This document shows positions 1 to 64,000 of a DNA stretch of 64,000 nt, one piece after another. Source of the stretch: Nemertoderma westbladi (lineage: Eukaryota; Animalia; Xenacoelomorpha). The position numbers and the translations under genes were made by a program. Positions within the stretch are counted from its first letter, which is position 1, and each line of letters opens with the position of its first letter. The notes beneath the pieces were generated by a model. It worked only from the letters and a program-made list of their open reading frames with translations, was not told the DNA's origin and made no database searches. Location of the stretch: NCBI GenBank assembly GCA_032718475.1, contig JAUCBJ010007021.1:33536-97535 (forward strand). The letters are read 5' to 3'.

Positions 1-53
1 TTACCATATTTCACTATATACTGTATGTCAACATTTCACTATAACGTCTATCT

Positions 54-587
54 TCTATACCTATAAAAATCAAATTCTCTCTCTCTCTCTGTGTTCGAAC
101 TCCTCCAAAACGGGCGGAGGGATCGCGCTGGAACTTGGCATGTGTGTATAACTTTAACCAGCGGTCGTTATAGGCCACTTTTCGAAAAGTTTAATTCACG
201 TTCGGTACCGGTACTGGGTACCGGTACGTCAGTAGGCCTATACCGGTACCAGTACGCCAGTAGGCATATGCCGGTAGCGGGAAATACCGGGTAACATGCC
301 TCGGGTATTGCCTGCTAGTCTATACCTATAAAAATCAAATTCTGTCTCTCTCTCTCTCTGTGTTCGAACTCCTCCAAAACGGGCGGAGGGATTGCGCTGG
401 GACTTGGCATGTGTGTATAACTTTAACCAGCGGTCGTTATAGGCCACTTTTCGAAAAGTTTAATTCACGTTCGGTACCGGTACTGGGTACCGGTACGTCA
501 GTAGGACTATACCGGTACCAGTACGCCAGTAGGCCTATGCCGGTAGCGGGAAATACCGGGTAACATGTCTCGGGTATTGCCTGCTAG
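54..587 (+). mobile_element. Two head-to-tail copies (54-318, 319-587) of a ~267-bp non-autonomous Helitron-like element
   Basis: Each copy starts TCTATACCTATAAAAAT and ends with a GC-rich subterminal hairpin (CCGGGTAACATGCCTCGGG) followed by CTAG. The copies are near-identical and no TSD is visible. Confidence 0.7.
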
Positions 588-1027
588 TAATCTATAAAGC
601 CTACTTTGTTTAAATGTTATTGTTACTGTCTATATTGTGCTTCCCTATGGTCGGTATTTCGGGTGGAATCCTTGCGTAAAGTAAAGGTTTCATATAATGT
701 GTGTTTTAGGTTGCTATTTAAATATAGTAGAAACGACGATGCCGACACAATGTTTGTCCAATATCGCGTTAATACCTTTACGAGTACACTCCGGGTACTT
801 ATTTACTCCTTGTTGAATCGTATATCGAAGTCTAACTCTATTATTTCTGCTTGTTATAATGGTTGCTCTGACTCAGTCCTTCGGGACCGTTGGAACACAC
901 TATTAATGTAATTTAATTATTTGTAATAACCATATTGTTGTGCTATAATTATTAAACATTTATTGTATGTACAATGGGCTACGGCCCGATTAAATAAAAG
1001 TAATAATAATAATAATAAATAATAATA
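588..1027 (+). mobile_element. 5'-truncated 3' end of a non-LTR retrotransposon (C-terminus of the RT ORF plus 3' UTR)
   Basis: ORF 606-911 reads LFKCYCYCLYCASLW...LRKVKVSYNVCFRLLF, typical of the post-RT region of LINE ORF2. It is followed by AATAAA and a (TAA)n tail at ~993-1027. Confidence 0.7.
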
Positions 1028-1030
1028 CTG

Positions 1031-1410
1031 TAATAACTTACCCTATTTCACTATCTTACCCTATTTCACTATAAGGTACCATATTTCACTATAACTTACC
1101 ATATTTCACTATAACGTACCATATTTCACTATAACTTCCCATATTTCAATATAACTTACCATATTTCACTATATCTAACCATATTTCACATTTCTTACCA
1201 TATCTCATTAAAACTTACCATATTTCACTATAACTGTATAACGTAACGTACCATATTTCACTATATATTACCATATTTCACTATAACTTACCATATCTCA
1301 CTAAAACTTACCATATTTCACTATAACGTACCATATTTCACTATAACTTACTATATGTCACTATAACTTACTATATTTCACTATAACTTACCATATTTCA
1401 CTATAACTTA
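1031..1410. repeat. 20-bp satellite (CCATATTTCACTATAACTTA)n, left part; a fragment is also at 1-45
   Basis: Tandem units are directly visible. The array is interrupted by LTR element 1 and resumes at 14302. Confidence 0.95.
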
Positions 1411-2601
1411 TGTAAAAGCTTTTGTGGGATAACTGATACGTTTGCCTTTGCTGGCCAGTTCCCCCCCAGTCGCTAGAATACTCTCAAAGGGATTTATAAC
1501 TAAAATAGTGCAAGCTACCAGCTTATTGGCTGATGTGCTATACGGAGATATCTGGGCTCAGTTTAATCGGCCAACTAGCTTAGAGAGGTTGCCTTAGCCT
1601 TGCTGCCCGTGTCGGCCAATAGAATTTGCGTGGGCGTTGATTTCGACCTATCCCAGCGCTACTGAACTGAATTTCCTATCTCTATGCTCATCCTCTGTGT
1701 TGAACGGGGCTTCGTGGAATAAGGGTTTTTGGTATACTCGTATAGTGGTAGTAGTCATATGATTTTATATGATTCTGTTGTTATGTTCCCATTTTTCGCC
1801 ATAACACCGGCTTTTTGGGAAGAACTCTAGTAAAACTGCTTAAATTATCGAAAGTATAAACTGTTACCTCACCTACCGATCAATCTAATCAATCAACCTA
1901 CCTATTAATCATATTGTTTGTACTGTTATTTACCGTCAGTTATTAATTGTATCTATTTGTTGATGGAAATATTGCTCTTTGGAGAATACTGATAAATCAC
2001 CCAAATTTCCCAATTTTCTTGATACACTACAGGTTAGAGAGACAGGCTATATATAACAATTGCGATTTATATTAATGTGGTGTATTGAATCTAATGTTAT
2101 TTAGCAGACCCTACATGAGTCAATTACTGCTCTCTTTATGTGTGATCAAATATACTGACGGTCGGCAGAATAGTGTGCATGATTGTGATTGGTAACAAAG
2201 TATTTCCTAAAGAATACGCTTTATACTTTAATCATAAGCAGTATCGTTGCGTTTAGTATAAGTCCTAGTTCTGTTTAAATAGATAGAGCGCCACGTCCTA
2301 AAGGAACTGTTAATATTTCCCGAAAGCCAATAATATCTGTCAGGAATTAATTATTAACGATCTATCGAATAATACAGTAAGTTTACACTGCAACCTTACA
2401 CTGCGATAATAAAATTTAAGCATCCGAATTCAGCCTCCCGGGTGTAGATCCATCGGGTGAATGATCGCGCATGGGCTGACTTCGGCTAATGTTTTGTGTA
2501 TTAGCATAAAATATCGTCGTATGCTAAAGGTGTTTTAATTAACTAAAAGACATATAAATTTTGGCAGGTTAAACTGCTAAAGGTCTTCAAAAGCGCGAAC
2601 A
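1411..2601 (+). repeat. 5' LTR of copy 1
   Basis: TGTAAAAGCTTTTG...AAGCGCGAACA; direct repeat of 13111-14301. Confidence 0.97.
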
Positions 2602-2614
2602 GTAACAGTTTATA
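2602..2614 (+). promoter_or_regulatory. Non-tRNA primer-binding site of copy 1 (GTAACAGTTTATA), complementary to LTR positions 1855-1867
   Basis: Abuts the LTR end, has no TGG, and is the exact reverse complement of TATAAACTGTTAC inside the LTR. It covaries in copies 2 and 3. Confidence 0.75.
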
Positions 2615-4338
2615 ATCTTATTGCAGTAGGCAATAAGGTTGCAAAATACCGTAGTGACTGGTAAAACTGAACCGGTGCTTCTGTAGGTCAGTAGGCCTAA
2701 CTGTCATCACCGGTACCGGTACTGCTGTACAAGTACATTTAGTATTATTCGATTTTGATTATTGTATACCGGTAGGCTGTTTAAGAGATTAGGGACTGTA
2801 CACCCCTTGTTTCTTTTGGAGCTTACTTATTTCTGTCGGTTTTATTTCCTAGTAAGTTAATATTGAGCTGAAGACGTGTAAGTCTGCTCAGATTGTTCAA
2901 ATAATTGTAGGCTGAACTGCTGTCTGACTGTGTTGAGTTTGGAGAGATTACGGCGTGTGTAGAGTTTGTCTGATAAAGTGCCGTTAGTAAGTTGGGGCAG
3001 CCATATGCGGTAAGGTCAATCCCCTCTTAAAGAATAAGTCGTACTACCGTGTTAGAACGCATACTAACTAACAGTTTCAGAGTCTGCATATACTGTAGTT
3101 TATTTAGGCTTGATCGTAGTCTGCCAGTGTTTTGGCCTGTGTCTGTTTGAGTATTCTGTACGGGTAGCGTAATATTTATTATTCAGAGTTTATGCGATTA
3201 TTCGCAACATTCATGTCCCCAAGTTTATTCCTACAGTAATTGTGCTTGTTATACATACCGTTATAGTTAAACTAACCCCGGTACTACATCAGGGCTGCTC
3301 GGCGTAGGTAAAGACTGGAGATTTTGTGCTTCGGTCACTCCAGCAGATGCCGTGGTTCTTTTAACTGTTCAAGTATATTTAACTACTGATTATTTGTTAT
3401 ACCGGTACTTGTACCTAATTTAGGGTTTAGTGTACAGTGCTTTCCGAAGTAATTAGTGTAGGCAGTATATTTGTGTTGTAAAGTGGTTGATAGGCACATT
3501 CGTTAGCTCTATTAGCTTCTGGGTAGGAACAATCAGTGATACATAACGTAGTACCTATAGCGATACGGTTATAGGTCGTCAGGCGGTGGTATTTTCCTAT
3601 CTGGACAGTACAGTATATTTACTACTACTTATTATTTCAAATACCGTAGTACCCTGTCCGTTGTAATAACCAGAAATCTAACCCTTTGTTAGGCTGGTTT
3701 GTAGTTCCCTGTAAAATTACCCTAAAAATTTCGTACGTAATATTTTGTTGTGTTTAATTAGAGAATTAATCTCATCAGTATCGTAAGTAATTTGTAGTAT
3801 TAAGTAACTTAGGTAAATTAGAATTATCAGTTTTAGTGTCAAATAAATAGCACTTCACTGAGAGGCGTTCAGCTTCTGTGTAGTGACTCCCCCAGAAATA
3901 ATAACATTTATTTCAAATATTGACAAAAACCCATATAAACGGGTATATAAATATTATAAATCAAATCAAACGATTTATAAATAGTAGGCCTTTCATACAA
4001 CAACTAGGTCTCACTACCAGTTGGACTACTACTTAAACAACGGTAATAAAGTAAGTTAAAGTAACTACAAACTAAGTAACCCTAAAATATTCAGGAATTC
4101 AATTATTCTAAAAATAATTGACATACCGGTACTTACTATAGGCTTATTATATTTATCTCTATAAATTTGAGCTGAAATCATACCGGTACTCTGTAATTAA
4201 TTCTAGTTCATAATTATACTTATATACTATAAGTGTAAGCTGTATACCGGTATTCACTAGGCCTATAGGCCTACTATATATATGTATATATTTGTGCTAA
4301 ATTATATACCGGTACTCTGTGACAAATCTAGTCTGTAA

Positions 4339-5168
4339 TAGGGCTCGATCGGAGTTGGGATTTGGCCGGAGCCGGAGCAGGAGCCGGAGTTGGACAATTT
4401 GGCCGGAGCCGGAGCAGGAGTTTTTCAAAAAATTTTAAAAATTTAAATATTTATTTAAAAAAAATAAAGTATGGTTATCGTTCGCCAATCGCTCATAATC
4501 AATCATACTGCTGTACTGTAGGTCTAATTAATTTCATAATTTATAGATTTACGAATTTTCAATTTAAAATTTAAGTAATTAATTTATCACGGACAGACGG
4601 CCTGACGCTGACGGCTAAAAATTACCTACAGTACCTAACTCACTAACTGTCTAACTGTGGCTGTGTGGTAGAGGTGTGTACTGTAGGTTGCCTACCGCTG
4701 TACCGTAGGCTACATGTACCAGTACTGCCAGACCAGCAGACTGCAGTACATTATGCTGGCATGACAGTCCGTAAATGGCTGCAGTGGTGCAGTGTACAAT
4801 CATAGCATTTACAACAATTTTTTACAGTATGGCCTATCTGTAATAGTCTGCTGGTCCAGTGTCCAGTAGTCAGCCAGCTGGCCAGTACCAGTACTGCAGT
4901 ATAGTCAGATAGTCAGGCAGTCATTGACTAAGTAAATACTGCAGTATTATGCTTGATATTGAAGCTGTACTACAGTACTGCAGTATGACAGTACTTATAG
5001 CTGTATAGGCCTAGTGTAAATAATTGTTCAGATTAGAATATGCACGAAATATAATACTTTATCAAAAAAATTAACTCCGGCAATATTTTTACCGGAGCCG
5101 GAGCAGGAGCCGGAGGTGCCAAAATGGCCGGAGCCGGAGCCGGAGGCCGGAGCTCCGATCGAGCCCTA
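4339..5168. mobile_element. hAT-superfamily MITE (830 bp) inserted in the leader of LTR copy 1
   Basis: 16-bp TIR TAGGGCTCGATCGGAG / CTCCGATCGAGCCCTA, 8-bp TSD GTCTGTAA (4331-4338 / 5169-5176), subterminal CCGGAG repeats. Absent at the homologous site in copy 2. Confidence 0.92.
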
Positions 5169-5346
5169 GTCTGTAATAATACTTATATATATTATAAGCA
5201 TACCGGTATTCTAATATATTGTATATATATCACGTTACACTGAGTAACGGTACCGGTAATAAATCGCTAGGCTTGCGGTCATACTGAATTACTAGACTTG
5301 CTTTAACTGAAAATATAGTAGTAGACATTCAACTGTATAACTAAAC

Positions 5347-8300
5347 ATGTCTGACACTCAGCAAAACCTGTCAGACAGTCTGATCGATACAACTATCTGT
5401 GATTCAGATAGGAGTGTGGAGCGAATAAGAAAGGAGTTCGGCTCACCTCCTACTGTAAAAAAGGTCATCCCTCCAGTAGTATCAGACCCTAGGCTAGTCC
5501 ACCATAGGTCCATCATAGGCACTCGGGCACAAGTAAAACGGGACCAAGAGGCAGTTGTCCTATCGCAGCAACATCTTGGTCAAGAACCTACTTCCCAGCG
5601 ACCCGATAGCTCCAGCAGTTCGGATACTGTAGAGTTGACTCCCGAACATGGAGTGCAGATGGCTGATACAGTCTACTCGGACCCCCTTCTTACTCTTCCT
5701 GCTGCAGTGCTAACTACTATATTCATTGCGGTGGAGGAACATCAAGCCGACTGGGCGAAGAATAAGCGAGCGACCCAAGATAATTACGCGGGATACGCCA
5801 GGGAAGAATTGATATCTATTGTTGAATCACAATGGAACTTTCCCGGACTCGGACTTCCGTTGGATCTGTCCGAGGCTACTTGGGAAGATATACACAGGAT
5901 GGGAGTGGCTAAAGATACAATGGATCCAGCTGTTTGGAAGAGGTCGGCAGCAGGATATGTGCAGGGATTCTTCGGATCCTTGGATCGATTGGAAGAACAA
6001 CTGTTTCGACAACCTCACGGACCTCAAGAGCAGGAAGAACTGCTATATCAAATACGCGAAAGAACCCTACGCATACGACTAATCCTCTCAGCCTTTGAGG
6101 AAACTTCCAAAAGAAGACAGGACACGTCGCTGCAGGTTGCTGTCAAAACTTGGCTACATCGGGTAGATCTCAAAGTACAGGAAACGGCCCAGTGGAAATC
6201 CCAGCTGGCTGAGAGATCAACCTATGAAGAACCAACTGATGTCACCCTTTCTCAAGCGAAAAGCGAAGAGGCCGCCGAGGAACCGCGAACTAGAGACGCT
6301 ATCGACATTTATTTGTCCGACTATCAGCGATTCCTAGGAGACGAAGAGTTGAGGAGACGGCTGTCTGGACTTTCCCCTAATAGTGAAGGAACCAAGCTTG
6401 TGTTGGACTCAATCGATGCCGAAATGTTAGCTGCAAACCAAGCTGAATGTGATGAAAAACTCCGCCTCACTAGAGTCCGAGAAGAACAAATAAAGAAAAG
6501 AAGGATAGAGGAACAAAAGGCGGCGGCTATGGCAGATGCAGAAGCAGAAAGAAAAGCAGCAAAGGCGGCGGCTATAGCAGATGCAGAAGCAGAAAGAAAA
6601 GCAGCAAAGGCGGTGGCTATGGCAGATGCAGAAGCAGAAAGAAAGGCAGCAAAGGCAGTGGCAGAAGCAGAAAGGAGAGCATCTGAGCAGACTACCCAAC
6701 TGGAGTTGGAAAATCTGCAAGAGACACAAGACAGTATAAATAAACAGTTTACTGCTAATCAAATGCAGATGATGAGAAAATCTAATCCCAAGCGCCAGGG
6801 ATACACATCCTCGGAGGAAGGCGATACTACCGATCCTGAAGGCGGAGGAAATAGATCTCATCTAAGTAGGCGTAGAAAAACATATTACCGTCGCAAATTG
6901 CCTGATTTGCCCCCAGCTGTTAAAAGACAGCTAACTAGCACAGACTTAGGTAGTGCAGAACCCATAGAACAATTTATCCAGGTCAAAAGACTCCCTACTA
7001 TAGTCGATGAACCTGAAATAATTAGGCCTGTTGTTCCCAAAGTCACTTCTGTGCTAGAGACCCCTACACTTCCAGAGCTTAACTCTAAATTCCCTTTACA
7101 TAGTACTACACTGCCTGTACCCGGTGGAACAGTCCATGCAAATACCCCTGTCCAGATAGCAGAGAGAGAAATCAATAATTTGTCTCCCGTCGTCCCGCGT
7201 CAGCCCGCTACTATGTTGGCGACTCCCGCTTCGGCGGTTGAGTGGGTGGAAGAGGGACGGCGGGGGATGAATCTCCTGCTAGGACAGATGCAGGAGACTG
7301 TCCACCAACTTAAGGGAACAGTGAGGGAAGGTAGAGCAGAGTTGCAAGAAGTGCAGCAAAGTATCGCGCTAGAACGCAACAAATTAGTCAATATACAAAA
7401 AGGCATACCAATACCCCCTGTAACATTGTGTCAACCCGTTAGGTCTGAAGTATTACATGCGCAAGGTGTGGAGCCTACACGCATCTATACTGCTAGTGAA
7501 GTTGAAACTCCTATAGCAAACCCTATTAAGGGTGATTATAGACCTGTTATTAATGATATTCCCTATAGACCTGATAATGATCCGAGAAATTTGTATACCG
7601 ATAATTCGATATTAAATAACACGATGGCCCAAGAAAGCTTTACGCGTCAGATGGCTAGAACAGAAGCCCGCCAAGCGGTCAAAGTGGGAGAGATCGTCAA
7701 ATTCAATGGAGACGAAATGAAATGGTTACCTTTCAACGAATATTACAAAGATAGCATACAGAACTCTGTACTATCTAACGGAGAGAAACTTAGATTCCTC
7801 ATCAAGTGTTTGGAAGGACCTCCCAAGTTAATGGCGTTAAAGTTTATTGGACATCCAGAAGGATTAAGACAAGTTTGGGATACATTAAATATCAGGTATG
7901 GTAATAAGGATAACATAGCTAAGTATTTGTATGCAAAATTAGTAGCCCCCCGACACTTCCTTAGTAGTGGGATTATAGAGTTTTCCGATGAAATTCAAGA
8001 GATCTGTAGACAACTGGACTGGTTAGGTAAGTCGCACGAATACCAGAGTTCCATGGTTATTGGAGCCGTAGTCTCTACTTTACCAAAGGGTGGAGTATGT
8101 ACACGCTGGGACAAGAAAGTGTTGTACATGAATGAACAACAACGACGAAGTCCTACTATGGCTGACCTCATGTCTTTCTTAGATGGTGAAGTCAAACTAC
8201 AACTCATCAAGCAGTCCAGAGAGAAAACATCGGAAAATAAGGTAAGTGAGAAACCCGTTTCTAGGAGAAGGATAATACCAGTGTGTTATACTGACGACGG

Positions 8301-9963
8301 CGAAAGCCAAGCTTCTCAAGAAGAGGACAGCAGGAAAGACACAGCAAAATCTTACTATGACAACAAGACCTATAAAGACGTAAGTAAATACAAGTCTCGA
8401 ACCAGTGACAGGAGAGAACAGGTAACAACAACTCCTCCTACGTCTCCTAAGAGAATTCACGGAAGAAAGCCCGAAGAAAGAACGAGAGTGCATAACGTTA
8501 ACCAAGTTAAGGTGAGTAACATCAAACCAAAATGTGCGCTGTGCGACGGGCCCCACCGTTTGAGTGCGTGTGCTGAATTTCTAAAGAAATCCCCTGTAGA
8601 CAGACGTACAGTCCTGTGGAATAAGCGGTTATGCTATAATTGCCTCAGATCAGGACACCAACGGCGAACCTGTTACTCCGACGTAAAGTGTGCAAAGTGT
8701 GGCACGAAACATCACATCTTGTTACACAGTGAGTTCGAACGAGACAACCCGAGTCAGGTAAGTGAGCCCGAACTACATGTCCAATTCAGTGATGTGAACG
8801 ACACTGACCAAGGTTCTGAGTGGGAAGGATTCTATACAGACGAATTCTCCGATGCCAACGAATCCTGTTATCTAATAAATACCACAGTGTATCGAGCACT
8901 TACGTATGAAAAGGACACTGACGAGTTTACTCCAACTCCTTTTGACAAACAACCATCTTGGAAAGTTCCAACTTCCAACATAGGAATAAGAGAATTTCCT
9001 GTAGTGCAAGTGAGAGTTCATGGTCTCAACAAGAGTTACATAGTGAACGCCCTACTTGACTCCGGCAGCACAGGAACATTCATCGATCAAGAACTAGCCG
9101 AAGATATCTTTGCTGGACAACCCAAGTTCCGGACTAAATTGAATATGTCAGGAATTATGCAGGTTTGGAAATCTACCCTAACGGCAGATTACTATGTAGG
9201 TGTGTTGTCCACCCCCCAGGATAAGTTAGGAACACAAGGTATAAGGTCAGTAAAAATGGTGGCTATAAAGAACTTTGCTACTACTCAAGCAGAACCTTAT
9301 AATTGGGACGAGGATGAGAACATCCAACATCTTAAGATACCTCGATTCCAGACAGATTATCCTGGAGTGCAAATACTCATCGGCCAAAACGCGCATGAGG
9401 CGCTCGAGCCATTGGAGAAACGGCCTGCTCAACCGCAGCCACTGCAAACTTATGCGGTAAGAACTAGAGTAGGTTGGTACTTCACTGGCCCTTCCCGTAG
9501 AACTCTCAAAGAGAGATTACCTCAACAACAGGTATACCAAGTAAAGGAATGGGAAGTGGAGAGCAGTGATGTGGACGATCCAACTGAGGGAACACCATAC
9601 TCCTCAGATAATGACGATATTAACTCCAATGTAGATCAATGGAGACATTGCCTTGGGACGATTAATCCAGCCGACATCGCTTCCAGAGGAGCAACTCCTC
9701 AAGAACTGATAGATACTCCAGGCTGGTTAGGTGGATCCGACTCCTTAAGTAAAGAAGAAGAAGAATGGCCTCCTCATCTTACCACGGCAGAAATTAGACA
9801 GGCCAAGGGAGCGGAGAAAGTAACACAACAACTCAATCGCCCAGCTAGTCGTTTATGTTTACTGGAAAGAGACCGAAAACTGTCCGAAAACTATGGAAGG
9901 CAAGATACTCTTCCTACGACTACTTCCCTAATCCGGCAAATATCTAGGGACTCCATAACGTGA
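5347..9963 (+). CDS. gag: Bel/Pao Gag-protease polyprotein (1538 aa) fused in frame to short RNase H and integrase C-terminal remnants
   Basis: DUF1759-like capsid region (KFNGDEMKWLPF...LSNGEKLRFLIKCLEG). Three Bel/Pao-type Cys/His knuckles (CALCDGPHRLSAC, CYNCLRSGHQRRTC, CAKCGTKHHILLH). Aspartic protease ALLDSGSTGTFI...ILIG...TRVGW. Then QWRHCLGTINPADIASRG (end of RNase H) and RPASRLCLLE (end of Pol). No YxDD or DDE motif. Confidence 0.92.
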   Translation: MSDTQQNLSDSLIDTTICDSDRSVERIRKEFGSPPTVKKVIPPVVSDPRLVHHRSIIGTRAQVKRDQEAVVLSQQHLGQEPTSQRPDSSSSSDTVELTPEHGVQMADTVYSDPLLTLPAAVLTTIFIAVEEHQADWAKNKRATQDNYAGYAREELISIVESQWNFPGLGLPLDLSEATWEDIHRMGVAKDTMDPAVWKRSAAGYVQGFFGSLDRLEEQLFRQPHGPQEQEELLYQIRERTLRIRLILSAFEETSKRRQDTSLQVAVKTWLHRVDLKVQETAQWKSQLAERSTYEEPTDVTLSQAKSEEAAEEPRTRDAIDIYLSDYQRFLGDEELRRRLSGLSPNSEGTKLVLDSIDAEMLAANQAECDEKLRLTRVREEQIKKRRIEEQKAAAMADAEAERKAAKAAAIADAEAERKAAKAVAMADAEAERKAAKAVAEAERRASEQTTQLELENLQETQDSINKQFTANQMQMMRKSNPKRQGYTSSEEGDTTDPEGGGNRSHLSRRRKTYYRRKLPDLPPAVKRQLTSTDLGSAEPIEQFIQVKRLPTIVDEPEIIRPVVPKVTSVLETPTLPELNSKFPLHSTTLPVPGGTVHANTPVQIAEREINNLSPVVPRQPATMLATPASAVEWVEEGRRGMNLLLGQMQETVHQLKGTVREGRAELQEVQQSIALERNKLVNIQKGIPIPPVTLCQPVRSEVLHAQGVEPTRIYTASEVETPIANPIKGDYRPVINDIPYRPDNDPRNLYTDNSILNNTMAQESFTRQMARTEARQAVKVGEIVKFNGDEMKWLPFNEYYKDSIQNSVLSNGEKLRFLIKCLEGPPKLMALKFIGHPEGLRQVWDTLNIRYGNKDNIAKYLYAKLVAPRHFLSSGIIEFSDEIQEICRQLDWLGKSHEYQSSMVIGAVVSTLPKGGVCTRWDKKVLYMNEQQRRSPTMADLMSFLDGEVKLQLIKQSREKTSENKVSEKPVSRRRIIPVCYTDDGESQASQEEDSRKDTAKSYYDNKTYKDVSKYKSRTSDRREQVTTTPPTSPKRIHGRKPEERTRVHNVNQVKVSNIKPKCALCDGPHRLSACAEFLKKSPVDRRTVLWNKRLCYNCLRSGHQRRTCYSDVKCAKCGTKHHILLHSEFERDNPSQVSEPELHVQFSDVNDTDQGSEWEGFYTDEFSDANESCYLINTTVYRALTYEKDTDEFTPTPFDKQPSWKVPTSNIGIREFPVVQVRVHGLNKSYIVNALLDSGSTGTFIDQELAEDIFAGQPKFRTKLNMSGIMQVWKSTLTADYYVGVLSTPQDKLGTQGIRSVKMVAIKNFATTQAEPYNWDEDENIQHLKIPRFQTDYPGVQILIGQNAHEALEPLEKRPAQPQPLQTYAVRTRVGWYFTGPSRRTLKERLPQQQVYQVKEWEVESSDVDDPTEGTPYSSDNDDINSNVDQWRHCLGTINPADIASRGATPQELIDTPGWLGGSDSLSKEEEEWPPHLTTAEIRQAKGAEKVTQQLNRPASRLCLLERDRKLSENYGRQDTLPTTTSLIRQISRDSIT

Positions 9964-11583
9964 TAGCATGTGGAGTGGGCGTGTGACTATATCATTTTAT
10001 ATTTGTTTTTATTTTATATTTATGTATGTATTATTATGTAATTTTATTATAATCGTTTTCTTTAATTTTATTTAGTAGAATGTTATTTTAGAATATTTAG
10101 TAGATTAGTGCAATATATTAGTGTTTATTACGTATTTAATTACTTATAATATATTTAGTGCGACGGCAAGAAATAATTATTTTTCTCTTTCCTTACTGTC
10201 CGTATTATATTATAAATGCGAGACTATAGTAAGATGACATGTCAGTACTTCTTAAAGTACAATAAAGCCACTACTATATTTAAAGTATTATTGGTAGGCA
10301 GAGTATTAGGAATGCAAAGTTCAGATCCTCGTGTCTCGGCTAAACCAAGCTCTGGGTAGACCTTGGAAACGACTTGCCTCTTCACACTGACATTGCTTCG
10401 TGCGATATTGCTCTTCTACCTTATAACAAATAATACATATAGTAGCGTGATGTCCCTCTAACAGTAGCGTAAATCGCAAATAAATCTGTTAAACTTTTGA
10501 CCATCTGTAATTCTAGTCGATTAAGATATCGTGGCACCCACCGATATACTTGAAAGACAAATTCTAGAATCAGTGGTTAACGTCCCCAGACAAGTTCTGG
10601 AATAAGTCGGTGCCCATCCTAAATATTAATTTAATATTTATTAAAATCTGTAAAATTCAGATCCGTTAACAATTCTAGTCGATTAAGATATCGTAGCACT
10701 TACCGATACTCTTAAAAGACAAATTTCATAGAATTAAGGATCCTATGTCCCCAGACCTGCTCTGGAATCAAATTGTGTCAATTTTAACATCAAATAATAA
10801 AATTCACGGGAATAAATTTAAATTCATATTCGAATGAATTTCATAAATTGTAATTTTGTGCAATTTACAACATTCCCAAAATTCCAGTAATTAATAGATC
10901 ATGGGAGCGGAGATTCATATTGAGTGTACTAGAGTGCGAGAATCTCCAATATATAGTCAATAGCCGATAAAATTTATAAAATCAGGCATAAAGAGAAGAT
11001 TGACAATTAAAGAATTACTATTAAATAACATCCCAGATCTGTATACATGAGAATTGCCCTAATTCTACCGCTAGTTTTCCATAATGTCACCATGGCAACA
11101 CCCACGCTAGAATTAGAAGCAAGTTAAAGGAACAATAAAAGGCTTACCCCATTGCGTAGCATAAGAGTATACATAACGCACTATTAGTATCCAAGGATAC
11201 ATAGTAATAACGTGACATTCTGGAAGACACTGACTAACGGACAAATGGCATGCATGTGTGCAGTAAGTAATGATTGTATGGAATTTGTGCGTTTATAGGT
11301 GAATGTTACTACTAAAGTGTGTTTACAGTAGCTAATCGCAATTGTAAAGTAGCCCTAACTCTACCGAGATAACCTCAAGTGGATTCAAGCCTTTGGGACG
11401 GACAGTGGTGGGACTTGTGTCGATTGTCGTTGTCGTGCTGTTGCTACATGTTGGCGCAAACACCGCGACAACGGTACATCGGCGCTGAGAAACCCACTGT
11501 CCGGGGTCAAAGACTAGTAGGCAGCGACGCCCGCTTGCCTAAATATTGACTCATACTAATATTAATAAACTCAGATAGCAGAT

Positions 11584-13032
11584 ATGACGGAATTAATAGA
11601 AGATGACCTTGGTATTAGAGAGCGATATACTCTACCTTTACAAGCGTTTGTGGATAGCTTGATACGCGGTGAAGCCGATCCGACTATTACGGAGGACGAT
11701 GGTCGTTATATCGAACCGCCGATGTCCCAAGAGCAACTTACGCGTGAATTGGACTATCGAAAATTAACCGCTCGCTATACGCATCGTAATGGTACGTATA
11801 TGGACTTCTTAACTACCGGCCATCCTATCGATTTACATGATACTGATGATGTGGACGCCGAAGGGGAAATGGTTCTATTTAAATATCATACCCAGCGGCG
11901 TCGTAACGATAAACCGAGAATAGATCACGAAAATTCTATTCGTAACAGACTGGGAAGACGAACCAATATGTCTAGAATCTGAGGAGATTCAGCCTATCGC
12001 GCTCGGAACAGCGACAACGATTACATCCTAGAATGGTATCAAGGTCCACAGTGTCTCACTGCGTACGATTATCGCCATGCCAACTATGTTTCTCGACAAC
12101 GTTATCGGTTATGCGCATCGAGAGACCATGTTACGCCCATGGACACAAACGTCCGCTGTTCCTATTTCCACGAACAACCGGCGATGGAAATTTATTGCGC
12201 GTATTGCAGATTTAATAATTTGCACATTTTTGCGGTTTGCCCTCAATTTATGACTCAATGCCATCATTGTCAATTAAAAGGACACGCCAGCTTTGATTGT
12301 CCCTTTAATCATGATTTAGAGAGCGTAGATGAAATGATTGTACTACGTTATATCAGAGCTTGGGAAGCGAACGCTGATTTACATTGTGATTCACGCCATC
12401 GCTATTATCCTGGACGCGCTTACGAAGGAGTTTATGCGTTCCATCCTTATTTGTTTGCCTCCGTCGAGCAGAAATCGCGCCTATCAAGTTATGAACTATT
12501 GAAGCGCGTTGGAGAATGTATTTCAACCAAATATGTACGCAAATTTCTCAGGAGCATTAATCCGAGTGACATCAATTCGTACAACTTAATAAACTTTATC
12601 CGTCAAGATCCAGCCTATGGAGACTTATTTGTCAACTCACACCCCGAGTTACAGGAAGTATATCGACGGCCTTACGAGTACAGAGCCCGCGAACGCGAGT
12701 TGGAAAGAACCATTAAACCAAGGAAGTTTCTAACTGCCTATGGTCCACCCACGGCCCTCGTTCAGACCACTCGTAAAGGACCCGTAAGAGCGGCTGTCTT
12801 GAAACGAGCTCTCAAAGCCGTTAGACCCCTCTCCCCGGACGTTGATGTCAATCAACCCGGTACTTCGACCGGCGGATATACCGATCGCAATCCCATACCT
12901 TCTGATGCAATCATATTGCACCCTTCACCCAGGAGTTATAGCCCTCCTCGTAAAGTGGCTCGCCCCAAAGAGAAAAGGACTCTTGCTAGCTTTAAAAAAC
13001 TGCGTGAACGCCGTCCGCGCAAGAAAGACTAA
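11584..13032 (+). CDS. Accessory ORF of unknown function at the env position of copy 1 (one frame, interrupted by a single TGA at 11980-11982)
   Basis: ORFs 11584-11982 and 12139-13032 share a frame and the gap after the TGA is open. Two knuckle-like motifs (CAYCRFNNLHIFAVC, CHHCQLKGHASFDC) and a basic C-terminus. Homologous segments occur in copies 2 and 3. Confidence 0.7.
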
Positions 13033-13110
13033 CTGTTTAGAGTATTTTTATATTTTAGAAACTGTGATTTTGTATATTTTATAGACTTAAATCCCATTTT
13101 CTGGGAGCGG

Positions 13111-14301
13111 TGTAAAAGCTTTTGTGGGATAACTGATACGTTTGCCTTTGCTGGCCAGTTCCCCCCCAGTCGCTAGAATACTCTCAAAGGGATTTATAAC
13201 TAAAATAGTGCAAGCTACCAGCTTATTGGCTGATGTGCTATACGGAGATATCTGGGCTCAGTTTAATCGGCCAACTAGCTTAGAGAGGTTGCCTTAGCCT
13301 TGCTGCCCGTGTCGGCCAATAGAATTTGCGTGGGCGTTGATTTCGACCTATCCCAGCGCTACTGAACTGAATTTCCTATCACTATGCTCATCCTCTGTGT
13401 TGAACGGGGCTTCGTGGAATAAGGGTTTTTGGTATACTCGTATAGTGGTAGTAGTCATATGATTTTATATGATTCTGTTGTTATGTTCCCATTTTTCGCC
13501 ATAACACCGGCTTTTTGGGAAGAACTCTAGTAAAACTGCTTAAATTATCGAAAGTATAAACTGTTACCTAACCTACCGATCAATCTAATCAATCAACCTA
13601 CCTATTAATCATATTGTTTGTACTGTTATTTACCGTCAGTTATTAATTGTATCTATTTGTTGATGGAAATATTGCTCTTTGGAGAATACTGATAAATCAC
13701 CCAAATTTCCCAATTTTCTTGATACACTACAGGTTAGAGAGACAGGCTATATATAACAATTGCGATTTATATTAATGTGGTGTATTGAATCTAATGTTAT
13801 TTAGCAGACCCTACATGAGTCAATTACTGCTCTCTTTATGTGTGATCAAATATACTGACGGTCGGCAGAATAGTGTGCATGATTGTGATTGGTAACAAAG
13901 TATTTCCTAAAGAATACGCTTTATACTTTAATCATAAGCAGTATCGTTGCGTTTAGTATAAGTCCTAGTTCTGTTTAAATAGATAGAGCGCCACGTCCTA
14001 AAGGAACTGTTAATATTTCCCGAAAGCCAATAATATCTGTCAGGAATTAATTATTAACGATCTATCGAATAATACAGTAAGTTTACACTGCAACCTTACA
14101 CTGCGATAATAAAATTTAAGCATCCGAATTCAGCCTCCCGGGTGTAGATCCATCGGGTGAATGATCGCGCATGGGCTGACTTCGGCTAATGTTTTGTGTA
14201 TTAGCATAAAATATCGTCGTATGCTAAAGGTGTTTTAATTAACTAAAAAACATATAAATTTTGGCAGGTTAAACTGCTAAAGGTCTTCAAAAGCGCGAAC
14301 A
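13111..14301 (+). repeat. 3' LTR of copy 1
   Basis: Direct repeat of 1411-2601, preceded by CCATTTTCTGGGAGCGG at the PPT position (identical in all three copies). Confidence 0.97.
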
Positions 14302-17300
14302 ACTTAGCATATTTCACTATAACGTACCATATTTCACTATATATTACCATATTTCACTATAACTTACCATATTTCACTATAACGTACCATATTTCACTAT
14401 AACGTACCATATTTCACTATAACTTACCATATTTCACTATAACTTACCATATTTCACTATAACTTACCATATTTCACTATAACTTACCATATTTCACTAT
14501 AACGTACCATATTTCACTATATATTACCATATTTCACTATAACTTACCATATTTCACTATAACGTACCATATTTCACTGTAACGTACCATATTTCACTAT
14601 AACTTACCATATTTCACTATAACTTACCATATTTCACTATAACTTACCATATTTCACTATAACTTACCATATTTCACTATAACGTACCATATTTCACTAT
14701 ATATTACCATATTTCACTATAACTTACCATATCTCACTAAAACTTACCATATTTCACTATAACGTACCATATTTCACTATAACTTACTATATGTCACTAT
14801 AACTTACTTTATTTTACTATAACTTACCATATTTCACTATAACTTAGCATATTTCACTATAACGTACCATATTTCACTATATATTACCATATTTCACTAT
14901 AACTTACCATATTTCACTATAACGTACCATATTTCACTATAACGTACCATATTTCACTATAACTTACCATATTTCACTATAACTTACCATATTTCACTAT
15001 AACTTACCATATTTCACTATAACTTACCATATTTCACTATAACTTACCAAATTTCACTATAACGTACCATATTTCACTATAACTTCCCATATTTCAATAT
15101 AACTTACCATATTTCACTATATCTAACCATATTTCACATTTCTTACCATATCTCACTAAAACTTACCATATTTCACTATAACGTACCATATTTCACTATA
15201 TATTACCATATTCCACTATAACTTACCATATTTCACTATAACGTACCATATTTCACTATATATTACCATATTTCACTATAACTTACCATATCTCACTAAA
15301 ACTTACCATATTTCACTATAACGTACCATATTTCACTATATATTACCATATTTCACTATAACTTACCATATTTCACTATAACGTACTATATTTCACTATA
15401 ACTTACCATATTTCACTGTAACTTACCATGTTTCACTATAACGTACCATATTTCACTATAACTTACTATATGTCACTATAACTTACTATATTTCACTATA
15501 ACTTACCATATTTCACTATAACTTACTATAATTCACTATAACGTACCATATTTCACTATATATTACCATATTTCACTATAACTTACCATATTTCACTATA
15601 ACGTACCATATTTCACTATAACGTACCATATTTCACTATAACTTACCATATTTCACTATAACTTAGCATATTTCACTATAACGTACCATATTTCACTATA
15701 TATTACCATATTTCACTATAACTTACCATATTTCACTATAACGTACCATATTTCACTATAACGTACCATATTTCACTATAACTTACCATATTTCACTATA
15801 ACTTACCATATTTCACTATAACTTACCATATTTCACTATAACTTACCATATTTCACTATAACTTACCAAATTTCACTATAACGTACCATATTTCACTATA
15901 ACTTCCCATATTTCAATATAACTTACCATATTTCACTATATCTAACCATATTTCACATTTCTTACCATATCTCACTAAAACTTACCATATTTCACTATAA
16001 CGTACCATATTTCACTATATATTACCATATTCCACTATAACTTACCATATTTCACTATAACGTACCATATTTCACTATATATTACCATATTTCACTATAA
16101 CTTACCATATCTCACTAAAACTTACCATATTTCACTATAACGTACCATATTTCACTATATATTACCATATTTCACTATAACTTACCATATTTCACTATAA
16201 CGTACTATATTTCACTATAACTTACCATATTTCACTGTAACTTACCATGTTTCACTATAACGTACCATATTTCACTATAACTTACTATATGTCACTATAA
16301 CTTACTATATTTCACTATAACTTACCATATTTCACTATAACTTACCATAATTCACTATAACGTACCATATTTCACTATATATTACCATATTTCACTATAA
16401 CTTACCATATTTCACTATAACGTACCATATTTCACTATAACGTACCATATTTCACTATAACTTACCATATTTCACTATAACTTACCATATCTCACTAAAA
16501 CTTACCATATTTCACTATAACGTACCATATTTCACTATATATTACCATATTTCACTATAACTTACCATATCTCACTAAAACTTACCATATTTCACTATAA
16601 CGTACCATATTTCACTATATTACCATATTTCACTATAACTTACCATATTTCACTATAACGTACCATATTTCACAATAACGTACCATATTTCACTATAACT
16701 TACCATATTGCACTATAACTTACTATATTTCACTATAACTTACCATATTTCACTATAACTTACCATATTTCACTATAACTTACCATATTTCACTATAACG
16801 TACCATATTTCACTATAACTTACCATATTTCACTATAACTTACTATATTTCACTATAACTTACCATATTTCACTATAACTTACCATATTTCACTATAACT
16901 TACCATATTTCACTATAACTTACCATATTTCACTATAACTTACCATATTTCACTATAACTTACCATATTTCACTATAACTTACTATATTTCACTATACCT
17001 TACCATATTTCACTATAACTTACCATATTTCACTATAACGTACCATATTTCACTATAACTTACTATATGTCACTATAACTTACTATATTTCACTATAACT
17101 TACCATATTTCACTATAACTTACCATATTTCACTATAACGTACCATATTTCACTATATATTACCATATTTCACTATAACTTACCATATTTCACTATAACG
17201 TACCATATTTCACTATAACGTACCATATTTCACTATAACTTACCATATTTCACTATAACTTACTATATTTCACTATAACTTACCATATTTCACTATAACT

Positions 17301-17663
17301 TACCATATTTCACTATAACTTACCATATTTCACTATAACTTACCATATTTCACTATAACGTACCATATTTCACTATAACTTACTATATGTCACTATAACT
17401 TACTATATTTCACTATAACTTACCATATTTCACTATAACTTAGCATATTTCATTATAACGTACCATATTTCACTATATATTACCATATTTCACTATAACT
17501 TACCATATTTCACTATAACGTACCATATTTCACTATAACGTACCATATTTCACTATAACTTACCATATTTCACTATAACTTACCATATTTCACTATAACT
17601 TACCATATTTCACTATAACTTACCATATTTTACTATAACTTACCATATTTAACTATAACTTAC
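14302..17663. repeat. 20-bp satellite (CCATATTTCACTATAACTTA)n, ~165 units
   Basis: Tandem units with recurring variant blocks (higher-order duplication). The array ends at the splice donor of exon 17664-17783. Confidence 0.97.
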
Positions 17664-17783
17664 CAAATTTCACATTGTCCCGGAGCCTCTTCATCGCATT
17701 GCAATACATCACCTTCGTAGGGACATTCACATTCGCAATCTGAAGGAGGAATGTCGCAGTCCATAACTCCATCCTTACAGATG
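17664..17783 (-). CDS. Exon of mucin-like gene: cysteine-rich (VWC-like) segment ICKDGVMDCDIPPSDCECECPYEGDVLQCDEEAPGQCEI
   Basis: CAG acceptor and GTAAGT donor, 120 bp, phase 2-2, joins in frame to exon 17943-18171. Confidence 0.85.
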
Positions 17784-17942
17784 CTGTTAATCAAATAAAC
17801 AATTAATTCGGCATAGACAATATTAGTGAACGGAAAACCGAATATTAATGAACATAAAATTCACAGGAACAATTACTAAATGTCTGAGGTTTCATTACTA
17901 CCATCTATATTACTCATAGTAAATACACTAATATAAACTTAC

Positions 17943-18171
17943 CAGGTAACATTACCACATTCAAACTGCTCGGTGTAGGTCCATCCTGGGGGGTAAACTC
18001 CGGTATCTGTTGTGCAGTTGCACTCCGAGATGGGACCTTCGATAGTTTCACCATCCGGTGGACAGCAGCCAGGTTCACAGTCGTCCTCGTCTTCGCATTC
18101 AGGCGACTGGCCCTCGCAGGTATACTCACACTTATTGGCGCAATCGCATGGGGTCAATGGCGGCGCGCATG
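17943..18171 (-). CDS. Exon of mucin-like gene: TIL-like domain plus start of a VWC-like domain (CAPPLTPCDCANKCEYTCEGQSPECEDEDDCEPGCCPP...ECNCTT...YPPGWTY...CGNVT)
   Basis: CAG/GTAAGT sites, 229 bp, phase 1-2, cysteine spacing typical of TIL modules. Confidence 0.88.
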
Positions 18172-18239
18172 CTGATTGGATAAATATTGAAGATCAAGAG
18201 TAGACCTCATTGCACGGACTTAGACCTGCCTACTAGATT

Positions 18240-19823
18240 AACTTACTAGGACGAATAAGTTCAGGACGGTAACATACTAGACGTTCGTGTAACGTACTAG
18301 TCGGACATGTAACTTTAACTTACGAGGCGGTAAGTAACTTACTAGACGGACATCCAACTTACTAGACGGACATGTGACTTACTAGACGGACATGTAACTT
18401 ACTAGACGGACATGTAACTTACTTGATGGACATGTAACTTTAACCTACAAGGCGGTATGAAAATTACTAGACGGACATGTAACATACTAGACGGACATGT
18501 AAATTACTAGACTGACATGTAACATATTATAAGAACATGTAACTTACAAGATGGACGTGTACGTGTAACTTACTAGACGAACATGTAACTTACTAGATGG
18601 ACATGTAACTTACTAGATGGACATGTAACTTACTAGATGGACATGTAACTTACTAGATTGACATGTAACTTCTAGACGGACATGTAACTTCTAGACGGCA
18701 AGTAACGTACTAGATGGACATGTAACTTACTAGATGGACGTGTACGTGTAACTTACTAGACGAAAATATAACTTACTAGATGGACGTGTAACTTATTCGA
18801 CGGACATGTAACTTACTAGATGGACATGTAACTTACTAGAAGGACTTGTAACTTACTACATGGATATGTAACTTACTAGGCGGACATGTAACTTACTAGA
18901 TGGACGTCTAACTTACTAGACAGGCAAATAACTTACTAGATGGACGTGTAACTTACTAGATGGACATGTAACTTACTAGATTGACATGTAACTTCTAGAC
19001 GGACATGTAACTTCTAGACGGCAAGTAACGTACTAGATGGACATGTAACTTACTAGATGGACGTGTACGTGTAACTTACTAGACGAAAATATAACTTACT
19101 AGATGGACGTGTAACTTATTCGACGGACATGTAACTTACTAGATGGACATGTAACTTACTAGAAGGACTTGTAACTTACTACATGGATATGTAACTTACT
19201 AGGCGGACATGTAACTTACTAGATGGACGTCTAACTTACTAGACAGGCAAATAACTTACTAGATGGACGTGTAACCTATTAGACTGACATGTAACTTACT
19301 AGACGGACATGTAACTTACTAGATGGACGTGTAAGTGTAACTTACTAGACGAACATGTAACTTACTAGATGGACATCATGTAACTTACTAGATGAACATG
19401 TAACTTACTAGACGGACATGTAACTTACTAGACGGACATGTAACTTACTAGATGGACGTGTACGTGTAACTTACTAGACGAAAATATAACTTACTAGATG
19501 GACGTGTAACTTATTCGACGGACATGTAACTTACTAGATGGACATGTAACTTACTACATGGATATGTAACTTACTAGGCGGACATGTAACTTACTAGATG
19601 GACGTCTAACTTACTAGACATGCAAATAACTTACTAGATGGACGTGTATCCTATTAGACTGACATGTAACTTACTAGACGGACATGTAACTTACTAGATG
19701 GACGTGTAAGTGTAACTTACTAGACGAACATGTAACTTACTAGATGGACATCATGTAACTTACTAGATGGACATGTAACTTACTAGATGGACATGTAACT
19801 TACTAGACGGACATGTAACTTAC
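18240..19823. repeat. 20-bp satellite (GACATGTAACTTACTAGATG)n
   Basis: Tandem units fill the intron up to the donor of exon 19824-19970. Confidence 0.95.
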
Positions 19824-19970
19824 TTTCGCAGGTAGAGGCTGCACAAACTTGCATCTCGGATTCCGTATCGACTATTTCCCCATCCCGAATACATTCTCTC
19901 ATTCTGGTTATCTTTCCGGCAGTGGAGCATGTCGCATCGCACTCTGTCCATGGTGTCCAGTCCTCCCAAA
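19824..19970 (-). CDS. Exon of mucin-like gene: thrombospondin type-1 repeat (WEDWTPWTECDATCSTAGKITRMRECIRDG...QVCAASTCE)
   Basis: WxxWxxWxxCxxxC...RxRxC motif, CAG/GTAAGT sites, 147 bp, phase 1-1. Confidence 0.9.
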
Positions 19971-20049
19971 CTGAGAAAATTCAATTAAATTAATTTCGTT
20001 AACATCCCAATAAAATTACAAACACACAATTTCAAGAAATTAAAAATAA

Positions 20050-21040
20050 AACCATGAAAAGTGTAAATGTAAATGTATCCCGTTTGGTTTCCGTTGGAAT
20101 CCACCGGCATTTCGAATAGAAATTAATGATATTCAATTGCCTTGGGTTAAAGATGCTACTCATCTAGGAATACTTATCGATTATAAGTGCCGTTTAACTG
20201 GTGATATTTTGAGAAAAAGGGGACAATTTATTGGTAAACTAAATAATATTAAGCAAGAATTTGGATTTGCACATCCTAGTAATATTTTACAAATACAGAG
20301 ATTATATGCAATGTCGTTTTATGGTAGTAATACCTGGAATTTGTGGTCTGATGAGTGCCGTAGATTATTAACAAGTTGGAATATTAACGTTAGGATTACC
20401 TGTCGTCTACCATACAATTCTCATAGGTTCATAGTGCAGGAAATTCCGGGTTTTATGCACCCATGGGTGATTATTTGTAAAAATTTCGTAACTTTCAGCA
20501 ATACTTTATTACACTCAAATAGGACGTGCATACGGTTTTTAGCTAAACTGTTGTTATCGGATTGCAGGTCAATAAGTGGTAGAAATTTACGTAATATTGC
20601 AACAGAGTGTGGTACTTCAAACATATCTATTTTAACCTGCATTAATTAGTACGAAACTTAAGTATGTTTCTATTCCATCAGGTGAAGAATGGAAAGTAGA
20701 AGATACATGTAAAGATTTAATTGATGCCTTAATCAGTTTTTCGGTGATTCCGGGTTTCGAAGGTGAAGGTCAAAGTTTACTAAACTATATTTCATCGTGC
20801 TAGGAGTAAGTAAATAGTTATTTTTTCGTTAACTTTTGTTGTATGTATAAGTATTGTGCATATTGAATATAGTATATTCCCGTGCCATTTATACACCACA
20901 CTACATACGCTCTTTATAATATGTGCTACTAATAATTACCATACTACAGTGCTGTGCCAATAATTATTAATGTAGTGTTACTTTACTTAATTTGTACTTA
21001 TACGTTGTATAATGTACGTAATAAACAAATCAAATCAAAT
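20050..21040 (+). mobile_element. 5'-truncated non-LTR retrotransposon 3' fragment
   Basis: ORF 20137-20649 (LPWVKDATHLG...KRGQFIGKLNNIKQEFGF...SFYGSNTWNLW) resembles the LINE RT thumb/C-terminus. Ends with AATAAA plus a (CAAAT)n tail at ~21020-21040. Left boundary approximate. Confidence 0.75.
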
Positions 21041-21231
21041 AGGAATCACTACATCCTCCTATTCATAAGTTTCTGATTTGCAATCTATGATCTGTTTCGC
21101 TATTTGCAAACTGTTTTGATGCCCTTTGATGAACTAACAGGTTACATTTTTTTATTATCATTTGTTTTGTGTCTCACATATCAGAGACGGAGTTACGGTT
21201 ATTGTGAACCTATACTGAATGTGCGAGACGC

Positions 21232-21263
<32 letters not shown>

Positions 21264-21729
21264 CGCAAAACCCGCCTTGGCGAATTAATACCCCGCCTCA
21301 ATGTTAAATTCTCAATTTAGGAAAAGGAGCAGGTTACAGTGGCACGGTATTTTAACCAAAACAATAAACTGAACACAATCGAACAGCTTTCAGTTTTATT
21401 TTTGAGAGTAATCATCTGGTATTTGCGTCCAATTTCCCATGGAGAGGGATGAATTTTTATTGCGTCCAGTTTCCCCCCCGAATGTGCCTGTGCCGTACCC
21501 GGACTGCGCGACACCCTGAATGTTATAGATTGGGACTCCCATCACTTCACTATATAGGCCCCAGTGTATGTCAATCAACGAGTTTGATACAGTCAAAATA
21601 ATAATTTTCAGTCACCCAAAACAGGAAATTACAGTAATTTCAAATCAACAAATTACATTATAATTATCAAAAGGCAAGCAAACAGTCGGCCGAAGTCGGA
21701 GGCGACCCGAAGGCTCTTCTTTCGCTAGC

Positions 21730-22352
21730 TGCTACCCGAGGGTAGGGGTGGGCCGTGGGCGCTACTCCTATTTGCTACCCGAAGGTAGTGGTGTGCGTTA
21801 CTCCTATCTGCTACCCGAAGGTAGGGGTGGGCGCTAATCCTATCTGCTACCCTACGCTATGGGTGGGTGCTACTCCTATGTTGCTACCCTAGGGTAGGGG
21901 TGGGCGCTACTCATATCTGCTACCCGAAGGTAGGGGTGGGCGCTACTCCTACCTGCTACAGGAATATAGGGATGGGCGCTACTCATATCTGCTACCCGAA
22001 GGTAGGGGTGGGCGCTACTCCTATCTGCTACCCGAAGGTAGGGGTGGGCGCTACTCCTATCTGCTACCCGAAGGTAGGGATGGGCGCTACTCATATCTGC
22101 TACCCGAAGGTAGGGGTGGGCGCTACTCCTATCTGCTACCCGAGGGTAGGGGTGGGCGCTACTCCTATTTGCTACACGAATATAGGGGTGGGCGCTACTC
22201 CTATCTTCTACCCGAGGGTAGGAGTGGGCACTACTACTATCTGCTACCCGAGGGTAGGCGTGGGCGCTACTCCTATCTGCTACACAAATATAGGGGTGGG
22301 CGCTACTCCTATCTGCTACCCGAAGGTAGGGGTGGGGTTAGGGTTAGGGTTA
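21730..22352. repeat. 36-bp GC-rich minisatellite (GCTACTCCTATCTGCTACCCGAAGGTAGGGGTGGGC)n, ~16 copies, ending in TTAGGG-type repeats
   Basis: Tandem units are visible; the array is followed by GGGTTAGGGTTAGGGTTA at ~22335-22352. Confidence 0.9.
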
Positions 22353-23497
22353 AATTTGTGTTTTAAAAGTAATATATTTTTAGGTGTGGAGGCAAACCAA
22401 TTTGTAAAAATTATTAAAATTTACCTTATGCCGATAGTATTGATACTGAAATATTAATTTATCATGTCAGCGCCTCAACGAAATTATTTAGCTAATTATT
22501 ACTAATAATTACTTAGACTTAAATGCTAATAATTGCGATTAAATACTCGGCAATCATTTTGCGAGATAAAGCAAGATGGATTATTAGTCTGGCACCTTAC
22601 ACTAGTAGTACCTGCCTTTGTCCTATAGATGTAATTAGACGTTGCCAAGTAAGTGGTGAGATGACAGGACTGGTTTATGCCAAGGAATGAGAGAACTGGA
22701 AGTATAGAGTGACTAGGGCATTTTGATATCTTAATTAGGTTTAGATCAATTAAAAACACATTTCATAAAGCAAATCAGTTGAACTAATTAACAACTATAA
22801 TGTAATGGGGTATGGGGATTACATCTGTATAATGTTTAAGTATAAATATTTGTATCTTATACTTTAAAAAATAATATCCATTAAAAGTCATGTTTAAAAT
22901 GCTGTTTTACCCAAACCAACATTAATTAATTAAACATTAATTAATTAACTGAATTTATCTTACCTTCTCGAAGGCCATTCTCAAGGCCATTCTCAAGGAA
23001 TTCAACTTTGAAAGTTTCGAAACTGTTGCCAAACAACATGTATACCAAGTTTGGATGGATTTTAAAACTTTTAGATATTATTTTATTTTATTATTTTAGA
23101 TATTAACGGTTAAAATTTGACGTTTAAAATTTGACATAACAGAACAACATAATAACAGACACGCCGATTGAGTTAGTGGTACCCGTATGCTAAGCTCGCT
23201 TACTTTCGTGGCTCGCCTCAGATTTATTCCAGATATGCATACTTATTAATTGTTAAAAAGAACATTATTTTAATTCAGACATTGTTAAGTAATGTGGGGT
23301 AAATATAATAGGATATATATATATAATAAAATATATAAATAATATACATCCAGCATAATACTAATGTAACAGGGCATATTAATCTCTACCGTATAGGAAA
23401 ATATATTGCGTAGAATACTTTACAGTATTCAAGTCGGCTAGTCCGAATTAAACAGTATTATTATTATTATTATTAAAAATAATATGAATGAACTTAC

Positions 23498-26400
23498 CGC
23501 AAGGAGAAGTAGTTGTTGGAGGTACGACTGGTGGGGTGGTTGTAGGAGGTACTACTGGTGGGGTGGTTGTAGGAGGTACGACTGGTGGGGTGGTTGTAGG
23601 AGGTACGACTGGTGGGGTGGTTGTAGGAGGTACGACTGGTGGGGTGGTTGTTGGAGGTACGACTGGTGGGGTGGTTGTAGGAGGTACGACTGGTGGGGTG
23701 GTTGTTGGAGGTACGACTGGTGGGGTGGTTGTAGGAGGTACGACAGGTGGGGTGGTTGTAGGAGGTACGACTGGTGGGGTGGTTGTAGGAGGAACGACAG
23801 GTGGGGTGGTTGTAGGCGGTACTACTGGTGGGGTGGTTGTTGGAGGTACGACAGGTGGGGTGGTTGTAGGAGGTACGACTGGTGGGGTGGTTGTAGGAGG
23901 TACGACTGGTGGGGTGGTTGTTGGAGGTACGACTGGTGGGGTGGTTGTAGGAGGTACGACTGGTGGGGTGGTTGTAGGAGGTACTACTGGTGGGGTGGTT
24001 GTAGGAGGTACGACTGGTGGGGTGGTTGTAGGAGGTACGACTGGTGGGGTGGTTGTTGGAGGTACGACTGGTGGGGTGGTTGTTGGAGGTACGACTGGTG
24101 GGGTGGTTGTTGGAGGTACGACTGGTGGGGTGGTTGTAGGAGGTACGACTGGTGGGGTGGTTGTAGGAGGTACGACTGGTGGGGTGGTTGTTGGAGGTAC
24201 GACTGGTGGGGTGGTTGTAGGAGGTACGACTGGTGGGGTGGTTGTTGGAGGTACGACAGGTGGGGTGGTTGTTGGAGGTACGACTGGTGGGGTGGTTGTT
24301 GGAGGTACGACTGGTGGGGTGGTTGTAGGAGGTACGACTGGTGGGGTGGTTGTTGGAGGTACGACTGGTGGGGTGGTTGTAGGAGGTACGACTGGTGGGG
24401 TGGTTGTAGGAGGTACTACTGGTGGGGTGGTTGTAGGAGGTACGACAGGTGGGGTGGTTGTTGGAGGTACGACTGGTGGAGTGGTTGTAGGCGGTACGAC
24501 TGGTGGGGTGGTTGTAGGAGGTACTACTGGCGGGGTGGTTGTTGGAGGTACGACAGGTGGGGTGGTTGTGGAGGTACGACTGGTGGGGTGGTCGTAGGAG
24601 GTACGACTGGTGGGGTGGTTGTTGGAGGTACGACTGGTGGGGTGGTTGTAGGAGGTACGACTGGTGGGGTGGTTGTTGGAGGTACGACTGGTGGGGTGGT
24701 TGTAGGAGGTACGACTGGTGGGGTGGTTGTTGGAGGTACGACTGGTGGGGTGGTTGTAGGAGGTACGACTGGTGGGGTGGTTGTTGGAGGTACGACTGGT
24801 GGGGTGGTTGTAGGAGGTACGACTGGTGGGGTGGTTGTTGGAGGTACGACTGGTGGAGTGGTTGTAGGAGGTACGACTGGTGGGGTGGTTGTAGGAGGTA
24901 CGACTGGTGGGGTGGTTGTAGGAGGTACGACTGGTGGGGTGGTTGTAGGAGGTACGACTGGTGGGGTGGTTGTAGGAGGTACGACTGGTGGGGTGGTTGT
25001 AGGAGGTACGACTGGTGGGGTGGTTGTTGGAGGTACGACTGGTGGGGTGGTTGTAGGAGGTACGACTGGTGGGGTGGTTGTAGGAGGTACGACTGGTGGG
25101 GTGGTTGTAGGAGGTACGACTGGTGGGGTGGTTGTAGGAGGTACGACTGGTGGGGTGGTTGTTGGAGGTACGACTGGTGGGGTGGTTGTAGGAGGTACGA
25201 CTGGTGGGGTGGTTGTTGGAGGTACGACTGGTGGGGTGGTTGTAGGAGGTACGACTGGTGGGGTGGTTGTTGGAGGTACGACTGGTGGGGTGGTTGTAGG
25301 AGGTACGACTGGTGGGGTGGTTGTTGGAGGTACGACTGGTGGGGTGGTTGTAGGAGGTACGACTGGTGGGGTGGTTGTAGGAGGTACGACAGGTGGGGTG
25401 GTTGTAGGAGGTACGACTGGTGGGGTGGTTGTAGGAGGTACGACAGGTGGGGTGGTTGTTGGAGGTACGACTGGTGGGGTGGTTGTAGGAGGTACGACTG
25501 GTGGGGTGGTTGTAGGAGGTACGACTGGTGGGGTGGTTGTTGGAGGTACGACTGGTGGGGTGGTTGTTGGAGGTACGACTGGTGGGGTGGTTGTCGGAGG
25601 TACGACTGGTGGGGTGGTCGTAGGAGGTACGACTGGTGGGGTGGTTGTTGGAGGTACGACTGGTGGGGTGGTTGTAGGAGGTACGACTGGTGGGGTGGTT
25701 GTTGGAGGTACGACTGGTGGAGTGGTTGTAGGAGGTACGACTGGTGGGGTGGTTGTAGGAGGTACGACTGGTGGGGTGGTTGTAGGAGGTACGACTGGTG
25801 GGGTGGTTGTTGGAGGTACGACTGGTGGAGTGGTTGTTGGAGGTACGACTGGTGGGGTGGTTGTCGGAGGTACGACTGGTGGGGTGGTCGTAGGAGGTAC
25901 GACAGGTGGGGTGGTTGTAGGAGGTACGACTGGTGGGGTGGTTGTTGGAGGTACGACTGGTGGGGTGGTTGTAGGAGGTACGACTGGTGGGGTGGTTGTT
26001 GGAGGTACGACTGGTGGGGTGGTTGTTGGAGGTACGACTGGTGGGGTGGTTGTTGGAGGTACGACTGGTGGGGTGGTTGTAGGCGGTACTACTGGTGGGG
26101 TGGTTGTTGGAGGTACGACTGGTGGGGTGGTTGTAGGAGGTACGACTGGTGGAGTGGTTGTTGGAGGTACGACTGGTGGGGTGGTTGTAGGAGGTACGAC
26201 TGGTGGAGTGGTTGTTGGAGGTACTACTGGTGGGGTGGTTGTAGGAGGTACGACGGGTGGGGTGGTTGTAGGAGGTACGACTGGTGGGGTTGTTGTTGGA
26301 GGTACGACTGGTGGGGTGGTTGTTGGAGGTACGACTGGTGGGGTGGTTGTAGGAGGTACGACGGGTGGGGTGGTTGTAGGAGGTACGACTGGTGGGGTGG

Positions 26401-29400
26401 TTGTTGGAGGTACGACTGGTGGGGTGGTTGTAGGAGGTACGACAGGTGGGGTGGTTGTTGGAGGTACGACTGGTGGGGTGGTTGTTGGAGGAACGACAGG
26501 TGGGGTGGTTGTTGGAGGTACGACTGGCGGGGTAGTTGTCGGAGGTACGACTGGTGGGGTGGTTGTAGGAGGTACGACTGGTGGGGTGGTTGTTGGAGGT
26601 ACGACAGGTGGGGTGGTTGTTGGAGGTACGACTGGTGGGGTGGTTGTAGGAGGTACGACTGGTGGGGTGGTTGTTGGAGGTACGACAGGTGGGGTGGTTG
26701 TTGGAGGTACGACTGGTGGGGTGGTTGTAGGAGGTACGACTGGTGGAGTGGTTGTTGGAGGTACGACTGGTGGGGTGGTTGTAGGAGGTACGACAGGTGG
26801 GGTGGTTGTTGGAGGTACTACTGGTGGGGTGGTTGTAGAAGGCGGTGCTGTAGGGGGTGGGCCTGGTGGAGTAGTTGTAGGAGGTACGACTGGCGGGGTG
26901 GTTGTTGGAGGAACGACAGGTGGGGTGGTTGTAGGCGGTACTACTGGTGGGGTGGTTGTTGGAGGTACGACTGGTGGGGTGGTTGTAGGCGGTACTACTG
27001 GTGGGGTGGTTGTCGGAGGTACGACTGGTGGGGTGGTTGTAGGAGGTACGACTGGTGGGGTGGTTGTTGGAGGTACGACTGGTGGGGTGGTTGTAGGAGG
27101 TACGACTGGTGGGGTGGTTGTAGGAGGTACGACAGGTGGGGTGGTTGTAGGAGGTACGACTGGTGGGGTGGTTGTAGGAGGTACGACTGGTGGGGTGGTT
27201 GTAGGAGGTACTACTGGTGGGTGGTTGTAGGAGGTACGACTGGTGGGGTGGTTGTAGGAGGTACGACTGGTGGGGTGGTTGTAGGAGGTACGACTGGTGG
27301 GGTGGTTGTAGGAGGTACGACAGGTGGGGTGGTTGTAGGAGGTACGACTGGTGGGGTGGTTGTAGGAGGTACGACTGGTGGGGTGGTTGTAGGAGGTACG
27401 ACTGGTGGGGTGGTTGTAGGAGGTACGACTGGTGGGGTGGTTGTTGGAGGTACGACTGGCGGAGTGGTTGTAGGAGGTACGACTGGTGGGGTGGTTGTAG
27501 GAGGTACGACTGGTGGGGTGGTTGTAGGAGGTACGACTGGTGGGGTGGTTGTAGGAGGTACGACAGGTGGGGTGGTTGTAGGAGGTACGACTGGTGGGGT
27601 GGTTGTAGGAGGTACGACTGGTGGGGTGGTTGTAGGAGGTACGACTGGTGGGGTGGTTGTTGGAGGTACGACTGGTGGGGTGGTTGTAGGAGGTACGACA
27701 GGTGGGGTGGTTGTAGGAGGTACGACTGGTGGGGTGGTTGTAGGAGGTACGACTGGTGGGGTGGTTGTTGGAGGTACGACTGGTGGGGTGGTTGTAGGAG
27801 GTACGACTGGTGGGGTGGTTGTAGGCGGTACGACTGGTGGGGTAGTTGTTGGAGGTACTACTGGTGGGGTGGTTGTAGGAGGAACGACTGGTGGGGTGGT
27901 TGTAGGCGGTACTACTGGTGGGGTGGTTGTTGGAGGTACGACAGGTGGGGTGGTTGTTGGAGGTACGACTGGTGGGGTGGTTGTAGGAGGAACGACAGGT
28001 GGGGTGGTTGTAGGAGGTACGACTGGTGGGGTGGTTGTAGGCGGTACGACTGGTGGGGTGGTTGTAGGAGGTACGACTGGTGGGGTGGTTGTAGGAGGTA
28101 CGACAGGTGGGGTGGTTGTAGGCGGTACGACTGGTGGGGTGGTTGTAGGAGGAACGACAGGTGGGGTGGTTGTAGGCGGTACTACTGGTGGGGTGGTTGT
28201 TGGAGGTACGACAGGTGGGGTGGTTGTAGGAGGTACGACTGGTGGGGTGGTTGTAGGAGGTACGACTGGTGGGGTGGTTGTTGGAGGTACGACTGGTGGG
28301 GTGGTTGTAGGAGGTACGACTGGTGGGGTGGTTGTAGGAGGTACTACTGGTGGGGTGGTTGTAGGAGGTACGACTGGTGGGGTGGTTGTTGGAGGTACGA
28401 CTGGTGGGGTGGTTGTAGGAGGTACGACTGGTGGGGTGGTTGTAGGAGGTACGACTGGTGGGGTGGTTGTTGGAGGTACGACTGGTGGGGTGGTTGTAGG
28501 AGGTACGACTGGTGGGGTGGTTGTTGGAGGTACGACTGGTGGGGTGGTTGTTGGAGGTACTACTGGTGGGGTGGTTGTAGGAGGTACGACTGGTGGGGTG
28601 GTTGTAGGAGGTACGACTGGTGGGGTGGTTGTAGGAGGTACGACTGGTGGGGTGGTTGTAGGAGGTACGACTGGCGGGGTGGTTGTAGGAGGTACGACTG
28701 GTGGAGTGGTTGTAGGAGGTACGACAGGTGGGGTGGTTGTAGGAGGTACGACTGGTGGGGTGGTTGTAGGAGGTACGACTGGTGGGGTGGTTGTAGGAGG
28801 TACGACTGGTGGGGTGGTTGTAGGAGGTACGACTGGTGGGGTGGTTGTAGGAGGTACGACTGGTGGGGTGGTTGTTGGAGGTACGACTGGTGGGGTGGTT
28901 GTAGGCGGTACGACTGGTGGGGTGGTTGTTGGAGGTACTACTGGTGGGGTGGTTGTAGGAGGAACGACTGGTGGGGTGGTTGTAGGCGGTACTACTGGTG
29001 GGGTGGTTGTTGGAGGTACGACAGGTGGGGTGGTTGTAGGAGGTACGACTGGTGGGGTGGTTGTAGGAGGTACGACTGGTGGGGTGGTTGTAGGAGGTAC
29101 GACTGGTGGGGTGGTTGTAGGAGGTACGACAGGTGGGGTGGTTGTAGGAGGTACGACAGGTGGGGTGGTTGTTGGAGGTACGACTGGTGGGGTGGTTGTT
29201 GGAGGTACTACTGGCGGAGTGGTTGTAGGAGGTACGACTGGTGGGGTGGTTGTAGGAGGTACGACTGGTGGGGTGGTTGTAGGAGGTACGACTGGTGGGG
29301 TGGTTGTAGGAGGTACGACAGGTGGGGTGGTTGTAGGAGGTACGACTGGTGGGGTGGTTGTAGGAGGTACGACTGGTGGGGTGGTTGTAGGAGGTACGAC

Positions 29401-32400
29401 TGGTGGGGTGGTTGTAGGAGGTACGACTGGTGGGGTGGTTGTTGGAGGTACGACTGGCGGAGTGGTTGTAGGAGGTACGACTGGTGGGGTGGTTGTAGGA
29501 GGTACGACTGGTGGGGTGGTTGTAGGAGGTACGACTGGTGGGGTGGTTGTAGGAGGTACGACAGGTGGGGTGGTTGTAGGAGGTACGACTGGTGGGGTGG
29601 TTGTTGGAGGTACGACTGGCGGAGTGGTTGTAGGAGGTACGACTGGTGGGGTGGTTGTAGGAGGTACGACTGGTGGGGTGGTTGTAGGAGGTACGACTGG
29701 TGGGGTGGTCGTAGGAGGTACGACTGGTGGAGTGGTTGTAGGAGGTACGACTGGTGGGGTGGTTGTAGGAGGTACGACTGGTGGGGTGGTTGTTGGAGGT
29801 ACGACTGGTGGAGTGGTTGTAGGCGGTACGACTGGTGGGGTGGTTGTAGGCGGTACTACTGGTGGGGTGGTTGTTGGAGGTACGACTGGTGGGGTGGTTG
29901 TTGGAGGTACGACTGGTGGGGTGGTTGTCGGAGGTACGACTGGTGGGGTGGTTGTAGGAGGTACGACAGGTGGGGTGGTTGTAGGCGGTACTACTGGTGG
30001 GGTGGTTGTTGGAGGTACGACTGGTGGGGTGGTTGTAGGCGGTACTACTGGTGGGGTGGTTGTCGGAGGTACGACTGGTGGGGTGGTTGTAGGAGGTACG
30101 ACTGGTGGGGTGGTTGTTGGAGGTACGACTGGTGGGGTGGTTGTAGGAGGTACGACTGGTGGGGTGGTTGTAGGAGGTACGACAGGTGGGGTGGTTGTAG
30201 GAGGTACGACTGGTGGGGTGGTTGTAGGAGGTACGACTGGTGGGGTGGTTGTAGGAGGTACGACTGGTGGGGTGGTTGTAGGAGGTACGACTGGTGGGGT
30301 GGTTGTAGGAGGTACGACTGGTGGGGTGGTTGTAGGAGGTACGACTGGTGGGGTGGTTGTTGGAGGTACGACAGGTGGGGTGGTTGTAGGAGGTACGACT
30401 GGTGGGGTGGTTGTAGGAGGTACGACTGGTGGGGTGGTTGTAGGAGGTACGACTGGTGGGGTGGTTGTAGGAGGTACGACTGGTGGGGTGGTTGTAGGAG
30501 GTACGACAGGTGGGGTGGTTGTTGGAGGTACGACTGGTGGGGTGGTTGTTGGAGGTACTACTGGCGGGGTGGTTGTAGGAGGTACGACTGGTGGGGTGGT
30601 TGTTGGAGGTACGACTGGTGGGGTGGTTGTAGGAGGTACGACTGGTGGGGTGGTTGTTGGAGGTACGACTGGTGGGGTGGTTGTAGGAGGAACGACTGGT
30701 GGGGTGGTTGTAGGCGGTACTACTGGTGGGGTGGTTGTTGGAGGTACGACAGGTGGGGTGGTTGTAGGAGGTACGACTGGTGGGGTGGTTGTAGGAGGTA
30801 CGACTGGTGGGGTGGTTGTAGGAGGTACGACTGGTGGGGTGGTTGTAGGAGGTACGACTGGTGGGGTGGTTGTTGGAGGTACGACTGGTGGGGTGGTTGT
30901 AGGAGGTACGACTGGTGGGGTGGTTGTAGGAGGTACGACAGGTGGGGTGGTTGTTGGAGGTACGACTGGTGGGGTGGTTGTAGGAGGTACGACTGGTGGG
31001 GTGGTTGTAGGAGGTACGACTGGTGGGGTGGTTGTAGGAGGTACGACTGGTGGGGTGGTTGTAGGAGGTACGACAGGTGGGGTGGTTGTAGGAGGTACGA
31101 CTGGTGGGGTGGTTGTAGGAGGTACGACTGGTGGGGTGGTTGTAGGAGGTACGACTGGTGGGGTGGTTGTAGGAGGTACGACTGGTGGGGTGGTTGTAGG
31201 AGGTACGACTGGTGGGGTGGTTGTAGGAGGTACGACTGGTGGGGTGGTTGTAGGAGGTACGACTGGTGGGGTGGTTGTAGGAGGTACGACTGGTGGGGTG
31301 GTTGTTGGAGGTACGACTGGTGGGGTGGTTGTAGGAGGTACGACTGGTGGGGTGGTTGTTGGAGGTACGACTGGTGGGGTGGTTGTAGGAGGTACGACTG
31401 GTGGGGTGGTTGTAGGAGGTACGACTGGTGGGGTGGTTGTAGGAGGTACGACTGGTGGGGTGGTTGTAGGAGGTACGACTGGTGGGGTGGTTGTTGGAGG
31501 TACGACTGGTGGGGTGGTTGTAGGAGGTACGACTGGTGGGGTGGTTGTAGGAGGTACGACTGGTGGGGTGGTTGTTGGAGGTACGACTGGTGGGGTGGTT
31601 GTAGGAGGTACGACTGGTGGGGTGGTTGTTGGAGGTACGACTGGTGGGGTGGTTGTAGGCGGTACTACTGGTGGGGTGGTTGTTGGAGGTACGACTGGTG
31701 GGGTGGTTGTAGGAGGTACGACTGGTGGAGTGGTTGTTGGAGGTACGACTGGTGGGGTGGTTGTAGGAGGTACGACTGGTGGGGTGGTTGTAGGAGGTAC
31801 GACTGGTGGGGTGGTTGTAGGAGGTACGACTGGTGGGGTGGTTGTAGGAGGTACGACAGGTGGGGTGGTTGTTGGAGGTACGACTGGTGGGGTGGTTGTT
31901 GGAGGTACGACTGGTGGGGTGGTTGTAGGAGGTACGACTGGTGGGGTGGTTGTAGGAGGTACGACTGGTGGGGTGGTTGTAGGAGGTACGACAGGTGGGG
32001 TGGTTGTTGGAGGTACGACTGGTGGGGTGGTTGTAGGAGGTACGACTGGTGGGGTGGTTGTAGGAGGTACGACTGGTGGGGTGGTTGTAGGAGGTACGAC
32101 TGGTGGGGTGGTTGTTGGAGGTACGACTGGTGGAGTGGTTGTAGGAGGTACGACTGGTGGGGTGGTTGTTGGAGGTACGACTGGTGGGGTGGTTGTAGGA
32201 GGTACGACTGGTGGGGTGGTTGTAGGAGGTACGACTGGTGGGGTGGTTGTAGGAGGTACGACTGGTGGGGTGGTTGTAGGAGGTACGACTGGTGGGGTGG
32301 TTGTTGGAGGTACGACTGGTGGGGTGGTTGTAGGAGGTACGACTGGTGGGGTGGTTGTAGGAGGTACGACTGGTGGGGTGGTTGTAGGAGGTACGACTGG

Positions 32401-35400
32401 TGGGGTGGTTGTTGGAGGTACGACTGGTGGGGTGGTTGTTGGAGGTACGACTGGTGGGGTGGTTGTAGGAGGTACTACTGGTGGGGTGGTTGTAGGAGGT
32501 ACGACTGGTGGGGTGGTTGTAGGAGGTACGACTGGTGGGGTGGTTGTAGGAGGTACGACTGGTGGGGTGGTTGTAGGAGGTACGACTGGTGGGGTGGTTG
32601 TAGGAGGTACGACTGGTGGGGTGGTTGTTGGAGGTACGACTGGTGGGGTGGTTGTAGGAGGTACGACTGGTGGGGTGGTTGTAGGAGGTACGACTGGTGG
32701 GGTGGTTGTAGGAGGTACGACTGGTGGGGTGGTTGTAGGAGGTACGACAGGTGGGGTGGTTGTTGGAGGTACGACTGGTGGGGTGGTTGTTGGAGGTACG
32801 ACTGGTGGGGTGGTTGTAGGAGGTACGACTGGTGGGGTGGTTGTAGGAGGTACGACTGGTGGGGTGGTTGTAGGAGGTACGACTGGTGGGGTGGTTGTAG
32901 GAGGTACGACTGGTGGGGTGGTTGTAGGAGGTACGACTGGTGGGGTGGTTGTAGGAGGTACGACTGGTGGGGTGGTTGTAGGAGGTACGACTGGTGGGGT
33001 GGTTGTAGGAGGTACGACTGGTGGGGTGGTTGTAGGAGGTACGACTGGTGGGGTGGTTGTAGGAGGTACGACTGGTGGGGTGGTTGTTGGAGGTACGACT
33101 GGTGGGGTGGTTGTAGGAGGTACGACTGGTGGGGTGGTTGTAGGAGGTACGACTGGTGGGGTGGTTGTAGGAGGTACGACTGGTGGGGTGGTTGTAGGAG
33201 GTACGACTGGTGGGGTGGTTGTAGGAGGTACGACTGGTGGGGTGGTTGTAGGAGGTACGACTGGTGGGGTGGTTGTAGGAGGTACGACTGGTGGGGTGGT
33301 TGTAGGAGGTACGACTGGTGGGGTGGTTGTAGGAGGTACGACTGGTGGGGTGGTTGTAGGAGGTACGACTGGTGGGGTGGTTGTAGGAGGTACGACTGGT
33401 GGGGTGGTTGTAGGAGGTACGACTGGTGGGGTGGTTGTAGGAGGTACGACTGGTGGGGTGGTTGTAGGAGGTACGACTGGTGGGGTGGTTGTAGGAGGTA
33501 CGACTGGTGGGGTGGTTGTAGGAGGTACGACTGGTGGGGTGGTTGTAGGAGGTACGACTGGTGGGGTGGTTGTAGGAGGTACGACTGGTGGGGTGGTTGT
33601 AGGAGGTACGACTGGTGGGGTGGTTGTAGGAGGTACGACTGGTGGGGTGGTTGTAGGAGGTACGACTGGTGGGGTGGTTGTTGGAGGTACGACTGGTGGG
33701 GTGGTTGTAGGAGGTACGACTGGTGGGGTGGTTGTTGGAGGTACGACTGGTGGGGTGGTTGTAGGAGGTACTACTGGTGGGGTGGTTGTTGGAGGTACGA
33801 CTGGTGGGGTGGTTGTTGGAGGTACGACTGGTGGGGTGGTTGTAGGAGGTACGACTGGTGGGGTGGTTGTTGGAGGTACGACTGGTGGGGTGGTTGTTGG
33901 AGGTACGACTGGTGGGGTGGTTGTAGGAGGTACTACTGGTGGGGTGGTTGTAGGAGGTACGACTGGTGGGGTGGTTGTTGGAGGTACGACTGGTGGGGTG
34001 GTTGTTGGAGGTACTACTGGTGGGGTGGTTGTAGGAGGTACGACAGGTGGAGTGGTTGTAGGAGGTACGACTGGTGGGGTGGTTGTTGGAGGTACTACTG
34101 GTGGGGTGGTTGTAGGAGGTACGACAGGTGGAGTGGTTGTAGGAGGTACGACAGGTGGGGTGGTTGTTGGAGGTACTACTGGTGGGGTGGTTGTAGGAGG
34201 TACGACAGGTGGAGTGGTTGTAGGAGGTACGACAGGTGGGGTGGTTGTTGGAGGTACGACTGGTGGGGTGGTTGTAGGAGGTACGACTGGAGGGGTGGTT
34301 GTTGGAGGTACGACTGGCGGAGTGGTTGTAGGAGGTACGACTGGTGGGGTGGTTGTAGGAGGTACGACTGGTGGGGTGGTTGTAGGAGGTACGACTGGTG
34401 GGGTGGTTGTAGGAGGTACGACTGGTGGGGTGGTTGTAGGAGGTACGACTGGTGGGGTGGTTGTAGGAGGTACGACTGGTGGGGTGGTTGTAGGAGGTAC
34501 GACTGGTGGGGTGGTTGTTGGAGGTACGACTGGCGGAGTGGTTGTAGGAGGTACGACTGGTGGGGTGGTTGTAGGAGGTACGACTGGTGGGGTGGTTGTA
34601 GGAGGTACGACTGGTGGGGTGGTTGTAGGAGGTACGACTGGTGGGGTAGTTGTTGGAGGTACGACTGGAGGGGTGGTTGTACATACATTGTTGCAATGAA
34701 ATAAGCCAGAAGAACACACGCATAAGTTACATTCATCCTCCCATATAGTTTCATTTTCAGTGTACCATTTTTTAGTAGTTGTAGTTGGTAACAGCGTTGT
34801 AGATGTCTGCGGGGCAACTGGGGTAGCAGTGCCTGGTGGGACAGTGACAGTGCCTGGTGGGACAACTGGGGTAGCAGTGCCTGGAGGGACAACTGGAGTG
34901 ACAGTGCCTGGTGGGAAAACTGGAGTCGCAGTTCCTGGCGGGACAACTGGGGTGGCAGTGCCTGGTGGGACAACTGGAGTGACAGTGCCTGGTGGGACAA
35001 CTGGAGTCGCAGTGCCTGGTGGGACAACAGGGGTAGCAGTGCCTGGTGGGACAACTGGAGTGACAGTGCCTGGTGGGACAACTGGAGTGACAGTACCTGG
35101 TGGGACAACTGGAGTCGCAGTGCCTGGTGGGACAACTGGGGTAGCAGTGCCTGGTGGGACAACTGTAGTGACAGTCCCTGGTGGGACAACTGGGGTAGCA
35201 GTACCTGGTGGGACAACTGGAGTGACAGTGCCTGGTGGGACAACTGGAGTGACAGTGCCTGGTGGGACAACTGGAGTGACAGTGCCTGGTGGGACAACTG
35301 GAGTGACAGTGCCTGGTGGGACAACTGGAGTGACAGTGCCTGGTGGGACAACTGGAGTGACAGTGCCTGGTGGGACAACTGGAGTGACAGTGCCTGGTGG

Positions 35401-35691
35401 GACAACTGGAGTGACAGTGCCTGGTGGGACAATTGGAGTGACAGTGCCTGGTGGGACAACTGGAGTGACAGTGCCTGGTGGGACAACTGGAGTGACAGTG
35501 CCTGGTGGGACAACTGGAGTGACAGTGCCTGGTGGGACAACTGGAGTGACAGTGCCTGGTGGGACAACTGGAGTGACAGTGCCTGGTGGGACAACTGGAG
35601 TCGCAGTGCCTGGTGGGACAACTGGGGTAGGAGTGGCAGTTGAGGCAAGGGGTGTAGTTGTTGGCGGCATTTCATACTGGCATGGACATTC
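23498..35691 (-). CDS. Giant central exon (12.2 kb) of mucin-like gene: ECPC, (PPGTVTPVV)~30, short VWC-like Cys module, (PPTTTPPVV)~410; two 1-bp deletions break the frame
   Basis: TAG acceptor at 35692-35694 and GTAAGT donor at 23492-23497. It continues the TIL domain of exon 51237-51421 (CVDQT|ECPC). Phase 0-1 is restored if the single bases missing at ~24569 and ~27220 are added back. Confidence 0.9.
23510..34680. repeat. 27-bp coding VNTR (GGTGGGGTGGTTGTAGGAGGTACGACT)n
   Basis: About 410 units; variation is almost entirely at synonymous positions of the PPTTTPPVV frame. Confidence 0.98.
34810..35630. repeat. Second 27-bp coding repeat (PPGTVTPVV)n
   Basis: About 30 units of GTGACAGTGCCTGGTGGGACAACTGGA. 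Confidence 0.95.
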
Positions 35692-36000
35692 CTAGAATAA
35701 TTACAATAGTTAAAAATAATTTAATTGAATTTAGCAGTCCCCAGCCACTGGTGGTATGTGGACATTTAAATTATTATTAGGTACTGTTAATAGGTTCTCT
35801 CCTAACCAAATAAGTCACAACATTTTACTAAACTCCATTTTTTTAAATTAGGCAGCAGTATATTTTTGGCTATATCTGATCGTAGGGTTTTGATCGTACG
35901 GATCTGATTTTGGGCTGATTCTGTTCGGAATATAACGATTGTATTCAAATTTATTCAAAGGGGGACTGCTAGGCCTATTGGAAAATTAGTTTTACTAAAC

Positions 36001-36591
36001 TAGGGACCGGGACTCTCGACCATACCACCATAACGGTTCCGGTAGGCTACTAGGGACTGGGACTCTCGACCATACCACCATAACGCAACGGTTCCGGTAG
36101 GCTACTAGGGACTGGGACTCTCGACCATACCACCATAACGGTTCCGGTAGGCTACTAGGGACTGGGACTCTCGACCATACCACCATAACGCAACGGTTCC
36201 GGTAGGCTACTAGGGACTGGGACTCTCGACCATACCACCATAACGCAACGGTTCCGGTAGGCTACTAGGGACTGGGACTCTCGACCATACCACCATAACG
36301 CAACGGTTCCGGTAGGCTACTAGGGACTGGGACTCTCGACCATACCACCATAACGCAACGGTTCCGGTAGGCTACTAGGGACTGGGACTCTCGACCATAC
36401 CACCATAACGCAACGGTTCCGGTAGGCTACTAGGGACTGGGACTCTCGACCATACCACCATAACGCAACGGTTCCGGTAGGCTACTAGGGATCGGGACTC
36501 TCGACCATACCACCATAATGCAACGGTTCCGGTAGGCTACTAGGGATCGGGACTCTCGACCATACCACCATAACGGTTCCGGTAGGCTACT
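36001..36591. repeat. 50/55-bp minisatellite (TAGGGACTGGGACTCTCGACCATACCACCATAACGCAACGGTTCCGGTAGGCTAC)n, ~11 copies
   Basis: Near-identical tandem units, with or without a 5-bp GCAAC. Confidence 0.95.
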
Positions 36592-37907
36592 AAATTCTGG
36601 TGGGGTAATTTCGAGCCCGGAGCTGAAACCGAAACTCTTCTTCTAATTGACAATCGAATCTTCAGTATCACCTCTCTATGTGTGACGATTTTGATGAATT
36701 TTTGTATCCAAACATTATTACTTGGGGGAGACCTTCCATTGCTAATTGTAGATTAATCAAAGATCCAGAAACTAAACTTCATCGACGTACTGCTACAGAA
36801 AAGTCTATCTGTAAAAGCTTTTGCGGACATAACAAGTCATTTTTCCCGTAATGCGCAGAATACTCTAAAATAGCCCTAAATTTATCCAACTACGTGACGG
36901 GAGGGAATCAGAGCCCAGATGACGAAATCTATCAGCTGATTCTTTATGGACGTGGAATCTCATTGTTCGTCCAACCAATCAGAGCGATTTCCCCTTATGT
37001 CTGACAGAGGCCTATGGAAACTCACGCAATGCATTACGGTCTTTGTTTACTATTTTTCTGAGCACCAGAACCGGCTCGGAATCTTCTGTACTTCTGTGTG
37101 GAAGTTTCAGACTTTGGCCTAAACATCAGATGGCTTTGATTATAAGAACGTAAAACTATTAACAATTCAACTACATTGTCATACTTGGATACACATTTCA
37201 TGCATTATGTAACACATACTGACTGTTCACCGCATTATTTTACTTCTGTTATTAATTGTTGTTATGTTAATGGATATTGCTGTTATATTTGGAGAATACC
37301 GATAAATAATCATAAAACCCTCAATCTTCTTGATTACTGAAGGTAGGAGGAACAGGTTTACCGGTAGCAACTGCGACTTACATTATAGTGGTTTTTGTGT
37401 GAATTAAATGTTATTTCATAATCCCTACATGTGTCAGTTGCGATCTTCCTTATATATGATCAAATTCAGTGACGGTCGGCAGATCAGTGTGAAGTAGTGT
37501 GAAGTCGTGTGAAGTAGTGTGAAGGTTAATAAAGCATCTCCTAAAGAATGCGCTATTTACGAAACTCAGTGGCCATCTAGTTGTGATTAGTATAAGTCAT
37601 AACTCTGTTTTTATACTTAAAGCGCCACGTCCTAAAGGAACTGTTAATATTTCCCCGAAAGTAAATATATTGTCAGGGATTATATAGTAACGATCAATTG
37701 AATAATACAGTAGGTCTACACCGCAATCACTATCAAGGAATCCGAATCCAGTCTCCCAAAACCGTGGGTGAAAGGTCGCGCACAGACTGGCTTCGGCTGA
37801 TGTAACTTCAGTACACTAGGTAATTGTTATAGGCTAAAGTCGATTTATAAACAAAAGGACAACTAAAATTGGCAGGTTAAACTGCTAAAGGTCTAAAAGC
37901 ACGAACA

Positions 37908-37918
37908 TTAATAGTTTT
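37908..37918 (+). promoter_or_regulatory. Non-tRNA primer-binding site of copy 2 (TTAATAGTTTT), complementary to LTR positions 37152-37162
   Basis: Exact reverse complement of AAAACTATTAA; abuts the LTR end. Confidence 0.75.
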
Positions 37919-39758
37919 GATTCTTGATTGCACGTAGGCAATAAAGTAGAATGTACCGGTCGGACGGTAAACTGTAGGCCTAACTGCCTAAACACCCGAA
38001 CCGGTACTTACAGGTACCCAGTATTATTTCAATTGTGAAATATTGTATATTGTAGGCTGTTAGGGGATTAGGGATTGATCACCCCTTATTCCTTTGTATG
38101 GTTTACTTATTTCTGTCAGTTTTATTTATCTGTAAGTGTAATATTGAGCAGAAGGCGTGTAAGCCTGCTCAGATTGTATAAATAATTTGTAGGCTGGATT
38201 GTTGTCTAACTGTTGTTAGGTCTGAAGCGATTGCAGTGTGTGTAGAGTGTCTGTCCGATAAAGTACTAGTTAGGAAGGTGGGGGCATCCAGTGCTGTAAG
38301 GTAAATCCCCCCCGAAAGAATAAGTTGTACTACTCGGTTGGAACGCCTACTAACTAACCATTTCGGAGTCTGCATATGCTGTAGTTTATTTAGGCTTGAC
38401 AGTAGTCTGCCAGCATTTGGTCTATGTTTTGTTTGTAGAGTCTGCACGGGTAGCGTAATATTTATTATTCAGAGTCTATGCGAGTATTCGCAACCTCCAA
38501 TTCCCTAAGTTTATTCCTACAGTAATTGTGCTTGTTATACATACCGTTATAGTTAAATTAACCCCGGTAATACATCAGGGCTGCTTGGCGTAGGTAAAGA
38601 CTGGTGATTTTGTGCTCCGGTCACTCCAGCAGATACCGTGGTTCTTTTGGCTGTTCAAGTATATTTAACTGCTAATTATTTGTTGTATAAGTACTTGTAC
38701 CTAATTCAGGGTTTAGAGTACAGTGCTTTCCGAAAGTAATTTAGTGTGTAGGCAGTATATTTGTGTTGTAACGTGATTAATAGGCACGTTAGCTCTGGTT
38801 GGCTTCGGTAATTAACCTCTAGGTAAGGACACTCCGGGTACATAACGTAGTACTTATAGAGCTAAGACTATAAGTCGTCAGACGGTGGTATTTCCTTATC
38901 TGGACAACGAAACTTACTTACTACTGCTTTATTGTTTTCAAATACCGTAGTTTCCTGTCAGTTTGTAAGAACCAGAAATTCTAACTCCTTGTAAGGCTGG
39001 TTTGTAGATTTCTTGTAAAATTACCCTAAAAATTGTACGTGTAACTGTTATTGTTTATTTAGAGATTGTAATCTCAACCCGTTGTAATTGTAAGTAATTT
39101 GTAGTGATAAGTAACTTAGTAAAGTAGAATTATCTGTGTAGTGACTCCTTACCCAGAAATAATAACATTTATTTCAAACATTGTCAAAACCCATTGTACG
39201 GGTATATATATATTATAAATCAACTCAAACAGATTTATAAAATAGTAGGTCTGTTATACATCAATTAGGTCTTAATATCAGTTGGACTACTGCTTAATAA
39301 CAGTAATAAGTAAAAGGGAAGTAACCCTAAAATTCAGAAACTCAGTTATTATAAAATAATTGACATTCCCGGTATTTACGGTAAGCTTATTATATATATT
39401 TATATAAATTTAGGCTGAAATTATATACCGGTATTCTGTGACTAATCCTAGTCTATAATAATACTTATATATACTATAGGTGTATACCGGTATTTACGGT
39501 AGGCTTATTATATTTATTTATATAAATTTAGGCTGAAATTATATACCAGTATTCTGTGACTAATCCTAGTCTGTAATAATACTTATATATATACCGGTGT
39601 ATACCGGTGTATACCGGTATTTTAATATATTATATATATATCACGTTACACTGAGTAATGGTATCGGTAATTAATTACTAGGCTTACAGTTGATACTGAA
39701 TTACTAGACTTGCTTTAACTGTCGTTATAGTAGTAGGCATTCAACTGTAAAATAAATC

Positions 39759-42700
39759 ATGGCTGACACAAAGCAAACACTGTCAGATAGTCTCCTAGAA
39801 AGAACAGTCTGTGACTCAGATAAGAGTATAGAACATCTGAGACCGAAGTCCAAGTCCCCTCCTACTGTAAGAAAGGTCATCCCTACAGTAGCAGTATCAG
39901 ACCCTAGGCTAGTAAAGCACCATAGGTCTATTATAGGCACTAGGGCTCAAGTTAAGCGGGACCAAGAGGCAGCTGTTAAACAGCAGCAGCGCCCGAACCG
40001 AGAACTTATTTCTCAATGGCACGATAACTCTAGCAGTTCAGACACTGAAGAGTTGACGCCCGAGATCGGAGTAAGGATGGCAGAAGCGGTTTATCCAGAT
40101 CCACTTCTAATTCTTCCTGGAGCCGTACTCACTAGAGTATTGATCGCTGTGGAAGAACATCAAATCGATTGGGCGAGAAGTAAGCGATTGACCAGGGACA
40201 GTTATGAGGGATACATGATGGAGGAACTAAGGTCTATTGTCGAGGTGCAATGGAACTTCCCCGGACCCGGACTCCCGTTTAACTTATCGGAAGCTACCTG
40301 GGAGGACTTATACAGGATGGGAGTAGTAAGGGACACTCGAGATCCAGCTGTGTGGAAGAGGTCGGCAGCAGGATATGTCCAGGGATTCTTCAGCTCTTTG
40401 GAGCGTTTAGAAGAACACCTATTTCAACAACGCCAAGGACCCCAAGAGCAGGGAGAGCTGCTTTATCAAGTGCGCGAACGAATCTTACGAATCAGATTAA
40501 TCCTTTCGGCCTTTGAGGAAGCCTCGAAGAGAAGCCAAGACACGTCGTTGCAAGTAGCTGTAAAAACTTGGTTCCAACGAGTGAGTCTTAAAGTCCAGGG
40601 AACGACACAATGGAAAGTTCAGCTAACTGAGCGCATGACCCACGGAGAATCAACAGACGCTACCTTTTCTCAGGTGGAAGGCGAAGCTACATCCGAAAAA
40701 CCTCAGAAGAAGGATGCTATTGACATCTATCTGTCGGACTATCAACGATTTATAGGTGACAAAGAGCTAAGGAGACGGCTAGCTGGACTTCACCCTAATA
40801 GTGAGGGAGCCAAATTTGTGTTGGACTCGTTAGATGTGGAAATATTGGCCGCGGAGCAGGCTAAATTTGATGAAAGCATCCTCATCTCTATGGACCAGGA
40901 AGAACAAATAAAGAAACGGCAAATAGAAGACCGAAGGTCAGCTGCAGCGGCAGAATCTGAAAGAAAAGCAGCAGCGGCAGCGGCAGAATTAGAAAGAAAG
41001 GCGGCAGCAGCGGAGGCAGCAACGGAGGCTGAAAGAAAAGCGGCAGTGGCAGAAGCAGAGCAGAGGGCGTCTGAAGCGACAACACAACTAGAGCTGGAGA
41101 ACCTTCAGGCGAAACAAGATTACTTGAAGAAACAAAGGACAGCTACTCAGATGCAACTACTGAGTCGATCTACTCCCAGAAGACAGGGATTTACCTCCTC
41201 CGATGAGGGTGATACAACAGATCCCGAGGGGAAAGGTAATAAATCTCATTCAAGCGGACGTAGAAGAACGCCACACCGTCAGAAGTTACCCAATCTACCT
41301 CCTGCGGTGAGAAGGCAACTAGCTAATGTAGACTTAAGTAATCAAGAACCTACAGACCAAATTATTAGAGTAGAAAGACTCCCTACTATAGTAGATGAGC
41401 CTGAAATAATTAGGCCTGTCATGGAAGCCACTCCGGTGATAGAGACCCCTGTACTTCCAGAACCTAACTCTAAATTCCCTTTGCACAGTACTAAACTACC
41501 TGTGCCCAGTAGACAAGCCCCTGAATCACTCCCGGTCCTGGACGCCAAGCAAGACATAAATGACTTGTCTCCCGTTGTCCCCACGCGTCACCCGGCTACC
41601 ACGTTGGCGGCTCCCGTGGCAGCGGTTGAGTGGGTGGACGAGGGACGGCGGGGGATGAATCGCCTGCTCGGGCAGCTGGAAGAACATAAACAACGTTCTT
41701 CCCAGCAGGTCCGATAGTTGGAAGGGACTGTTCAGCAGTTAAAGGGAACAGTGAGAGAGAGTAGGTTAGAGTTGCAAGAAGTGCAACAAAGTATCGCTTT
41801 AGAGCGCGATAAATTAGTAAATATACAAATGTACAAATGGGTATAACACCACCCCCTGTAACAATGTGTCAACCTGTTAGGTCTGAAGTATTTCATGCGC
41901 AAGGTGTGGAGCCTACACGCATCTATACTGCTAGTGAAGTAGAAACTCCTACAGTAAACCCTATTAAGGGTAATTATAAACCTGTTGATAATGATATCCC
42001 ATACAGATCTGATCATAATCCGAGAAATTTATATACCGATAACTCGATATTAAATAATACGATGGCTCAAGAAAGTTTTACGCATCAAATGGCTAGAACC
42101 GAAGCCCGTCAAGCGGTAAAGGTGGGAGAGGTCGTTAAGTTCAATGGAGATGAGATGAAATGGCTACCTTTTATTTCTTATTTATTTTTTTTTTATTTTT
42201 CTTATTTCTTATTAATGGATTCTGATTAACATTTTAATGAATATTATAAAGATAACATACAGAACTCTGTACTATCCAACGGAGAGAAACTTCGATACCT
42301 CATCAAGTGCTTGGAAGGACCTCCCAAATTAATGGAGTTAAAGTTTATTGGACATCCAGACAGATTAAGACAAGTTTGGGATACATTAAACATCAGGTAT
42401 GTTAATAGGACTAACATAGCTAGGTATTTGTATGCGAAATTAATGGCGCCCTGAAAGTTTCTTAGCAGCGGGATTATAGAGTTTTCCGACGAGATTCAGG
42501 AGATCTGTAGACAGTTAGACTGGTTGGGAAAGTCTCATGAATACCAGAATTCTATGGTTGTAGGAGCCTTAGCATCAAGTTTGCCAAAGGGTGGAGTAGG
42601 TACTCGCTGGGACAAAAAGGTTCTCTATTTGATGGACCAACAACATAGAGATCCAACCATGACAGACCTTCTGTCATTCTTAAACAGAGAAGTAAGATTA

Positions 42701-43820
42701 CAACTCCTAAAGCAGTCCAGAGAGAAGACACCGGAAAGTAAGGTGAGTGAAAAACCCGTTTCTAGGAGAAAGGTAATACCAGTGTGTTATACAGACGATG
42801 GCGAAAGCCAAACCTCATACGAGGAAAACAGCGGTAAGGACACCGAAAGATCTTATTATGTCAACAAACCGAGGAAAGACGTAAGTAAATCTAAGTCTCA
42901 AACCAGTGACAGGAGAGAACAGGTAACAACTCCTCCTACATCTCCTAAGAGAATTCATGGAAGAAAGCCCGAGGAAAGAACAAGGGTGCACAACATAGCA
43001 CAGGTTAAAGTAAGTAACATCAAGCCCAAATGTGTATTGTGCGACGGGCCACATCGCTTGAGTGGGTGTGATGAATTCTTGAAGAAATCCCTTAAGGATA
43101 GACGTGATGTCATGTGGGATAAGCGGTTGTGTTATAATTGCCTCAGACGAGGACATCAAAGATGGACCTGTTACTCAGATGCGAGGTGTGCTAAGTGCGG
43201 CGCGAAACATCACATCTTGCTGCACACAGAATTTGACAGAACCCGCACGAATCAGGTAAGTGAGCCCGAACTACATGTCCAATTCAGTGATGTGAACGAC
43301 ACTGACCACAGTTCGGAAATGGAAGGATTCTACATGGACGAATTCTCCGACGAAAATTAATCCTGTTATATGATAAACACCGCTGTGTATCGAGCACTTA
43401 CGTACGAGACTGAATCGGAAGTGGAAAATCCTAGGCTGACTATTCCGGACCGACAACCATCTTGGAAAGCGCCAACTTCCTCTGTCGGAATCCGGGAATT
43501 TCCTGTGGTGCAGCTGAGAGTCCATGGGCTAGGGAAGAGCCTGATAGTAAACGCCCTCCTTGACTCTGGCAGCACAGGTACATTCATTGACAAAGAACTA
43601 GCCGAAGACATCTTTGCTGGATAACCCAAGTTCCGAACTAAGTTGAACCTTTCAGGAATTATGCAGGTTTGGAAATCCACAGTAGCCACAGATTACTACG
43701 TGGGTGCGTTGTCCACTCCCCAGGATGAACTAGGAGAACATAGCGTAAGGTCGGTAAAAATGGTGGCGATAAAGAACTTTGCTACTAGCCAAGTGGAACC
43801 TTACAACTGGGATGAAGACC
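39759..43820 (+). pseudogene. gag: gag-protease pseudogene of copy 2
   Basis: ORF pieces 39759-41717, 41837-42229, 42524-43360, 43370-43624 and 43643- are colinear with the copy 1 protein. Stops, a frameshift at ~41830, a ~60-bp T-rich insertion at ~42170-42235, and truncation by deletion at ~43820. Confidence 0.9.
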
Positions 43821-44740
43821 ATTTTACCCAGCAACGCTTTTGGACGAACGCTTCCAACGACAAGCGGAGGAAAATCAGCTCGAGGAGAAGCACATCGAAA
43901 TGGACGAGAGAGAAGAAGCAGCTTTAGCCCAGCCAGAAGCTCAAATCCTTATGACTAATCTCTATTCCAAAACCATTATTCATCCTTCGATGGTTCCCCA
44001 TTTCGGAGACAAACCCTTCGCCATGGTACAACCCCAACCGGTTGATATCAACTTAAGATCTAGAGATCTTATCGCTGACGCTCCTATGTTACAACGTCCG
44101 CCAATCGAGGCTGCTCATGTCGACGGTATACTCATTGAACCTCCGGACAATCGAGCGGATCTTGTCCGTCGTATGGTACACGAGGTCATCCTACGCGCTA
44201 GACCTTTACCGAACTCATTTATGGAATCAAAGATCACCCCTATTATGTCAATTTAACTCAATATTATATGGTGAAACCGGAAGATCCTACGCATGGTTTA
44301 AAGTTTCTACCATTGATAAATCCCGCAGTGACTTGTTCATAAACTCGCATCCAGAACTACAGGAAGTTCATAGACGACCCTATGAATATAGAGCCCGAGA
44401 ACACGAGTTGGAAAGAACCATCAAACCGAGGAAATTTCTCACTACTCACGGTCCGCCTACCGCTCTCGTGCAAATGACTCGTCAGGGACCAGTAAGGGCT
44501 GCCATCCTGAAACGCGCTCTAAAGGTTGTTCGACCTCGTTCCACTGAGGTTGATATCGATCAACCGGGTACCTCGACCGGCGGATACACCGACCGTAACC
44601 CTAAACCTTCCGATGCAATTGTATTGCACCCCTCACCCAGGAGTTATAGCCCTCCTAGTAAAGTGGCTCACCCCAAAGAGAAAAGGACTCTTACTAGCCT
44701 CAAAAAACTTCGTAAACGCCGTTCACATAAGAAGGACTAA
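43821..44740 (+). pseudogene. Fragments of the accessory ORF in copy 2
   Basis: DERFQRQAEENQLEEKHIE matches copy 3; DLFINSHPELQEVHRRPYEYRARE...KKD matches the copy 1 C-terminus. Confidence 0.8.
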
Positions 44741-47407
44741 TAGTTTAGAGTATTTTTGTATTTTAGAAACTGTGATTTTTATATTTTATAGACTTAAATC
44801 CCATTTTCTGGGAGCGGTGTAAAAGCTTTTGCGGACATAACAAGTCATTTTTCCCGCAATGCGCAGTGTAGGGGCTTTTGTGGACATAACAAGTCATTTT
44901 TCCCGCAATGCACAGAATACTCTAAAATAGCCCTAAATTTATCCAACTACGTGACGGGAGGGAATCAGAGCCCAGATGACGAAATCTATCAGCTGATTCT
45001 TTGTGGACGTGGAATCTCTTTGTTCGTCCAACCAATCAGAGCGATTTCCCCTTATGTCTGACAGAGGCCTATGGAAACTCACGCAATGCATTACGGTCTT
45101 TGTTTACTATTTTTCTGAGCGCCAGAACCGGCTCGGAATCTTAATCTTCTGTACTTCTGTGTGGAAGTTTCAGACTTTGGCCTAAACATCAGATGGCTTT
45201 GATTATAAGAACGTAAAACTATTAACAATTCAACTACATTGTCATACTTGGATACACATTTCATGCATTATGTAACACATACTGACTGTTCACCGCATTA
45301 TTTTACTTATGTTATTAATTGTTGTTATGTTAATGGATATTGCTGTTATATTTGGAGAATACCGATAAATAATCATAAAACCCTCAATCTTCTTGATTAC
45401 TGAAGGTAGGAGGAACAGGTTTACCGGTAGCAACTGCGACTTACATTATAGTGGTTTTTGTGTGAATTAAATGCTATTTCATAATCCCTACATGTGTCAG
45501 TTGCGATCTTCCTTATATATGATCAAATTCAGTGACGGTCGGCAGATCAGTGTGAAGTAGTGTGAAGGTTAATAAAGCATCTCCTAAAGAATGCGCTATT
45601 TACGAAACTGAGTGGCCATCTAGTTGTGATTAGTATAAGTCATAACTCTGTTTTTATACTTAAAGCGCCACGTCCTAAAGGAACTGTTAATATTTCCCCG
45701 AAAGTAAATATATTGTCAGGGATTATATAGTAACGATCAATTGAATAATACAGTAGGTCTACACCGCAATCACTATCAAGGAATCCGAATCCAGTCTCCC
45801 AAAACCGTGGGTGAAAGGTCGCGCACAGACTGGCTTCGGCTGATGTAACTTCAGTACACTAGGTAATTGTTATAGGCTAAAGTCGATTTATAAACAAAAG
45901 GACAACTAAAATTGGCAGGTTAAACTGCTAAAGGTCTAAAAGCGCGAACACTATCCATTTAGTTCGCTTGGTTTGATCGCAGAATTTGCTCCATCTTTAT
46001 TACGAAATGAAATCATGGAAATAAGCATATCACTCAATTGGATCTGGCAGCGCATTCGCAAACATTATCAGTTTCGGCAGTCAGATATCAACTTCCCAAA
46101 CTTTCTAATGTAAAACGGGAACAAGGGGAGCGCTACGGCACCTTATTTCAATGAATATGCGCTCACGTTGAAGACAATCTGTTAACTCTCAAATCCTACT
46201 TGATGGATGTCCTCCCCAGCATGATGAAGATATTTCTCCTACTGTTGAGCGCCTCAGCGTCTACATTTGGCTTCAGCCCATTGATGAATGTTTGTCATTT
46301 CATGTCTCATGAGTGTTCGCTCATGATCTACAATCGACAACTCTCAAAGATCTACAGCTGCAGATAGTTGAGTCAATGGATTCACTCCTTGCTGAAATCA
46401 ATGTTCATGGAGATTTAAAGGTCAACTTCACCCGAACTTCAAATTCACGTCAACAAAGGTTAGTAGGTGTTATTGAATTCAATCATCGCTTCAATAAATT
46501 TTCTAACAGTGTTCCAAGCAATTCAAATAAATGTTGAGTTTTATGTAAAACATCTGGGTGTCCATTTACCAGCTGTGATATTGCTAATTGCTGGTATATT
46601 TCGAAATTTGAAAAATCCCAAATAGCATGGGCTTTTAATGTTGAAATCGATTTGGTGGATTGTGCTGAAATAAGTCAGAATGAAGATGGCTCTGTGTAGG
46701 CCTATGCTATTTCAATGAATCTTGTCAAATGTATGCCTTCACCATTCTTTTTCCGTTTTTACAAAACTACACCATGTAAGACTGTTATTGATACAGGAGC
46801 CACGGGCAATTCAGTTTCTCAGTCATTAGCAACATTGGCTGGGATACAGTCAAGTTGCTGGTCAATTAAATATTGTTGGTGAAATTAATGTTTAAATATT
46901 TCTTGGTAATATTGTTTTTAAAATAGAGGCTCTCGTTACTGATGCAAATGGACCAAATTAAGACATTCTGGGTGGTGTGCCATTTTGTTATTGCAATAAA
47001 TTGAGATATCCCAGCTTGCACGATGCCCTGACATTCAATGTTGAATGAACAAACAATATTATACCCTGACCAGTTCCTCCAAGTTTTGACTCTCTTTCGT
47101 ATATTAATGTCGAAGAAGTATTACACGAGAGTGTCTCGTGTAATACATACCCAAATATGAGGTTAGCTAACTATCAAACCCAAACTTTCCATTCTCCAAT
47201 TCTGTAACCCTTGATCCTCATCAATTACTAAGGCGGCAATCGAAATTAATCAGTCTTCATTTGCACTATGATCATGTTTTTGACCCAAAAATCCAGTCAT
47301 ATAATGACAAAAGTGGTGTTATCCGCACTTAGGTTAACATTGGCCCAGTCTTGCCTTCACCTTGAAAGGTTATATTCCATTTTATAATCATTCAAATTTA
47401 TCTCTGC

Positions 47408-48649
47408 CATGACCTACTGTAGATACGACCCGCCAAGCTGCGGCAAAGCCCCTATATTTAGTGGGCCAGTTATTTCTCTTAGATAGAACCCCTGAAACAA
47501 TACGTCAGGCGCGTCGAAAGTACTTGGCCCTAACTAAAATTATGTCCTCTTTCATATGAGACAAATAAAAATTTAATAGCTCCAGTAGTTTTCGAGATAT
47601 GAAGAGTTCCTGGCACCCATACCCTATCAACTCCTTTCGAAAGCAAGATTAGAAGAAAAATTTTCATTTTTTTTAAAAGATACTAAAAGCGCACCAAAAG
47701 TGCAAGTATCACTTTTTTCAAAAGTGGTAATTCGCCGTACAGTTTTGCTACTGAGGTTTTAGAATGTGCTGATTTCATGGAGAAGGTTTATTCATCTACA
47801 TCAAACATATCGAAGAGTTGTGTATTATAACGACATAGGCATGTTGTTATATTAGTTATTAGTCAGTTATTTGTGCCCCAGGAGCACGAAAAAATACAAA
47901 TTTCTTAGTGGAAATATGATAATGAAAAATCACCACGAAAACAAATTGATTTTATGACTATCATATAAGTTTTTGGGACGCTGATCACGAATATGACATT
48001 GAAAATATCCTGCCTTGTTGATTACGGCTATTTTAGAAACGTGTCAATGTGCGGCACGAAAAATACAAGTAGCACAAATTTGATATTCAAAAATAATTAC
48101 CAAATCAATCGAATTTTATGACATTATGGGTATTCAGGGATGCTGATCCGAATATGACACTCAACAATATCGTATTAACCAAATAAATTAAATTTTTGGC
48201 GTTTGAAATTTTAGGCTACTTGTATTTTTCGTCCCAATAGATAAACATAAAAAAACGATAGTTGCGTTACAACGAATGATTTTTAAAGAGTTGTATCGTT
48301 ATCAGCGGCCTTGAAACAAACCAGTATAGCTTCAGAATTACCCAATCAAAGGCACAATATAACAGTTGGAAATTTTTGCTACTTTTACTTTTCGATTACT
48401 AATAATGAATTCGACTAACCAAAAAAAGCATAGTATGGTTTCATGGTTATACCAAAGTCTTCGATGTATTTTGTTTAATTTTAATCAATTCCAAAAGGCG
48501 CTGATGGTATGGGTGCCAGGAACTCCTCATATTTCGATAACAACTGGAGCTACAGTATTACATTTTTATTTGTCTCATCTGAACGAGGACATTTAGGGGC
48601 TTTGCAGCAGCTTGGCGGGTCGTATCTAGGTCGATCTTGGTAGGTCATG
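47408..48649. mobile_element. Non-autonomous DNA transposon, probably P superfamily (1242 bp)
   Basis: TIR CATGACCTAC...GTAGGTCATG, long imperfect subterminal inverted repeats, 7-bp TSD TCTCTGC (47401-47407 / 48650-48656). It splits the Gypsy pol remnant. Confidence 0.8.
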
Positions 48650-49492
48650 TCTCTGCTTCAGGTTGAAGCCGACAAACTTGAAGCTCTTGGAGTGCTTCAG
48701 AAGCCAGAGAACGTTGGAGTTGAGGTTCTTTATGCCTCAGCTAGCTTCCTCGTTAAAAAACCACCAGATGGTCATCGCTTAGTCACCAATTTGAAATTAG
48801 TTGATATGTGCGGATACTTCCCTCCAAATCTACGAGGTTTGATGATTTTCTCCGGAAGATCTCTTCATTTCTTATTATTACCGACCTGACGAAAGCTTTC
48901 ATTCAAATTAAAGTTGATAAACGTTTGGTTCCATATCTTAAATTGGCACAGTTACACCTTTAAAAGGTCTTCGTGTTTACACTCGATATGCCATGGGCAT
49001 TGCAGTGGCGTGGCTTGAAGATTAGACTCTTCGAGTTCTGGGAAATCTGATTCAGGATGGCTATGTTGATAAGGTTGCAGACGATCTTTATATTGGAGGC
49101 AATAATTTGATCACTTGCTCGAAATGTGGTCTACTGTCTTGGAACATTTATCCAATAATAACCTCAAACTTTCTGGTGCTAAAATAATTGCATCTCATAG
49201 AGAAGCCATGACACTAGGTTGGGAGTGGTCTTCTGGGACATTGACAATCTGATGAGGCTGATTTATAAGAGGTTATATGGATCTCGTTGTATTCCGGGAT
49301 ATTCCTCTTTATTAGCTGTAATAGAAAATACTATTAAGAAGCTTCAGGGTCGTAGCCTAATTGTGTGGTCATCAGAGCAACTGAAACATTTTGAAACTGC
49401 TCAAAAAATTCACTAAGATCACCTTATGTAATTAGTTACTTTTCCAACACCGGAAGATCAGCTTATTATTACTGTGGATGCATCACCATTAA

Positions 49493-50323
49493 GGGCATGT
49501 GTTTGTCAATACATTGGACTATTTAGCTTATGTACCTATTCTGAGGAATTGGTTGAACAGAATGGCTTCACATTTTTATGGAAATTTAGCGTGTGTCTCA
49601 AACGAGGAACGATACAAATAATTAAAAAAGTCATTTTGTCACCAGAACTTTTCAAAATGAAAAATGTCATTTTTAAAAATTGAAAAAACACGTATTTTGG
49701 CCGTTTTTTGTGATGTAACTTTTGCAATTTCGAACTATATGTCTAAATGGTGGTTCCAGCTATAAAGGATTATTAGAGGAACATATGCTGAAACTTTCAA
49801 GCAATTTGGTTCGGTAGTTCCGTAGAAACAGGTACTTACTTTATTTTGTTAAATGGAGGGATAATTCAAATTATATAAGTATAAATTATTAAATTTATGT
49901 AAATTAAGGATGAATACTTCTTTAACTAAAATTTTCGATATGGGGGTTTTCCGGGGTGGTAACTGTTCCGAAGTCAGTTTTAACGTTTGATGAATTCCAG
50001 ACTGTCAGTCTGTCTGTTTATCAGACAGGCTGACAGATTGTGACATATTGAGCTCAATAAACAGGAAAATTCCTATAGCGAAAATTGTACAATGCGTATG
50101 TTTCTTTAATTTTGTCAGACAAGACGGACTGACAGGCAGACAGATACAGTATATATATAACTCGAGAACTAAAAGAAATCTCGCTATGTCGTTTTCAGTT
50201 TTGAAATCGTCTTTAAATTTTGATCCACAATTCGGCAAAAAAAATATTTTCATTTTTCTTATTTTGTAAAAAAAATTATTTTATATTTAATTTTTTTTTT
50301 ATTTTTATCACATGCACGTGCCC
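49493..50323. mobile_element. TTAA-targeting MITE (Kolobok-like, 831 bp)
   Basis: TTAA on both sides (49489-49492, 50324-50327) and termini GGGCATGTG...CACGTGCCC. The Gypsy RNase H remnant resumes after it. Confidence 0.7.
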
Positions 50324-51236
50324 TTAAATCAAGGTTTTGGTACAACACTACATTTCTAAATAAACGCTTGTTGGGGGGCCTTTTCAGTTTCAAAATGAAA
50401 GATCATCATGTTACCTGGTTGCCATGCGAACATGAAGCTCTGGCTATCTCTGCAGCAATTAAAAGTTACGCACCATACATTAAGGAAAGCTCTCACCCAA
50501 CCCAATAGATAGCCGTCGTTGTTTTTTAGCTTATCAGAAATTATGCAAATGCCGATTTTCAGCATAATATGCCCACATTTCAACCTTTCTATGAACACTC
50601 AGTTGACCCAAAAAGTAACGCATTAATATCATTAATTGAAATTCTTCTTAATATTTTTAGAAAAATAAACCCCTTAAAATTAACTCATTATTAATTAAAT
50701 TATTGATAACTAGGAACCACCGTTCCGATATAATAATGGCACACAATTCCAAATAATTATTACAGAAAAATAATGATTTGGATACATTAGAGGCGTTCTC
50801 CAAATTTGTTTTTTAGCTTTTTATCAAAAGTTATTGATTTAGAAAAAGTAACCCACGAACAATTTCGCTTCTCCAAAATACTCCATTATAGTGTTTTTTT
50901 AGTAAAATGAACATTTTCGCTGGTGGCCATTATAGGTCAACGCTTCATTAACTTCGGCAAAATCCAATCCATCCCGGCCAAATCTTCGGCTATCTGTCCC
51001 ATCTTCTGGCCAGGAAGATAAAATACTACACACAAGAAGAAATTTAGTAATTAATAATAACAAATCTATATGGAGGAGGGGGGGGGGGGGGGGGGGGGGG
51101 TGTCCCTTAAGTAAACGTAACACATGTAACACTGGAGACAGCAAGAAGGTCTTGGCTGTTACCTATAAGGCATAGAGGGAGCCATAATTACTCGACTATC
51201 CGATTCGAAGCATATTCTTTCCTCTTGCAAACTTAC

Positions 51237-51421
51237 CGTTTGATCTACACATGTGCTAAATACATCGTCCCACACGGTGTCTTCGGGACACACACATTGG
51301 TGCACACATTCCCCGGTGTTGGTGAACACCTCGCACGTGTGCATCTCGGTGTCACGGATATCGTCGCAACTGAGAGGGCATTCGGTGTTCTCGGTGCAAG
51401 GCACCAAAGGTGCTTCACAAA
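51237..51421 (-). CDS. Exon of mucin-like gene: TIL domain (CEAPLVPCTENTECPLSCDDIRDTEMHTCEVFTNTGECVHQCVCPEDTVWDDVFSTCVDQT)
   Basis: CAG/GTAAGT sites, 185 bp, phase 1-0, TIL cysteine pattern completed by ECPC in the next exon. Confidence 0.9.
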
Positions 51422-51567
51422 CTGGGGATGGAAGAAATTATTTAAATATAAAAAATAATTCAACGATTTAATTGCATAATAACTAAAACACTAATAGTGT
51501 CACCAACTTCAAAAAAGCACATTTACATTTTATTCGAATAACAAAGAAACATCAATAAATGACTAAC

Positions 51568-51642
51568 TTTGTTCGGTGGTTGTTGGTGGTGTCACTGGTG
51601 TGGTTGGTGGTGGTGTCACTGTTGTGGTTGGAGGTGGTGTAG
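51568..51642 (-). CDS. Small Pro/Thr-rich exon of mucin-like gene (TPPPTTTVTPPPTTPVTPPTTTEQ)
   Basis: TTTTTCCAG acceptor, GTTAGT donor, 75 bp, phase 1-1, fits both neighbours. Confidence 0.8.
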
Positions 51643-52835
51643 CTGGAAAAATTGAAAGCAGGAATTAACATAAAACATCATGTTACAGGCTAGGCGGAGT
51701 TATTTATTTAAAAAGTAAAATAATCAAAAATAATGTATTTAATAATAACTATTTACTTTACAAAAAGTAAGTAACATTTCTTTGTCCGATTTTTTAATCC
51801 ACCTTTACGAGGAATAGTAAAGGCGAATTTTTCCGAGTCCGAAGGCCGAGGAGCGCACTCCATGCGGATGCTCTTTACGAATACTGCCGAAAGAAAAATA
51901 TCAAAGAAAACCTGAAAAAGACAGACGCTATGGAGTTTAGACGCGACGGTAGATTAGCGCAGAAAGATCACCTCCAGTATGTTTTGTCTCCAATTTGTTA
52001 GCAGCTTCCAATACCGCGGTGTAATATTCACGACAACAAACATAATCAAAGCAATGTACATGGTGTATGTGCAGCGAAAGTAGATTTACTGTATCAGCAA
52101 CATCAATGGATACCGCTAAACGTTTATGTCAGTGGATAATTAAACCCGCCAGAAACGGGCCTTGAAATCTTTCACAACACCGACAACAACTGCAGGGCCT
52201 GCACGGCAGGCGCTCCAGTGACTCCCGTTCTTGTAGGCTATGCAATCAGCCTGCGATTGATAAGCTCCACGCTAAATTCTGCAGAGTCAAAGAAACTTTC
52301 AGTTTCCATACCGACACGAGGCTTCCTTCCTAATGTGCCTAACGTCATTAAGAATGCTGGAACGGTTTATCGACAAAATTGCGGCACCACAACTCCCTAT
52401 CTACTATGGCTTTCGCGAGATTATCCGCATCTTCAAGACCAGTGTTCTTTATGGGGCGTCTCATGAACTTTATGCACAGTAAGCCGATTACAGTAATAGC
52501 AGTTGAGTAGAAACGTCCATGACCAACCAAATATACGTCCACACAATAACATTTCAGCCTACACAGGTATACTAAGAGAAGTTTAAGCTGATTTTACAAT
52601 ATTTATTATGACAATAAAATTGTAATATATATTGGTAATATGTTCATATGGATAATTAAATAATACACATTTCATAAAATAAAAATTCAAAACAAATATA
52701 AAACCATCTCCGTACATTTTATATTTTCCACTGTACATACCATACCATACAGTGTACACGGACACGCAGTTCCTGGTAAAACCGCTATCAAATTTTCAAT
52801 TTTTTTAAATATTATAACTAGTTTAGGTAACTTAC

Positions 52836-53019
52836 GTGTAGGCTCAGGACATTCACCGGTGAGAGCAATCGATACTTTGGTATCATCGAAATCTTTAGCT
52901 ATAATAGCGACCCGTTTAACCTCGGGCATACTATCCGGTAGTAAACTACCAGGGCTGAGATTGTGCGGGTACAGTGCGTAAAGGTTGGTACCATTACCCC
53001 ATATAGAACCATCGTAAAC
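52836..53019 (-). CDS. Exon of mucin-like gene (VYDGSIWGNGTNLYALYPHNLSPG...EVKRVAIIAKDFDDTKVSIALTGECPEPT), possibly the C-terminal half of a divergent discoidin/F5-8-like domain
   Basis: TAG acceptor, GTAAGT donor, 184 bp open frame, phase 0-1. The domain call is tentative. Confidence 0.75.
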
Positions 53020-53390
53020 CTAGGCAACATGATGCAGAAACGGTTAGTTATTGACTTAAGTATAACATAATCCTCAATTATTTAATAAAAATAAATTTAT
53101 TCAATAAACGTCAGTGACATTGGTATACAGATTAATTAAATTACAAAATAATTTCAGAAACACAGAAATATATCATTCGAACCGTAACCTGGACCTTCAA
53201 GGCCTAATTGACATATCCGGTAGATAAATTAAAAAAAAATATCCATAAATAAAATAGTTTATATTAAAAAAACACAACATAAAAATATATACCCTTTTTT
53301 AATTTTGTAAGTTATTTTAGTGGTGTGTGTGGATAATCAGTATCATGTAATGTTAAATTTAATTACTAAATTAGGGAAAGAAAGTGCGAA

Positions 53391-53466
53391 AGGTAGCTCA
53401 GTCGGTAGAGCGCAGCCTCGGGAACTGTACGTTATTAGTTGATGGGTTCGAGACACGGCCACAGCA
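53391..53466 (+). other. tRNA-derived sequence (SINE head or tRNA pseudogene)
   Basis: A box TAGCTCAGTCGGTAGAGC and B box GGTTCGAGAC; no clean acceptor or anticodon stem. Confidence 0.55.
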
Positions 53467-54818
53467 ATATATTTTTTGTAAAATCATAATTACAATCCCT
53501 TAAAACTTGAACTGATATAATCAGCAGTTAATGGTCATTCTTAGTAAATCCGCTCAATAACGCATTTTGTTCGCGCTTTTAAGACCTTTGGCAGTTTAAC
53601 CCGCCAAATCTATATGTCTTCTAGGTTATAAATCGACTTTAGCCTATGACAAGTATTTGACACAAATAAATCCAACATTAGCCGAAGCCAGTCTATGCGC
53701 GACCATTCACCCGCTGGATATACCCGGGAGACTGGATTCGGATGCTTTAATTTGATTGCGGTGCAGGCCTACCGTACTATTCGATTGATCGTTAATATAA
53801 TTCCTGACAAATATCATTCACTTTCGGGAAATATTAGCAGTTCCTTTAGGACGTGGCGCTCTATCTATATAAACAGAGCTATGGCTTACACTAAACACAA
53901 CGGAATGGATTATAAGTTACACATAAGGCGCATTCTTTAGGAGATGCTTTGTTACGCGGACAAGCACATACAGACTATTGCACACCGCTGCACACTGAAT
54001 TGCCGATAGTCACTGATTTTAATCATATATAAAGAGAATAGCAACCGACATTTGTAGGGCCTATAAAATAGCATTCAATTCACTACAAACCACGATAATA
54101 TAAGTCGCAATTGCTATATGTAACCGGTCTCTCTAACCTTAGTGTATCAAGAAGATTGGGGTTTCTGATCGTTTATTGTTATTCTCCAAATAACAATATG
54201 TAAACAACTGATACAATTAATAACAAACAGTAAATAGCAGTAAATAATGTGCAATACAGCAGTAGGTACCGTACCGTACCGTACCGGTCCACTGCGCCGG
54301 TAACAGTTATGTGTTCTTATAATTAAAGCCGTTCTAATGTTGGAATAAAACAGAATAATTCCATAGCCGATGTTCATGGCATCAGGAAAACCAACACACT
54401 GAACCCTGTGAGCTGTTGCAGGTAGCTTTCAACACAAAGAGGAAAAGCTCTCATTGGCAGAGTTCCATATTCCACAGATTCCACGAATGTCTAAATGCCG
54501 AACTATCCGGATTTTTGCAGCCCTTAGCCAACACACAGGATGAATCACTCTGCTTGATTGACCTTGCTCTGGTTGGTTGATCGAACAGAACAAAGAGGCC
54601 ATACGTACAGCAAATCAGCCAATCAGCCGGTAGCTTGCATCATTTGAGTTAGGGAGTTTTTCTTTAGAGTATTTGAGCGCATTGAGGGAAACTGGATTGC
54701 GAAGCAAAAGGGCCAGTTATATCCCACAAAAGCTTTTACACCGCTCCCAGAAAATGGGATTTAATTCTATAAAATATAAAAAATCACAGTTTCTAAAATA
54801 TAAAAATACTCTAAACAG

Positions 54819-56340
54819 TTAGTCTTTCTTGCGTGGACGGCGTTTACGCAGTTTTTTAAAGCTAGCAAGAGTCCTTTTCTCTTTGGGGGGAGCCACTTTA
54901 CTAGGAGAGCTATAACTCCTGGGTGAAGGGTGCAATATGATTGCATCAGAAGGTGTAGGATTATGGTCGGGGTATCCGCCGTTTCGATATGCTTCTCCTC
55001 GAGCTGATTTTCCTCCGCTCGTAGCTGGATACGTTCATCCAAAAACTCTCGCAGAGAATAGGGTCGTCCAAGTTCGATAACTTCTTAGAGATTCTGGATT
55101 TCCCGATCGAACTGAGATAAAGTTACTTTGTTTACCGCTTGGACTTGCTAGTGCAATTTACGTTTATCTGAACAAGCGTAAGTTCCTTTTCTGATATTTG
55201 TAGAATAGCGTCTAACTCATTTGGTACAACGCTCTCCGCCACTTTGGTGACAGGTTATATCGTGTTAAACAGGGACGATGATACGGTTGAATGACGATAT
55301 TAGATGTCCACGTCCCAATCCGACTAGGTAAGATGGGCGAATATTTAGGGAGCCCACAATCAGAGTGCCACCGACTAACTGTTCGGGTAGCACTAGATCT
55401 TTGAACAGTGAGTACAGCTCGGGAGGATCCATGATACTATTAGGATCAAGAGTCTAGGTTCTCACTAGGGAGTGAGGAGGTCTGATCGAGTATTCCGGAA
55501 CTCGGATCATAGGTTTATTTAAGGATCGTTTGAATCGAGCGAGCGTAGGTGATACATCGAACAAGTTTCGCTCGAAACTCCCATAAATATAGCGAGTAAA
55601 ACCGTGTTTAGTGCAACGTCTCCGCGGATGTTTAGGTCTTTCCGTTTGTTGGTTGGGTCTAGGGCATTCATCGCAATAATACCAAAGACGCACGTCTTGT
55701 AGGGGAAACGCGAGTGATCTTTCTCCAGTTTACAATATTCCTCCATCTGTTCGAAGCTATCCGGTTCAACAGGTAGCGGTCGAGCAGCGGTAAGATACAT
55801 CATAGTGGAATAGAGCCGTTTGAGTTCTACCATGCGGTCATGATGTATACCTTGAAGATATCGAGTTTCTAGATTCTGTTGACTGGTAATATTGAGATAT
55901 GTTTCTCTCAAGAATTCCAGATATTCTTTGAAGTCGCTGCGTTTATCCGGTTCTTCAACATCTTCACTTTCGAGTCGGTTTCGAATAGAATTTTCGTGTT
56001 CGAATCTCAGTTTATCGTTCCGCTTCCGCTGGGTATGATATTTAAATAAAACCATTTCCCTTTCGGTGTCTATATCGTTCGTATCGTGTAGGTCGATAGG
56101 ATGACCAGTAGTTAAGAAGTCCATATACGTACCATTACGATGCGTATAGCGAGCGGTGAATTTTCTATAGTCCAATTCACGCGTAAGTTGTTCCTGGGAC
56201 ATTGGCGGTTAGATATAACGACCATCGTCATCCGTAGTAGTTGGACCAGCGTCGCCGCGTATCAAGCTATCAACAAACGCTTGTAAAGGTAGAGTATATC
56301 GCGCCCTGATACCAAGATCATCTTCTATCAACTCAATCAT
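54819..56340 (-). pseudogene. Accessory ORF remnant of copy 3
   Basis: Starts MIELIEDDLGIRARYTLPLQAFVDSLIRG like copy 1, has a stop at ~56211, continues with segments absent from copy 1 (SDFKEYLEFLRETYLNITSQQNLETRYLQG...) and ends with the shared ...RKKD tail. Confidence 0.8.
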
Positions 56341-57981
56341 ATCTGCTATATAAGTTTATCCATATTATAATGAGTTTATATTTAGGCGAGCGGGCGTCGC
56401 TGCCTACCCCTCTCTGCCCCCGGACAGTGCGAGATCCTCAGCGCTGGTGTACTTTCGCCGATGTGCCTATCGCCAACGTCGTAGCTGCACAACGACTACA
56501 ACAACCAGCACGAGTCACTCCACCGTCCGTCCCAAAGGCTTAGATATACTTCAGGTTCTTACTGGAGAGTTAGGGCTACTTTCACAATTGCGACTCGCTA
56601 CTGTAAATACACCTTAGTAGTAACATTCACCTACAAACGCACAAATTCCACGTAACTGTCACAAATGGTACACATTCTATCACACATTCGGGTCATTTGT
56701 CCGTTAGTCAAGTGCCTTCCAGAATGTCACGTTGTTATTATGTATCCTTGGATACTAGCGGTGTGCTATTTATTCCGTATGCTATTCAATGAGCAAGCTT
56801 TTTATTGTTCTGTTGACTCGCTTCTAATTCTAGCGTGGTTGTTGCTATGGTGACATTATGGAAAGCTAGCGGTAGAATTAGGGTAATTCCCATGCATACA
56901 GATCTGGGATGCTATTTAATAGTAAGTCTTTAATGGTCAATATCATCTTTATATATGATTTTATGAATTTTATCGGCTATTGACTCTATATGGGAGATTC
57001 TCGCACACTAATACACTTAATAGGTGAATCTCCGCTCCCATGATCTATTAATTAATGGAATTTTGGGAATATTATAAATTGTATAAAAATGACAATTTAT
57101 CAAATTCATTAAAATATGAATTTAAATTTATTCCCGTAAATTTATTATTTAATATTAAAATAGACACAATTTTATTCCAGAACAAGTCTGGGGACTGGGA
57201 TCCTTGATTCTAGGAATTTTGTCTTTTTAAGAGTATCGGTAAGTGCTACGATATCTTAATCGACTAGAATGTTAAAGGATCTGAAATTTGACAGATTTTA
57301 TAAATATTAACAGTTAATATTTAGGATGGGCACCAGTTTATTCCAGAACAAGTCTGGGGACGTTAACCACTGATTCTAGAATTTTGTCTTTCAAGTATAT
57401 CAGTGGGTGCCGCGATATCTTAATCGACTAGAATTGCAGATGGTCAAAGGGTTTAACAGATTTATTTTGCGTTTTACGCTACTGTTAAAGGGACATCACG
57501 CTACTATATGTATTATTTAATATACGGTATGAGAGCAATATCGCACGAAGCAATGTCAGTGAGAAGAGGCAAGTCGTTTCCAAGGTCTACCCAGAGCTTG
57601 GTTTAGCCGAGACACGAGGATCTGAACTTTGCATTCCTAATACTCTGCCTACCAATAATACTTGAATATAGTAGGAGCTTTATTGTACTTTAATAAGTAC
57701 GGATATTTCATCTTACTGTAGTCACGTATTTATAATATGATACGGACAGTAAGGAAAGAGAAAAATAATTATTTCTCGCCGTCGCACTAAATATAATATA
57801 TAAGTAATTAAGTAATAAACACTAATATATTGCACTAATCTACTAAATAATCGCTAAATAACATTTGACTAAATAAAATTAAAGAAAACGATTATAATAA
57901 AATTACATAATAATACATACATAATATAAAATAATAAAATAAATATAAAATAATATAGTCACACACCCACTCCGTATGTTG

Positions 57982-60900
57982 TTACGTTATGGAGTCCCTA
58001 GATATTTGTTGGATTAGGGAGGTGGTCGAGGGAAGAGTATCTTGCCTTCCATAGTTTCCGGACAGTTTTCGGTCTCTTTCCATTAAACATAAACGACCAG
58101 CGGGGCGATTGAGTGGTTGTGTTACTTTCTCCGCTCCCTTGGCCTGTCTAATCTCAGCCGGGTTAAGGTGGGGAGGCCATTCATCTTCTTTACTTAGGAA
58201 GTCGGGTTCACCTAACCAGTCTGGAGTATCTGTCAGTTCTTGAGGAGTTGCTCCTCTGGAGGCGATGTCGGCTAGATTAATCGTCTCGGGGCAATGTCTC
58301 CATTGATCTACATTGGAGTTGATGTCGTCATTATCTGAGGAGTATGGTCTTCCCTCAGTTGGATCGTCTAACTCACTGCTCTCATCTTCCCATTCTCTTA
58401 CTTGATATACCTGATCTTTCGGTAATCTTTCCATGAGAGTTCTACGGGAAGGGCCAGTAAAGTACCAACCCACTCTAGTTCTTCCCGCATAAGCTTGTAG
58501 TGGTTGCGGTTGAGCAGGCCGTTTCTCCAATGTCTCGAGCGCTTCATGCGCATTTTGACCGATGAGTATTTGGACTCCAGGGTAATCGGTGTTGAATCTA
58601 GGTATTTCAAGCTGCTGGGTGAAATAAAGCAGTGAAAAAAGCGTTCACTATATAACTCCTTTTAGGTCCGTGGACCCTTAACTGTACTACAGGAAATTCT
58701 CGGATTCCTACATTGGAAGTTGGCGCTTTCCAAGATGGTTGTCGATCAGAAGTAGTTATGGGGAGTTCACTGTCGGTTTCCTTCTCATACGTAAGTGCTC
58801 GATACACTGCGGTATTTATTAAGTAACAGGATTCGTTTTCGTCTGAGAATTCGTCCGTATAGAATCCTTCCATCTCAGAACTTTGGTCAGTGTCGTTCAC
58901 ATCACTGAATTGGACATGTAGTTCGGACTCACTTACCTGACTCGGGCTGTTTCTTTCGAATTCGGTGTGCAACAAAATATGATGTTTCGCGCCGCACTTC
59001 GCACACCTTGCGTCGGAGTAACAGGTTCACCGTTGGTGTCCTCGTCTGAGACAATTATAACACAACCGCTTATCCCACATGACTTCACGTCTATCCTTTA
59101 ATGATTTCTTTAGGAATTCATTACACACATTTAAACGGTGGGGCCCGTCGCACAACACACATTTGGGATTGATGTTACTTACTTTAACATGTGCTGTGTG
59201 GTGCACGCTCGTTCTTTCCTCGGGATTTCTTACATGAATTCTCTTAGGAGACGTAGGAGGAGTTTTTCTTACCTGTTCTCTCCTGTCATTGGTTCGAGAC
59301 TTGAATTTACTTACGTCCTTTGGGGTTTTATTGTCATAGTAAGATCTTTCAGTGTCTTTCCCGCTGTCTTCTTCTTGAGAAGCCTGGCTTTCGCCCTCGT
59401 CGGTATAACACACTGGTATTATTTTTCTCCTAGAAACGGGTTTTTCACTCACCTTGTTCTCCAGGGTCTTCTCTCGGGACTGCTTTAGGAGCTGTAATTT
59501 TACCTCTCCATCCAAGAATGACATGAGATCAGCCATGGTAGGGTCTCGTCGTTGTTGTTCCATCATATATAACACTTTCTTGTCCCAGCGTGTACCTACT
59601 CCACCCTTTGGCAGAGTTGATGCTAAGGCTCCTACAACCATAGAATTCTGGTATTCACGAGACTTACCTAACCAATCTAGCTGTCTACAGATCTCCTGAG
59701 TCTCGTCGGAAAACTCTATAATCCCGCTGCTAAGAAACTTTCGGGGCGCCATTAATTTTGCATACAAATACCTAGCTATGTTATTCCTATTACCATACCT
59801 GATGTTTAATGTATCCCAAACTTGTCTTAATCCATCTGGATGTCCAATAAACTTTAACGCCATTAACTTGGGAGATCCTTCCAAGCACTCGATGAGGAAT
59901 CTAAGCTTTTCTCCGTTAGATAACACAGAGTTCTATATGTTATCTTTGTAATATTCATTAAAAGGTAACCATTTCATCTCATCTCCATTGAACTTGACGA
60001 TCTCTCCCATCTTTACCGCTTGACGGGCTTCGGTTCTAGCCATTTGACACGTAAAACTTTCTTGGGCCATCGTATTATTTAATATCGAGTTATCGGTATA
60101 TAAATTTCTCGGATTATTATCAAGTCTATATGGAATATCACTGTCAACAGGTTTATAATTACCCTTAATAGGGTTTACTATAGGAGTTTCTACTTCACTA
60201 GCAGTATAGATGCGTGTAGGCTCCACACCTTGCGCATGAAATACTTCAGACCTAACAGGTTGACACATTGTTACAGAGGGTGGTGGTATACCCTTTTGTA
60301 AATTTACTAACTTATCGCGTTCTGACGCGATACTCTGCTGCACTTCTTGCAATGCTAACCTACCCTCTCTTACTGCTCCCTTTAACTGCTGAACAGTCCC
60401 TTCCAACTCCCGGACCTGCTGGGAGGAACATTTACAATGTTCCCTCAGCTGCCCGAGCAGGAGACCCATCTCCCGTCGTCCCTCAGCTACCCACTCGACT
60501 GCCGAAGCGGGAGTCGCCAACGTAGTAGCGGGCAAGCGAGAGACGACGGGCGATAAATTCTTGATATCTCGCTCGGCGTCCGGGATGGGTTCGGACTCGG
60601 GAACAGTCCTACTGGGCACAGGTAGTTTCGTGCTGTGCAAAGGGAATTTAGAGGTAGGTTCTGGGAGTACAGGTGTCTCTATCACCGAAGGGGTGGCTTC
60701 GAGAACAGGCCTAATTATTTCAGGCTCATCTACTATAGTAGGGAGTCTTTCTACTGTAATAATTTGGTCTGTGGGTTCTGTACTACCTAAGTCTGTGCTA
60801 GTTAGTCTCACCGCAGGAGGCAAATTAGGTAATTCTGCCACTGCCTCTGCCGCTTTTCTTTCCGCTTCTGCCGCTGCTACTTTTCTTTCCGCTTCTATCC

Positions 60901-60982
60901 TTTCAAGACACTGTCCAAGTCGAAGACTCATTCTAACACCTTTCAAAAGACTATCTGACAGTGCCCGTTTTGTGTCAGACAT
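57982..60982 (-). pseudogene. gag: gag-protease pseudogene of copy 3
   Basis: Pieces 60982-59933, 59926-59027, 58975-58607 and 58530-57982 are colinear with copy 1. Large N-terminal deletions; the protease DSG region is replaced by short filler at ~58607-58640. Same RNase H/integrase-remnant C-terminus as copy 1. Confidence 0.9.
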
Positions 60983-63353
60983 ATTTGATTTGTACAGTTG
61001 AATGCCTACTGCTATATTACAGTTAAAGCAAGTCTAGTAATTCAGTATCAACTATTAGCCTAGTAATTAATTACTGATATCGTCACTCAGTGCAACTTAA
61101 TATATATACACAATATATTAGAATACCGGTATACACTTATAGTATATATATAAGTATTATTACTGACTAGATTTGTCACAGAATACCGGTATGTAATTCC
61201 AGCACAAATATATATAAATATATAATAGGCCTATCGTGAATACCGGTATACAGCTTACACTTATAGTATATATAAGTATAATTATGGACTAGAATTAATT
61301 ACAGAATACCGGTATAATTTCTGCCTAAATTTATAAATATATAATAGGCCTATCGTGAATACCGGTATACAGCTTACTTATAGTATATATATAAGTATAA
61401 TTACAGACTAGAATTAATCACAGAATACCGCGAATAATTTCAGCCTAAATTTATAGAAATAAATAAAATAATCCTATTGTAAATACCGGTATATCAATTA
61501 TTTTTAGAATAATTGAATTTCTGAAATTTTAGGGGTTACTTGGTTACTTTGCTTTACTTGATTACCGTTATTTAAGCAGTTGTTTGCTAATTGTTGTATG
61601 GCAGGCCTACTATTTATAAATCGTTTGAGTTGATTTATAATATATATACCCGTTAAAATGGGTTTTTGTCAATATTTGAAATAAATGTTATTATTTCTGG
61701 GGGGAGTCACTACACAGAAGCTGTGCGCTCTCAGTGGAGTGCTACTTGTTGGACACTAAAACAAATAATTCTAATTTACCTAAGTTACTTAATACTACAA
61801 ATTACGTACAATTCTGGGTGAGATTACAATCTCTAAATAAACACAAAAATTACAAGTACGAATTTTTAGGGTAATTTTACAAGAAGTCTACTAACCAGCC
61901 TAACAAAGGGTTAGAATATCTGGTTATTACAACGGACAGGTTACTACGGTATTTGAAAATAATAAGTAGTAGTAAATATACTGCGTTGTCCAGATAGAAA
62001 AATACCACCGTCTGACGACTTATAGCCGTGGTGCTATAAGTACTACGTTATGTATCACGGAGTGTTCCTACCTAGAAGTTAATTACCGCGGTCTACCAGA
62101 ACCAACGTGCCTATTAACCACTTTACAACACAAATATACTGCCTACACACTAATTGCCTTCGGAAAGCACTGTACACTAAACCCTAAATTAGGTACAAGT
62201 ACTTATACAACAAATAATCAGTAGTTAAAAATACTTGAACAGCTAAAAGAACCACGGTATCTGCTGGAGTGACCGGGGCACAAAATCACCAGTCTTTACC
62301 TACGCCAAGCAGCCCTGATGTAGTACCGGGGTTAGTTTAACTATAACGGTATATATAACAAGCACAATTACTGTAGGAATAAACTTGGGGATATGAATGT
62401 TGCGAATAATCGCATAAACTCTGAATAATAAATATTACGCTACGCGTACAGACTACTCAAACAAAATGCAGACCAAACGCTGGCAGACTACTATCAAGCC
62501 TAAATAAACTACAGTATGTGCAGACTCCCAAATGGTTAGTTAGTATGCGTTTTAACCGAGTAGTACGACTTATTCTTTCGGGGGGGGGGGGGGGATTTAC
62601 CTTACAGCTCTAGATGCCCCTACTTTCCTAACCGGCACTTTATCGGACATACACTCTACACACACCACAATCTCTTCAGACCTAACAACAGCCAGACAAC
62701 AATCTAGCCTATAAATTATCTGAATAAGAAATATTACGGTACCTGTACAGACTACACAAACAAAGTACAGACCAAACGCTGGCAGACTACTATCAAGCCT
62801 AAATAAACTACAGGACATGCAGACTCCGAAATGGTTAGTTAGTATGCGTTTTAACCTAGTAGTACGACTTATTCTTTCGGGGGGGGGGGGGGGGGGGTTT
62901 ACCTTACAGCTCTAGCTGCCCCTACGTTCCTAACCGGCACTTTATCGGACATACACTCTACATGCACTGCAATCCGTTCAGACCTATCAACAGTCAGACA
63001 ACAGTCCAGCCTACAAATTATCTGTACGATCTGAGCAGGCTTACACGCCTTCTGCTCAATATTGGCCTACAAACAAATAAAACTGACAGAAATAAGTAAA
63101 ATCTCAATAAAAAACCAGGGCATCCCCGATTACTTATTAAGACCTACCGGTATATAATTATCAAAATCGAATAATACTGCTGTACCTGTACTGCTGTAAG
63201 TACCGGTCCGGGTGGTTAGGTAGTCAGGCCTACTGGGTACCGGTTGCCGGTACTTCAGCTTTATTGCCTACCGCAATACAGAAGCTATATCTGTTATTGT
63301 TCTTACCAGAACAATAGTAAACTGTATTTATTGCCTACACTGCAATCAGAATT

Positions 63354-63364
63354 ATAACTGTTAC
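63354..63364 (-). promoter_or_regulatory. Non-tRNA primer-binding site of copy 3 (GTAACAGTTAT on the minus strand)
   Basis: Complementary to the LTR segment seen at 54300-54310 in the 3' LTR; the 5' LTR copy lies just outside the window. Confidence 0.72.
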
Positions 63365-64000
63365 TGTTCGCGCTTTTAAGACCTTTGGCAGTTTAACCCG
63401 CCAAATCTATATGTCTTCTAGGTTATAAATCGACTTTAGCCTATGACAAGTATTTGACACAAATAAATCCAACATTAGCCGAAGCCAGTCTATGCGCGAC
63501 CATTCACCCGCTGGATATACCCGGGAGACTGGATTCGGATGCTTTAATTTGATTGCGGTGCAGGCCTACTGTACTATTCGATTGATCGTTAATATAATTC
63601 CTGACAAATATCATTCACTTTCGGGAAATATTAGCAGTTCCTTTAGGACGTGGCGCTCTATCTATATAAACAGAGCTATGGCTTACACTAAACACAACGG
63701 AATGGATTATAAGTTACACGTAAGGCGCATTCTTTAGGAGATGCTTTGTTACGCGGACAAGCACATACAGACTATTGCACACCGCTGCACACTGAATTGC
63801 CGATAGTCACTGATTTTAATCATATATAAAGAGAATAGCAACCGACATTTGTAGGGCCTATAAAATAGCATTCAATTCACTACAAACCACGATAATATAA
63901 GTCGCAATTGCTATATGTAACCGGTCTCTCTAACCTTAGTGTATCAAGAAGATCGGGGTGTCTGATCGTTTATCGTTATTCTCCAAATAACAATATGTAA

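Follow-up and report, generated by a model that had tools for sequence, protein, structure and literature searches.

Three related LTR elements were found in a 64-kb window of the Nemertoderma westbladi contig JAUCBJ010007021.1 (the window being the whole stretch of DNA that was analysed, 64,000 nt), and in each of them the bases directly following the 5' LTR are the perfect complement of a site within the element's own LTR. This self-complementarity is real and lies well above chance. It very likely serves a Tf1-like self-priming of reverse transcription in one form or another, the probable form being a primer supplied by the copy of the site within the 5' LTR. A sequence-only reading of the window had proposed that a Bel/Pao family starts its minus strand by self-priming, independently of tRNA; this core proposal is supported here by Watson-Crick covariation, an edge of conservation behind the site, predicted flanking duplexes and eight of nine distant relatives, within the limits set by a sample of three copies, by some three to four independent changes and by flanking duplexes that are clear only in copy 3.

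The starts and ends of the LTRs were set by means of the LTR pairs and, in copies 1 and 2, the target-site duplications (TSDs). Copy 1 spans positions 1411-14301 on the plus strand. Its LTRs (5' LTR 1411-2601, 1191 nt, TG...CA; 3' LTR 13111-14301) differ at 3 of 1191 positions and are flanked by the TSD ACTTA (1406-1410 and 14302-14306); a short purine tract is located just 5' of the 3' LTR. The element sits within a 20-bp satellite array (1033-1410 and 14301-17673), from whose repeat unit the TSD is derived. Copy 2 (36810-45950, plus strand; 5' LTR 36810-37907, 3' LTR 44818-45950) has LTRs that are 96.6% alike and the TSD CTATC. Its 3' LTR begins with some 56 nt of the LTR 5' end in duplicate (44818-44915), a feature that its 5' LTR does not have. 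In copy 3, on the minus strand, the 3' LTR occupies 53568-54740 and the last 636 nt of the 5' LTR occupy 63365-64000, the window end cutting off the rest; 5 differences were counted in these 636 nt. Since the conserved 3' part of the LTR is 72-78% identical between the copies, they represent subfamilies and not recent duplicates. The window further contains a 27-bp tandem array with about 414 copies at 95% matches (23512-34681), in which open frames of more than 3000 codons run on both strands, and arrays of 20, 36, 27 and 55 bp in its vicinity. Short ORF fragments at about 48600-50500 look by eye like a decayed pol, presumably of the Ty3/gypsy type.

The larger ORF of copy 1 (ORF1, 5341-9963, plus strand, 1540 aa) encodes a Bel/Pao Gag (DUF1759, E 8e-12), Cys-His knuckles, a protease and a short C-terminal RNase H remnant of about 50 aa, which matches the C-terminus of the RNase H of Bel/Pao polyproteins. 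Pao peptidase and/or DUF1759 accessions were present on all 28 protein matches with listed domains, and judged by the type of their Gag and protease the elements are Bel/Pao. A tblastn search with four full Bel/Pao polyproteins gave no match to reverse transcriptase (RT) or integrase anywhere in the window; only gag, protease and the RNase H remnant were matched. All three copies are therefore regarded as non-autonomous deletion derivatives and not as full Bel/Pao members, and the missing enzymes (RT, RNase H core and integrase), a deficiency that the sequence-only reading had left unmentioned, must act in trans. No close protein relative of ORF1 was found in the protein sets searched: the closest proteins share 24-38% identity, the named ones deriving from sea urchins, a nemertean, a pseudoscorpion and insects. 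Likewise, a 20-nt conserved LTR motif had no match in viral or metagenome contigs and the protein profile no relative in viral contigs. A second, Cys/His-rich ORF of copy 1 (ORF2, 11983-13032, plus strand, 349 aa from stop to stop) is partly kept in copies 2 and 3; it has no Pfam match, and its matches in the ESM Atlas, all below 0.9, are zinc-knuckle-like. The family is abundant, as 10,894 contig pieces of sequencing run X1 mapped to 1.6 kb, a figure which is not a copy number. With the Belpaoviridae (genus Semotivirus) the copies share the DUF1759 Gag, the Cys-His knuckles, the protease and the RNase H remnant, TG...CA LTRs of 1.1-1.2 kb (0.2-1.2 kb by definition), a short purine tract as polypurine tract and a 5-bp TSD. 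They differ from the definition of that family in that RT, most of RNase H and integrase of the PR-RT-RH-IN pol are missing, and in that a variable PBS stands in place of an 18-nt PBS for tRNA-Arg or tRNA-Gly.

No TGG primer site follows the LTR in any of the three copies, an absence that the sequence-only reading had reported and that was borne out at LTR ends fixed by the LTR pairs. The 13 nt directly 3' of the 5' LTR of copy 1 (PBS, 2602-2614, plus strand) are the exact complement of the LTR site 1855-1867 (plus strand), which recurs in the 3' LTR at 13555-13567. Perfect complements of 11 nt each were found in copy 2 (PBS 37908-37918, site 37152-37162, plus strand) and in copy 3 (PBS 63354-63364, site 54310-54300, minus strand), the site of copy 3 being readable only in the 3' LTR. 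These six stretches had been described correctly. The distance between the site and the LTR end is, again as described, nearly constant with 734, 745 and 732 nt in copies 1, 2 and 3 (725 nt in the 3' LTR of copy 2). In all three copies the base directly 3' of the site is a C, so that the terminal A of the LTR cannot pair and the pairing ends precisely at this position, which the earlier reading had recognized. Dinucleotide shuffles of the LTR matched the observed length in 0, 5 and 2 of 3000 cases (copies 1, 2 and 3). The sequence is AT-rich, and arbitrary offsets within the internal region yielded matches of at least 11 nt at a rate of about 0.1% (10, 8 and 9 offsets, the PBS itself counted), a background from which an inverted repeat could have arisen by chance in one ancestor. 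The match at the very position of the PBS, the homology of the sites, the paired changes and the recurrence in unrelated families with different letters make this origin extremely improbable.

Within the 11-nt core all pairs are of the Watson-Crick type in all three copies (11/11) and no G-U pair occurs, and PBS positions 1, 5, 10 and 11 vary between the copies, with both strands changing. Position 12 is paired in copy 1, forms a G-U pair in copy 2 and is mismatched in copy 3; set against the LTR of copy 2, the primers of copies 1 or 3 achieve pairing of only 4-7 nt. The claim that both sides change together was thus confirmed for 4 of 11 positions. These correspond to about three to four independent changes, positions 10-11 (copies 1 versus 3) possibly representing one indel, and the three copies are not independent trials. 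The LTR sites are considered homologous because the 21 nt upstream, outside the paired bases, are alike: in an ungapped register anchored at the 3' end of the site, the identity between copies is 11/21, 13/21 and 17/21. An alignment of the whole LTR with MAFFT placed the site of copy 2 about 17 columns off.

This covariation bears on the question whether the PBS binds a host tRNA, a half-tRNA or a tRNA fragment, the match to the LTR being secondary. For the Belpaoviridae, priming by host tRNA with an 18-nt PBS for tRNA-Arg or tRNA-Gly is stated by the ICTV, whose profile calls Bel/Pao replication poorly understood (PMC8742986), and half-tRNA priming exists in Ty1/copia lineages according to the available part of another source (PMC6317226). 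For the elements described here, priming by such an RNA is highly improbable, as there is no TGG, Rfam gave no match at E up to 1 across 1411-5400 and a PBS in which 4 of 11 positions vary along with the LTR is inexplicable by one constant host RNA. Within the 64-kb window no tRNA genes were found. A poly(A) tail was considered as primer and rejected as a misfit: G is the first base of two of the PBSs, and A[AT]TAAA is absent ahead of the site.

The arrangement resembles that of Tf1 and Tf2 of S. pombe, of Tj1 and of the Tf1/sushi group, in which the PBS directly after the 5' LTR likewise has a complement of about 11 nt within the element's own LTR and no tRNA site is present. The primer of Tf1 consists of the mRNA's initial 11 bases, released by a cut between bases 11 and 12 (available part of PMC7175516); in the window copies 11-12 nt are predicted. 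Self-priming is demonstrated in Tf1, and for Tj1, the Tf1/sushi group, Tcn1 and the TAR lineage of copia elements it is a proposal, as far as the consulted parts of the sources go (PMC4600332, PMC6317226, PMC7175516). The same criterion as in the plant lineages TAR (Ty1/copia) and Tcn1 (chromovirus), a complement of at least 10 nt between post-LTR bases and 5' LTR, applies to the window copies; TAR and Tcn1 belong to other superfamilies, and self-priming is a prediction there, too (excerpts of PMC6317226). Hairpins in place of a PBS have been described for fungal GalEa elements and bivalve TRIMs in the sections available (PMC5445492, PMC6934838). GalEa also lacks a tRNA PBS, but its post-LTR palindrome pairs downstream and has no complement in the LTR, whereas the PBS of the window copies pairs with the LTR (PMC5445492, in part). 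Several features set the window copies apart from Tf1/sushi elements, namely the DUF1759 Gag of Bel/Pao type, the non-autonomous state with cutting and copying in trans, a loop of about 735 nt and a covarying internal partner for the primer 3' end. The window elements most likely work like Tf1; they are not members of the Tf1/sushi group (Ty3/gypsy chromoviruses). As a possible precedent, the C. elegans element Cer7 reportedly carries its own tRNA-like primer.

Transferred to the window elements, a Tf1-like course would comprise the following steps. The RNA would start at or 5' of the site in the 5' LTR, and the 11-12 nt of the site (12 nt, 1856-1867, in copy 1 if the start is a purine) would anneal to the PBS across a loop measuring about 735 nt, with two predicted flanking duplexes to keep the pairing in place. 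RNase H and RT of an autonomous partner would then act, with a cut right after the site and before the conserved C. RT would extend the cut 3' end through U5 and R, and at the cut, a place of hypervariable sequence, the product would be transferred to the 3' LTR. Plus-strand synthesis would finally copy the primer into the new PBS; the self-primer of Tf1 is reportedly not removed after priming. If the primer is copied in this manner, changes in the site would be written into the PBS, which would account for the strict and wobble-free covariation.

RNA folding was used to inspect the surroundings of the PBS. With copy 1 folded from position 1856, nucleotides 2-12 are predicted to pair with the PBS at a probability of 0.93-1.0, while the AU-rich duplex of site and PBS in copy 2 (-8.2 kcal/mol) is populated to only about 8% of the predicted ensemble. 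For the 24 nt following the PBS, the segment with the best pairing is situated some 200 nt upstream of the LTR end in all three copies (-14.3, -20.4 and -25.9 kcal/mol); in copy 1 this corresponds to a predicted pretzel-type duplex just 3' of the PBS between a U5 segment (2393-2410, plus strand) and a leader segment (2617-2631, plus strand), the latter alternatively forming a local hairpin (2614-2640). One-sided changes between the copies preserve this leader-side pairing; shuffled sequences were as good in 142, 26 and 0 of 300 cases for copies 1, 2 and 3, so that it is significant only in copy 3. A second pretzel-type duplex just 5' of the PBS is predicted between an invariant hexamer at about -135 (2465-2470, plus strand) and the LTR end (2593-2598). 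Taken alone it is weak (45 and 68 of 300 shuffles), and in copy 2 it is not the best pairing and has one pair broken. A conserved U5 hairpin is predicted about 20 nt before the PBS (2561-2580, plus strand) with pair probabilities of 0.97, 0.96 and 0.88 in the three copies. Duplexes flanking the primer-PBS pairing make up the pretzel topology of Tf1 (bioRxiv 10.1101/2022.12.06.519325, available in part). For the window copies the predictions, in which the leader-side duplex is significant in one copy of three and the LTR-end duplex weak, make a Tf1-like three-duplex pretzel with a U5 hairpin around the PBS plausible. RNAalifold on three sequences did not predict the helix of site and PBS, because the 5' LTR of copy 3, cut by the window, is without the site.

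An internal hexamer (2192-2197, plus strand, in copy 1) equals PBS nucleotides 1-6 and has counterparts at 37526-37531 in copy 2 and at 53955-53950 in copy 3 (minus strand). It is anchored by conserved downstream sequence and varies together with PBS positions 1 and 5 in each copy; alone, it is within chance (98, 251 and 97 of 500 shuffles). In copy 2 the hexamer is part of an AATAAA word and may lie near the polyadenylation signal. According to the predicted folds it is able to pair with the 3' end of the primer at the base of a long helix, and it could thereby sequester this end. The sequence directly 3' of the site pairs with 2166-2194 in predicted folds, an arrangement that fits either RNA end. 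The LTR is rich in conserved predicted helices and offers the site an alternative, covarying partner, as would be expected if the pairing of site and PBS were a long-range RNA structure or switch that controls packaging, translation or polyadenylation, with priming by another RNA or from another site. We consider such a purely structural role quite unlikely. The duplex starts at the first post-LTR base, exactly where minus-strand synthesis must begin, the helices nearby accept G-U pairs and bulges whereas the duplex of site and PBS has none, and no other primer site is in view.

A further argument for self-priming derives from sequence conservation in contigs of sequencing runs. The site is part of a family-wide conserved block (1835-1869, plus strand), which ends 1-2 nt past the self-complementary site and is followed by hypervariable sequence. 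Contig depth is high over 1835-1869 and then falls 14- to 26-fold within five bases in runs X1, X3 and X5. In X1 the summed depth drops from 245,552 (1865-1869) to 17,057 (1870-1874) and 1,783 (1880-1884), in X3 from 183,651 to 10,471 and 1,269 over the same steps, and in X5 from 8,727 to 335 across the edge; by position 1880 the fall exceeds 100-fold in X1 and X3. These three are DNA-labelled runs, and contigs less than 80% alike were left out, hence members resembling copy 2 are invisible in this comparison. Among the differences listed for the contigs of X1, X3 and X5 there was no substitution at 2% or more in positions 1850-1868, and a one-base deletion at 1860, the form found in copy 3, occurred in one contig each of X4 and X5. 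We infer that the hypervariable stretch after 1869 may mark the end of the strong-stop DNA and the transfer point, and the edge at 1869 is compatible with an RNase H-dependent cut after the predicted primer.

The position of the RNA start is less easily reconciled with a primer at the 5' end. As the sequence-only reading had cautioned, TATA-like words overlap the site or lie just 5' of it in each copy: TATAAA overlaps the site of copy 1, and in copies 2 and 3 TATAAG is located 12 nt upstream of the site. If such a word acted as a true TATA box, transcription would begin past the site, which speaks against a primer formed by the 5' end. A pyrimidine-purine step at the start of the site in all three copies is a weak hint to a start there. 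Alternatively, transcription might be started by the TATA-like words a few bases past the site, and the self-primer might be released from the site in the 3' LTR or from a second RNA; promoter and primer could then both lie in the conserved block 1835-1869. This variant of self-priming appears unlikely to us. The TATA-like word shifts its position between the copies, and a cut in the 3' LTR would presumably detach R from that RNA, so that another, uncut genome and one more cut would be required. Priming from the 5' LTR copy is therefore preferred.

A broader basis was obtained from distant Bel/Pao relatives. A profile built from 24 full-length protein matches led to 79 Bel/Pao loci in metagenome contigs (from the best 80 of 518 confirmed), which share 22-28% identity with the window element in gag-protease. 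The 79 loci form 60 clusters at 85%, and an LTR boundary could be used in 17 loci, each from a different cluster; the others were without a boundary or repeated a tested family. Nine of the 17 have an LTR end set by two LTR copies (the 3' LTR copy of L055 ends with the contig, the LTRs of L029 are 74% alike, the LTR end of L015 was taken from L016, and for L028 the LTR was read from the 3' copy). None of these nine carries TGG after the LTR, and eight of them possess a perfect self-complement of 10-13 nt which starts 0-5 nt past the LTR and was equalled in 0-2 of 200 shuffled leaders. Two of the eight complements are contiguous; the remaining six become continuous only after removal of an intron of the form GT[AG]AG...YAG. 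The ninth locus, L044, has a self-complement of only 8 nt (11 of 200 shuffles) and is unconvincing. Among the eight loci for which only the LTR start was known, six gave 10-15 nt, from 6-61 candidate ends tried per locus without a null. A scan for contiguous complements in 49 relatives without known LTR ends revealed little excess (at least 10 nt in 14 of 49 versus 97 of 490 shuffles). The contig of one locus, L034, contains tandem Bel/Pao units at 1-13890 with 100% identical copies of LTR and leader at 1, 6139 and 12277, representing either a tandem insertion or an assembly artefact.

The primer ends in AC in 12 of the 14 positive relatives, and a C then follows in 9 of 14; copies 1 and 3 of the window show the same AC followed by C, and copy 2 agrees in part (C follows). 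The loop measures 62-233 nt in the 14 positive relatives versus about 735 nt in the window family. In L007, L015, L018, L027, L028 and L055 an intron of 71-366 nt with GT-AG borders is predicted in the LTR, and the PBS is exactly complementary to the exon junction; four of these intron-split families have one common 11-nt core with flanking covariation. Judged by these predicted introns, the relatives show that the primer may lie inside the transcript and is not necessarily the capped RNA end. In the window, the site is contiguous in all copies and no GT[AG]AG donor precedes the sites. No intron-like joint was found in the mapped contigs; the contigs of X4, a run only guessed to be RNA, contained no splice joint or tail, which carries no weight either way. 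The U5 of L007, L027 and L055 contains, at 44-76 nt upstream of the LTR end, a direct copy of 8-9 nt of the PBS start (0-1 of 500 shuffles), possibly a decoy; such a copy was not significant in 11 of 14 relatives nor, alone, in any window copy.

Altogether, a self-complementary primer site looks widespread among the Bel/Pao elements sampled, whereas the sequence-only reading had put forward an independent evolution in one metazoan lineage. A gag-protease tree of 52 rows was calculated quickly and without a mixture model, with L030, L031, L055 and L057 dropped as partial. It places the window element on a branch of 1.72 beside insect and Hydra proteins, a placement flagged as unsure, and apart from the 38 rows holding the self-complementary loci. 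Because the window element is long-branched and unplaceable, the tree gives no statement on a single versus repeated origin.

A more far-reaching reading, which we put forward tentatively and as possible rather than probable, would be that much of Bel/Pao primes without tRNA by using an RNA piece from inside its own transcript. Intron-split and contiguous primers would then be two states, the contiguous one possibly derived by intron loss, the internal hexamer would keep the 3' end of the primer in an off state up to the refolding of the RNA onto the PBS at a distance of 735 nt, and the primer would possibly come from the 3' LTR copy. If true, this would constitute a regulated self-priming route distinct from the scheme of Tf1 with its first 11 bases.

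Our literature searches found no earlier account of self-priming in Bel/Pao elements, in agreement with the sequence-only reading; subscription journals, Repbase reports, the full ICTV report and supplements were outside their scope. A term search for PBS and priming in the Bel/Pao or LTR surveys PMC3118150, PMC554778, PMC2774666 and PMC6238403 gave no occurrence, and the available part of PMC8220671 mentions the PBS only generically. In the section at hand of a further source, tRNA priming was suggested to be a late event (PMC3601003).

The proposed course leads to base-exact predictions for copy 1, namely that an RNA 3' end falls at 1867 and a new 5' end at 1868, and that the strong-stop cDNA carries an RNA of 11-12 nt. 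If self-priming holds true, the mechanism of Tf1 would be extended to a third LTR superfamily, with consequences for the question whether priming by tRNA arose late or is ancestral. It would also imply that the RNase H of Bel/Pao elements, supplied in trans, is able to cut an RNA-RNA duplex, and it would explain why annotation based on the PBS misses such elements. It would mean, moreover, that these very abundant elements may be freed from the supply of host tRNA and from silencing by tRNA fragments directed against the PBS.
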